NCBI GenBank assembly: GCA_027923505.1 | Contig: BROI01000015.1 | Coordinates: 248,001 to 312,000, forward strand | Length of the DNA stretch: 64,000 bases | Direction of reading: 5' to 3' | From: Mayamaea pseudoterrestris | Lineage: Eukaryota | Shown: positions 1 to 64,000 of the stretch, one piece after another | Layout of the letters: each line of letters starts with the position of its first letter | How positions within the stretch are numbered: the first letter of the stretch is position 1 | The notes under the pieces: generated by a model | Seen by the model: only the letters and a program-made list of their open reading frames with translations | Told to the model about the DNA's origin: nothing | Databases searched by the model: none | Position numbers and translations under genes: made by a program

Positions 1-235
1 CTCGCCACTACACGAATACGACTGCACTCTCGTCGCAAACTAGTAGTTCTATATTGTGAGCTTATCGCTACATCGCTACATCGACCACTCGGAAGATCAT
101 CCGATCAATCCGTTTCTTTCAATCACATTACATCAGTCGTAACTGGTCGTTCCATTCATACAACGCATCCACACGACGGTTGCGCACTTTCTTCATTCAC
201 ATGTAAGAAGCCCCCCCACAAAAGTACAGAACGCA

Positions 236-817
236 CCGCTTCCAGGTAGGTGTTACCGACATTGGCAGCCCAAAACTTAAGGTCGTTCAGTTCAGCTAAC
301 AAAGCTATAGTTCGGATGCTTTGCATAGAGACAACACCGGAGTAGGCAGAGTCCTTGGGCGGAGTGGTTGAATGTCCCCCAGTGATGAGTCCGGCCTTAC
401 GTTGTAGGTCGTTCTTGCAGTCAAAGACAAGATGCGCGTTGATGCGTTTCCAATCACTTTCCATGAAGGCACCAATGCCCCTGTCAATGAAAGTGTCATA
501 CTTGTGTAGCTGCTCCATCTCAGTCTTGATGGCGTCAGCCCATAGTGTGTTTCCATTAGCAGCGTCAAGGTTGCTTGCTTCCTTCCAAGTATTAGGAACT
601 TGAACGCCAAACTTATAAGGTGCTTCTTGGACATGGTTCTTCTTTGCAGCCTTGTACATGCGGTTAAACAGTTTAGTGCATCCTGCCATGTGCTTCAAGC
701 GCTTCCATCCAGCCTTGTCCAACATACCCTTGTGCTTGCTGTACTCGGCAACGGTGACAGGGTCAGACTTTACAATCAGTGCGAGTGGTTCCCAGGTCTT
801 CTTGCCATTTGCCCATT
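236..817 (-). mobile_element. Fragment of a second, diverged Ty1/copia (CoDi-like) pol: chromo-like linker plus RT N-terminus
   Basis: ORF 156..851 contains KWANGKKTWEPL, YKFGVQVP, NGNTLWADAIKTEM, HLVFDCK..RKAGLITGGH and ANVGNTYLEA. These are degenerate copia RT motifs, homologous to but distinct in DNA from the array element. Similarity ends near 236 and is cut at 817 by LTR1. Confidence 0.85.
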
Positions 818-1218
818 TGACACGATGCAGTTCCAGTTCGTACGGCTGCAACGATTCCTCACCCTCTGTAGTCGGTTTCCAAGTGAGCGGGATGATCAGT
901 CCTTTACCTTGGTTTATCCTACAGGGGTCTTATCCTACAAAACGCTAGTTGATTAAGCAGTTCTCTAGAAAGTGAGTTGATTTACGATCGGTCGAGAAAG
1001 AGCGATTGATCAGATGGCTCTTTCAAGACCATTCACGATAGTGAATACTAATCTTGTTTAATCGTGCCTGCGGCTGGCACACATGCAATATTTCAATGAC
1101 GTAGTTGTGAGTAGATGTCTTTTCTGGTACCGCAACGGAGGTTCGAGTACTATGCTCGTGCGCCCCCGGCGACGTCTAGGTTCGCGTCAAGCGACTGGAC
1201 TAGATCGTCATTGTGACA
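818..1218 (-). repeat. 3' LTR of copy 1 (401 bp)
   Basis: Minus strand reads TGTCACAATG...CATCGTGTCA (TG..CA, imperfect terminal inverted repeats). It is preceded by the purine tract AAGGGGAG (1219-1226) and occurs 4 times in the window. Confidence 0.92.
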
Positions 1219-3178
1219 CTCCCCTTGTAGGTGTGCCAGGACAGGTGTAAGCTCAATGAGCTCCCCTGGAGTCGGCTCCCCTTGAGGCAGTGACGGGTCC
1301 ATAAGGTAGAATTCGAGTTCTCCAGGATCCAAGGTTTCGCCACGCCAGAACAGTAATGGTTTGAGTAGGGGCCATGCGTCGATGTAGGGTAGGTATTTGG
1401 TAAGCGCGTCGGAAGCGTTTTCCTTGCCAGCAATCTTGACGAACTTGATAATTCCGGCTGCTACACACCACCGGATACGGTGATATGCGAGGGCATTGTG
1501 GCGCTTGGTGAGTGTGGATGTAGGCACTGTACACTGCGTGATGACTGATTGGTTATCACCGAGTAGCCATGAAGAGGACTCGATGGGAACACCCATTGCC
1601 ATGAGTGACGCGCGTATGCCTAGGATATGGTCGGTTGCAACGCGTCCGCTCATGAGTTCAGAGCCAAAGGTCGCGTGTTCGACGGTATCTTGAAGTTTGG
1701 CAAACCACTTGAACGGAGTCTGCTGAATGAAGTGAAGGATTCCAGTGCATGCTTTGCCGGTGACTTTGCAATGCATCAGGTTGGCATCTTTGAGGGTAGT
1801 AAGGCGAACTGTCTTGCCCTTTGGTTTCGGCCAGAGTGAAAGGACCTCTTCCTTGGGGTTGTCGTAGACGGTTTGTTGCCAGTCATAGGTTGGTGAGTCG
1901 CCGAAGATGATTTCGTTCTGCGGCCACTGGGTGCGAAAGCGGATGGCTGCCTCGGGAAACTTGCGAAGGTAGCCGCATACACGCTTTACTCGGTCGAGGT
2001 GTCCAATGCGAGGCTGTCCGCGGAAGCGTGACAGGCAGGCGGTGGCACTGCAGATATCGAATCGGCCAAGGGTGATCGCCCACTGAAGGGCTCCGACAAA
2101 CGATTGGTAGATCTTAATGTCCGACTCCCCTAAAAGAGACGTCTGGTCGAGTTCCGGGTGGTCATGAGAGTCGAGTGGAGAGCTGTACTTTGGTGGTGGT
2201 CCGTTGAATGTACGCTCGTAGTTGGCTAGAAGCTTGGTGATGTAGGTCTTGGTGCCCCAGAATAGTGTTCCGTCAGGGTCGCGTCCGAAGTCACTGCCTA
2301 GATGGTACTCTGGGCATCCAACGCCCTTGAGCTTGAACTTGTACTTGTTGCGAAGAAGTCGTAGAATGCGCCCGGGTCAATCATGATTGCCATAAGGTCA
2401 TCGACGTAAGTGCAAATGTATTCGTAACAATGGCCAGCATCGCGAATCCAAACGTCTGGATCGGCGTACAAGGCTTTGAAGCCTTCCGCTTGAAGCGCGT
2501 CCGCGAGCCGCTCCTGGAATTGTGCTCCACTTGTGCATAGGCCATAAAGTGCTTTGTAGATAATGAGTGTGTGGCCTTCCAAGTTGCCGAACTCAGGCCA
2601 GCGATGAAGTAAATCTTTTCTTTGGTTTTGGCTTCGAGGTAAGCATTTCCGATGTCGCCTACCATGGGGGTGAGTCCATTCAACTCCCCTATCGCCAGCG
2701 CTAGGCGCAGCGATTCGAGTGAAACGACGCTCGAGTATGAGTCGTCGACAGGATCAGTAAGGTGTCCACCAGCAACCATCCGAGCCTTGTGACGAAAGTC
2801 TTGCTTGCAGTCGTAGACCCAGATAGTGCGAATCTTTTGATAGCCTTCGGGAGGCGCGGCATTCAATCCGAGATCAATGAAGGTGTCGTATTCGAACAGG
2901 CTTGACAGCTCTACCTTCTCCGCGTTGGTCCATTTGGTATGCCAGAGTTCTTCTTGAAACTTTCGAGCTTCCTTTGGATCGCGTGGTACCTTGACGCCGA
3001 ACTTATGTCAAATGCTGCGTCGTTGCTTGGCTTGGTTTACGGTTTGACGGGCGATACGTGCGCGTCGGGCTGCGTCGCGTAGGAACTTCCAGCATTTCTT
3101 ATTGAGTAGTCCGTTTGCCTCGGCGTAGCGAGCGCAGGAAATGATGTCGTCGCGTGCTAAAGCGTTCAATGGCTCCCA
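818..3178 (-). mobile_element. Ty1/copia (CoDi-like) copy 1, 5'-truncated: RT-RNase H-PPT-3' LTR (2361 bp)
   Basis: RT motifs (KARMVAGGH, DIGNAYL, KALYGL, YVDD) and copia RNase H (ATFGSEL, GDNQSVI, KRHNALAYHRIR, ENASDALTK). Frameshifted. Appears identical to 3179-5539. Confidence 0.93.
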
Positions 3179-3579
3179 TGACACGATGCAGTTCCAGTTC
3201 GTACGGCTGCAACGATTCCTCACCCTCTGTAGTCGGTTTCCAAGTGAGCGGGATGATCAGTCCTTTACCTTGGTTTATCCTACAGGGGTCTTATCCTACA
3301 AAACGCTAGTTGATTAAGCAGTTCTCTAGAAAGTGAGTTGATTTACGATCGGTCGAGAAAGAGCGATTGATCAGATGGCTCTTTCAAGACCATTCACGAT
3401 AGTGAATACTAATCTTGTTTAATCGTGCCTGCGGCTGGCACACATGCAATATTTCAATGACGTAGTTGTGAGTAGATGTCTTTTCTGGTACCGCAACGGA
3501 GGTTCGAGTACTATGCTCGTGCGCCCCCGGCGACGTCTAGGTTCGCGTCAAGCGACTGGACTAGATCGTCATTGTGACA
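3179..3579 (-). repeat. 3' LTR of copy 2 (401 bp)
   Basis: Same sequence as 818-1218 at offset 2361, with PPT adjacent. Confidence 0.92.
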
Positions 3580-6497
3580 CTCCCCTTGTAGGTGTGCCAG
3601 GACAGGTGTAAGCTCAATGAGCTCCCCTGGAGTCGGCTCCCCTTGAGGCAGTGACGGGTCCATAAGGTAGAATTCGAGTTCTCCAGGATCCAAGGTTTCG
3701 CCACGCCAGAACAGTAATGGTTTGAGTAGGGGCCATGCGTCGATGTAGGGTAGGTATTTGGTAAGCGCGTCGGAAGCGTTTTCCTTGCCAGCAATCTTGA
3801 CGAACTTGATAATTCCGGCTGCTACACACCACCGGATACGGTGATATGCGAGGGCATTGTGGCGCTTGGTGAGTGTGGATGTAGGCACTGTACACTGCGT
3901 GATGACTGATTGGTTATCACCGAGTAGCCATGAAGAGGACTCGATGGGAACACCCATTGCCATGAGTGACGCGCGTATGCCTAGGATATGGTCGGTTGCA
4001 ACGCGTCCGCTCATGAGTTCAGAGCCAAAGGTCGCGTGTTCGACGGTATCTTGAAGTTTGGCAAACCACTTGAACGGAGTCTGCTGAATGAAGTGAAGGA
4101 TTCCAGTGCATGCTTTGCCGGTGACTTTGCAATGCATCAGGTTGGCATCTTTGAGGGTAGTAAGGCGAACTGTCTTGCCCTTTGGTTTCGGCCAGAGTGA
4201 AAGGACCTCTTCCTTGGGGTTGTCGTAGACGGTTTGTTGCCAGTCATAGGTTGGTGAGTCGCCGAAGATGATTTCGTTCTGCGGCCACTGGGTGCGAAAG
4301 CGGATGGCTGCCTCGGGAAACTTGCGAAGGTAGCCGCATACACGCTTTACTCGGTCGAGGTGTCCAATGCGAGGCTGTCCGCGGAAGCGTGACAGGCAGG
4401 CGGTGGCACTGCAGATATCGAATCGGCCAAGGGTGATCGCCCACTGAAGGGCTCCGACAAACGATTGGTAGATCTTAATGTCCGACTCCCCTAAAAGAGA
4501 CGTCTGGTCGAGTTCCGGGTGGTCATGAGAGTCGAGTGGAGAGCTGTACTTTGGTGGTGGTCCGTTGAATGTACGCTCGTAGTTGGCTAGAAGCTTGGTG
4601 ATGTAGGTCTTGGTGCCCCAGAATAGTGTTCCGTCAGGGTCGCGTCCGAAGTCACTGCCTAGATGGTACTCTGGGCATCCAACGCCCTTGAGCTTGAACT
4701 TGTACTTGTTGCGAAGAAGTCGTAGAATGCGCCCGGGTCAATCATGATTGCCATAAGGTCATCGACGTAAGTGCAAATGTATTCGTAACAATGGCCAGCA
4801 TCGCGAATCCAAACGTCTGGATCGGCGTACAAGGCTTTGAAGCCTTCCGCTTGAAGCGCGTCCGCGAGCCGCTCCTGGAATTGTGCTCCACTTGTGCATA
4901 GGCCATAAAGTGCTTTGTAGATAATGAGTGTGTGGCCTTCCAAGTTGCCGAACTCAGGCCAGCGATGAAGTAAATCTTTTCTTTGGTTTTGGCTTCGAGG
5001 TAAGCATTTCCGATGTCGCCTACCATGGGGGTGAGTCCATTCAACTCCCCTATCGCCAGCGCTAGGCGCAGCGATTCGAGTGAAACGACGCTCGAGTATG
5101 AGTCGTCGACAGGATCAGTAAGGTGTCCACCAGCAACCATCCGAGCCTTGTGACGAAAGTCTTGCTTGCAGTCGTAGACCCAGATAGTGCGAATCTTTTG
5201 ATAGCCTTCGGGAGGCGCGGCATTCAATCCGAGATCAATGAAGGTGTCGTATTCGAACAGGCTTGACAGCTCTACCTTCTCCGCGTTGGTCCATTTGGTA
5301 TGCCAGAGTTCTTCTTGAAACTTTCGAGCTTCCTTTGGATCGCGTGGTACCTTGACGCCGAACTTATGTCAAATGCTGCGTCGTTGCTTGGCTTGGTTTA
5401 CGGTTTGACGGGCGATACGTGCGCGTCGGGCTGCGTCGCGTAGGAACTTCCAGCATTTCTTATTGAGTAGTCCGTTTGCCTCGGCGTAGCGAGCGCAGGA
5501 AATGATGTCGTCGCGTGCTAAAGCGTTCAATGGCTCCCAAGTCATTGAGTTGTCTTCCCACACGACTTTGATGTTGTACATGGAGCCTTCCATCCGCCGG
5601 ATTGCTTTGTGAGTGGCCCTTCGTGCGATAGGATTGCTTTTAAACGTCCAGTTGTGTTCAGGATCGTTTACCTTTGCTGTTTGGTCTCCTACCAGAGTCG
5701 CATGAATTGATACAGTTCGTTTTCGCCATTTTGAGTAGGAACTTGATGTTATGATGGTTGCCGCGTCCATGGTTTCGAAGCCAGGAACTATTTCGCTCGC
5801 TGGCTCCCCATCCCGAGTTGCCAAGTAAACGTTGATTGACAAGTTCTTCAGGCAGAGCAGTAGTAAATCTGATTGGTCCGTTGATGCGCTTGAGGACGGT
5901 GGTGCCGCTGGTAGACTGCTTCGATTTAATGGTTCATTCCAGAACTCGGGTCCATCGCCGGCTTTTGGGAACTTCATCAGTGGGTAGCCCTCTTCGGGAG
6001 CTTGGTGCGAAAGTTGAAGTCTCTGACTTCTACGAACATGTCGCTTTCGAGTATGACTTGTGGTAAATCAAGAGGATGTTTGATTAAGATCGCCTCACTA
6101 GCCGCTATAATGCCGGGCTTACAACTTGATGTGTTTCGTCCAAGACCCAGTACGTTAGAGCATCACCGACGTTATCAGCTACCCCGACGAAACGTCCAGC
6201 GCGCTCATTGGTTTGGTTGAGCGATGTAGAGTTTGCGCTGTATCGAACGGGCTGCCACCAGTGGTAGTTGAGGTAGGCAGAGATATCGGGTACTTCATTG
6301 TATACCTTTTGATATGGGGTCATGCCACCGAGACGTGACTGGGACATGAGGGCGAGTAGAGCTACGATGTGTAGAGTGCATAGCAGCCAGGTTGGTGCAG
6401 GCGATCCGGTTCGATCCATGTTGACATTGACAGTGCGCTCGACGTCGCCGATAACGCGTTCCGCTGGATTCTGCTGTTGGTTTTCCGGTTCGCTGAC
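3179..6497 (-). mobile_element. Ty1/copia copy 2, 5'-truncated within integrase: INT C-part, chromo-like linker, RT, RNase H, 3' LTR (3319 bp)
   Basis: Integrase segment (SEPENQQQNPAER, TPYQKV..PDISAY, GRFVGVADNVGDALTYWVL) lies upstream of RT and RNase H, giving the copia order INT-RT-RH. Confidence 0.93.
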
Positions 6498-6900
6498 TGA
6501 CACGATGCAGTTCCAGTTCGTACGGCTGCAACGATTCCTCACCCTCTGTAGTCGGTTTCCAAGTGAGCGGGATGATCAGTCCTTTACCTTGGTTTATCCT
6601 ACAGGGGTCTTATCCTACAAAACGCTAGTTGATTAAGCAGTTCTCTAGAAAGTGAGTTGATTTACGATCGGTCGAGAAAGAGCGATTGATCAGATGGCTC
6701 TTTCAAGACCATTCACGATAGTGAATACTAATCTTGTTTAATCGCTGCCTGGTGGCTGGCACACATGCAATATTTCAATGACGTAGTTGTGAGTAGATGT
6801 CTTTTCTGGTACCGCAACGGAGGTTCGAGTACTATGCTCGTGCGCCCCCGGCGACGTCTAGGTTCGCGTCAAGCGACTGGACTAGATCGTCATTGTGACA
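6498..6900 (-). repeat. 3' LTR of copy 3 (403 bp)
   Basis: Plus strand TGACACGATG...CATTGTGACA. Carries ATCGCTGCCTGGTGGCTGGC versus ATCGTGCCTGCGGCTGGC in LTR1/2. Confidence 0.92.
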
Positions 6901-8203
6901 CTCCCCTTGTAGGTGTGCCAGGACAGGTGTAAGCTCAATGAGCTCCCCTGGAGTCGGCTCCCCTTGAGGCAGTGACGGGTCCATAAGGTAGAATTCGAGT
7001 TCTCCAGGATCCAAGGTTTCGCCACGCCAGAACAGTAATGGTTTGAGTAGGGGCCATGCGTCGATGTAGGGTAGGTATTTGCGGCAAGCTCCTTGCCAGC
7101 AATCTTGACGAACTTGATAATTCCGGCTGCTACACACCACCGGATACGGTGATATGCGAGGGCATTGTGGCACTTGGTGAGTGTGGATGTAGGCACTGTA
7201 CACTGCATGATGACTGATTGGTTATCACCGAGTAGCCATGAAGAGGACTCGATGGGAACACCCATTGCCATGAGTGACGCGCGTATGCCTAGGATATGGT
7301 CGGTTGCAACGCGTCCGCTCATGAGTTCAGAGCCAAAGGTCGCGTGTTCGACGGTATCTTGAAGTTTGGCAAACCACTTGAACGGAGTCTGCTGAATGAA
7401 GTGAAGGATTCCAGTGCATGCTTTGCCGGTGACTTTGCAATGCATCAGGTTGGCATCTTTGAGGGTAGTAAGGCGAACTGTCTTGCCCTTTGGTTTCGGC
7501 CAGAGTGAAAGGACCTCTTCCTTTGGGGTGTCGTGACGGTTTGTTGCCAGTCATAGGTTGGTGAGTCGCAAGATGATTTCGTTCTGCGGCCACTGGGTGC
7601 GAAAGCGGATGGCTGCCTCGGAAACTGCGAGGTCGCCGCATACACGCTTTACTCGGTCGAGGTGTCCAATGCGAGGCTGTCCGCGGAAGCGTGACAGGCA
7701 GGCGGTGGCACTGCAGATATCGAATCGGCCAAGGGTGATCGCCCACTGAAGGGCTCCGACAAACGATTGGTAGATCTTGATGTCTGACTCCCCTAAAAGA
7801 GACGTCTGGTCGAGTTCCGGGTGGTCATGAGAGTCGAGTGGAGAGCTGTACTTTGGTGGTGGTCCATTGAATGTACGCTCAGCTGGCTAGAAGCTTGGTG
7901 ATGTAGGTCTTGGTGCCCCAGAATAGTGTTCCGTCAGGGGTCGTCCGTTCGACGCCTAGATAGTACTCTGGGCATCCGACGCCCTTGAGCTTGAACTTGT
8001 ACTTGTTGCGAAGAATGTCGTAGAATGCGCCCGGGTCAATCATGATTGCCATAAGGTCGTCGACGTAAGTGCAAATGTATTTGTAACAATGGCCAGCATC
8101 GCGAATCCAAACGTCTGGATCGGCGTACGGAGGCTTTGAAGCTCCGACAGCGTCCTGAAGCCGCGCGTGGAAGCATGCGCCGCTTGTGCGTAGGCCGTAG
8201 AGT
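6498..8203 (-). mobile_element. Ty1/copia copy 3, 5'-truncated within RT (1706 bp)
   Basis: RT C-part, RNase H and LTR. Shares indels with copy 4, e.g. the deletion giving GTATTTGCGGCAAGCTCC and the +2 bp LTR variant. Confidence 0.92.
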
Positions 8204-8606
8204 TGACACGATGCAGTTCCAGTTCGTACGGCTGCAACGATTCCTCACCCTCTGTAGTCGGTTTCCAAGTGAGCGGGATGATCAGTCCTTTACCTTGGTT
8301 TATCCTACAGGGGTCTTATCCTACAAAACGCTAGTTGATTAAGCAGTTCTCTAGAAAGTGAGTTGATTTACGATCGGTCGAGAAAGAGCGATTGATCAGA
8401 TGGCTCTTTCAAGACCATTCACGATAGTGAATACTAATCTTGTTTAATCGCTGCCTGGTGGCTGGCACACATGCAATATTTCAATGACGTAGTTGTGAGT
8501 AGATGTCTTTTCTGGTACCGCAACGGAGGTTCGAGTACTATGCTCGTGCGCCCCCGGCGACGTCTAGGTTCGCGTCAAGCGACTGGACTAGATCGTCATT
8601 GTGACA
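8204..8606 (-). repeat. 3' LTR of copy 4 (403 bp)
   Basis: Same as LTR3 at offset 1706, with PPT at 8607-8614. Confidence 0.92.
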
Positions 8607-11600
8607 CTCCCCTTGTAGGTGTGCCAGGACAGGTGTAAGCTCAATGAGCTCCCCTGGAGTCGGCTCCCCTTGAGGCAGTGACGGGTCCATAAGGTAGAAT
8701 TCGAGTTCTCCAGGATCCAAGGTTTCGCCACGCCAGAACAGTAATGGTTTGAGTAGGGGCCATGCGTCGATGTAGGGTAGGTATTTGCGGCAAGCTCCTT
8801 GCCAGCAATCTTGACGAACTTGATAATTCCGGCTGCTACACACCACCGGATACGGTGATATGCGAGGGCATTGTGGCACTTGGTGAGTGTGGATGTAGGC
8901 ACTGTACACTGCATGATGACTGATTGGTTATCACCGAGTAGCCATGAAGAGGACTCGATGGGAACACCCATTGCCATGAGTGACGCGCGTATGCCTAGGA
9001 TATGGTCGGTTGCAACGCGTCCGCTCATGAGTTCAGAGCCAAAGGTCGCGTGTTCGACGGTATCTTGAAGTTTGGCAAACCACTTGAACGGAGTCTGCTG
9101 AATGAAGTGAAGGATTCCAGTGCATGCTTTGCCGGTGACTTTGCAATGCATCAGGTTGGCATCTTTGAGGGTAGTAAGGCGAACTGTCTTGCCCTTTGGT
9201 TTCGGCCAGAGTGAAAGGACCTCTTCCTTTGGGGTGTCGTGACGGTTTGTTGCCAGTCATAGGTTGGTGAGTCGCAAGATGATTTCGTTCTGCGGCCACT
9301 GGGTGCGAAAGCGGATGGCTGCCTCGGAAACTGCGAGGTCGCCGCATACACGCTTTACTCGGTCGAGGTGTCCAATGCGAGGCTGTCCGCGGAAGCGTGA
9401 CAGGCAGGCGGTGGCACTGCAGATATCGAATCGGCCAAGGGTGATCGCCCACTGAAGGGCTCCGACAAACGATTGGTAGATCTTGATGTCTGACTCCCCT
9501 AAAAGAGACGTCTGGTCGAGTTCCGGGTGGTCATGAGAGTCGAGTGGAGAGCTGTACTTTGGTGGTGGTCCATTGAATGTACGCTCAGCTGGCTAGAAGC
9601 TTGGTGATGTAGGTCTTGGTGCCCCAGAATAGTGTTCCGTCAGGGGTCGTCCGTTCGCCGCCTAGATAGTACTCTGGGCATCCGACGCCCTTTAGCTTGA
9701 ACTTGTACTTGTTGCGAAGAATGTCGTAGAATGCGCCCGGGTCAATCATAATTGCCATAAGGTCGTCGACGTAAGTGCAAATGTATTTGTAACAATGGCC
9801 AGCATCGCGAATCCAAACGTCTGGATCGGCGACGGAGGCTTTGAAGCTCCGACAGCGTCCTGAAGCCGCGCGTGGAAGCATGCGCCGCTTGTGCGTAGGC
9901 CGTAGAGTGCTTTGTAGATGATGAGTGTGTGGCCTTCCATGTCGCCGAACTCAGGTCCAGCGATGAAGTAAATCTTTTCTTTGGTTTTGGCTTCGAGGCG
10001 CATTTCCGATGTCGCCTACCATGGGAGTGAGTCCATTCAACTCCCTCGCCGCGCTGCAGCGATTCGAGTGAAACGACGCCGAGTATGAGTCGTCGACAGG
10101 ATCAGTAAGGTGTCCACCAGCAACCATCCGAGCCTTGTGACGAGTGTCTTGCTTGCAGTCGTAGACCCAGATAGTGCGAATCTTTTGATAGCCTTCGGGA
10201 GGCGCGGCATTCAATCCGAGATCAATGAAGGTGTCGTATTCGAACAGGCTTGACAGCTCTACCTTCTCCGCGTTGGTCCATTTGGTATGCCGGAGTTCTT
10301 CTTGGAACTTTCGAGCTTCCTTTTGATCCGCGTGGTACCTTGACGCCGAACTTGTGTCGGTTGCTGCGTCGGTTTGGCTTGGCTTACGGTTGACGGGCGT
10401 ATACGTGCGCAAGGCCGGGCTGCGTCGCGTAGGAACTTCCAGCCTTTCTTGTTGAGTAGTCCGTTCGCCTCGGGCGAGCGAAGCGCAGGAAATGATGTCG
10501 TCGCGCTAAAGCGTTCATGGTCCCAAGTCGTTGAGTTGTCTTCCCACACGACTTTGATGTTATACATGGAGCCTTTCCATCCGTCGGATTGCTTTGTGAG
10601 TGGCCCTTCGCGATAGGATTGCTTTAAACGTCCAGTTGTGTTCAGGATCGTTACCTTTGCTGCTTGGTCCTTTTTGAACAATTCGCAGAGTCGGATGTAA
10701 TCGATGACTTCTTCAGCTTCGTTTTCGCCGATTTTGAGTAGGGGGAACTTGATGTTATGATGGTTGGCTGCGTCCATGGTTTCGAGCTTGATCGATTTCC
10801 GGCTCGCATGGCTCCCCATCCTGAGTATGCCAAGTAAATGTTTGATTGACAAGTTTCAGGTGAGAATGCAGAGTAAATCGATTGGTTCACGTGGATGCGC
10901 TTGAGGCGGGCTGATGGCGCCGCTGTAGGGACTGCTTCCGATGAATGGTTCATCTCAGTGAACTCGGTCGTTGGGTTCAGTAGAACGGTTCATCAGTGGC
11001 CCCTCTTCTTCGGAGCTTTGGGTGCCGAGTTGGAAGCTCTCTTGAGTCCACCTTCGGTGTATACGAACATGTCGCCTTCGGGAAGCTCGACTTGTGGTAA
11101 ATCTAAGACGGATGTTTGATTAAGATCGTCTCGACAGCCGTTGTTCGGGCGACAACTTGATGTGTTTCCCTCCACACCCAGGATAGAGCATCACCAACGT
11201 TATCAGCTACCCCGACAGAAACGTCCAGCGGTCATTGGTTTGTGTTTGGCGATGTCGGCGTTTGCATCGAACGGGCGTTACCAGTGGTAGTTGAGGTAGG
11301 CAGAGATATCGGGTACTTCATTGTATACCTTTTGATATGGGGTCATGCCACCGAGACGTGACTGGGACATAGGGCTAGTAGAGCTACGGTGTGTAGAGTG
11401 CATAGCAGCCAGGTTGGTGCAGGCGATCTGGTTCGATCCATGTTGACATTGACAGTGCGCCGACGTCGCCGATCAACGCGGCGTCTGATTCTGCTTTGGT
11501 TTCGGTTGCGCTGACCCAGTGCTTATGGATCATAAACTGGCGTTCGATTTCAATCGCTCGCTGTTTTTCTTCCTTGGGCTGGCCTGATATTAGACCGAGT

Positions 11601-12210
11601 GGAGCAACCGCACGTTGATAAACTGCATGAGCGTCGACGGAACTTGTCCTTGTTCGCCACGGTAGACGCTAATCAATCGGCTCTGCATGCAAACGTATAG
11701 TTGCGCTGTTTGGCATCCGGCATGTCCAGGAATACCATCGTTGAGTGCGGGTGTGTCGGAGAATAGTGTGTCCATTGACTTCTTTTTCAGGTAGTCGACA
11801 ACATTCGCACCCGGGAAACGAAGTACGCAAATGGCGTCGAGGAAAACGTTGCTCGTGCGATAGAATTGGGTAGTGTTCTTGAGAGTCTCTTTGATCGATT
11901 GGTGGTGAACCAGTTGGGGACGAAGCATTTGTAAAATCTGGTCGCCAGAGGAACCACAGTCGGTGCCGGTCGGCCGGCTGGTCCAGAATATGGATTGCCT
12001 CCGGCTTCACAATTGCGGCATTGACCTGAAGCCATCACGGATCGTACATTTTCGGCAGTGTCTTCGTATTCGAACGTTGCGTCGTTGGGATTCGGAGCAT
12101 GGCTTGATTCGGATGTCGATATGGTTCCGCGTGCAAGTAGTGAGGGTAGTGAAATGTCATCCTGTTGTGGGTTCGTGTTGTAAGAAGCGTCATCGGGTAC
12201 AATGTGTTAA
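8204..12210 (-). mobile_element. Ty1/copia copy 4, longest (pre-integrase, INT, RT, RH, 3' LTR), heavily frameshifted; no 5' LTR or gag seen
   Basis: Contains the sequences of copies 1-3 uninterrupted across their breakpoints, plus SIKETLKNTTQFY and DTLFSDTPA integrase-proximal motifs. Right boundary is approximate. Confidence 0.88.
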
Positions 12211-12259
12211 GCCGCGTAAAGAAGCTGTATATTCCATACATTTCGTTCGTCATACTCAC

Positions 12260-14570
12260 CATGTCAATGCCAAAGAATCGACACGATCCAAAGATAACTG
12301 GATGCTTGGGCGAATAACGAAAGTGTACTTGGTCACATCCCATTGCCGGTCGCGATATCTCGGCAACCTCGGGGAAGTAGGTTTGACTTGGTACTCCCGT
12401 GGGCGAGTAATTAAATCGCCTCGGCTGTTTCGTCCGGCAATGGGCGTTCTTTTTCTTCTGGTTCCGAGCACCCGTTTCGCTACCGGCATCCTTCTTGACG
12501 GTTTCCTGAGCTTTCGGTTTTGACTGACCTTGCTTCTTGAGCTCACGAGTCGCTTTTCTTGTTTCTCCCATGCCTTGTGTGTTGTTCGTACTTTACCTTC
12601 TCCATCTTTTGACGTGTCGTGGTTGCCCTTGTACAGGGCCCGAGTTTCAAGTCTTCAATGTGCAATATTCTTGGCAAACGCTATTTAGAAAATCTTGGTC
12701 GTGCGATACGATAAGGAGTGTCTTTTTCCACTTTTGCAAGTACTCATCCAACCAAATGACGCGTTCACTGGTAAGCAGAACGGGCGTGAACGAGCGAGCA
12801 CAGCAATTTTGCGTTAACCGCCACTTCCTCGTTTGCAAGCAACAATAGCCATACAGAAAGCAACAATAGTCACAAAGAGAAAGGGTGACGTACAGTCGGG
12901 ACGGTTTGTTGGTTCATCAAGCCCAACAAGGTTGCTCTACAAGGGGCCCGAGCGGGCGGGAATTCTCATTCTCCAGCCTCCACTAAACATCTTGGTCGGC
13001 TTGGTCTGCATGTCCATGGTGAAACCTAGACCAAACAAAATTCTGCGCGCCTTGGCTTCGGCAGAATCGGATCCCATGTTCGTTAGTTCGTCCACAACGG
13101 TTTGAAGGCGATCAATTTTTTCCTCCGACTCGTCACCATTGTCAATGGCGGCCATGAGAGCCTTTTCCTCAAGATCCTCGTAGCTTGTCAGCCTTCAATA
13201 CAGCTTCCGCGGCGGGCGTATCGTCGCACGCTTCCTGCTCCACGTACAAAAAGTCGATGCGTGGCGGCACCTCCAAATCTTGCGTCGTTTTCAGCAACGT
13301 TCTTGCCGCGTCCTTCCGTTACAACAGGTTAGCTCAATCGGTCTTTCAGCCAACACATATACAATCAAATGCTGCACGTTCCTGCCACCATGGCACGCTT
13401 ATGAAATCCGTCTCTGCAAAACATATGCACGCGACAACAACGTACCATTTGGACCGACCAAACCGTAACGTCTACCGTGCGCAATTGAAAGAGCTGCATC
13501 CTTGAACAATATTTTTCCCGCTGCACTAATACTAAATGAAGGAACGTTGATGTCCAATGAATTTTCCCAATTGGAGTCATTCTCGTTCACGGCCGTTTGA
13601 CTGCAAGCAAACTGCGCTCCCTCGCGTGAAGCCTTGGCCGCCGCCATTTCATACTGTGCTTCACGCTGAGCCGCCTGCTTGGCCTTGATGAGCTTTTGCG
13701 TTCCTTGTTGCTCAATTTCTTCCCATCCGTCCCCGGGGAATCGTTCATCGTGTCGCTGTCACCGCCATCTTCCGCCGCTTTTGGCCAGCGACTTGTCCGT
13801 CCGTGGTCGTCCGGTGCGCCGTACAAGACTGCATCGTCACCATCTTGTTGCTCGTCGACGTCAGCCTTGTCGACTTGCTCATCGTACGCGTCAGGCATGG
13901 TGGCAAGTTGATTCATGCCACTGGCAACCTTTTTCTTTTGTTTCTTGTCCTTGTCGTCTACAACCTTTGACGCTGCTTCATCGTCCGCTGCCTTGGTCGC
14001 TGCCAGCTTTGCTTCCATTTGTATTTCAAACTTTGACTTTTTCTTTGCTTCTGGTTTAGATGGCTGGGACGGAGCGACTGCAGCAGGTTTCTCGACAACC
14101 TTTTCGTCTTCCTCGTCGTCACTCTCATCAAGCCTTTGCTTTGCTTGCTTGGGTTTCTTGTCCTTCTTCTCCTTCTTTTCTTTCTTGTCCTTCTTCTTCT
14201 TCTTGGACTCACCATCACCACTCATCAGAGCTCCCCATCCATCGTCTGCTAGTTTCGTCGTGACTTGCTGTACGTCATCATCGTCGTCTTTGGCGGCGGC
14301 AGGCACATCATTGTCGTCGCTATCAGATCCAGCCAGTGCAGCAGCCATGACAGCCGACGCCTTTTTCTTTTGATTCTTCTTGACAGATTGTTGCTTGGCT
14401 CTACCTTTTTGAGCAGGAGGGCCATCGTCTTCGTCATCATCCTCGCTATCACTTCCATAGTTTGTCTTTAACTTGCCACCCAAGAGCGCCGCCAAGTGCT
14501 CGTCACCGTTGTCATCGTCGTCAGAGTCATCCTGCTGCGATGGCTTTCCCTTATTCTTTTTACGAGCCAT
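12260..14570 (-). pseudogene. ABC-F (ABCF1/GCN20-like) ATPase gene, frameshifted and truncated before NBD2
   Basis: Lys/Asp-rich N-terminus from ATG 14570. Walker [14 protein letters not shown] is split by an intron starting ~13445. Also FSGGWRMR signature, [23 protein letters not shown], linker RELKKQGQSK and VHFRYSPKHPVIF..FGIDM, followed by a GTGAGT donor (~12259) running into copia sequence. Several frameshifts, which could be consensus errors. Confidence 0.85.
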
Positions 14571-14717
14571 GCTGATAATAAACTCAGAGTGGACGGTAGT
14601 GTACCGATAGTAAGCAGCGGGATTACAAGGGAAGACGCAACGACGAATGAGGTGATGATGAGCGAGCGGATTTCGTGGTGATCCGTCGGTGCGAGTACCG
14701 AAACGATTCACCTGCGC

Positions 14718-14965
14718 CAATTGCGCCACAAGGCAATAGTACGAAACAAGTGCCAGTGTCAATTACGTCACAAGGCAATAGTACGAAACGAGTGCCAGTG
14801 TCAATTACGTCACAAGGCAATAGCACGAAACGAGTGTCAGTGTCAGTTACGTCACAAGGCAATAGTACGAAACGAGTGCCAGTGTCAATCACGTCACGAG
14901 GCAATAGCATGAAACGAGTGCCAGTGTCAATTGCGTCCTATTTACTATTGCCTTTAGGACGCGAC
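14718..14965. repeat. 42-bp minisatellite, locus 1 (~5.2 units plus a short inverted partial unit)
   Basis: Unit CAATTACGTCACAAGGCAATAGTACGAAACGAGTGCCAGTGT, ending in GCGTCCTA-tttactattgcctt-TAGGACGC. Confidence 0.95.
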
Positions 14966-16718
14966 TTCCTCGCGATGCGGACGAGCCGCCAGAAGATGTC
15001 CATCTAAACTCAAAGGAACGACAGCTTTGGCTCCATTATTGTTTAATGTATTACAAATGAAAAGCATATCGGAAGGAATGATAGCTTAGTAGTGGCTCGA
15101 GCTGGTTGTGTTTTGGCATCAGACCAAAGTGTTCTCATTGACGTATTGACCGTCGACTGCTCCTTCGGCGTCTGCGTCTAGCCGCGAATAAAACATTATC
15201 TTTCTGCTGCAACCTCTGAATGTTACAGAAGGGACCAAGACAAGATGACGCTGCGAAACGGCCCGCTGATTTGATAGAGGCTGTTGCCAATCGATGCATG
15301 GCTGAGTGTCTGTGGAGCGACTCGTTGCATCACTTGGTTCAAGTGCCTCTGCAGAGCCAGGCCCTTTGACGAGCAGAATTGTATTAGTTTGCATTATCAG
15401 GCTCAAGAGAAAAAATATCCGTTTCGTTTCGAATCTTTTGCCGACATCATCGTCTCAGGTTCCCTTTTAAAACGCGACCAAAAAAGCGAATCTGGCCGGA
15501 CTGCAGAGCGGTCGACATGTTCGATTTCCGCGAAAACAACCGGCCTTTTGCACCCAGCAGCATCAGACGAGTCCAGTCCAGTATACAGTACATCTGCTGG
15601 CCCACCACTTTGCTTACGAGTTAAAGCCATCGTAAGCTGGACATTGCGGCTGGCACCCAAGCATGCGACCTTTTGCGGCAGTTTCTGTTGGCTTCATGGC
15701 CGGTGTCATATGCCATCAAGCATGCTGGAATCGCAACCACAGACTTTTGGACTATATAGAATCACATCAACAGCAGCAATCACGACCAAATTCAACGTTA
15801 GTTCAAAAGGATGACATTATAAAGATGACAAAGTATGATGACAAGCATGGTGACAAATCAAGCGACGAATCACCGCCCTCCTCGCACAAGGCGAGAAATA
15901 CCTCTGCGGGCAAGAGGCAACAAGCATCAAAGAAGCGTTGATGGGTGTTTACAGTGGTATTCGATTATTCGCATTCGAACTACGTTGTAGTAGTCGATTC
16001 ATAAGTAATAAGAGTACATCTTTGGAGACATGAGGCGACAACGACACATCATTGTAGTCCATCTACCTACTGCAATTCATAAACGACATACGATTGTATT
16101 TATCACTTTGTAAAACATTTGGCCAGTGGGGCGGTCATTGCCTTGAATGGGATAAATCGCCTCCCTTTCGCGCATCTAAGCATTCGTCGCATGGTCATAC
16201 ACCCTTGCAGCCGTCTCTGTAGTTGTGTTTGTGTCACAAGACGGCGACATTGACTTGTCGATGTATTCACAACTTGGCGCAGAGCAAGTAAGAGTCGAAA
16301 GAAAATATGGCGTTGCTTCTGATTTCTGATCGCGCGACAAGCGACAAGTCAGAGCCGCACACTCTTCACTCACAAGTAAAAGAAAGCGGCCATCTCGGCC
16401 AATTCTCACGGGATTAGACGCAAGTAACTTTGTAATGCTTTTAGAGCTACTACATGTACTACCGCACAACGTGCCTACTGGTTGATAGTGGGTCGTGTGT
16501 GTTAGCAATCGAAAATGTGAGGCGTGCAGTTGAAAACGCAGCGGTTTCAGCAAATGACTCATGCAGATTAGTAATGACGTTTCTTTCCTTCGTTTTCAGT
16601 ATTGCATGCATTTGCGTCACACTCCGAGAGTTTCGTGAGAATCGCGGGTGCGACCACGGCGCACTCATCTGCCATAATGTTAGCACCAATTCAAGTCCGT
16701 GCTTGATCGTCGACTGAA

Positions 16719-19694
16719 ATGGCAACATCCAACGGCACCTTTCTTGCTTTGGCTCCCGCGTTAAATGGAGTTCTATTGCCACCCAATCGCAAGAAACCTC
16801 GGCCAAACCAAAACGCCTTGGTTGTATTGACATCGTCGGAACGTCACGATCAAGATTTCATTTTCGGACGCTACGAATTACGACTCGCTCATTGGCAGAG
16901 CTGCTTATGCTTTGGTGATTTTGGAACGAAAAGAATTTGTGCTTTCGAGCGGCGTGACTCGTCTGTTTTCGCTTCCGACGAAGGCGACCAAGGCAAGGAT
17001 GCATCATATAGTCAACGAAGCAAATCATCGGCGTTTTGTGAACGCTGCGAACGTCCTTGGACCAAGCATATACCAAAAAAGTTCCTCAAAGTTTCTGGCT
17101 GCAACAAGACGAAGGACGAACGCATCGATGGAGTAGCTGTACCTCTCTTTATTCATGCCCGAGGTGATGGCACTTACCCAGTCATGGACAAGATGCAACT
17201 TAACGGCAAGAACTTGTGTGACTATGGCTTTGATAAAAGCAGTGGCCGAACAGCGAAAGATTTCTGGGCCGGTCCGCTGTTAATTCAAGAGGGCGACTCG
17301 ATTAATTTTCGGCCGATTTGCGACGACGAATTGCCATTAGAATTTCTAGTCGTTGCACACCAGAACGGCAGGCGTTTGCCAGAAACAAAAGCGACAACAA
17401 TTGTGCATCAAATTACTGACAAACCGATAGACGAGAGTGAGCAAAAGGGTTGTGCTTTGCCAATGAGCCCTGATGACACGGAATCTCCGCTGAGAACGCA
17501 GGCGTACGATGAGAAGTGGCCTATTCGTCCTGCGTCGGAATCTAGGTTTCCACACTTGTTTCAAAGCAGCGAATCACTAGAACACGACAGAGCAGAAGAA
17601 AAAGAAGAAGTTATGCTGCAGCAACTATTGCCGTTAGAAGACTCGCCACTGCTGTTCACGCCGCCGATTGCGGCGATGGCGAAAACGGCGATGCTCGTAG
17701 GTGAGATGCCGGCAAAGCCAGCTCAACAAAATAACCTGTTTGACGGACAATCAACCGCAGATGAGCACGAAGATTGTCGTAAAGTGCGTAAGTCTCCTTT
17801 TGACAAGGTGCTAACGACTATGCAGATTCCAGCAAGCCTGGAACAGGTCGTTGGTATTGCCACTGTTAGTGTGGACGAGAACGTTGTTACATCTGACTCG
17901 AAACGCGAAACAGAGAGCGCTGATACCAAGGCGGCTGGTCCCAAGCTTTACTTCGTTAGCTGCAACCGGCATGCCGACATGTTCAATAAGCAGATTCGTG
18001 AACGAGCGAGGCGCAAGGCTATTGCTCGCGGGGCCACAATCATGGACACTTTTGATCGATTAAATCCACCGAATTACTTGATTGTTGGTAATTCGTTGCG
18101 AATGGATGAAGGTGAATTGATCAATGAGGATTTAAAGTTTTACAGCGTCCAGGACCTGCATCAGTACATGGAACAGCACGGCGTTGTCTTGGCGCGGCTC
18201 AAGTGGGTGATGAAGGCGGATGACCTTGAGCGATTTGGTCCGGTCACTGGCGACGAGACTTATCGGCTGGCGCTGCACAGTCGGAAGTCTTTAAGTAAGC
18301 AACCGGAAGCTGGAGTAGAGTCGCCACACAAGCGTCAGAGAGGCATTCCGCTGGATAGTCAGATCACCGAACGCAAGAATTCAGATCTTGCCGACCTATT
18401 TACTGAGCTCTCCGAGCTATACCGAGACGCTCCTATGGACGATCAGGATCTATGGCGAGCGTATACGTTTAACAAAGCCGCGAGTGTTATGCGCCATCTG
18501 ACATTCGATGTCACATTCGAAAATGTCGACGACCTGAAGGATCAGTACGGGCTGAAGGGGAGTTGCGTGGATATTGCGAAAGAGTATGTCACCACAGGAG
18601 GCTGCCTAAGGCGACAGTCTTTAATCGCGGATAGGGATCGCGCGGCTATTCGAGACTTTACGGGTATTTGGGGCGTTGGTCCAAAGAGAGCAAAGGAGTT
18701 GCTGAGTTTGGGCTATCACGATATCGAAAGTTTGCGTACAGCAACTGAATTAGGAAAGCTAATGTGGCAGCGCAACGAGTATTTGGGCTTGAAGTATTAC
18801 GAAGACATTAACGAGGAAATGGATCGTGACGAAGCTACGCACATTGTCAAGATTGTAACAACTGTAGCCAACAGCGACCAATTTTATCCATCTGCTCAAG
18901 TCCACGCCATGGGGTCTTATAGGCGGATGAAACCTACAAATGGGGATGTGGACTTTATCATCACCGATCCTGCTTGGCTGAATGAGGTGCCCCCCACGTT
19001 TCTCGGACAACTTGTGGATAAATTGCACGACGATGAATTCATTTTGCATCACCTTACTTTGATTCGAGGCATGAACCCCGACCGGTTTGAGACGCTTGAA
19101 CCGTCGGAAAAGAAGTTCATTAAACCATTGGCAAGTGTTTCCTCGACGAAAAGGAAAGACAAGCGATCCTACACTTGGATGGGTATTTTCAAGTCACCGA
19201 CAATAAGTGGCAAAGTCAGACGGGTTGATATTAAGGTGTATCCATACTCGGAGTTTGTATATGCCTCGTTATACTTTACCGGTGAGTTTAAAATAATGAC
19301 ACGCTTAATACGAGTATGTGGGAGCGGCTGCGCTCATTTGTGAATATATCAAATTTCAGGCAACGGTCATTTCAATCGCGCAATGCGCTTCTGGTCAAAG
19401 AAGATGATGGGATATAGACTGGACGACCATGGGTTGTGGATGCTGGACGGAAGCGGTAAGCTTCGACTCGATGACGCAGGGTACGCAATTCGCGCGAAGG
19501 AGCCAGACGGCAGCATTTTCAGACCAACGACGGAGAAAGACGTGTTTGACAAACTCGGCCTCGTTTGGAGAGAGCCTCATGAAAGAGACGGCTTTGCTGC
19601 ATTACAGAGCAAAGACGATAAAGAACAGATGGATCTGTCGGTTAATATGGGAGACATTATGTCGGATACGCGCGAGTATACATGGGTTGCTTAG
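16719..19694 (+). CDS. X-family DNA polymerase (Pol lambda/beta-like) with BRCT-like domain and long N-terminal extension
   Basis: HhH GIWGVGPKRA, catalytic GSYRR..GDVDF and RRVDIK. Removing intron 19282-19359 (GTGAGT..TTTCAG) gives YFTG|NGHFNRAMR. C-terminal TEKDVFDKLGLVWREPHER. Confidence 0.92.
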
Positions 19695-19948
19695 ATGAGC
19701 TGGTTGTGACGGCCATGTTTGTTTCATTGTTCATTCATCACCGACCGGTGCAAGGCTGCTCGATGGTGTGCCACGGAAGAAAGCCAAATTCGCAGTTACT
19801 CAGATGTTGGGCTTGGAAGTATCATTGTGACTTGCGAGTGGGAGCTGATTCTGTCGGTACGATAGATGCTGTCGCTGGCGGCCATGGTAAAAAATGGGCG
19901 ATGCTTGTCGAAACGCGACCACTCTTTCATTCACAGTGCAAATTTGGA

Positions 19949-20133
19949 AGTGAAAACTGCGTCACGAGGCAATAGTAGAAAACGAGTGCCAGTGAAAACT
20001 GCGTCACTTGGCAATAGTACGAAACGAGTGCCAGTGAGAACTGCGTCATATGGCAATAGTATGAAACGAGTGCCAGTGAAAACTTCGTCATCAAGGCTAT
20101 ATTAGGAAACGAGTGCCAGTGAAAACTACGTCA
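19949..20133. repeat. 42-bp minisatellite, locus 2 (~4.4 units)
   Basis: Unit AGTGAAAACTGCGTCA.xxGGCAATAGTAxGAAACGAGTGCC, same family as locus 1. Confidence 0.93.
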
Positions 20134-20301
20134 GCAAAGCTCGCTCACTGTCAGGATCCGTTTCGTGGACACGCACTCGATGTCGTACCAAGATGATGTT
20201 GAAGTTGTCGGTCCTCGTATGCTCCCATCGGTTGCGACTGCGACGATGACATTGCATGAAGTCGTTCTACCCTCGTTTTGGAACATTATTTATTCGCAAC
20301 C

Positions 20302-20824
20302 ATGAATAACGTTATGATGGCTCAACTCATGAAGGATATGCAGGTGTGTAAATGGATTATTTGTCGCACGTAAAGCGAATATCGATGGCGACATTCCTGT
20401 CGTTCGATCGAGAACAGGCAACGGCTCGACCAGTTCGACGGGAAAGGTGTCTTGATTGAAATCTGTGCATATTACCTCATCGTTCTGTAATTGTAGCCTC
20501 TCACACATTCTCATCATGACTGTATCATAGGACCCAGAAATGGTTCGCGAGGCGCAGAAACTAATGAAGGACCCCGCCTTTCAGGCGCAAATGCGAACCA
20601 TGATGCAAGCTCCTCAATTCCAACAGGCTATGCAAAAGACACAGGATGCCATGAAGGATCCTGAAAAGCTCAAGGAGTTGGAAGAAAAGGCCAAGCAGGC
20701 TCTTGAAGAAGGAAACAAGAAGCTTTCCGAGATTGAATCGGCGCGGACACAAGATGGCGACCAGAAGCCAGCAGCAGATGGGTCTGATGACATCGAAGAC
20801 GTTCCCAACCTTGGCTTGAATTAG
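20302..20824 (+). CDS. Small STI1/HOP (DP-repeat)-like protein
   Basis: Exon 20302-20343 (MNNVMMAQLMKDMQ), intron 20344-20530, exon 20531-20824 (DPEMVREAQKLMKDPAFQAQM..MKDPEKL). 5' end uncertain. Confidence 0.6.
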
Positions 20825-21272
20825 TATTCGAGTTGGAAGCATGCTTTTTGCGTGAGGCAGGCGTGGCGTATTCCAGGGGCTCGGCGCTTGGCACGAAGAT
20901 GGTTTTCGGTCACGTATGTAGTTTTACCCATGACTGCAGCTAATCAAATCAACTTGTATACATCCTATAGCACATGTTGCATGGATTGGTGCACGACGAG
21001 ACGTGAGACGCAAGCTAATGTAGGTCCATCCAGCGTTCACATTCATATCATACTATGCATAGCTACATGAGGTGCTCATGACCTAATGGCTCGTCCGTTT
21101 CCAGATTCTCGGAAGGCGCGCCGCTTCGCGTCACGCGTTTTTGTTCGACGCGACCATGACGAATGAATGAACGCACAATGCTTGAAATCGTCGCCTGACG
21201 CGCTATTAAACTTAAAGCAATCAACAGACGACTTTCTATACCCCGGGAAAATAAATCATCAATGCGAAGATT

Positions 21273-22088
21273 ATGCGACAACGGGCTCTTCCTTTGGTAG
21301 CTTCTCCGTCACGGCCTTTACCATCAGCAGCAGCAGCAGCAGCAGCAATTGGCGAGACGAAGACGATGCTTTCGCACCGAAGAAATCGCTCACAATCTGC
21401 CGAAAAGACAAATAGCGGCGGCAGTAGCACCAGCAGCTCCTGGGAGATTACTTCTTCGCCTCAGCCTGACTCTGCAAAACATCTACATTCCTTTCATTAC
21501 CCAAACGGTTATCAAAATCATCACCGCAAACATGTTGCTCTTCAAAACGTTCACCTCTTTTACCGGACGCCTCTTCACGTATCGGACGCTGATTATCGAG
21601 CGTTTATTGGTCTAACAAAGACTCCTGCTTCTGCTCCTATTTCCCGACAGTGCTGCTTGAGCGTTTGCGTAGGATTCTCGTGGATTGCTGTTGGTTTCTT
21701 CCTGCTAATTTACGTTTTACTCCGTTTCCAACCACTCTACATTCCTCATGCACTTTCACATCATTATATTCAACGCAATGGAAAACTCGTCAAGGTTAGC
21801 GACGTTGGATCTAGCCCTTTAGCAACGGTTGCTCTGCATACAATGTTTGCCTATCTCGCTGTCGCTCTCATTTGCGGATATTACGCCAATCCCAACAAGT
21901 GGCGCCAGCAAAAGTACCAAGACATTCCCGAGGCGACTTTGCCAATCACGGCGAGGGCAAATACGGGTCCGATTGATTTGTACGAGGATAGCATTTGCGA
22001 GCGTGCGTCGGCCGGCTTCAAAAAGTGGATGCTTGTAAAAGGCTATCGAAGAGCGAGGCGCAAACAGGTCGAAACCAAAACGGTTTGA
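21273..22088 (+). CDS. Hypothetical membrane protein with two predicted TM segments
   Basis: 271-aa ORF with hydrophobic CCLSVCVGFSWIAVGFFLLIYVLL and TMFAYLAVALICGYY. Confidence 0.6.
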   Translation: MRQRALPLVASPSRPLPSAAAAAAAIGETKTMLSHRRNRSQSAEKTNSGGSSTSSSWEITSSPQPDSAKHLHSFHYPNGYQNHHRKHVALQNVHLFYRTPLHVSDADYRAFIGLTKTPASAPISRQCCLSVCVGFSWIAVGFFLLIYVLLRFQPLYIPHALSHHYIQRNGKLVKVSDVGSSPLATVALHTMFAYLAVALICGYYANPNKWRQQKYQDIPEATLPITARANTGPIDLYEDSICERASAGFKKWMLVKGYRRARRKQVETKTV

Positions 22089-22260
22089 CAGTTATTGGAA
22101 TTGTTGGTGTGCAAAGATTATACAACCTTGCAGATATCTATAATAAGTAGACATTTTGGTTTACTGCGTCGCGTTGGATTCGACGAATATACCGGTAGTC
22201 AAGAAAGACTCTGCCTGCCTATTACGAATATCTCGGTAGCTCAGATCCAGATCCGATCCA

Positions 22261-24134
22261 TTATACCGATACACCACTCGAAATGTCAATATCCATCGAA
22301 GTTTCGTCCAGCGGAACATCGTACTTGCCGCCTGGAATCTTTGCATCGAGACCCAAAAGACTGCTGCCATCGAGACCAATACTACTGTCGTCCATGCTGA
22401 GTGTTTGATTTGCCGTAAGTAAGGTTTGTTGTCGAAAAGCTTTAAGAAACTCCTTGTAGGATATTTTACCGTCTTTGTTCTCATCGGCGCTGCAAATTAT
22501 AGCTTCAATCTCGTCGTTGCAGTCTTCGCCAAGTATTTCTTGCAGGTTCTTCTTGCTAATGAAGCCCGTGCCATCACTATCGAGTCTATCGAACGCGTCA
22601 GCAATGCGATCTTCACTGATATGACCATGCGCTTCGACAGTCGCCGCTAAAAACTCCGTGTATCGCAAATGGCCGTCCTTGTTAATGTCCTGCGTCGTTG
22701 AATGAATATTGCGGATCAAGTTAACCAAACTTGCATGTCATGCCATGCTTCATACATCAATGCTGTACACTTACGACGCTGTCAAAAACCTCTTTCAAAA
22801 CCTCATCTGAAAGAGCAGATCGCTCGAGAGCCATCTTGAACTCTTCAAATGTAACGATGCCATTACGATTCTTATCGAACGCTTCAAACGTACGGCTGAG
22901 TTCAACTATCTGCTCCGACGTTGATCGATGGGCAATTACATTCAACGCCAGCTTCTTCAAAGATGATACATATCGGTACCCATGCAAGCTATCGTCCAAT
23001 TTTCGTAGCAGCTGCTCTGATGGCTTTTCGTCGTGCCAGTGCTCTCGATTCACGAGCCAAGGATGGCTCAAGGCCATGTTTGCGTCCATTCGTTCCTTTG
23101 GATCAACAATGAGCAGCTTGCTCACAAAATCCTTGCCCGTGTCTGAAATACAATCCCAGATTTCACCAGTAAAGCTGTAATGCGCTCGCATAATAAAGTC
23201 AACCATTTGTCGGCGACTCTGGCTATAGAATGGCTTGCGTGATCCAAGCATCATGAATGCAATCACTCCAAGCGACCAAAGATCTGCCTTTTCAGAGTAA
23301 ATTCCCTGTAGAACTTCTGAGGAATGCAAAGAAACGCATTGAGTTGGAAATAGGCTGTCATGGACAGCATAAATACACACGAAATTAAAACGTGACGTAC
23401 GCGGTGCCATGGAATAGATTGTACCCACGCGATCACGCATGAGCTTCGGTCGACCATCAAACTTTTTGCTCAAACCAAAATCAATGACCTTTAGTGTCGA
23501 CGGCCCGTCAATCATGACTAAACAAGGACAAGCGCAATGTCAGACATGCGGATGCAAAAATTTATATGAAACATCAACACTCACTGTTCTCCCATTTTAA
23601 GTCACGATGCACCACGCCATTATCGTGCATGTAGCAAACAGCTGAAACGAGCTGTGCCGTGTAGCGAGCAGCTTGTCGCTCCGAGTAGGGACATCGGCAG
23701 TACAAGTCGCCACCCGAGCAAAGATCGAGGACCATGAATATTTGCTTTTTGTACGTATACACCTCGTGCAATCGAACAATATTGGGATGATCCAGAGAGC
23801 GTAGAATCGTGATTTCATTCTTGAGTTCGTCGAGAAACGTGCTGGAGAGTCGATCGAGAATGATTGACTTGAGTGCATACTCATACGTCGACGAGAGTTC
23901 GATTGACTGTTCCGATCGCTTCTTGCGCTTCCTCAGCAAACCAAAAGGCCCTCTCGTTTCTTCCAAACGAAAAGCTGATCCCCCAATCTTATCAGATTTT
24001 GTTCGAACCTTGCTGACTGATCCCATGGAGCCTTGGCCAAGCAATTCAATGATTTCGTACTTGCGAAAGACATCCTTCTTGGCTTGCTCGCGAACAATAT
24101 TGAATTGGAAATTGGTAAATTGTTCCGACGACAT
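22261..24134 (-). CDS. Calcium-dependent protein kinase (kinase plus EF-hands)
   Basis: LGQGSMG, YALK, HRDLKWEN, DFGLSK, DLWSLG, and EF-hand loops DKNRNG, DINKDG, DSDGTG, DENKDG. Introns at ~23584-23518, 23400-23317 and 22774-22690. Start uncertain. Confidence 0.93.
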
Positions 24135-24457
24135 GTCAGAAGAGTCGAGCTTTATATGTAATACTACCACTTCGGTAGGTATGGCAGCAAGGGTAAGGAC
24201 TACCGGTAGTTACAAACGCTTAGTCTTGCCAGTCTGGAACTGGCAACAAAAACCAGCCCCATCCGAATGATCAGCGATCGGCGCGACATTCAATGTCGGA
24301 CCGGTAGTCCTAATGCGCGGCAACCGCGCCGTTTCCAACTCGTCAACCTCCATTCACTGTCAATCGCTTCGACTTCGTCGATCTTATCGTCGGAACGACC
24401 TACTGGACCTTGCCCATCTCTTACTTTCTACTGTAAAGTAAAGAAACAACTGCCATC

Positions 24458-24970
24458 ATGCCGCCCAAACGAATTAAAAAGGTCATGGCGACGCCAATCA
24501 ACGTTATATTTGGACACTTGCAGGTATGTCCAAATTCCCAGCAAAATCGACATTCAATTACAAAACGTTCATTACCACAATGTTTGTCAATTATTCGGAA
24601 CTCTCCACTACTGTTGCTTTAAATATGACTCTGATATTGCCGGGCATATTGCTGTACGTCTTGTCGCCTCGCCGCCTCCGCTCATCGTTTCTCTCATCTT
24701 GACTAATTACAGAAAAAGACTCGCGTCCGCATTTGGCTCTACGAAGATACTCGCATGCAAATGGAAGGACAAATTATTGGTTTTGACGAATACATGAACT
24801 TTGTTTTGGACGATGCCGTTGAGATTGATACGCGCAAGTCGCAACGACTGTCGGTCGGCCGCATTCTGCTAAAGGGAGACGCAATCACCATGATACAGGA
24901 AGCTCAGCCAGTCAGGCCGGTTCAACAGGAAGAGGAACAGGCGCCAGTAGATGGTGGTGGCGATGCGTAG
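24458..24970 (+). CDS. SNRPE: Small nuclear ribonucleoprotein Sm E
   Basis: Exon 24458-24523 (MPPKRIKKVMATPINVIFGHLQ), intron 24524-24712, exon 24713-24970 (KKTRVRIWLYE..EGQIIGFDEYMNFVLDDAVE..GRILLKGDAIT). Confidence 0.95.
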
Positions 24971-25246
24971 GCTTTGTTGTTTAATATGATTGGGATGATA
25001 CGATGCCGAACAATGCATTGGCTCAATGCCAGCAAAAAACTAAGGACGCTTTTAGACTTTTGCTAACGTGTGTTGACATGCTTGGTATATAGATGGAACT
25101 ATGAACATGGCTCGTGTCAAACATGACTTCTTTTTTCAAAGTAAATCGTGCCTTCATTCTAGTACATAGAAATGTGCACATGTTACGACGTTACAAATGC
25201 ATACGAGGAGACGCAAAGCATTACTTGGACAGCTGCACGCTGCAAC

Positions 25247-26176
25247 CTATACATTCTTATCGAAATCGCTCACAATGTCTTCATAGGCTTGCAGCAGGTC
25301 ATCATTGGATGCGCTTATTGAGCGAGCGTGAGTGAAAGAGTTCCTTGGAATTCCACCTTTGCACTGTTGTTGCGTAGGCTTGCTGTCTTTTGCTCCATCG
25401 TCTACATGATGATTTATTAGCCTTTCATGATCCAAAACCAAGTGACTTTCGTCGTAAACAGTACCATGCGACATGGAGGCTCGTCGTCGACGAACTGGTT
25501 CACATTGCACTTGCTCAAGTCGTTCGGCCTGCGCAATCTCTCGTTTTTGAAGGTCGTCGTAGGCTTGAATGATTTCGTCGGACGTTCGAAAACCAAGCGA
25601 CTTGCTCCGACGTGCTTGGCGACGACAACTTGGAGAGGACTCAGTCAAATTCAAAGTAAAATCTTTAGCGTCGCCTCGTCGCTGGAAAAAATGACTGCAC
25701 TTTACAGTTGCGGGAGGCGTAGTCGACATGCGAGCTCGTGACCGCGACCGGGATCGACGACGAGTGCACTCCTTTGGCTTGGTCGCATCATCATCACAGT
25801 GAGTACCAGAGCCATTCTTCGATGAAGTTGCTACTGGAGGAGTGGCATGTGTCGACTTGACGTAATTGCTCCCAAAGAAACGCTCGAGGTCGACCTTGAC
25901 CTTGTCCTTCTCCTTGCCACCTGAAAATGGACTGCGAATGCGAAAAGACCCATGCTCAAAGTTGCCGCATGAGTCAGTCAGAATTGGTGATCCCGATGCA
26001 ATGCTCGAGTTGAAGCTGGAATGCAAAGTATCGCTCGCGAACGAGTCGTGGAACTTGGCAAGTATTTGATGATTAGCAAGGTTCGTCCGCGGTGGCTTTT
26101 TCGTCTCGCTGCTTTCAACCGCGCTACAGCCTTCTTCCTCCTTTGATTTGCGAGAGATTTTGACTCGAATCTTCAT
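25247..26176 (-). CDS. Hypothetical Ser/Arg-rich low-complexity protein
   Basis: ~310-aa ORF with RSRSRSR, RRSKS and RRRRASM motifs, and a repeated D[ED][IL][IL]QAY[DE]D motif. Confidence 0.6.
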   Translation of the reverse strand: MKIRVKISRKSKEEEGCSAVESSETKKPPRTNLANHQILAKFHDSFASDTLHSSFNSSIASGSPILTDSCGNFEHGSFRIRSPFSGGKEKDKVKVDLERFFGSNYVKSTHATPPVATSSKNGSGTHCDDDATKPKECTRRRSRSRSRARMSTTPPATVKCSHFFQRRGDAKDFTLNLTESSPSCRRQARRSKSLGFRTSDEIIQAYDDLQKREIAQAERLEQVQCEPVRRRRASMSHGTVYDESHLVLDHERLINHHVDDGAKDSKPTQQQCKGGIPRNSFTHARSISASNDDLLQAYEDIVSDFDKNV

Positions 26177-26632
26177 GGTCAACTCCGAAAGTGTATGCGA
26201 CTGTCGCGCATCCGGAGTTGGCGGACATCCATGTTTGAAGCAAGACCTTCAATCATCTGAACGTTCACAGGGCCTGTTCGGAGATGTCAGCGTTAAGTAG
26301 TTGTCGGTCACGGGACACGTGAACAAGACAAAGCGATGCTCGTACGAGCGGGCAATTGGCAGATGTTGTGGTCTCGAGAGCTTAAGAAATGACGTAGCGT
26401 TCGATTACCACGAAATCAAGCTCGTCCAATATCACGAATATTCAGTCGTGCGAACTTTTGGAATTCTGCGTACGTACTTCAATGAGCCCAATGACTCGTT
26501 TTTCAAACCGCAGAACGACACCTCAGCCATCAAGTCACTCGAACTCGCGCATACTGTCCAAATTGTGCGCCATAGAGACTTGCCATCTACTCCATCGTTT
26601 GGAACTACAACGAGTAAAAACAGTTATGCAAC

Positions 26633-27124
26633 ATGCTTGATTTATTCAATAAAGATTGCAGAACTGAACGGGCGCCCAGCCAACCTCAGCGCAAATGCTC
26701 TCGCTGCTTTGATGCTGACAGCGGCAGCGACGCAGCGACAACTTTGACGATCGATCATTTGCTGTCACAGCCTCTTCGACACGTACACTGCAAACTTGAC
26801 TCGGCTTACAATATGTGGTCCGATAGCTACTCATTCCTCTCAACAAGTATGGCTTCACTTGACGTTGAAGGCACCTTTTCATTGAGTGCGTCAAACTTGA
26901 ATCAACCTGCCTACCAACATTACTCCAGGTCAATGATCGACTCGCCACCACAAATACCGATAAGAAGAGTCTGTCATGACTTGAGAAATGGCCGAGGGGG
27001 CTTGCGACGCAGCAAAGGAGTCATGATGCCATCTCCGATGGGTCCCAGACGGAGGCAGCTGACGAGAAGCGATTTACCAAGGTTGCAGCTACCAAACCTA
27101 GAATCTCCATCCATTAGCATATAA
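26633..27124 (+). CDS. Hypothetical protein
   Basis: 163-aa ATG ORF with DSPPQIPIRR; no recognisable domain. Confidence 0.35.
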   Translation: MLDLFNKDCRTERAPSQPQRKCSRCFDADSGSDAATTLTIDHLLSQPLRHVHCKLDSAYNMWSDSYSFLSTSMASLDVEGTFSLSASNLNQPAYQHYSRSMIDSPPQIPIRRVCHDLRNGRGGLRRSKGVMMPSPMGPRRRQLTRSDLPRLQLPNLESPSISI

Positions 27125-27676
27125 CTTGACCAATTAGCTATCGTATTGCGCTACTAAAGTACTATAATACTCTTGAACCACGCCAGACGTTAAGATAGCT
27201 CGCGGCTGCTGCAGGCTGTAGGCTACAGTATCAGCCAAAAGCTAGGAGTGTTTTGCCGGATATACGGCAAGCGACAATTAAGTGCGCCATGCGCCGAGTA
27301 CATTACGGCAACTATAAGCCAATCAACAGATGAATTATTACTTTAATCGTCAAATATCGTAGATTAAGATGCTGGTAGCTAGCCATGATGTTCTATTGGT
27401 GGAGCTGCATCGGCGCATGTCCATCGACTCCACGGCCGGCGTATGCAGTCGTATATTGAAGTTGAAAATATCGATTGTGAGCATAGATAGCTGCTCTTCG
27501 TATTTGTAATTATGCCCACGACTCAAACAAGAACCATGCGAAGCAAATGTCTCGGAGATTCTGGAGTGTTCCTCACGGAATCTTGCCCACTGACAATTTT
27601 TACTCGTTCGGTCCTGTCGTTTTGTTTGACTGCCATTGACGGTATATTGAAACTCACGAGTACACACAATATTACC

Positions 27677-28027
27677 ATGATGGAGAAGGCCGACATTACA
27701 CCAAATATTCCAAAGCGGACCATAAGCATCGCTCCGCGTACTTGCGATGCATATGATGGCGCTTCACGTGAGCTGCAAACGTCTACTCTTTCGCCATGTG
27801 CGTCACAAGACCATTTCGCCTCTCTATCGGAACGTCTCGCTCGGTTACCATACGCTGAGAATGGAATGCATGCAAGCACCGACAGCAAATGCTGTCTACT
27901 GCACAGTAGCTGGGAAAGCTTCTCAGCGTATACGGCCGACGAAAGCAAAGATTCTCCTCCACGAACACCTAATCGTCATCGGAGCCAAAAGATTCAATTG
28001 CAGCAAACCAAGACGATCTACAGCTGA
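27677..28027 (+). CDS. Hypothetical protein
   Basis: ORF from MMEKADITPNIPKR with DSPPRTPNR; similar in style to the neighbouring ORF. Confidence 0.3.
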   Translation: MMEKADITPNIPKRTISIAPRTCDAYDGASRELQTSTLSPCASQDHFASLSERLARLPYAENGMHASTDSKCCLLHSSWESFSAYTADESKDSPPRTPNRHRSQKIQLQQTKTIYS

Positions 28028-28474
28028 CTGCGTTTGCAGGTTTTGCGTCAATTGTGGAAACGACTTATACGAGATCACACTGATTCTCCGCGTAGAAACC
28101 TTGACGACAGAAGGTAATGATGACCAAAGAGACGATGCATATGCATCACACGATAAACTACACTATTTACACATTAAAAAAGTAACATCAACTGTTAAAT
28201 ATATTACTCTTATACTGCGTATCTTGAGCAATTCAAGCAATGAATTTCACGGACGATTTGCCGTACGCCGATGCTGTCAACTCTCTCGTCGAAATTGCAT
28301 ATGGTCGCTCATTCTCTAGCACTCGAACGGTTAGTCGGCCATCACATGCTTTCATGCTCTTGCCGTACGTACGGTAGTGTGATGGCGGAAGGTAAACGAT
28401 GCATACTTCCAGCTAGGAGTCCTGTGCGGGCGAGTCATCGAATGCCACTAGCGAATGACGGATGCGTCAGCTTA

Positions 28475-29395
28475 TCAAGCATCGTCCAAAAATTGCAAGA
28501 TACTGTTTCTCCAAATTCGAGGCGACTCCATGGGAACAGCGTGGCCACACGTGGAAACGACTGTCAGTAGGTCCTCCGAAAGGTTCAACTTCGCGCTCAG
28601 TGCCTGCACACTTCCCAATGAAGCCATCTGATCGTTTTGCCCCACCACCAAGTGAATTTTGCAGGTTCCTGGCAGCTGACTTGCCATATTCTCGACGCTC
28701 CATTCTGGATTGTGTGTCTGTTCAAGCAGCGCAAGCAATCCTTGAGGCTTGTGCATGTGCGATCCGGAAAGTGACTCCGCCCAAGACACAAGGTGATTTT
28801 GATGTTGCAGCAAAAACGATGCATGGTAGGATGACATAAGCAAACTCCAAGCAAAGCCTTGTAAATTTTCTTGTCGCAGCAACTCTTTCCAAGCATGGTA
28901 GTGAACTTGAGCACGTTCGCTGGTTTGCAATCCAACGCCTGTCACGTGCAACTTGCGGATGCGGCCGTGTAGTAGACAAGCTGCCGCCAAGCCGATGCGA
29001 CCACCCATACTGAACCCAGCAATGTCTACTTGCGTGTCTTTACCAAATTCGTAATCCAATATTGTTGCGAGCGCCTTGACTTGGGCCGGCAAGGATACGT
29101 CAGAAGGAAATGCTTTTGTCCCAGTCCCCATGGCTTGGAAGACAATGACACTCCGTTTTTGAGTGAGCGCTGGAAGATGTGGCATGTACAAGTCTATGGA
29201 TTGTGCAAATCCAGGTATTATTATGAGAGGGACATTCAATCGACTTGCTTTGCTGGTATTAACATCAGAGCATGGAATGTGCCGATACGTCAAAGAGTCG
29301 CGACGAAATACTTGTTGATTGCTTGAAGCAGCGGTAGGTTCAAACGCACTGCAATCAGCAATAAAGATAATGCTCAGTATGACCAACACTAGCAT
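28475..29395 (-). CDS. Alpha/beta-hydrolase, predicted secreted or plastid-targeted
   Basis: IIPGFAQ oxyanion loop, GFSMGG nucleophile elbow, VGQNDQM acid and GHAVPME His. Signal peptide ends CSA|FEP. Confidence 0.88.
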   Translation of the reverse strand: MLVLVILSIIFIADCSAFEPTAASSNQQVFRRDSLTYRHIPCSDVNTSKASRLNVPLIIIPGFAQSIDLYMPHLPALTQKRSVIVFQAMGTGTKAFPSDVSLPAQVKALATILDYEFGKDTQVDIAGFSMGGRIGLAAACLLHGRIRKLHVTGVGLQTSERAQVHYHAWKELLRQENLQGFAWSLLMSSYHASFLLQHQNHLVSWAESLSGSHMHKPQGLLALLEQTHNPEWSVENMASQLPGTCKIHLVVGQNDQMASLGSVQALSAKLNLSEDLLTVVSTCGHAVPMESPRIWRNSILQFLDDA

Positions 29396-29638
29396 TGAAA
29401 GCATCCACTACGATTTTGAAGCTTGCTGTAGCAATGGGCGGCTTTAGATTGACTGTGAATTCTGTGAGACGAGAGATTCGATCACCTCAATTGCGCAGAG
29501 TAGCTCATCGTACCGGTATTCGATCTTTATGTCGCACCGTAACTACTTGGAGCTGCGTCCGAAACCGTCTCTGCATGCCTCTCCAGCAAGAAGAAGCACT
29601 CGTCGTTGGTAGCTTTCGTAAACGACCAGTGTCTGATC

Positions 29639-32026
29639 ATGGAGACAACTACCGTTAGTACAACTGAAATGCTTGTGGAACAGCTCCGCAAGCCAAACGC
29701 GACAATCTCTAGCGTGGAGCTCGACGCGACGTGCTCCAACGAAACGTTGCAACACATTCTAGACGCTATTCTCAATCGAAGTAGCGAGAACGAAGATATT
29801 CAGATATTCTCAATAATAGATATTACTTTGGAGTCAGAGACGTTTAGTAAAGTTTGCGAGGCGCTGGTGTCACTGAAGCAGCTACGAGAATTGACATTGG
29901 CATCCATCGGACTCTCGGCAAACGCCTTGCGCAAACTTTGCAAGATTTTGAATCACTTTCAGCATCTTTCACTACTCTCACTCGCTGGTAATAGGAAATT
30001 GGGATCTAGAGGAATCAAGATGCTGAGTGAAAACTACTTGGCCAAGAACAAGACGTTGGTGCACTTGGATTTGAGTGATACATCCATGGGCCATTTTGGG
30101 GCGCAGTCACTCTCGTTGCCGACGACGTTACAAACACTATTGCTTAAAAGCAATGCCATGGGACATGATGGAATATGGAAGCTTGCTGAGCCGCTCCAAC
30201 GACTTGATTTACTACATACGCTCAATCTAGCCTCCAACAATTGTCTGGATGACGGGTGTCTTGAGATTGCCAAACACATTTCATTTTGGCATCATTTGCG
30301 ACACTTGAATCTAGCGAATAATGACATTGGAGACATTGGCGTTGAAGTCTTGGCTCGAGAAATGGATGGTTCGCTTGTGCGCGAAGTCTACTTGCAGAAC
30401 AATCAGATTACGGATGCCGGGGCGGCGCACTTGGGCGATCGGCTATTGGGCATGACCAATCTGCAGGTGCTTCAACTAGCCAACAACAAGATTCAGAATT
30501 CTGGGTGTATCTCTATTGCGCATGGTCTAGTATATAAGGAAGACGTGAGTGAGGATGACGAAGACGGAGACGGCAGTGAAGAGGAAGATTTGACCGAACT
30601 GGGTGACGCGGTAAACGACGACGAAGACGATGTTGGATCGCGCTCGCCACTGCGAAATGGTATCGACGCAAAGGATACACCCAAGCATACGAAGCAACAA
30701 ACGAGGCTCAAAATTTTGAACCTTTCGTGCAATCAGATTGGAGATGGCGGCGCTGGAGCATTCGTGGAGCTGCTCGACGAAATTCCAAGCTTGCGCGTAT
30801 TGGATACAACAAGTAATCAAGTGTCAGAGGCCCGAGCCAGAATCTTGGATGTTTTGCTGAAGCACAGGCAACATGATCAACAGCGAATGGTGGAAAGCAC
30901 CAAGTCGCGGCCAACTATTATCTTGTCTCCCACACCACCAAGGCCTCTGCGGCAAACGTCGGCCTTCGAAAGCATCTCATTTGATTTGACCGAGGCAGAA
31001 GCAGAAGACGACGAAGCCGGCAATGATCTTATATTGAATGATGAAAAAGCTTTGCTAAAGAACGTTTTGGAGCAGCCCATGGATGCGAGCGGTGGACCAG
31101 CCATTAACCTCTCTCATGCGTATTTTAATCTCCTGACGAGCAACTTTTCTCCGAAACGAATCATCACATATTCCTCCGTCGGCAATATCTATGACGCTCA
31201 TGATGATGAACTCGATGGTGCCACTTTAATGGTCCGCAGCCTTTACATGCATACAGCAGGGGCGATGAATGAAGTGCGAGCGTCTGTTGTCGGTGAGTTG
31301 AAACATATTCAGCACGACAACATTATGCGAATAACGGCGCAGCTGCTAGGGCCATCCGTCTACTGTTTCCTGTACGACTTGCGCGATCGCAAATCGCTCC
31401 GTGATATTCTTGAAAATGAGTACGCTCGCACGGCCTTTTCGTGGAACCTGCGAGTCAAGACCATGCTCTGTATTGCACAAGCGTTGCACTACGTTCACGA
31501 AGGCGACCAATCTCGTCGCAAGCCAAGCTTTCATGGCGACATCAATCCCAGCAACATTTTTGTCGCAAGCGACTACTCTGTTGCCAAGCTTTCTGGTTGC
31601 GGACTGAGTCGGTTAATTGCAACGGATCGTGGCAGGTTTCATTCGGGCGAAGCAGTGTTTGGCTCGCGTGGATATCGATGCCCTCGCTATGAACGCGGGT
31701 CTTGTCAGTACGATGCTGCCAGTGATATGTTTTCGTTCGGTGTGATTGCTGCTGAATTGTTAACTGGCTGCCTCCAGGGTACGAGAAAGAATCCGAACGG
31801 CATGTCAAACGACGTGCTTTTTGATAACCTGTTTGGCGAGAATCCATTCGAGGCGGACCTAAAACCAAGACCAGTGGCTCATAGGCAGGTACTTGAATCG
31901 ATTGGCCAGATCGCAGCTGCTTGTATGAATCTTGTGCCATCGAGTCGACCATCCGCTGCAGCCGTAATTCAGTTTATTGCTGGTATTCCGCTCTTGCCAG
32001 AACCATTGACAAATAACAATGCTTAA
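29639..32026 (+). CDS. RI-like leucine-rich repeat protein with C-terminal Pelle/IRAK-like (pseudo)kinase domain
   Basis: Repeated LxxLxLxxNxIxxxG units. Kinase subdomains WNLRVK..IAQALHYVH, HGDINPSNIFV, GSRGYRCPRY and SDMFSFGVIAAELLTG. Confidence 0.88.
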   Translation: METTTVSTTEMLVEQLRKPNATISSVELDATCSNETLQHILDAILNRSSENEDIQIFSIIDITLESETFSKVCEALVSLKQLRELTLASIGLSANALRKLCKILNHFQHLSLLSLAGNRKLGSRGIKMLSENYLAKNKTLVHLDLSDTSMGHFGAQSLSLPTTLQTLLLKSNAMGHDGIWKLAEPLQRLDLLHTLNLASNNCLDDGCLEIAKHISFWHHLRHLNLANNDIGDIGVEVLAREMDGSLVREVYLQNNQITDAGAAHLGDRLLGMTNLQVLQLANNKIQNSGCISIAHGLVYKEDVSEDDEDGDGSEEEDLTELGDAVNDDEDDVGSRSPLRNGIDAKDTPKHTKQQTRLKILNLSCNQIGDGGAGAFVELLDEIPSLRVLDTTSNQVSEARARILDVLLKHRQHDQQRMVESTKSRPTIILSPTPPRPLRQTSAFESISFDLTEAEAEDDEAGNDLILNDEKALLKNVLEQPMDASGGPAINLSHAYFNLLTSNFSPKRIITYSSVGNIYDAHDDELDGATLMVRSLYMHTAGAMNEVRASVVGELKHIQHDNIMRITAQLLGPSVYCFLYDLRDRKSLRDILENEYARTAFSWNLRVKTMLCIAQALHYVHEGDQSRRKPSFHGDINPSNIFVASDYSVAKLSGCGLSRLIATDRGRFHSGEAVFGSRGYRCPRYERGSCQYDAASDMFSFGVIAAELLTGCLQGTRKNPNGMSNDVLFDNLFGENPFEADLKPRPVAHRQVLESIGQIAAACMNLVPSSRPSAAAVIQFIAGIPLLPEPLTNNNA

Positions 32027-32271
32027 AAGTGAAATAGAGTGCTGTGTAATCGTTTGACATGAGTAATAACATACATTATCATACATGAATGAATCGGCTG
32101 GCTTGCTGTTGCTAGCTAAGAATATTAACCTTCCCTCTAACTCGGCTAGTTCAACGGATGACCATCGTCATCGTCGACCAACACCTTCGATTTTGACGAG
32201 TGGAGCGCCGCTGCAGCAAAAGCTTCCGCACGCTCCTGCCTGTTTTCTCATTGCTTTTAATAATATTCAAG

Positions 32272-32999
32272 ATGTCTCAAGGCTCCGCTCCGTATGATAT
32301 GCAGATTAAGCTGCTAATGATCGGTGACAGTGGAGTTGGGAAGACCTGCGTGAGTTTAACAGCATTAGCAGCTGCAGCTGCATGGACACATGGACCGCGT
32401 AATCTTGCTCGAACCAGCGTCTCACCGATTCCTTTCGCTCCGTACTTGCTTTGCAGCTGTTGCTCCGTTACGCCAACGACTCGTTCTCGCCGACGTTTAT
32501 TACTACGATTGGCATTGACTTTAAAATTAAGAATGTCGATATTGATGGAACTCGCATCAAGCTTCAGATTTGGGACACGGCGGGCCAGGAACGCTTTCGT
32601 ACAATTACGACAAGCTATTTTCGCGGTGCGCAGGGAATTTTGCTCGTGTATGACGTTACTGACCGACGCTCGTTTGAGAGCATTCGCAATTGGATCTCAC
32701 AAATTCAGCAGCATGCGGATGTACATGTTAACAAGATTTTGGTCGGGAACAAGTGCGACATGTTGGACGACAAGGTTGTCAGCACGGAAGAGGGAGAGAA
32801 ACTCGCCAAGGAATTCAATATTCCATTTTGGGAGTGCTCGGCGAAGAATGACATTAATGTTGACCCTTCCTTTGTAGGCATTGCCCGCGCTGTCAAGGAC
32901 AGGTTGGTTGCAGATGGGCAGGGTGGCCCGCAGCAAAATAAGCAAGGGCTCAACCTCAAGGCTTCTCAAGGATCGCAGCCGAAGAAGCAGTGCTGCTAG
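32272..32999 (+). CDS. RAB8: Rab8/Sec4/RabE small GTPase
   Basis: [41 protein letters not shown] and C-terminal CC. Intron 32350-32456. Confidence 0.93.
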
Positions 33000-33385
33000 G
33001 CAACATTATTGCTTGACTTGGTGGCGCAGAAGATTGCATGCAGTAACTAGTGTGGCATTATGATCATACTCGTTTGAATTCGGCTCCTGGCTGATTGCTC
33101 AAATTTATATGTGATTGCTCTCCAGCTAAGGTAGTTCAATTAACCTTACAGTTAGTTTGAGAATGTATACTTTGAACTACGTTGTGCAAGTCCATCCGCT
33201 AGGTAAACGATACGAAAGCCTTGGAGTATCGGTATAGTTTCCCCATATGAATAGGAGTCATTTGCCATGAGTCATAATGACCTGGACACGAAACAGCTGT
33301 CGGCACGGAAGGCTTCAAACGCGCGAGCGTGGGCGCGCCGCCACTCACATCGCAAGAGCGTCACTTGTTAAGCAAAGTGTTGACA

Positions 33386-33859
33386 ATGAAGACTAGAGAC
33401 GATTCAACGACAATCACCCCACCTTCAGCCAAGCATGTAAGGAGACAGAAACGCTTTTCTCGTTTAGATCTGATGCCGTCCGTGCCTGAGACGGTTTCCA
33501 ACGCAGCCTCCAAGCTTCGGTCGTCTTTGCTATTTCAAAAACCAGTCGAAGCGGACCCCTACGGAAGAACACCTTCATCTTCGGAATTGTACGAGGCGAG
33601 CAGTGACTTTAGCATGCTGGACATGGCGGATGCACTTACTGGTTCGCCGACTCAGTCGAGTAAACGGCCGGGCGTCGATGGGGGAAATATTGGACTTGCA
33701 AACTCGTTTGCCTCTTTGGATGAAGATGATGTATCAAGGAAGGAACCAGAAAAGGATGAATCAAAGGAACCAGTGACTAGGAAGGCAGGAAACGATGAAA
33801 TCATTCCAGCACACCGAAATATGTTGTCGCGCTGGCAGCAATCGTCCGGTGTCTTTTGA
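33386..33859 (+). CDS. Hypothetical protein
   Basis: ATG ORF of ~157 aa, low complexity, no domain recognised. Confidence 0.4.
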   Translation: MKTRDDSTTITPPSAKHVRRQKRFSRLDLMPSVPETVSNAASKLRSSLLFQKPVEADPYGRTPSSSELYEASSDFSMLDMADALTGSPTQSSKRPGVDGGNIGLANSFASLDEDDVSRKEPEKDESKEPVTRKAGNDEIIPAHRNMLSRWQQSSGVF

Positions 33860-34098
33860 GGTTTGAACCAAAGTCATACTGTGCGCCTTGTGACAAGCCA
33901 GCAAGCGAGACCTCTCGATAAATTACATACCGTTAATCACTTCTTTCATTCGAGTTTGATTGTAGTACTTGTAGTCGGTTGAATTTGAACCTATTTTTCA
34001 CACCGTAGGTAGTGATTGATGCTGTCGCACCACGACACGCTCGCTTCGTCAGCATTTTCTGCGCTTCCAATTTTCATCCGTCACACACGCCGTTTACC

Positions 34099-34795
34099 AT
34101 GGCTCTTCCCTTCCTTTTTGTATGCATCGCTCTTAGCGTGTGCATGTCTCACGGCTTTCACGTAAGCCATGTGGTTAACAAGGGAAAGTTTGCTCTGCTG
34201 ATGGTTCCAAAGTACGATAAAAAGTTGGCAAAGTGGTCACCGAGCACTGCTGCCGATCGACCTGAAGCCGGCTACGGAATCGGCAAGACATTGCTGTTGC
34301 GTGGACCAAAGCCTTTCTTTCATAGACTCTTTCAACCAGAAGATTATGAGCAAGCAGTGCTAAAGTGTGAGTCAATCTTGGCCATTTCAATGCTCAACGC
34401 CGTCGGAGCCATAACTCACGTTGCGCGTACTTGCTCATTTCTCTACATCTTTTAGTCATGGCATTGGACAAATGCGACCGCATTGAAGCACAAGGTAACA
34501 TGGACGCTTATCTGGAAAATGCGCAAGGTACGACACAATGCATTCGCATGCAGTGACACTTGCTAAAATGCTAACAATCGCCAGTCGCGTCTTGCCACTC
34601 ACTTTGCCAGATTGGGCGTTTGAGCGTCTGGAGAGCAAACGGACTGGATTTAAACGAAACTACACTGACATTGACAACAAAAACTTGGCACTGACGCTGG
34701 TCTGGTCGACGATTGTGGCAGCTTATGCTGGTCGAGCTGTCTACTGTCTCGCGACGGACGAGTATTACTGGTCTTTTCTTACGAGAAACTTATAA
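34099..34795 (+). CDS. Hypothetical plastid-targeted membrane protein (3 exons)
   Basis: Signal peptide ends SHG|FH. Introns 34367-34455 and 34528-34610 give a continuous frame YEQAVLKFMALDKCDRIEAQGNMDAYLENAQDWAFERLE and a C-terminal TM. Confidence 0.75.
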
Positions 34796-34995
34796 TACCA
34801 CCAGCGGTCATGTTGATATGCAAGTCGTCACAAAACATACTCTTTAGTTAGATTTAGTGTTAATCACTCGCTGGTAACTAAAACGAGCACCTAACCCAAG
34901 AAGAGAAGATGATGATGAATGTAGCGTCGCCTACGACACATGATACGGTACTCAATCCCGTTCCACTGCAAATCGACGTCAAAATCTGATCGACC

Positions 34996-35838
34996 ATGGC
35001 CATCGAGAAAGAGCTACCTCAGCCATGTAGTGGTAATTTCTATAGCTATCTTCGTCATGATGAATTAGAAAAGCAATCTTTGAACAATCCTCTTCGGAAA
35101 GACGAGCTCGTATGGGTTCTGCAAAGCAAAGGACGACGTCGCAAGGCTAAGAATGAGTCTGGCGGTGAGATGAAACGGACGTCGGTATCGGACAATAATG
35201 ATGTCATGCGCAACAATCCACTAGAAGAATTGCAGGAAGAAGTTGACCAGAAAGAACATGTTTCTGCACAACGTCTTGAGCTGTTCCTTCGAGCTCGCAT
35301 CACCGACGACGATGCACTTGCTGCATCAAATTCTCGCATTCGCGTCCAATATCCATTGGGGAGTACATATACCATCTGCAGGAGCAATATTGTCCGAATT
35401 CTTGACGAAAATCAGCGACAACTAGTGTTGGTTTACCCTGAAACTCCAATCTACCGCCGAGCGTGCGTTGTAAATACGCTGCCCGACGACGTGTTTGTAG
35501 AGATTGGCAGTGCTTTTGGCGACAATGTGAATCGCGTCTACCAAAAGTCAACGAAACGCGTATTTGGTGTTGATAAATCCGAGACTAGTGTTGCTACTGC
35601 ACGAAAGAATCATCCCCATTTGAACCTTTTGCTCTGGGACATTTTGGAAGATTCAACTAAGCTGCCTGAAAAGCTAGCTGGTGTAGCTGTGGATGTACTC
35701 GCAATTGACATCAATGGCACGCGCGAGTTGGAAGCCGTTCTCCAGTGTTTGCAAGTAGTGTTTGATTTATGGGAGCCTCGTTTGGTCATCGTCAAGTCCA
35801 GGAATCTTCACCAGCGGCTGTCGGCTGCAAGTGGCTGA
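34996..35838 (+). CDS. Class I SAM-methyltransferase-like protein
   Basis: VFVEIGSAFG (motif I-like), VFGVDKS, LLLWDIL, DVLAIDING. Confidence 0.65.
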   Translation: MAIEKELPQPCSGNFYSYLRHDELEKQSLNNPLRKDELVWVLQSKGRRRKAKNESGGEMKRTSVSDNNDVMRNNPLEELQEEVDQKEHVSAQRLELFLRARITDDDALAASNSRIRVQYPLGSTYTICRSNIVRILDENQRQLVLVYPETPIYRRACVVNTLPDDVFVEIGSAFGDNVNRVYQKSTKRVFGVDKSETSVATARKNHPHLNLLLWDILEDSTKLPEKLAGVAVDVLAIDINGTRELEAVLQCLQVVFDLWEPRLVIVKSRNLHQRLSAASG

Positions 35839-36458
35839 GACGAACTTGAACTGATATACACTCGCCAACGACATGGCCAGCTGCTGTTACATATCGTCAC
35901 ATCGATGCGAGTTGCGTACGAGTTTGAATATGCAAGCCAACGATTCTTGCTGCTCGGGAAGGCGAGCGTGCGGATCTTCGGCAAATGTCCACCATGATTA
36001 TTTGCAGCAAATTTAAAAGACAATGTAACATCAACAAGACTGTAAATGAGCTACAGAGATTTGTACGCGTACTAGACTGGCACGATCATACTCGTAGCTG
36101 AGCTATCCTGCTACTGTACTGAAATTGATAGCTCGGGCTCCGTCACACTCATCTACACTACCGGTACCGGTACCGGTAGGGTTTCGCGCCTCTATGCCGC
36201 GCCCGCCAGCTCCGGCACGCGCCTCATGCGTTGAATCGCTAACTGAAAATTGTGTTCCCAACGTCAGCCGAGCATCTGCGTTACTCACAGTCGAGGCGCG
36301 CCAAGTGCGACATAGGGTTAGACGCCGAGCGAAAACGCGCGATGGCAAGCACATGCTGCTGCCTCTTGCCCTTGACGGAAGCCTTGGAGGAGAGTTTGCT
36401 AAAGTCTACTACCGTTTGCAACTATTGGAAAACTTCTCCACAAAAGAAGCGCCAAACA

Positions 36459-39400
36459 ATGGTCGTATTTTCCAAGTTACTAATTCCCATTGACGAAGAT
36501 TCGCATAAATATTGCACCAAGCCGCAACAGCAGCAATCAGCAGCAACAGCCAATGAGGATACCGATAGTACGACTGATGGAAGCGACGAGTCAATTCATC
36601 CTGTAGAAGATGTAAACTTGGAGGAAACCCTTCAAGTCTATGCGGATGAGACAGTTGATCCTCGTGATCAAGTAATGGACGAGCTGACGAAGCGACTCTC
36701 AATAACCTTTCGGTTGGAAGAAAAAATAATTGAAACCGTTTCATCCTCTCCCGACGAGGACAAGGAAGAAACTCCGGCGACCAGTAGCAGCAGCAGTTCC
36801 TGTAGCGCCAGTCAATCATCATTGGAGGAAGTGGAGGAAAAGGAATCGCCTGCAAAAGAGTGTCAAAGTGAAGGAGAAACGCATTCAACGCCATTATTGC
36901 CACCGCAAGACGGACAAGCTCCCCAACACCATGACTCATTGGCCAATTCCAGTTCCATTCACTTGCATGAGAATGTAGAAGAAAAGAAGGACGACTCGCA
37001 TGACGCTCATGCGTTGCTTGCGCGATTGGAGGCTGAATCGCAACAAAGTGCGCAACAGGAAATTGAACACATACTTTTGATGCAACGAGACGGAGTCGCC
37101 GAGGCGAATACTCCCATCAAGTCCAATGTACGATCACCGCAAAAGCTGTCGATTGAAGCACTTGACCAGCTTTCATGCGATCAGCAGGACGGCAGCAATT
37201 CAGTAGTAGAACCGGATCGGGAGGAGTACTCGGACGGCAGCAGCAGTTTGGGTGGATTCGTCAGTGCCAAGGAGGAGCTTTCCGTTCCAACCACTCCGGA
37301 ACGAATGGGAGATCAATCTGTCGAACAAGATGAGCCTTTCATCGGTGTTAGTGCGCCGGAACAGCCTCTTGAAGAATCTTTACTGTCGGAAGGCGAGTCT
37401 TTTGCGATGGAAACTGACAAAGCGGCAAGACTAGTGGACGACTTGCATGTAGACTTGGCAGTTACAGAGATAGCTGAATCTCAAGGGACGATCCATGAGT
37501 CATTTGTCGACGATGAATTAGTCGCGAAAGAAAATGACAAGGAGCTGGAGGAGACGGAACCGCATGGACTCCCTCCTTCACTCTCTGTCGATGACGAAGT
37601 ACTTGAACGCGATGGTGCAGAGCAAGCGACTTACGAATGTCAGTTGGCTTCTACTGGTAGTGGGGCGGATCAAAGCGCCATTGAAATTGATATGCAGGCT
37701 GAATCGCCAGCGACTCAGCCACCACTGCCGCCGTCGTCGATTAGTTCAACTCCTTTGTTGCAAGACGCTGCACTCCTAGAAAGTACGAATGAGCTTGCCG
37801 AAGTAAGCGAAGGAGAGTGCACACTACAGCGTGGAATTAAAGGCGCCCAATTGCCAGACGACCTGCTTGAAAAGGAATGGAAGCCGAGCGTTGACAGCAT
37901 TCCCAACGAAACTAACGCTGATGTCGACATAGATAAAGCGTCGGATGTAGTGTTGGAGGCTCGGATGGGGCAACTACTCGAAAATGTGCATGGGTCGGAC
38001 TCTCAAGGCGAGACGTCGACGAGTGATATGGCTCATGGCGAACTCTCACTCGAGGCAGGGCACGTCCTTTCCAGTTGTATTTCGGACGACTCGGGTGTTT
38101 TGGATCCAATTGATGCTGGGGGAGGTTGTTTGCATGACGATAGTGCAAGTGTTACTTCGTCGCCAGCGACGACGCCAGGAAGGAAACGTAAGGGTTTCTT
38201 TGGAAAATTGAAGAAAAAACTTACGCAGAAGGAAGGAAGCCCGCCGAAAGTTAATATGACTCTCTTAAGAAAGAACAATATGTCCGACGTATCCCTGCAA
38301 AACTCACCATGCGAGCAAGAGGTGCCTCCAAGATTGCCAGACCTAGGGACTATGGCTTCGACACTTGACAGTTCGGGAATGCAAACGCCGCAGGTAGAGC
38401 GTAATTTACCAATGGACTCGTTTGAGTTTGCAGACAATGATGATGGCGACAGTCGATCGTTACCCCAGAATAGACGCGATCAGCCTCTTTTTTGCAACGA
38501 CTCGCCTGGCTCTAACTGTCAAGACAGACTGAATGATTCTTCTATATTGATCACACCTGCATCGCAATTGTCGTCAGGTTCAGGGCCGGTGGACGAAATC
38601 TCGATTTTATCACAAACAGGAAACTCGTCTTTGGCAGCGCCGAAGCGACGATTATCTGTGCGTGCGTCACACGAAGTGGCGCATGTTTTTCGACCACCGC
38701 GCTCATCATCGTCAATAACAACCCCCGTACCTTCGAGAACAGCCTCGCCTCACCCAAGTCAGGGACCATCGCCAGGATCAAGTCAACTCAGTAGCTCTTC
38801 ATCCGCATATAATGGACTTCAGATGCGACCACATTTGCCAGCTTTTGCTGGCGTGCGCGAGAGCTTCATCTTGCCTCCGCAGCACCGAAAAGAATCAGCG
38901 ACGCGCGTAATGACGCGATTGATTCGGAAAGACTTGTGGAGTCATGACTCTGCCCAAGTTGAGAGCGCCTTGTTATATCTCGCTGACGTTGCCAGTGATC
39001 CAGAAAAGGTCGCATTGATTGCTCGAACCGGAGGATTGCTAGCAATTGTCAATTGCATGGAGCAACACACAATGCATGCTGGTATTCAGGTCGCCGCTTG
39101 TAAGGCTTTAGAAAAGTTAGCTCTGGATTCCGACAATGAGTTGGCGATTGGTGAAGTCGGTGGTTTAGAGGCCATTCAGGGTGCCATGATGACCCATTTT
39201 GGAGATACGCGTGTACAGGAAGCAGCGTGGGCGGCCATGTGGAATCTTAGTTGTGGCAATGCCGATTGCGGTTCGTTGAACCATGGTGGTTTGGTGAGTG
39301 AACGTTGATCAGTAGCAGTGAACTAGTGTACCTTTCTGTGGTAAACCTCTGATCCTAATTGCCTCTTCATTTAATCGGTTTAGGTTGCATGCATGACGCG

Positions 39401-39674
39401 TCACGCCGATGATGCACAAGTGCAAAGAAATGCTTGCGGCACGCTCGCAAATTTGTGTCTGGACGATGGCGAGCGACTGACCGCTCTGGCTCATGCCGGC
39501 GGGTTTGTTGCAATGGCTACGGCGCTTGAGAAGTTTTGGCGAGACGACGACGTGAAGAATGAAGCTGCACATGCATTAGTGCAGCTGCTAGGACCGGCGG
39601 CGGAGTCCTACGAAGTTCCGACGGACCACGTGCACATGTCTTCCTCTAATGATTGGACAGAAGAAGAGGCATAG
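36459..39674 (+). CDS. Armadillo-repeat protein with long acidic disordered N-terminus
   Basis: ARM units GGLLAIVNCM..IQVAACKAL, GGLEAIQGAM..VQEAAWAAMWNL and VQRNACGTLANL. Intron 39294-39383. Start may be 36342. Confidence 0.85.
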
Positions 39675-40735
39675 TGAAAGACTTTATAGATTTTAAGCTT
39701 ACATTGTTGTGTTTGAACCATTTGTTGGTGATTTCGTTCGTTCAATGACTCAATTAGAAAATCATGCAAAGCTTTTATAAATGTGATACACTGAAAAGAC
39801 ATTGACGAGGCGAATTTTGTCCTCCTTCTTGCACACCAATACCATTGACCTTGCGCTTGCTTAGGATGCATTGTGCATTCGAGTGATGATTTGCATTTGC
39901 GGAGCTCTAAAAGCTCTATATTCGCGAGGATGCCGTTGCCGTGTGATATCGAGACCCGAGGCGATAGAATCGACATTGCGTTTCATTTGTGGGCATACTC
40001 TGGCACAATCGGCCAAGTGAGTTAAATACATATTGTACTTTGGCGCCAACCCGCTTTCATCGTAATCGTACTAGTGGCACAATCGGCGAGCGATGATGTT
40101 AAATACTGTACACGCGAAGAGTGAGTAAATATGAGGAGTTAGATATATTGCGTCATGGGTGCGGATATTGAAGTAAAAAGTACTTTAACGCTCACGGTGA
40201 AACAAGATACAGTTTGAATGTACACTATTGACGTCACATATTTGGTGAACGCACGACTCCTTGGCTGAAAACGTGGATTCGATCGTGCCGCTGCTGCTGC
40301 TGCCTTGGCTCGGCTCTTCTGCAGCAATCCTGCCCATAAAACAGCAACAGACTATAACTCGATTGAGATATATAATCAAAAACTCCCTGCAGGTTGGCGT
40401 GATGGCGTGGCGCCATGTTTACTCTTTCGCGAGTAGTTTCCAATGTGGAAATCGCCAATGGTTTGGTATGGCTATGGCCCTGGTCGTGCCATTTGTATTG
40501 CCAGGTCGTAGAATGAGTCAATGGTCATGATTTGAATTAAGCCATCACATTGGACGCTTCTTGCCTTACTGCATGCCGGTTGGTCGTCGTTTTATTCCAT
40601 TGGTTACTTGCGTCCGTAACAAAACGCTTCCGATGATCCAGCGTCCAACTGCTGCTCGCTTCAATGCATTATACAATCACCAGTACTCGTAAGCAAGAGG
40701 ATAGCTGCTGAATCAAGACTGAACGACCAAGCACC

Positions 40736-41555
40736 ATGAACTTGAACCTTTACGAACGACACGACTCTTCCAGCTCTTCCGAGAGCAGCAGCAGTTGGGG
40801 CGACTTTGACGACGACAGCTTTTGCAAGGATTCTGTCGCTGGCCAGCGTCCATCTTGCCCTCGCAATCCTGCGCCATCCACAGCTCTCTCGACAGAATCG
40901 ACGACAAACGGTGCACTATCCAGCTATTGCAAAGATTCTGCCTTGGCGATGCATAACAGTGACGACGACGAGAGTGACATGGAAAGCTTTGGCAAGAATT
41001 CCTTGGCAGCAAAGGATCAACCACATCCGCCTCGGCGTCATCAAAAAACCAGCAGCTCGTTCCACGGCCGCGACGGACGACGAGAGCGACAGTAGCAGGG
41101 ATGATGATGATGTAGAGAGCTTCTGCCGCGATTCACTGGTCAATTTGGGACGCAAGTCTGTATTTAGACCCAAGAGGCCGCCGTTGCAGCAACCAGAGCC
41201 AAAACCGATCCTTAAGCAGCCGATCCAAGCAGCAATCACACACAAAACGTCTGCTTCGTCAGATTCTCCTTCCCCTCAACGGCCTCCTCCGCCAACGTTA
41301 CTGCAGCTTAGCAAGGCTCTCTTCGTTTCAAGTCTTTCGCTCAACGGACCATCGACGCACGAACCATCATACACACACCAGTTTGACCTCGCCGACGATG
41401 ATGCCGGCAGTGAGTGCTCTGACGATTTAGCAAGTGACGACGAGGGCTGTGCGTGCACTGCCAAGAATACTACGCATACGATTGCCCATACGCTCGACTT
41501 TTCGCACATGCAAAAGCGGCCGCTCGAGACGCGCATGGGATCGCGGGCGGCGTAG
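40736..41555 (+). CDS. Acidic low-complexity protein split by an apparent frameshift near 41070
   Basis: Motif S[FY][CG][KR][DN]S occurs three times in ORF 40736..41095 and once in the overlapping frame (SFCRDSL). Confidence 0.55.
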
Positions 41556-41847
41556 ACTTTTGTTTAACATTACTCTAGCAAAACGAGGCAAATGTATCTG
41601 TAAGTGGATCATTGCCAACTATCAGTAATTTGACTTGGAACGGGTCGTCTCAAGGAGTAGCAATCTCTGAAGCGAAAAGCAAGGTGTATAATCCTCTTTT
41701 AAAAACATTATATCGTATGAGCCTCGGCAACTTGCGGAACGGATTAGTTTTACACATTCCTAGCAAATGGTCTATCATACATGCAGTAAATTCCTTCGCA
41801 ACGTGTTAGTTAGTGCGATATTTAGTAACGCCTCGCCATTGCACCAT

Positions 41848-42660
41848 TTAGAACACTTCCTTGATCGGTGGCCGCCAATCCTCGTCTATCGATTGCTGCT
41901 GCACTTGACGACTAGCTTTTTCATCCTCTCGTCTGTTTCGTCGTTCAATCAAGTCCTCTAGCGTGTATCCAAACAAATGTTCCCGATAATACAGTAGCCA
42001 GTTGGCGCATTGCGCTCGTCGCGTCTTGTTTGGCGTCAGCGTGGCAATTTTAAAGCCATCGAATCCCATTGGTTTCAAATGTAGTCTAAGCTGCTGCTTG
42101 TGCTCGGCAGGTATACTACGCACGAGTTGTTGATTGGCCCTTAAACTTGGTTCATCCACTTGCTTGCTGTAGACTCGTTGCATGCCGATAAAGTCTGGTG
42201 GATCTGGATACTTGTCGCGCCACTTTGGGAAGACTTTCTCACAAGTCCATGCGCCATTGGCGAATCTATAACCCAAGCACTTCCAGACTAAAGTATTGAC
42301 TTCCAAATCAGTGCAGTTGCCTCGTACAATGCGAAGAATATTATCATTGACAAGTTCATTCGCTCGAGGTTCTCCATCTCGTGACACTACGAAATCCCCA
42401 TGACCAACAGGACCAACATTGCGATAGTTGAAATCTGCAGCTAATAGAAAAGGTTCCAGTCTTATATCATTTGTATCTGGCTGTGCTGGTAATGCGGAAG
42501 GCAGGTCGCCAGAGTCTGTCGATGGCTCTAATGTCGATCCACCGTCGAAGCGAGGACCAACCGAGCCTGTAAAAGTCCGTTGCTTCTGATGCACGAAGAC
42601 ATACGCCTGGCTGCTAAGAGCTATTATGAATACCTCTAGAACTATTAGTCGGTGTCTCAT
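41848..42660 (-). CDS. DUF1823-like protein, probably plastid-targeted
   Basis: VNTLVWKCLGYR, WRDKYPDPPDFIG, LVRSIPAEHKQQLR and LTPNKTRRAQCANWLL resemble cyanobacterial DUF1823. Signal-like N-terminus ends SQA|YVF. Confidence 0.8.
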   Translation of the reverse strand: MRHRLIVLEVFIIALSSQAYVFVHQKQRTFTGSVGPRFDGGSTLEPSTDSGDLPSALPAQPDTNDIRLEPFLLAADFNYRNVGPVGHGDFVVSRDGEPRANELVNDNILRIVRGNCTDLEVNTLVWKCLGYRFANGAWTCEKVFPKWRDKYPDPPDFIGMQRVYSKQVDEPSLRANQQLVRSIPAEHKQQLRLHLKPMGFDGFKIATLTPNKTRRAQCANWLLYYREHLFGYTLEDLIERRNRREDEKASRQVQQQSIDEDWRPPIKEVF

Positions 42661-42907
42661 GACAAGATAAATGAATCGTTCTCTATCGAAATCACAACAA
42701 GGAAGAAACAAAAGTGAGACGCAGCGTGCCGGAATGATCGCGACGCATCGGATGGTCGTCACTATTTAAATGTCGCACCAGTTATCGATCATTTGCGATG
42801 CGACATCATCAGTCCCTCCAATGCGGGTGGGCACCATGACGACGAGTGAGCGGCCATTGCGTGAAATTCATTTACTGGTACACTACGAGTAAGAGACTGC
42901 TGCTGTA

Positions 42908-45782
42908 ATGGCATCCCAACGAAGTGAAGACAATGGCGATAATTTTGTTTCAGACCCAGTGTTGAGCAATTATCCAGACTATCAAAAGGATGAAGGTGAG
43001 GGATGATGAATGATGAGGGAGACTGGCGGACGAGAGAGAGGTAGAGTAATCCTCAACCTAATCGATGCGAAGAAACTCAATCTTATATTGTACTGACTAT
43101 ATAATTTCTCTATTGATTGGAACAGAAATCTTTTCCAAATTCCTGCAGCAGCATACTTCGCTCGCAGTCGTTTCACTCGCCGGAACGGACGATAGCGATG
43201 AGGATGAATCCATGATGCTTAACCCAACGGCATCTGCAACGACTGGAACGCGTCGAGAGCTTTGTTATCGGCAGCATTTGCAGCGAATCAAGGATAGACG
43301 TTACTATGAGAGCGAACATTTAGCGCCAAGCGAGGCTGCTGCTGCATCTTCTCCGTTTGCCTCGAATACCTTTGTCGTTGAAGTACCACTCGATGAGCTC
43401 AAGAACTTTTCCATTGAAGGTGGAGACTTGGCACAGCGAGCCGCTAACAATACCATGCGTTACCAAGAACTATTTTGCAATGTCATTGATCAGACGCTCG
43501 CGCAAATGCAACCATCGGCTGGTCGCAACAATGTTCATCGCGTCGGAGTCATTCGCGATCCCATTGACATTCTACAGGAGCAGCGACTACAGCAGGACCA
43601 AATTCGTCGCCAACAGCAGGACCAGCAGGATGCTAACAATGGAATCAACAACATTTACGCTGGTAATGCCAATTTCGAACAAGACGACCAGCAGCAAAAC
43701 CAGCAGCAACGCACAAATGCGCAGGAAATGATTCCACCAGTCCTACTGCGACGATACGAGCTGCGCATCCTTCCCTTTGGGCGGCCAGGAACAATGCCCC
43801 CGTTTGATCGACATGTTGTCAAGCGTGCAAGTGCTGACAAGAGCTCATCGACACTGGTCGGTGCCAGTCTTCGCAATGTTCGCTCCAAGGCCATGGGACA
43901 TTTGGTGACAATTACTGGAATGATTGTTAGGGCATCCGATGTGAAACCTTCACTGATTGTGGCCGCCTACTCGTGCGACGCATGTGGCGTGGAAGTCTAC
44001 CAAGTGGTTCAGAACAAGCGCGAGTTCATGCCGCAGCGTGCTTGTCCCAATGCTGACTGCAAGCAACCTGATACACTGCACTTGCAAACGCGGGCGAGCA
44101 AATTTTGCAAGTTTCAAGAATTAAAGCTTCAAGAATTGCCGAACCAAGTGCCAATGGGGCACGTACCGCGAAGTTTGAGTGTCTACTGTCGGGGCGAGTT
44201 GACCCGATTAGCGCTTCCGGGCGACGTGGTGACTATTGACGGCGTCTTTTTGCCACAGCGCCTGGCTGAGTCGGGCTACCGTGCAATGCAGGCTGGTTTG
44301 ATTACAACCACATACTTGGAGGCACAACACGTTCACGTGCACAAGAAGTCGTACGACGAGTCGCTCTTGGCGGATGGTAGCTTATCGGAAGAAGAAGTTG
44401 CGCGACTGACTGCACAGATTATGGAAATTGCCACAAGCAGCGACGATCCGATTGGGCGACTGGCTAGATCCATTGCGCCAGAAATCTTTGGTCATGAAGA
44501 TATTAAGCGAGCGCTGCTTTTGCAGCTTGTGGGTGGGTGTACGCGAACACTGCCCGATGGAATGAGAATTCGAGGCGATATTAACATTTGTCTCATGGGC
44601 GATCCAGGAGTGGCAAAGTCCCAGGTAAAAATGAATATGCAGTTTGTGAACATGCTGTCTTTCGTTACGTGTTACTCAATCTTGCCTTTTACTCTGATGC
44701 AGCTTTTGAAGCAGATTGCATCAATTGCTCCGCGAGGTGTTTATACGACTGGCAAGGGTTCTTCCGGCGTCGGCTTAACGGCGGCCGTAACTAAAGACAT
44801 GGCAACAGGAGAAATGGCATTGGAAGGAGGAGCGCTTGTGTTAGCTGACCGAGGTATTTGCGCCATTGACGAATTTGACAAAATGGACGAAGGCGATCGC
44901 ACAGCAATTCACGAAGTCATGGAGCAGCAGACTGTGTCAATTGCAAAGGCGGGTATTGTCGCTACCTTGAATGCCCGCGCTGCTGTTTTAGCGGCAGCAA
45001 ATCCGCTGTATGGACGTTATAATCGATCAAGGTCGTTGTCTGAAAATGTGAATCTTCCAAACTCGCTGTTGAGTCGATTCGATCTTATGTTTTTGATTCT
45101 TGACCTGGCGGATGTTGATAAAGACACTGCTCTTGCTCGGCACGTTACGTTTGTGCACCAAAACGAAGGTTTGGAGCGCTCAAGGGGCGATGATGACGAC
45201 TCAGACACAGATGAAGCACCTAATCGCAATGGTGGGGCCGATAAGAATGTAATCCCTCCGCGTGTGCTGCGCGAATATATTTCCCGTGCACGAAGGCATC
45301 AGCCTGTTGTTCCACCTGATGTGGCACCTTATATTGTCGAAGCATATGTTTCGCTTCGCATGCAGGATCGACCTGGTGGACGAGCCCGCAAGCAGGGAGA
45401 CCAAACGTCAATGACAGCACGACAGCTTTTATCCATTTTGCGCTTGAGTCAAGCATTGGCCCGCCTTCGGTTTTCGGACTTTGTCGCCCGGGAGGATGTG
45501 GACGAAGCGATTCGGTTGACGCACATGAGTAAGGCTAGTTTGGAAGATAATGATGACGATAATGGACGTAGACGTCGGGGTGAGGATGTCATGTCGCGGG
45601 TGTTTCACATCATTCGTGATTTTGCTACGGTGTCGGGGTCGAACGAGCTGGAGATTAGTCTTTGCGAAGCCATGGTGCTGCGCAAGGGCTTTACGTCGCA
45701 GCAATTGCAGGCTTGTTTGGAGGAATACGAGGGGTTAAACGTGATCCGGATCAATAGTGAACGTACAAGATTGACGTTTTAA
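42908..45782 (+). CDS. MCM7: DNA replication licensing factor MCM7
   Basis: Zn motif YSCDACG..CPNADC, LQTRASKF.KFQE, QVPMGHVPR, MGDPGVAKSQ, IDEFDKM, LLSRFDL. Introns 42996-43125 and 44625-44702. Confidence 0.95.
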
Positions 45783-45995
45783 AGATGCGTCTTTACGCAA
45801 CACGATATTTATGAACTAAATTGACACTAATCTTATAGTGCATAAGCTCTTGGCATTCTTTGTAGAAATAAATAGGTGGAAGGATGCAACATGCTTAGGC
45901 AAAGCTGATTGGAGCAACAATTTTCAAACACTGAAACGAAATTGCATAAATAAGCTCAAAGAACAATCCAAAATCTTTACCCAGAAGTTCGCGAG

Positions 45996-46246
45996 CCAGC
46001 CAACTCATCTTGTAGTGCACCTGAAATGAGGATGTTAGCACCATTCTGGCATGATTTAGGCATACACGTGGCTCTAGATTTGGGCATTTGAAAATCATGG
46101 CATCTGCTGGCTGAGACTGGTGACAAGTCGTCACCAATCGCGGTCCACTGAGGGACTAGCCAGTCAATGCATCTTGTAGCGCACCTAAAATAAGGAAGTA
46201 AGCAACGTTCGGGCTTGATTCAGGTATACACATGACTCTAGGTATG
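45996..46246. repeat. Satellite B (~165-bp unit), left arm, ~1.5 units
   Basis: CATCTTGTAGxGCACCTGAAAT..CATACACGTGGCTCTAG..GACTGGTGACAAGT, matching units at 47462-48004. Confidence 0.85.
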
Positions 46247-46250
46247 TATG

Positions 46251-47447
46251 TGTCCCCAAACATAGCCAGAGCGGATTCTATGGAAACAAGACTATTGTGG
46301 GTAGTCTTTGAAGATCACACACTGTAGCACCATGGAGCTGGTTCCTGTGTAAACATCTGCTTCCCAAACAACTGAGGCTACACATGAGCTGGGAATGATT
46401 GTTATGCACCAATCTCACCGGATACGTGTCCCCATGCACAGCCAGAACATAATTCATGGAACAAGACTATTGGGGGTAGTCTTTGAAGGCCACATACTGT
46501 AGCATAATGGAGCTGGTTACTGTGTGGACCTCTGCCCTCCCAAAAAACTAATGCTACACAAAAGCTGGGAATGATTGTTATGCACCAATGCCACCGCATA
46601 CGTGTCTCCAAGCATAGCCAGAGTGGATTTCATGGAACAAGACTATTAGGGGTAGTCTTTGAAGGCAACACATTGTATTGTTATGGAGCTGAATACCGTG
46701 TGGACCACTGCCCTCACAAACAACTGATGCTACACATGAGCTGGGTATGATTGTTATGCACCAATCTCACCGCATATGTGTCCCCAAGCATAACCAGAAC
46801 ATAATACATGGAGCAAGACTATTTTTTGGGGTAGACTTTAAAGGCCACACACTGTAGCACCATGGAGCTGGTTACTGTGTGGACCTCTGCCTTCCTAAAC
46901 AACTGATGCTACACATGAGCTGCGAATGATTGTTATGCAACAATCTCACTGCATACATGTCCCCAAGCATAGACAGATCATAATTCATGAAACAAGACTA
47001 TTGGGGATAGTCTTAGAAGACCACACACTGCAGCAACATGGACCTGGTTACTGTGTGAACGTTGCCCTCCCCAACAACTGATGCGACACATGAGCTGCGA
47101 ATGATTCTTATACACCAATCTCTTTGCATACATGTCATCAAGCATAGACAGAACAGAATTCATGGAGTAAGACTATTGGGGGTAGTCTTTGAAGGCCACA
47201 CACTGTAGCACCATGAATCTGGTTACTGTGTGGTTGTTGCCCTCCCAAACAACTGATGCTACATGATGTGATCTGGGAATGATTGTTATGCACCAATCTC
47301 ACTGCATACGTGTCCCCAAGCATAGCCAAAACAGAATTCATGGAGCAAGACTATTGGGGTAGTCTATGAAGGCCTCACACTGTAGCACCTTGAGCTGGTT
47401 ACTGTTACTGTGTGGGTGTCTGCCCCCCAAACAATTGATACTACACG
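46251..47447. repeat. Satellite A (~175-179-bp unit), ~7 diverged tandem copies
   Basis: Anchor (C/T)AAGACTATT recurs at ~46287, 46462, 46638, 46814, 46993, 47168 and 47346. Confidence 0.95.
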
Positions 47448-47461
47448 CAGTGTACTAATTG

Positions 47462-48004
47462 ACCAGCCAGTCAATGCATCTTGTAGCGCACCTGAAAGTT
47501 AGCACCATTTTGGCTTGATTTGGGCATACACATGGCTCTAGGTATGGGCATATGAAAATTACGGCATGTGCAGACTGGTGACAAGTTGTCACCAATCACA
47601 TTGCCATCTACTGAGCCACAAGCCAGTCAAAATTTCTTGTAGAGCACCTGAAATGAGGATGTTAGCACCATTCTGGCTTGATTTGGGCATACACGTGGCT
47701 CTAGGTATGGGCATTAGAACATTATGGCATCTGCAGGCTGAGACTGGTGACAAATTGTCACCAATCACATTGCCATCTATTGAGCCACAAGCCAGTCAAA
47801 ATATCTTGGTAGAGCACTTGAATTATGCATGTTAGCACCATTCTAGCTTGATTTGAGCATACACGTGGCTCTAGGTATGGGCATTTGAAAATCATGGCAT
47901 CTGCTGGCGTGAGACTGGTGACAAGTTGTCACCAATAACATTGCAGGCCACTGAGGGACCAGCCAGGCAATGCATCTTGTAGCGCACCTGAAATTAGGAT
48001 GTTA
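47462..48004. repeat. Satellite B (~156-171-bp unit), right arm, ~3.2 units
   Basis: Palindrome TGGTGACAA-N-TTGTCACCA at 47576, 47745 and 47916. Confidence 0.9.
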
Positions 48005-48713
48005 CCATACTTGCTTTCAGTATGTGTTGTTTGGAAGTCTCTATTGTATGTGGTTGAGCCATGCTCTGGCACAGTAGCTTTCTATATTTGCTGTTGTTTT
48101 AGCAACACACTTATGTAGTATCTTGCCAGCCATTACACCTCCCAGCAAGCCTTGCGCACACCTTTTTTAATGTGTCCTACAATTGCTTCTACATGTCTGT
48201 TGTACGTTTCTCCTCCACATCCCTTGAGCCATTCTGCTACCTTTTTATACCTCTGCCAGATACTTGCTGTAGCGCTTGCCAGTGTGACAATCCATAGCCA
48301 TGAATGTTAGGCCTGATTTGCAACCAAATGTATATTCATTCACACTTCTGTTGTATCTTGTTAGATGATAGACGATTAACAGTTTTTCATATATTTATCG
48401 CAAAGGTTGCTTCCATACACTTGCATCATCGAACACAGTCATCGATTTAAGTGCATCTACATCTGCATTCACTGTCAATACAAACTGTCATCCAAGGCGT
48501 AGTCTATTCAGACACACAACTGAATCCATAAACCGAGCCCCCTACCGGTAGACAGAATACGAGTACTAGCTCATATCCAAGGTACGTACGTTTACTACCG
48601 GGTAGTATCGACGTTGGAGAACCGATGCGACAGCATTGGCACGACAAAATTCACGATCCGATCGACCACAAAGCATCGCGTCGACACAACTCGTTACTGT
48701 ACACTGTACCATC

Positions 48714-50129
48714 ATGGCATCCATTAGTCGCAATACCTACAATGCATCGAGCTCGCATCGTCGTGACATTGAAATGAGTGATGACTCCGACGAATCGGAG
48801 GATGAAGAAACTCGCTTGCAGCGCGAGGAGGATGAGCAGGAACGCCTCCTTTCGCGTCAGCACGGAGAAGCTGCCGAAGCACCCAGCTCCAAGCGAGGCC
48901 CGCAGACGGCCGAGGAGATTGAAGCCGAATATGAAAAGAATAAGAATTCAGTCAAGCGAATCAAGCGTCCGACATTGACGGTTGACATGATGACTGGCGT
49001 TAATGGGCTCGTTCGGATTCCAGTCGAGTTCAAGCATATTTCCTTTCGCAACGAAAAGTCGATTGCATCTGCAGCCGCTTATAGTCTCAAGCTCATGGAG
49101 AGCTACAAGAAATTTTGCTTTGACTTGATGCCAAGCATGGCATTTGAGGATGTCGTTTTGAAGATTGAAAAGGAGGGAGGATCAAAGCAACTCAAGGACT
49201 ACTTGCAGAATATGCGCAATGCTCAGCGCGACGAGTATTTGGAAGGCTTGTATGGGAAGGAAAAGGCGGAGCAATTTCTAGCTGATTTGCAGGGTCTTTA
49301 TGCGGAGCAGCATGCGGCGGCGGATGATGATGAATTTGGAGCCTCTGCCGAGTATGATCCGTCAATGTCAAATTCCGGTTTGGATGTCAGCGGCAACGGC
49401 ATGTCGGCTAATGCGGATATGTCCCCTTCGCCCACTGCAACTGCTACCGTCAATGTTGCGCGACAAGTGTCTTCGCCGAGTAACCGCACCGATATTCAGG
49501 AAGATGACGAAGAAGAGTTCGAGTTTGACGACGATGAGGTCGCTTTAAAAGGAGGGACGCTTGCCGGGGACGACAAGGAGCTTGCAGATGGAGCAACTAC
49601 TTTGCCAGCAAACAAGAAGCGACGTTTTGTGTTGGAGGATTCGAGTGATGAGGAGGAAGAAGGTGGCGATGATTTGGCCGCTCAGTGCACAAACGCTAAT
49701 GCTGCAGTGGCGTTGAATGTGGACGTTACCGACAAGAATGAAGATTCGCCTGACCAACTCAATATGAATGATGGGATTTCGGACGTCCACGGCGCTATCG
49801 AATTGGCTGAGGCTTCAACAGAACAAGCAAAGCCTGCCAACAAACTTTTGCCGACTTCCGATACGCGATCGTCGCCAGTCCAGCAGTCGCTAGCTTCGGC
49901 CACAAGTCGTCCAGCATATGACGATACGTCGTCTCCAAGCACCAGCGTGGTTGAACACAGGTCCGATTTGGCACAAACGCAACAAACTCAGTCGCAGACT
50001 ATGGCTACGACACAGTCGGATGAAACGGCCACCATTTTGGGCTCGGCGTTAACTGCTCTTTCGTCCGAGGATGAGGGAAACTATGCTGCTGCAGATGGAG
50101 AAGAGAAAGATGATAATTCATCGCCGTAG
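48714..50129 (+). CDS. TIPIN: Replication fork protection complex subunit Tipin/Csm3/Swi3-like
   Basis: KRIKRPTLTVDMMTGVNGL..FK..LKLMESYKKFCFDLMPSMAFEDVVLKIEK resembles the Swi3 domain, with acidic tails. Confidence 0.72.
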   Translation: MASISRNTYNASSSHRRDIEMSDDSDESEDEETRLQREEDEQERLLSRQHGEAAEAPSSKRGPQTAEEIEAEYEKNKNSVKRIKRPTLTVDMMTGVNGLVRIPVEFKHISFRNEKSIASAAAYSLKLMESYKKFCFDLMPSMAFEDVVLKIEKEGGSKQLKDYLQNMRNAQRDEYLEGLYGKEKAEQFLADLQGLYAEQHAAADDDEFGASAEYDPSMSNSGLDVSGNGMSANADMSPSPTATATVNVARQVSSPSNRTDIQEDDEEEFEFDDDEVALKGGTLAGDDKELADGATTLPANKKRRFVLEDSSDEEEEGGDDLAAQCTNANAAVALNVDVTDKNEDSPDQLNMNDGISDVHGAIELAEASTEQAKPANKLLPTSDTRSSPVQQSLASATSRPAYDDTSSPSTSVVEHRSDLAQTQQTQSQTMATTQSDETATILGSALTALSSEDEGNYAAADGEEKDDNSSP

Positions 50130-50207
50130 CTTAATACTAATATGTGTACAGCGTATACAGGTTGATAAATATCTATAATTTTGAATTTACTGTTAGGCAG
50201 TAGGCAA

Positions 50208-52452
50208 TCATCGTCGGTTTCCGCCGCTACGTGTACCATCGTCGTCATTAACCACGAAAGATCGGGGCACGACGCCATCCAGTACGATCCGCTTGGCAAT
50301 ACCGCGTAGATACTCGGCTTCGCTCGTGGACGGGTAGACAGGGTCTGTCCCTATAGTTCTCCGACTGTAGGCAAACAGATACTCCATGTGTCTCGGCAAG
50401 GAGGCGCTCCTCTTCGGCAAGTGTCCAAACAGTTTTGTGTAGAGAACGCAAGCGAATAAATAGGAGCCTGACAAGGAGCTATGCATATCATCGCTGAGGA
50501 AAAGCTTTTGCCACATGCTGTAGTTCTCCTCCCATATTAACAGGTATGCCAATCCGATTGGGACAACAATGGGAGCTTGGTCGGTTGGCAGCTCGGCCGA
50601 CAGCGACAAAACATATTCCTCGACTCCTTGGTAAATCATTTTTGCAAAAGTGGGCACATCTTGAAGACCTGGACAGATTGAGCGTTGTAGAAAAAGAATA
50701 AGCGAAACACTACGGCAAATATTACATTTGCAGTCACGACGCGGAGGACAACCGCAATATTCAGCGCACACATCAACTCATGAACAAGCACGCTTCACAT
50801 GACACATTCTCACCAGTCATGTTGGAATGGGACGACCAAAAGGCATGCGTATCGACAATAACGGGCACCGATCCCGACTGCAGGAGTAGCGGCGCGTAAA
50901 CACTGACTAAAGCATCTGTCGTATCGTACCGGGCGCTCCCCGAGGAAGCGGCCATGCGCTTGCTTTGGTCCGCCAATACGACAAAGTCCCACTTCGGCAC
51001 GTTACTGCTTGAGCTGTACTTGTTTGTGGTGATGAAGCGAAGGTAATTTTCGTCGACCAAGCAGGGGTTGTTGCCATCATCCGAGTACGCTCTATTGCCA
51101 TTACCATATTCAAGGTAATTGTCGTAACCCGCGATCAGTTGGTGAACGGAGCAGGCTCCATAGTCGTAAAGTGGACGTGAATCGTTGCTGCCGCTGGTAA
51201 CATCGTCAGGAGTCGAGTAGTAATCATCTTGCTCCTCGTTGGAATAAATGAGTGCTTCATTCGTTTGCCAGCGGTAGTACATGCCATTGCCAGACAACAA
51301 TACAGTGGCCTATGCGTAGGAAACAGAAGAGTTAGCCAAATAATGAAGAGTGAGAATCATAGAATAAATATGCCATGTACAAGAGTGAGTCGCTTCGCGT
51401 CGACGCACCAAGCTTCCACCACTCCGTAGACAAGAGTCTTGAATGACTTGTCCTCCACTCATGACTTCTAGTAGTCGAGGTATATCATTGACAAATAGAT
51501 ATGATGTCCCGACGAAAGCCACTGTAATTTGCTCGTCCCAATTAATGTTTGAAAAGAATCGCAACTGATTCATTGTGCCATAGGTCAGTCCTGCTGCCAT
51601 GCCAACGAATAGTATCATGTAAACAATCGCGCTACTGCATACAAACACTCCCAATCGCTGCGTCCATGACGATGCATTGTCATTTGTTGCAGTTTGGTCG
51701 TTCCTTTCGGGACTAGTAGTGGTAATGCAGAGAGGCGCTCTGCCCGTATTCTTTGAGGGTTTTGGTTTCGAAGGCTGCAGCAGATCATCATCCTTGGTTG
51801 AATCGGCGCCACCAAGCCTATTTCGCGCAACCGTCCACCAGCTTTGTGGACCTTGCCAAAAAATCCCGTCGCTTTCATCGTTGTTACTATTCTTATGAGG
51901 CTTTCTCTTAGTTTGATGATCTTTCATGAAGAAATAGTATGGCGCTGCTGCAGCAGCTGACTCGTTGGCATTGGCGCGATTAGAATATCGTTGATTGCTG
52001 CTTCTGGGCGTTTTTGCTCCATGCGGAGGTGTAAAAATCTTTGCTTGTCCCGTTCCAGTATAGTTCTTGCTGGAATGCACCGGCGAAGACCAGTCTTTGG
52101 CGTGTAGCTGCTGCTGCTGATTGGCTCTATCCACCGTAAAGCTATCCTGCGAGGCAATGGTACTCTCCATATCCGTATGCATTCGACTCGGGGAGCCATC
52201 AGATCGATCATCCGTCACTCCTGTCGGAGCAGCCAATGCCCAGTCGTCGGATCGAAGGCCACTGTCTTCATTTGCAGCATGATAGGAGTGGTAGAGGCTG
52301 CTCGGTGGAATTAAATGTCGCTCATGGTGATTGCTGCTTGGTTTGCTTGGTATTTTATCTGCAGCAACTGCGACTGACGATCTATCAGATGCATTCTTAC
52401 GATTCTGCGACGATTTGGGCGTTGCTTCGCCGCGGCGAAACAGATTCATCAT
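50208..52452 (-). CDS. Membrane-anchored SGNH-hydrolase-like protein (paralog A)
   Basis: TM segment followed by VAFVGTSYLFVNDIP, WDFVVLADQS and DDMHSS. Introns 51408-51310 and 50813-50669 restore alignment with paralog B. Confidence 0.78.
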
Positions 52453-52662
52453 GGTGCAAGTGGTCTTGTGTGAGCGACGAGATGGATGAGCGACGAGGAA
52501 ACCGTTTGGCGCGAGGTCTCGTTGCGGCAATGAAAAGTGCCCGTTCAAATCTTTGACTTACTCTGCGACATGGAAAAGCGTGCCGGGCAGTTCAAATAAT
52601 ATTCCGACGAGCGACATCACCATGACAATTTGGATGATGATGTTTGCCGTCGCTAACAGTAT

Positions 52663-53964
52663 ATGCATCATGCTGCGCCTCTAGACTATTGCAGTGGCCG
52701 AAACGTAGAATTGAATTGGATCACAATGATTCCTCGATCAGTCGGCCGCATCGAATTGTCGCAATCGCCATGGTTTCCGCTAGCAGCCACCTCGGCCATT
52801 CTACTCTTGGCGCTCATTGCGGCGTGCAGTTTACCAGGAACGACTCGGCCGTACTATCATATTGCATTCATTGGAAACAGCATGCAGTACTACAATGATT
52901 TGCCGAGGTTCATGGAAGCTCTATCGGATTATCACTTGACGCAGGATTCATGCCTACATGGCGACGCTACACTTCAATCGATTCTACTGACAGGCAATGG
53001 CATGTACCAGATCTGGAAAGATTCTGGAAGTGCGAGAGTCTATAATGATGATGCGACTATACATGACTTTGGAGCATGTACCGTTCCGCAACTCTTGTTC
53101 GGCTATGATCAAGACTTGCAAGATCGCGTCGACTCCAATAACTACAATCAGCAACAGCAGCAAGACGACCAGCTACAACAGCAACTCAATGACGATTTCG
53201 CAACATTCAACGACTTTAAGAATCCATGCGTCATGGACGAAAATTACTACTATTGGCTACAGCAAAATAGGTTCAATGTCACAGCTCCGCCACACTACGA
53301 CTTTGTCGTCATCAATGACAATACTCGCTCACCCGCTCGGACGGAAACAAGACAAGCCTCTCTCCAGGTTCTGGCGGAGACGTATGTTCCCATGCTTTTG
53401 CAAACTACATCGACTCCTATTCTGATATGTACCTACGGTTACAACAGTCCCTACCGAGACATGGGTGGATTGTCGACGGTTCCAGAATTCACGTCCTATA
53501 CTTATCAGGGATACTTGGAGTATACGCAGCTACTGGCAAATTCCCTTCCGCGATGGCAAAAGCCGCTCATCAGTCCCGTTTGCTTGGCCTTTCTCATCGT
53601 TCACGAAGACAACTACGGTCTTTGGAAGGAGCTCTTCGGAGTCGACAAGGTTCATGCATCACCCATGGGCACCTACTTGCAAGGCTTGTGCATTTATGCA
53701 ACCATGTACGGTGCATTACCGCCGCAAAGTATTGCCATTCGACCGGACATGTCGTACTTGTTTCTCAATGTAAGGCGCTTTCAGCCGGGCATTCACCGGC
53801 GGAGCCCTTTTCCAACGCAAGAGCAAGCCTCATACTTGTATCACGTCGCAGATCGAGCGTGCGTTCACGGGCATCTGCCAAGGACGTTGACCCTGTTCAA
53901 ACACAAGGAGAGTGTGGACTATGAGCCGCATGATGACTTGTATCGAATCGATGACTTGTTCTAA
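52663..53964 (+). CDS. SGNH-hydrolase-like protein (paralog B)
   Basis: Hydrophobic N-terminus, IAFIGNSMQYYNDLP (block I), YDFVVINDNT and DKVHAS (DxxH). Start may be 52726. Confidence 0.8.
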   Translation: MHHAAPLDYCSGRNVELNWITMIPRSVGRIELSQSPWFPLAATSAILLLALIAACSLPGTTRPYYHIAFIGNSMQYYNDLPRFMEALSDYHLTQDSCLHGDATLQSILLTGNGMYQIWKDSGSARVYNDDATIHDFGACTVPQLLFGYDQDLQDRVDSNNYNQQQQQDDQLQQQLNDDFATFNDFKNPCVMDENYYYWLQQNRFNVTAPPHYDFVVINDNTRSPARTETRQASLQVLAETYVPMLLQTTSTPILICTYGYNSPYRDMGGLSTVPEFTSYTYQGYLEYTQLLANSLPRWQKPLISPVCLAFLIVHEDNYGLWKELFGVDKVHASPMGTYLQGLCIYATMYGALPPQSIAIRPDMSYLFLNVRRFQPGIHRRSPFPTQEQASYLYHVADRACVHGHLPRTLTLFKHKESVDYEPHDDLYRIDDLF

Positions 53965-54442
53965 TGCCAAGTTGGTGGTGGGAACAGTATACCATTGAAA
54001 CATCTATGCATACAAGTTTAATAATAAATCAATGAAACTTAAACTGATCTTTTATATGCATGTATGCCCATGACAACTGCTATCTTGGTGGGATGCTACT
54101 TTTGCTGAGCCACGTACCGTATGGTTAAAACGGGTAAGCAACATTGTCCATATTTCCCACGGGGTGCCCACGGGGCGTCCGCAAGAACTTGCAAAGCTAC
54201 TCGAGCGAACATCCTCGGCGGGTGGAGGAAAAATTACTGGGCGAATGGTGCGCGAGTCTTTGGAGTGCAGGAAGAGGACTGTGGACGCGTGGGTGACAAA
54301 GCGCTTACACAAGTTGTGCCAAAAAGTTTGACACAAGTTTAACTAATTCTTGTTGCTTTTATGTCAATATTTACTTAATGCTAGCTAGCGATTGAAAGCT
54401 GACATAAAAATCTAAATCGATAAATAATAGATGCTGCAATGG

Positions 54443-56992
54443 TCATGTCGTCATGGTCATTGATGCAAAGTCTATCGTTGGTGGAGCAACATGTTCCTCA
54501 GGTTCATGCCATACCGACTGGGTTATTAAACCTTTGTCGTTCGTCGTGTAAGTTGTTATTGAAACAGAGCCAACAACGGATTCATTGAGCACTGATTGGC
54601 ACCTGCCGTTCGACCAAAGTCCTTCCTCGATAACTACGCCAGCGGCATCTCGCTTCACTCCTACGCCGTGGAACAATCCTTTCTCAAATTCGCCCTCGTA
54701 CGAGAGTTGTTCCCCAGTATGCTCCCGCCAGCTGAGAATTCCTTTGCCATGGTACTTGCCACTATCCCATTCACCCTCGTACAAGCCGCTGCCGTGTTCA
54801 AAGACGAATTTGCCGTGCCCCGAGCGAGCCCCTTCCGCAAACGAGCCTTCGTACCGATCGCCCGATGGATACACAAACACACCGTGACCATGCCGCAAGT
54901 CATTCAAGTAGTTGCCGACAAATGTTCGACCATCATTCCAAACATACCGTCCAGGCCCATGTCGCAGGTTCTTGTGGTACTCTCCTTCGTGAAAATCGCC
55001 TTGAGGAGTGAATAAACATCTGCCGTGGCCCTCTTTGTCGCCATTCGCCCAGAAGCCTTCATAAATCCGTTTGTCGCCGACGTAAACCATGCGCCCTACT
55101 CCATGGGGCAGCCGCGTCTGCTTGGCAACAATCCCAGTGAATTTGCCCGAGTCGCCTTGCGAGTCCGTCACAAGTTCGTCAACGACTGCTTCGCATGCGA
55201 TGTCGGGTAAAGCGTCATCTTTTCCAACCTCGCCAGGGTTCCAAGCTCGAAGCAACGTAGCAGGCGAAATGGTGTCGCTGATACTTGTCTCTGTGGGTGT
55301 CGTTGTAGATGTCGGTTCCGCTTTTGGTTGTTGGTCATCTGACTCCAACGGCGCGTCGCTCTTGATGGAATTCATCATCGCCTGGAGCGAGTTTTTAGTT
55401 GGTTCGTCCGCACTGTCCTCATCATCGCCAGTAACAGCTACTTCTGCAAGCAACACTTTGCCTTGACTATCAGCTCGTTGCCCACTTATCCACTCGCCAT
55501 CGTAAACGACGATGCCCGATGCACTCGTCTCAATACCATGGCCATGCGCCACACCTGCCTCAAAATGTCCAGCGTATGTACCACCATCTCGTTGCACCAG
55601 TGTACCAAGACCGCAATATAAGCCATTCTTCCATTCGCCTTCATACACTGACCCGTCAGCAAAGACGAAGCGCCCACGACCATCACGCTTCCCTTGCTCA
55701 AAATTGCCTTCATAAAAGTCGTCATTCGGATACATGAACCGACCATGTCCATGACGAAGATTTTGACAAAACTCGCCTTGGTAGTGCCGTCCATCTGCCC
55801 AAACATACTGCCCCTGTCCGTGCCGATGGCCATGATCGAATTCGCCGTTGTAAACGTCACCGTTTTGCCATTCGAGTCGCCCTTGGCCATGCAAGTGTCC
55901 GGGCGCAGCAAAGCAACCATCATATGATTTAATAGGTCCTTGCTTGTAGTCAAGCGATCCACTTCCAACAGGACAAAGTTGAATGCTGTCCCAGAGGCCT
56001 CTATACAACGCCAAGTCGCCCGTCTGCAAGTCATGCCAATCTTGATTTTGAACGACGATAATGTTGCTCGGTGCCTTGTTGCTGTTGCCTTCGCCTAAAG
56101 TCGTTCCGTTGTATGCAGTCTTCTTCTTTACTGGCTGCCCATCTCGCCATTCGCCATCATGCTGAACTGCTCCGTCGATGGAACCGCCAAATAGCTTGCC
56201 AATGCCATGTGGCTTGCCGTCGTGAAAGTTACCAGTGTAAATGTAGTCGCAACCATCCTGCTGATACTTGTAAACGCCTTTGCCATGATAGACTCCATTG
56301 CGCCATTCTCCTTCATATGAAACAGTCGGAGTAAAGTATGTACCGTAGCCAGAACGATGGTTTCGTTCAAAACTTCCCTGGTAGAGTGCACCGTCAGCCC
56401 AAGCAAAGCTTCCCTGCCCGTGTCGCAAGTCACGTTCATATTGGCCTGTATATTGATGACCACTTTGCTTCCACTTCATTACTCCAGTACCATGTCGAAG
56501 ACTTTGCTGAACGGATCCGTGGTAAACGTCGCCGTTGCGGTAAAGCAAGTGAGCGTCCTCGCCGTCCCAGTGACCATTGCGCCACGGTCCAGTATACTCT
56601 AGTGGAAGCATGGACGTGTCAGCTGCATTGGTTGTCGAGCTTTTATTGTCGTCGTGCTCGTTTTCTTGCTCTTGGTAGACCATGGTGCCGGTAGCCGATT
56701 CTCTCTCCGTGTTGCTATCGTCGAAACCATCGGCATTCGTCAAGGAAAGCTGATCTGTGTGAGGCAGCAGGAGCGACGTGGAAGAATCATTCTCAGGTTC
56801 GTTCGTCGCAATCACTGGTCCCGTGTACTTTCCTGTCCGACCAAGAGCATCTTTCAAGATCATTTCCGAAACTATTCGAAGAGTCATTGAGCTTGCCGCG
56901 TCTTTTGGGTTGTCGTCAGTGCAAGTCTCTTGCTGCTCCTCATGCAGTGGTGGCAGAATGGATGGAGCTTCCTGTTCGTCAGATGACATCAT
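54443..56992 (-). CDS. MORN-repeat protein (three MORN clusters)
   Basis: Many YxGx[WF]xxGxxHGxG units. Confidence 0.92.
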   Translation of the reverse strand: MMSSDEQEAPSILPPLHEEQQETCTDDNPKDAASSMTLRIVSEMILKDALGRTGKYTGPVIATNEPENDSSTSLLLPHTDQLSLTNADGFDDSNTERESATGTMVYQEQENEHDDNKSSTTNAADTSMLPLEYTGPWRNGHWDGEDAHLLYRNGDVYHGSVQQSLRHGTGVMKWKQSGHQYTGQYERDLRHGQGSFAWADGALYQGSFERNHRSGYGTYFTPTVSYEGEWRNGVYHGKGVYKYQQDGCDYIYTGNFHDGKPHGIGKLFGGSIDGAVQHDGEWRDGQPVKKKTAYNGTTLGEGNSNKAPSNIIVVQNQDWHDLQTGDLALYRGLWDSIQLCPVGSGSLDYKQGPIKSYDGCFAAPGHLHGQGRLEWQNGDVYNGEFDHGHRHGQGQYVWADGRHYQGEFCQNLRHGHGRFMYPNDDFYEGNFEQGKRDGRGRFVFADGSVYEGEWKNGLYCGLGTLVQRDGGTYAGHFEAGVAHGHGIETSASGIVVYDGEWISGQRADSQGKVLLAEVAVTGDDEDSADEPTKNSLQAMMNSIKSDAPLESDDQQPKAEPTSTTTPTETSISDTISPATLLRAWNPGEVGKDDALPDIACEAVVDELVTDSQGDSGKFTGIVAKQTRLPHGVGRMVYVGDKRIYEGFWANGDKEGHGRCLFTPQGDFHEGEYHKNLRHGPGRYVWNDGRTFVGNYLNDLRHGHGVFVYPSGDRYEGSFAEGARSGHGKFVFEHGSGLYEGEWDSGKYHGKGILSWREHTGEQLSYEGEFEKGLFHGVGVKRDAAGVVIEEGLWSNGRCQSVLNESVVGSVSITTYTTNDKGLITQSVWHEPEEHVAPPTIDFASMTMTT

Positions 56993-57667
56993 GATTCCGT
57001 AATAGATGACGGTATGAAAGTTACTGATGAACTTGATGTTACACTGATGCAAACGGAGAGACTTGCTGCCGCCGCCGCTTTATTTTCTTGTGAATGGCGA
57101 TGGATGAATCGAACGAGGCGCGACGGCGCGGCAAAATGACGAATGTCGCAGCACGACTCATTGAAGTGGATGGGTCATTTCGGAGTCTCGTTTGTACACT
57201 CTGCTTCATAGTTATGAAACTGGCACTTTCCCATGTCGCGGATCCACTCTTGCCTCGTGCTTGCTTGCACGGCAGGTCAATGGTGCGAGTTGCGAGTATA
57301 TTATGCAGTATATAGCAACCAAAGGACGATTGTCTTGCTTGCAAGCCTGCTCGCTTATCAAAATCTACCAACTATTGATGCTGCTTGAACAAATTGTTGA
57401 CTGCTGCTTTTTCATCGCTTGATATTTCTAAATTTCTAAAGGATTTGCCGGAGAAAGTCGGCAAACAAATCGATCCAATTTCGCTGTCAATTGTCGCGCA
57501 TTTAAACGTGTTACAAACGTTCAACTGGATCAAAAAGTCGAAAATTCTTACTTGGTGTCCTCACCTACCGATTCGCGTACACAATCTCCGGTCCTGCTTG
57601 ACTTTACAAGCAGCATTTGTTTCGCCACGCCGTCACGGAACAACATCCCATTGCCCCTTTAAGAATC

Positions 57668-60208
57668 ATGTCCTCTACCGATGATAGTATGACAATGAGT
57701 CCGCAAGTCACAGAAGCTGCAGAAGACTATTCTTCGCCTGCTCCAGCTGCATCACCATCGATGGAAGATCCAAACGTTCTCTCGTCGGTTCTTCAGGATG
57801 CTTTGGGAATTACTCCAACAGGCACTTGTCTTCGACACCCTAATTGTCCAGTCATGATGCTTGATGGACAACGCATCATGAGCTGTCGGGTTTGCTTTAG
57901 CGAGGAAAAGAGTGTAGGAATAACGCAACGAAAGTCTTTTTCAGCCGTTGTTCATCAGTTGCAGCGCATGAAACCAGAGTCGCAAACTTCCTTGGTGTCA
58001 ACCGACTCGACGGAAGGAGCAAGCATGGAAGTCACGGCAGAAGCAGCTGCAACGCAAATTCATCCAGCGACAACAAACGCATCATCATCGTCAACAAATG
58101 CGGATACAAGCAGTACACTTGCCTTTCAGCAACCGCAGGCGCTTGAATCCATCATGAAACGTCTTTCACAGGTGCAAAACTGGATGCTTCGTCAGAAGGA
58201 AAAAGAAGTCATGAGTCTGCAGCTGACGATTCATCGCTTGGAGCAAAGACTCAAGGATTCTGAAACGACGGTTGACGAGCAAAAGCAAACCATCAAGGCT
58301 TTGCGCAAGACTATTCAGCAAGACTTGAAAATTATCAAGACCATGGCAACGCAAAAGGAAAAGGAACTGGAAGCGTCTGGACACTCGAGAACATCCACCA
58401 CCGGCATTGCCTTGCAAACGACGGGAACGGATGCAAAGAAGGCTCCTAGAGCGCCAGCTGGAGTCGCAAAGAAGACGTTGCTTGGGCAGGACGACGAAGA
58501 CGAGCAGGACGAGGATGTTTCCGAGTCGGAACTCTACTCGCCTATTCGCAAAGACAGGGACAGTAGTAAGAATCGCTCAACATTGACATCGCCACCAGAA
58601 CTTGGGTCGCCGTCCAACTCAACGAGTGTTGCTCGCTCCTACGCGACATCACCACCCAAGACGAGCGTAACGCAACGTCCAGGACTAGGAGCTGCCGCAG
58701 CAGCCATGTCGGGCAATGCATCCGGAGGAGGAGAGTCATCCATGCTTGAGCGCCGACGAGGTCGCAAGAATTTGCTGGAACGCACGCCGTCAACGCTGAG
58801 TCTGGATGCAAGCGTCACAATTCCCGAGGAGATTGGTGATCAAGATGAAGATGACGAGGAACTCTTGGCCAAGCTGCAGGAGCAAGTCGTAATGCTTGAT
58901 GACGATGATGACGACATGGATGACGAAGATAGTAGCGTGGATAGTCAAGAAAATAGCATTTTCGCACCGCCGCAGCGATCCGAGTACTGGACGGACGCGG
59001 ACATGAGCATGGCGAGTGATCCGAGCAAGATTTTTGCCAGCTTTCGAGGTGGATTGCTTGACATTCCGAAATCACCTCCTCCGAATAGACACGACAAGCG
59101 CGCGCCCAAGAAGAAGCTGCAAATTCAAATTGACAATCGCGAGAGAGGTATATTGCGAATTCCTTCCATGCGCACTGTTGTTCGAAGCAATAGTGGCATG
59201 AGCGATGCGACTGGAGTGTCCTTGCACAACGGCATTCCGATTGGTTTGATGTCGTCCGTTCTTCAAGCGACGCCGTTTGATTCGCAGTCCGATTTTTCAC
59301 AAAGCCCCGCTTCAACCGCAGGCAACGACGGCCCGCTTGCCATACATGGCAGTGCCCAGCGTTCCAATCATGCAAATCGCGGACCGCCGTCTGTGTTGAA
59401 TGTGCCAATGTTTAAGGGTTTGGACGATGATTCGCCTCAACGCATGAGCGCCGGAGGTGGCACGCATTTCATGCGAGACGACAGCGGCATGACTGGAACC
59501 TATTCTATTGAATCTTTGGAGACGTATCAGCAAGAGAGCGAGAGATCGTTGGTCGATACTAAGGCTTCAGCGACAGCCGTAGCTGCAAGTAAGCTTCTAG
59601 GTAAGCCTAAACACGATGACAAGGAACTATTCACCGTCAATCGTGAAAGCTGTCAGGACAAATATGGTGATCCGGGTATGTACACTGGAACAATATTGGC
59701 GACAGAAGGGTTGCCACACGGTAGAGGTACCATGAACTATGAATCTGGACGCGTATACGACGGCGAGTGGCTCACGGGTCACTGGAACGGCAAGGGGAAG
59801 CTGCTTAACCCCAACGGTGACGTTTATGAAGGCGAGTTTGTTTTCGATGCTCGGCATGGACATGGTGTCTATAAATGGGACAATGGCGACGTTTACGTTG
59901 GGCACTTTTCGCAAGACAAACGCCATGGCAAAGGAAAGTTCAGCTTCCACAATGGCAATGTGTACGAAGGAGAGTTTGTCGACGGCATGTTTGAAGGCTT
60001 TGGCAAGTATTCGTTTGCCGATGGCTACTATGAAGGCGACTGGAAGCAAGGGAGATACGATGGAAACGGCGAGCTGCGGTACACGAGTGGAGGCAAATAC
60101 ACTGGCGAATTCCGAAACTCGGTTGCACACGGATTTGGAATGGAAATTAGCCCTAGTGGTAAGACACGACGAGGCGTTTGGCAGGAGGGTAAGCCGGTAA
60201 ATTTTTAA
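57668..60208 (+). CDS. Coiled-coil protein with N-terminal Cys/His motif and C-terminal MORN repeats
   Basis: CLRHPNC..SCRVC, then a heptad region and ~7 C-terminal MORN repeats. Confidence 0.9.
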   Translation: MSSTDDSMTMSPQVTEAAEDYSSPAPAASPSMEDPNVLSSVLQDALGITPTGTCLRHPNCPVMMLDGQRIMSCRVCFSEEKSVGITQRKSFSAVVHQLQRMKPESQTSLVSTDSTEGASMEVTAEAAATQIHPATTNASSSSTNADTSSTLAFQQPQALESIMKRLSQVQNWMLRQKEKEVMSLQLTIHRLEQRLKDSETTVDEQKQTIKALRKTIQQDLKIIKTMATQKEKELEASGHSRTSTTGIALQTTGTDAKKAPRAPAGVAKKTLLGQDDEDEQDEDVSESELYSPIRKDRDSSKNRSTLTSPPELGSPSNSTSVARSYATSPPKTSVTQRPGLGAAAAAMSGNASGGGESSMLERRRGRKNLLERTPSTLSLDASVTIPEEIGDQDEDDEELLAKLQEQVVMLDDDDDDMDDEDSSVDSQENSIFAPPQRSEYWTDADMSMASDPSKIFASFRGGLLDIPKSPPPNRHDKRAPKKKLQIQIDNRERGILRIPSMRTVVRSNSGMSDATGVSLHNGIPIGLMSSVLQATPFDSQSDFSQSPASTAGNDGPLAIHGSAQRSNHANRGPPSVLNVPMFKGLDDDSPQRMSAGGGTHFMRDDSGMTGTYSIESLETYQQESERSLVDTKASATAVAASKLLGKPKHDDKELFTVNRESCQDKYGDPGMYTGTILATEGLPHGRGTMNYESGRVYDGEWLTGHWNGKGKLLNPNGDVYEGEFVFDARHGHGVYKWDNGDVYVGHFSQDKRHGKGKFSFHNGNVYEGEFVDGMFEGFGKYSFADGYYEGDWKQGRYDGNGELRYTSGGKYTGEFRNSVAHGFGMEISPSGKTRRGVWQEGKPVNF

Positions 60209-60254
60209 CATGCAGTTTCAAATACTGATTAATTCTACTATCGTAATGTTCCAT

Positions 60255-61448
60255 CTAGTTTTCATCGTCGTCCGAGAAGTCATCCAACGAAACACAAAGC
60301 GACGTGCGATCATGAATCGTGTTCTTGAAACCACACACTTCATTATCTGGGGGGATACTTTTTGAAAAGTTTATCAGTGTCGACTTTTCGCCATCAACTG
60401 ACTGAGAGCCGCACTTCGAATGGTCGTCGAGACGACTCGTTAAGCCGGTTTTTGAGGATGTGTCGAAGAAAGCAGTATTACCATATACACGGCTTCGCTC
60501 TGCGACTGTTGGAGGCGCATCCTTTAAATGAGACTGGTTGCAATTGACCGGCGGCTTTGAGTTCATGTTGGTCGTTAGTTTTGGGGATGTACATTTGTTT
60601 AATGGAACAAAGTGTTCCTCCTTCGTTCGACGGCTTGCAGCGATATTCGTACCGGTGGGGTCCTGTCGAAAGGTATCAACGTCATCATAGCTCTTGTCGT
60701 GTGAACAAGTTGGATGCATGAACGATACCGGCTTGCGACGCGGTTTGCAGTCCTCAAAAACCTCTCGCTTTGACGACAATGGGGCACACTCTGTGCTGCC
60801 GCCACTGCACGACCTACCGCGGCATCCCGTTCTCGGCCGTCTGCGGGACACTGTCTGGGATTGAGAGATTGTAGCTCTTCCAATGCGCGAAGAGGTATCG
60901 TCCACGTGCGATGAGCTTCGCGATGATCTTTTCTGGCGACTGGCTCGCGTCTTGATAACTTTTTCATCGGTGCCAGCCGCATCATTCTCGCGACCATGGG
61001 GGAATACGGAATGACCGATCGCATCGTCACCGCATTCAACGATCTCACTCTCATTCGTGTTCTTCCTTTCGACACAGTCTTTAGCGTGAAATGGGCTTCC
61101 CTGTGTTTCAAGACCAGCTGCGTCTTGCAGACGACGGCATTCTCGTCGCATGCTCGCTAGCTGTTTCATTAAATGAGCCTTTTCTCGCTTGCGCGCATCT
61201 ACTTTCTTCTTCAATAAATCAGTTTCTTCTAATAAATCATTTCTGTGCTTCCTTTGCTGTAACTGAATCATCAGAGAACTAAGTTCAGCTTCAAGTGACT
61301 GCTTCATCTCGCGACTGTCGTCTCGTTTTGTTCTAGCCTGCAGCAAGTCTTGCGCAAGCTGCTGAAGCTCTTCTAGCAACGCTTTGGCATAACCATCATC
61401 GTCTAGTGTTTCCTTGACTTCTTCTGTATCTTTTTGAATTCTGCGCAT
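60255..61448 (-). CDS. Hypothetical coiled-coil protein
   Basis: 397-aa ORF with N-terminal heptads. May have an upstream exon. Confidence 0.65.
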   Translation of the reverse strand: MRRIQKDTEEVKETLDDDGYAKALLEELQQLAQDLLQARTKRDDSREMKQSLEAELSSLMIQLQQRKHRNDLLEETDLLKKKVDARKREKAHLMKQLASMRRECRRLQDAAGLETQGSPFHAKDCVERKNTNESEIVECGDDAIGHSVFPHGRENDAAGTDEKVIKTRASRQKRSSRSSSHVDDTSSRIGRATISQSQTVSRRRPRTGCRGRSCSGGSTECAPLSSKREVFEDCKPRRKPVSFMHPTCSHDKSYDDVDTFRQDPTGTNIAASRRTKEEHFVPLNKCTSPKLTTNMNSKPPVNCNQSHLKDAPPTVAERSRVYGNTAFFDTSSKTGLTSRLDDHSKCGSQSVDGEKSTLINFSKSIPPDNEVCGFKNTIHDRTSLCVSLDDFSDDDEN

Positions 61449-62328
61449 GATGGCAAAGGACTAGCAAGTGGAGCGTCCTTCCTGTGACGAGGAGCGCCGC
61501 TGTCATACGACGTTGTGATGTATCGTTTGCTAAAGTAACTCCAATGAAAAGTCTAGCTGAAGAAAGCAACAGAGTCCTTTAATCTTTTATACACTAGAGT
61601 ATATGGGAAAGTGTCGGGGAACAGCATCTGTGGAACCAAGACCAACAAGTAGACTCTGCGACAGAAATTTCGGACCGTCACGGCTGTCGCAATTGGTTGC
61701 GGAGCGACATGATTAAGTACCGCAACTAATCTACCGATAAGGGTGTATCAATTATGATACCAGCCAATTTGCTTCATCTTTATAATGAGTAGCAATAACT
61801 TGCTGGGCAATATTTTTGTAAAATGTTGGTGCATGGAATCTAAGAGCGCAGGTTGTTTGTTAAGATACATACAGTAGAAAAATTGCATAGGTAGTGCACA
61901 TGAACAACTTCAAGCTGATTAAACTGCATTGACACTGCCTTTTGAGTCAGCACAGCATTCTTATATATCTGGAAGGAAGGACTTGCACATCAGCAGTGAT
62001 GCAAATGCGTCCAACAATGGCGTCATTTATGATCCCGATTGTGCATTGATCCCACTCGGGCCTCAACTTCAATGCAAGAGCGAGTTTCACGTTCTTGCTG
62101 TATTGATCAGCCAATAACATTGATTGACTAATAGGTTGCCTTCGCAACATTTCTGTAAACTACAAGCTCTTCGTTAAGCCTGGTATCGGAGAATTGGATT
62201 TGTCTACAGCCCTTCGCAGTCGATATGTAAGACGGAAACTTATTGGTCCTTTCGGAGTCGGTCGATGAGATTAACGCACAAAAATCAACCGAAAGCACGA
62301 GTAAGCATCCAGCGACAGCCACATCAAA

Positions 62329-63087
62329 ATGGGTTTATCATCAGTTCAAAACTCTCCTTCGAGATCCAAGCAGTTTGAATTTGGTGCAAGTCTGACCTCG
62401 CTCACAAGCGCAAATAGCCCCATGCCAATCATGCCTCGGCAGACGGTGCAGGCGCCGGTGGAAATTATGGGTTTGGAGCTGTTTCTTGGAGAGGCCGAAG
62501 ATGATAGTGATTGCGATCCAGACTCGGGCAGCGAGAGTTCGTCCGACTATGACTCGTACGCTCCAGATTCTGTCGACCTCATGAAGCGAGCGCGAGGAGT
62601 CAGCAGTAGGAAGAAGGAGGAACGTGACGAAGAAATGAATAAAGTGATCAACTCTGCCACTCAAGAGCCTTTGACTCGCTCTCGAGTTTTGCGTCGCGAT
62701 TCTATCGATGATGACAGCCTGTACTCTTCGTTTGCCAATGACTCGCTGGATCTCCACCATCAGCGAACCGCAACGCTTGCTCATGACGAGGACGACATTT
62801 CGGACAGCAATAGCAGCGAGTATGAAGACGATTTGGAGGACAGTCTACACTATGGATTCAAGAATCATCGTCTTTCCAAAAGCGACAGTGCGGACGTGTC
62901 GGTGCTCGATAAAGCTCCCCGACGCAACTCGGTGCAATCGGGCAGCGACTACCATCCTTCCAAGGCCATGTACGACGACAAGATGAAGCGACGATCGTCC
63001 ATGGACAATGGTAACATGGTTGTCTTTTCGCCAGATGTTATGATTACTCAACACATTAACAACGGCGGAGCCAACGCGGCGGCGTAA
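62329..63087 (+). CDS. Hypothetical Asp/Ser-rich protein
   Basis: 252-aa ATG ORF with RRDS, RRNS and RRSS motifs. Confidence 0.6.
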   Translation: MGLSSVQNSPSRSKQFEFGASLTSLTSANSPMPIMPRQTVQAPVEIMGLELFLGEAEDDSDCDPDSGSESSSDYDSYAPDSVDLMKRARGVSSRKKEERDEEMNKVINSATQEPLTRSRVLRRDSIDDDSLYSSFANDSLDLHHQRTATLAHDEDDISDSNSSEYEDDLEDSLHYGFKNHRLSKSDSADVSVLDKAPRRNSVQSGSDYHPSKAMYDDKMKRRSSMDNGNMVVFSPDVMITQHINNGGANAAA

Positions 63088-63374
63088 TTGAGAAGCAAGA
63101 AGCAACGAGACGAGAACAACGCACATATCAAATGATGGTTTGCACGATCGCACGATTGACATTTGACAGCATGGAAAGAAACAGCAGCAGCTGCAGCTAC
63201 CGGTACCTACTGGGGTGAGCGTATATAAGTTGATAGTGTTGATAGTCATGTCTAGTGTAATAAACTCCTTACTTTGTTTGTACTTGTAATTGATGTTTCT
63301 CTGCCATCGAAGGAAGAAGCAGCAACAGTTGCGCCGTCACATCCTCATTTTGGCGCTTCGGGCATATATATGGA

Positions 63375-63666
63375 TGACGCAGTTTTCACTGGCACTCGTT
63401 TCTTGTTATAGCCTCATGACGCTGTTTTCACTGGCACTCGTTTTATAGTATAGCCTTTTGGCGCAGTTTTCACTGGCACTCGTTTCGCAATATTGCCTCA
63501 TGACGCTGTTTTCACTGGCACTCGTTTCACAAAAAGATTGGTGACGTAGTTTTCACTGGCACTCGTTTCATACTATTGCCTTGTGACGTAGTTTTCACTG
63601 GCACTCGTTTCATACTATTGCCTTATGACGCAGTTTTCACTGGCACTCGTTTCATACTATTGCCTT
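63375..63666. repeat. 42-bp minisatellite, locus 3 (~7 units, reverse orientation)
   Basis: Unit TGACGxAGTTTTCACTGGCACTCGTTTCATACTATTGCCTTx, the reverse complement of the locus 2 unit. Confidence 0.95.
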
Positions 63667-63797
63667 TGCACTACGACAACGTGGGACGAGGTTTCTTCCA
63701 CGGACCATTAGCTTGGATAAAGCAAGCAACGAACGAATCTGGACGAGACAGTTGTCAATCTACAGAAATCAAAGTCGTACAGACGACGATTATAAAC

Positions 63798-64000
63798 ATG
63801 GAAGACGAAGAACAGCTAAAATTGCCTCACTTGGTCGCTCAGGAGAGTAGCTTTTCAGGAGCAAACAACAATGATCTTGTCCCGCTTCCAGAGGACGAAG
63901 CGCTCGAGCCACCTCCACTGACAGAGCGAATCTCTGTATGTCAGGAGTTTCTTCCTGAAGCGGCATCTAAAGAAACAATTTCATCGTCTTCGACGTTAAT
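63798..64000 (+). CDS. 5' part of an unidentified CDS running off the window
   Basis: ATG GAA GAC GAA GAA... is open to the window end. Confidence 0.45.
   Translation, partial: MEDEEQLKLPHLVAQESSFSGANNNDLVPLPEDEALEPPPLTERISVCQEFLPEAASKETISSSSTL

Follow-up and report, generated by a model that had tools for sequence, protein, structure and literature searches.

Nesting of LTR retrotransposons, including insertion of an element into its own kind, has been described by Jedlicka et al. (2019, PMC6911290). In the diatom Phaeodactylum tricornutum, Maumus et al. (2009, PMC2806351) described a nest of the CoDi elements PtC25 and PtC75 that was split into halves by recombination. Tandems in which the tail of a transposable element is joined to an internal sequence have been read as nests (McGurk and Barbash 2018, PMC5932611), and the retrotransposon-derived tandem repeats CRM1TR and CRM4TR have also been attributed to nests (Sharma et al. 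2013, PMC3648361). Two further systems resemble the locus studied here: truncated one-LTR circles, a described product of Ty1 autointegration (PMC4751563), and homotype false duplications at contig boundaries, a known assembly error (Rhie et al. 2021, PMC8081667).

We analysed a window of 64,000 nucleotides (G000:C15:248001-312000), the whole stretch of DNA under study, within a 30.6-Mb assembly of 41 contigs. The window contains an array of copia sequence from a family that we call A, which has a 401-bp TG...CA LTR, an interior of about 6.47 kb and 5-bp TSDs. The assembly was searched with the family-A LTR, and the best 40 of 48 candidates were scored. TG...CA LTRs, a PPT and 5-bp TSDs (the TSDs on the copies on C5, C2, C23 and C1) identify family A as Ty1/copia. 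The C23 copy carries an uninterrupted frame of 2124 codons, in which RVT_2 (PF07727) was matched at codons 1558-1772 (E 5e-21). Upstream of RVT_2, at about codons 1010-1125, lie what we take to be the integrase core motifs, read by eye, and this arrangement is the domain order of Ty1/copia. The integrase region gave no Pfam match, and a PDB sequence search returned nothing below E 0.7. The nearest Atlas clusters, with a score of 0.97 and 2 members each, carry RVT_2 and, in those with a recorded phylum, come from Bacillariophyta, a lead towards the diatom CoDi lineages. A metagenome scan with the family-A LTR end gave 0 matches, and comparison of the family-A PBS with its own LTR found no exact match of 10 or more bases.

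The surroundings of family-A copies are often a 169-bp satellite or another copia element, and one insertion of the latter type elsewhere in the assembly has a recognisable TSD. Family A had the same orientation as the neighbouring element at 6/6 LTR ends beside copia families B or C (L004, L006, L007, L018, L020 and L027), one of these ends being imprecise. The same orientation was found at both non-duplicate family-A self-joints (L013 and window position 6497), and beside the 169-bp satellite both orientations occurred, at 3 and 2 ends. By these orientation counts, same-strand stacks are the rule for family A; with such small numbers, the bias possibly reflects a polarity of integration or of retention. 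We also observed that the solo LTR C22:287314-287714 (L021/L129) shares its U3-side flank with the C5 element L022 over the 22-30 bases read and has a different flank on the other side, which suggests that the two loci recombined or that they were misjoined through the LTR. The 3' LTRs L025 (C13:152693) and L026 (C10:108911), from separate loci, are each missing the first 24-25 bases at the U5 end, almost the same stretch.

The limits of the array units were set by self-BLAST of the window and by mapping on a natural full family-A copy. The results showed four minus-strand units spanning 818-12205, each made of a whole LTR and part of the interior; on the plus strand, every unit starts with the LTR and then enters the interior. 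Unit 1 (818-3178, 2361 bp), a probable false duplicate, has its LTR at 818-1218 (401 bp) and internal positions 1-1962. Unit 2 (3179-6497, 3319 bp) has its LTR at 3179-3579 (401 bp) and internal positions 1-3006. Unit 3 (6498-8203, 1706 bp), also a probable false duplicate, has its LTR at 6498-6900 (403 bp) and internal positions 1-1333, and unit 4 (8204-12205, 4002 bp) has its LTR at 8204-8606 (403 bp) and internal positions 1-3713. An earlier sequence-only reading had described four same-strand copia units with only a 3' LTR and with LTR-exact joints. Both methods confirmed this description, with the end of unit 4 placed at 12205 instead of 12210. The absence of a 5' LTR, PBS and gag, also claimed in that reading, was borne out: none was found in the array at 818-12205, and unit 4 stops at about codon 865 of the 2124-codon frame, ahead of the integrase core.

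The self-joints 3178|3179, 6497|6498 and 8203|8204 were precise to a single base, and possible microhomology amounted to 0, 1 and 0 bases, respectively, in keeping with the earlier claim that they show none. Chance is not the explanation, since three random breaks in an element of 6.9 kb would not all hit the terminal base of the LTR. A shared-LTR tandem formed by LTR-LTR recombination was rejected because the units restart at internal positions 1962, 3006 and 1333 and not at the PBS. At joint 817|818, family A enters the different copia family B without microhomology. At the joint of units 2 and 3 (6497..6498, hereafter joint 2|3), the integrase region meets the U5 end of the LTR, as a nested insertion would give: an exact LTR terminus on the interior of the host, without microhomology. 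The proposed integrase-type joint is supported at 817|818 and at 6497|6498, the latter being the only self-joint listed in a sequencing run. Joints 817 (into B) and 3178 (between units 1 and 2) lie about 24 bases apart in a homologous W-E-P-L stretch before the RT, probably by coincidence.

To the left of the array lies a minus-strand pol fragment of family B (215..817), the host of the family-A stack, which is about 90% identical to many other family-B copies among the best 40 of 51 candidates scored. It is preceded by the remainder of a minus-strand family-C 5' LTR (1..204), of which LTR positions 1-393 of 470 are present. The family-C element extends left beyond the window as far as a 169-bp satellite array.

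Comparison of the units revealed that neighbours in the array are not independent. Units 1 and 2 showed 0 differences in 2361 bp, unit 1 being equal to the start of unit 2; over reference positions 26-2333 they had 0 differences from each other, compared with at least 32 to any other locus. Among 7 separate family-A loci, the closest pair differed at 16 sites. Units 3 and 4 were 99.8% identical, with 4 differing sites in 1706 bp, and unit 3 shared 16/16 indel events with unit 4, of which 13 of the 15 beyond position 500 were deletions. None of the 16 recurred in 10 copies outside the window, and context-driven systematic sequencing errors were therefore rejected as the source of the match between units 3 and 4. 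Units 1 and 3 each share consensus errors with the adjacent copy, as homotype false duplications do. The sequence-only reading, correct about the joints, had mentioned neither the 100% identity of units 1 and 2 nor the 99.8% identity of units 3 and 4, errors included.

Relative to the open-frame copy, unit 4 contained 109 indel events, mostly deletions, and 95 substitutions, whereas the decayed copy C20a had 174 substitutions (86 of them CpG transitions) and 2 indels. Unit 2 included a stretch of raw-read quality at about 5637-6133, with 46 indels in 500 reference bases, and the CpG-decayed allele in its RT region is real. Judged by their pattern, the indel-rich stretches of units 2 and 4 appear to be raw long-read errors. 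Real ageing was rejected as the source of the indels in units 3 and 4, since decayed copies carry mostly substitutions, about half of them CpG transitions, and since such indels continue beyond the array in a host gene whose other allele is intact. As a separate observation, units 1 and 2 (818-5539) showed 0 substitutions against the open-frame copy in the first 1000 reference bases and 28 in reference positions 1400-2340, of which 16 were CpG transitions. They may thus represent a recombinant or converted copy, in which a young LTR and RNase H were joined to an older RT segment.

The right end of the array, in a feature that the sequence-only reading had not mentioned, is a non-LTR break (12205..12215) that carries unit 4 onto the inside of a gene, with about 3 bases of microhomology; it is either a misjoin or a rearrangement. 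The gene presumably encodes an ABC-F-type ATPase, a family name taken from motifs recognised by eye and not from a profile search. Its 5' part (12206..14570, minus strand) is frameshifted by indels, and its copy on C1 is intact and runs on through a second ABC domain. Positions 12215..48016 form a collinear second copy of C1:2256807-2210796 with 93-99% identity per block, either a haplotig or a segmental duplicate. This 36-kb stretch ends at satellite arrays on both C1 and C15, with multi-kb insertions on C1. It is probably a retained haplotig joined into C15, and C15 may therefore be chimeric. No family-A sequence was found within C1:2240001-2270000. Indels relative to the C1 allele numbered 17, 16 and 19 per 500 bp over 12215-13714 and fell to 0 from 16438. 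Because the error pattern extends from unit 4 into the ABC-F-type gene, unit 4 and the break share one poorly supported stretch. Further right, the window contains a frame of 878 codons (16707-19343) that encodes domains of the DNA polymerase X family (lambda/beta), and a short tandem repeat with a unit of about 42 bp at 14694-14937, 19949-20137 and 63374-63666, which occurs at dozens of places in the genome.

Five sequencing runs contain the neighbouring genes, and we aligned the Logan contigs of four of them (X1 to X4) to one LTR plus the interior of the C23 copy. Two joints were listed in these four runs: the normal LTR-PPT joint, and a joint from 4606 to 8096 on L040, which corresponds to joint 2|3. 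The latter was present in X3 at a depth of 5.5, in a single contig whose shorter side comprised 23 letters, and was not among the joints listed for X1, X2 and X4; diverged single-locus pieces in X3 had depths of 5.2-11.2, and X3 may be the source of the assembly. Joints 1|2 and 3|4, the joints on C2 and the 12205 break were not among the joints listed in the four runs, nor was a non-duplicate-type joint on C1; as Logan contigs drop rare branches, this does not show that the joints are missing from the genome. One X1 contig, free of gaps and extending 30 and 29 bp beyond the outermost of 11 substitutions, fitted the allele of units 1 and 2 at these sites, indicating that this allele is real. 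A 1-bp deletion common to units 1 and 2 is absent from the X1 contig and is probably an error. The allele had a depth of 312 in X1, where three further single-locus variants had depths of 179, 196 and 210, a 1.5-1.7-fold difference; contig depth is no copy number. In X2 the PPT side was deeper (760) than the gag side (541-644), and such depth gradients are weak evidence.

The earlier reading had also suggested a search for 5' halves ending in the predicted target duplicates, which would support nesting. In the assembly, which may be incomplete, 0/31 exact LTR U3 ends carry the predicted TSD-bearing partner. When the partner of joint 2|3 was searched for directly, with up to 2 mismatches allowed, there were likewise 0 matches in this possibly incomplete assembly, in which the locus is cut at 12205. 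For a stack cut at one point, missing 5' halves are expected under nesting, assembly and circle explanations alike, and a single cut at 12205, real or not, removes every 5' half and so explains the polarity of the array.

Adjacent duplications were then counted in stretches picked for closely spaced matches, so the count is neither a genome-wide survey nor a rate. We found 12 adjacent duplications with 99.77-100% identity, of which 6 were LTR-exact, 2 came within 5 bp of an LTR end and 4 had no LTR end. Besides the two in the window (units 1/2 and 3/4), they comprise two on C2 (1117 bp on the left, 4437 bp on the right), one at C1:2447814 (2390 bp, 1 difference), one each on C34 (2523 bp), C30 (2033 bp), C27 (6286 bp) and C31 (604 bp), two on C33 (2870 bp, and 6265 bp at 99.86%) and a 397-bp duplication of a family-C LTR on C15. 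The LTR-exact cases are the two in the window, the two on C2, and one each on C34 and C33, with U5-to-interior joints in the window, on C2 left and on C34, and U3-to-interior joints on C2 right and on C33. The C2 locus (L033-L035, C2:1169699-1182505) holds a full element whose outer TSD is intact, with a piece identical to it on either side (0 differences in 1117 bp on the left and 0 in 4437 bp on the right). The pieces share 35 private variants, including 9 indels, with the central element, and the inner flanks (internal positions 716 and 2454) have no common TSD. C33:131739-144726 (L108-L109) also combines an intact outer TSD with perfect or near-perfect partial copies, and the joints on C2 and C33 are made by either the U3 or the U5 end. 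In 4/4 self-joints of duplicate type in family A, the piece is equal to its neighbour and to no other locus. Imperfect neighbours also exist: a family-A piece on C27 differs at 201 sites, and two neighbouring family-B copies on C1 have 89.9% identity. Because family-B indel counts are inflated by a noisy reference copy, only pair-private indels were used for that family (15, 37, 35 and 16).

Taken together, these results lead us moderately to favour a real two-copy, same-orientation nest of family A inside another copia family, to which false duplication has added units 1 and 3. On this explanation, a young Ty1/copia element of family A (401-bp LTR, 5-bp TSD) would have integrated into an older family-B element beside the 169-bp satellite array; at internal position 3006, this first family-A copy would in turn have received a second one in the same orientation. 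One break at 12205, an assembly misjoin or a real rearrangement, would then have removed everything upstream of internal position 3713 of the inner copy, taking with it the 5' LTR of this copy and the 5' halves of the host elements. A single cut through a same-orientation nest would leave polarised 3' halves that meet at LTR ends. Units 1 and 3 would be homotype false duplications, in which overlapping piece ends were written twice, with one end of the duplicated piece at the LTR terminus, a repeat boundary, and the other at an arbitrary point. Overlapping piece ends of this kind would also account for the mix of duplications elsewhere in the assembly. Two findings count against false duplication: the 1.5-1.7-fold depth in X1 leans to two real copies, and 6/12 of the perfect duplications end at an LTR terminus, as integrase joints also would. 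Among the options raised in the sequence-only reading, nesting with lost 5' halves and assembly effects fit best when combined.

Another history, in which all four units are real and family A inserted into itself three times inside B, with the 5' halves lost at the 12205 break, appears rather unlikely to us. It accounts for LTR ends that are exact and free of microhomology, for the presence of joint 2|3 in a run, and for the depths of the unit 1/2 allele in X1 and of the PPT side in X2. It also agrees with the same-orientation entry of family A into copia elements, with the self-insertion described in PMC6911290 and with the nest interpretation of tail-to-internal tandems in PMC5932611. Independent insertions, however, should match active copies and not the private variants of their host, and all four duplicate-type family-A self-joints match the neighbour and no other locus; on C2, moreover, the inner flanks lack a shared TSD while the outer TSD is intact. 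It would attribute the identity of neighbours to polishing with shared reads or to local gene conversion, and identity alone is no proof of false joints, since an assembler or polisher can write the same errors into two real neighbours. The opposite extreme, that no self-joint is chromosomal and that extrachromosomal circles or chimeric reads gave rise to the assembled array, draws on the raw-read quality of much of the array, on the break inside the host gene and on the lack of joint 2|3 among those listed for X1, X2 and X4. We regard it as very improbable, because the word depth of 5.5 at joint 2|3 falls within the range of single-locus alleles in X3, which a one-off chimera or a rare circle would not reach.

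Autointegration circles, made from the cDNA of the locus and recombined back into that same locus as LTR-exact tandem units, were the other option in the sequence-only reading, and we consider them improbable here. They predict exact joints without a TSD partner, identity of neighbours, and both U5-to-interior and U3-to-interior joints with the intact outer TSDs seen on C2 and C33; truncated one-LTR circles are a described product, as noted above for Ty1, and the X1 depth leans to two copies. Against this, about 12-15 near-identical targets exist in the genome, yet each circle would need to have found its parent locus again, on C2 even twice. Nor do circles account for the shared indels of a read-error kind, or for the four perfect duplications without an LTR end and the one that stops 5 bp short, and the only run-supported joint lies between units that are not identical. 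Retrotransposon circles are also generally held not to re-integrate (PMC10462705), and we found no report of chromosomal arrays built from autointegration circles in the literature searched. The general form of this idea, that the LTR-exact duplications are real and that two copia families copy parts of their elements alongside themselves through circles returning to the parent locus by either LTR end, would be of equally low probability. If true, it would reveal how suicide circles can give rise to chromosomal tandem arrays in satellite heterochromatin, and autointegration products, usually seen as dead ends, would rebuild chromosomal arrays.

Joint 2|3 is probably real and part of an ordinary copia nest that has probably been inflated by assembly duplication. 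Under this best reading, the locus adds one more copia nest at a satellite edge and has little biological weight. It carries a warning that the repeat-rich parts of this assembly contain error-identical tandem duplications which mimic integrase joints, so read support is required for other findings of tandem elements in the genome. A small lead is the tendency of family A to share the orientation of the copia elements in which it lies.

Compared with the nests described by Jedlicka et al. (PMC6911290), the locus is similar in having family A inside its own or a related family, with 5-bp TSDs as the norm and a repeat-rich niche. It differs in retaining 3' halves only, without a TSD pair, and in having its joints in pol and not in the 3' UTR. 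The PtC25/PtC75 nest (PMC2806351) is likewise a diatom copia element inside another copia family whose host halves were later separated; in that case both halves and the TSD were found, whereas here 0/31 LTR U3 ends carry a matching half. With the homotype and heterotype cases of Rhie et al. (PMC8081667), the locus shares adjacent duplicates of read length, low-quality consensus and a retained haplotype (12215-48016 compared with C1). Those cases were defined by read coverage and k-mer copy number, whereas the array is known here from sequence and run contigs. The one-LTR autointegration circles of Ty1 (PMC4751563) resemble the array in joining an LTR end to the interior without microhomology, but they are free circles, and the array is chromosomal in the assembly. 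Finally, the tail-to-internal (PMC5932611) and CRM1TR/CRM4TR (PMC3648361) tandems, thought to derive from nests or internal deletions, show the same head-to-tail arrangement of an LTR and a partial interior. In those tandems one joint is repeated many times, whereas the joints of the array are all different and occur once each.
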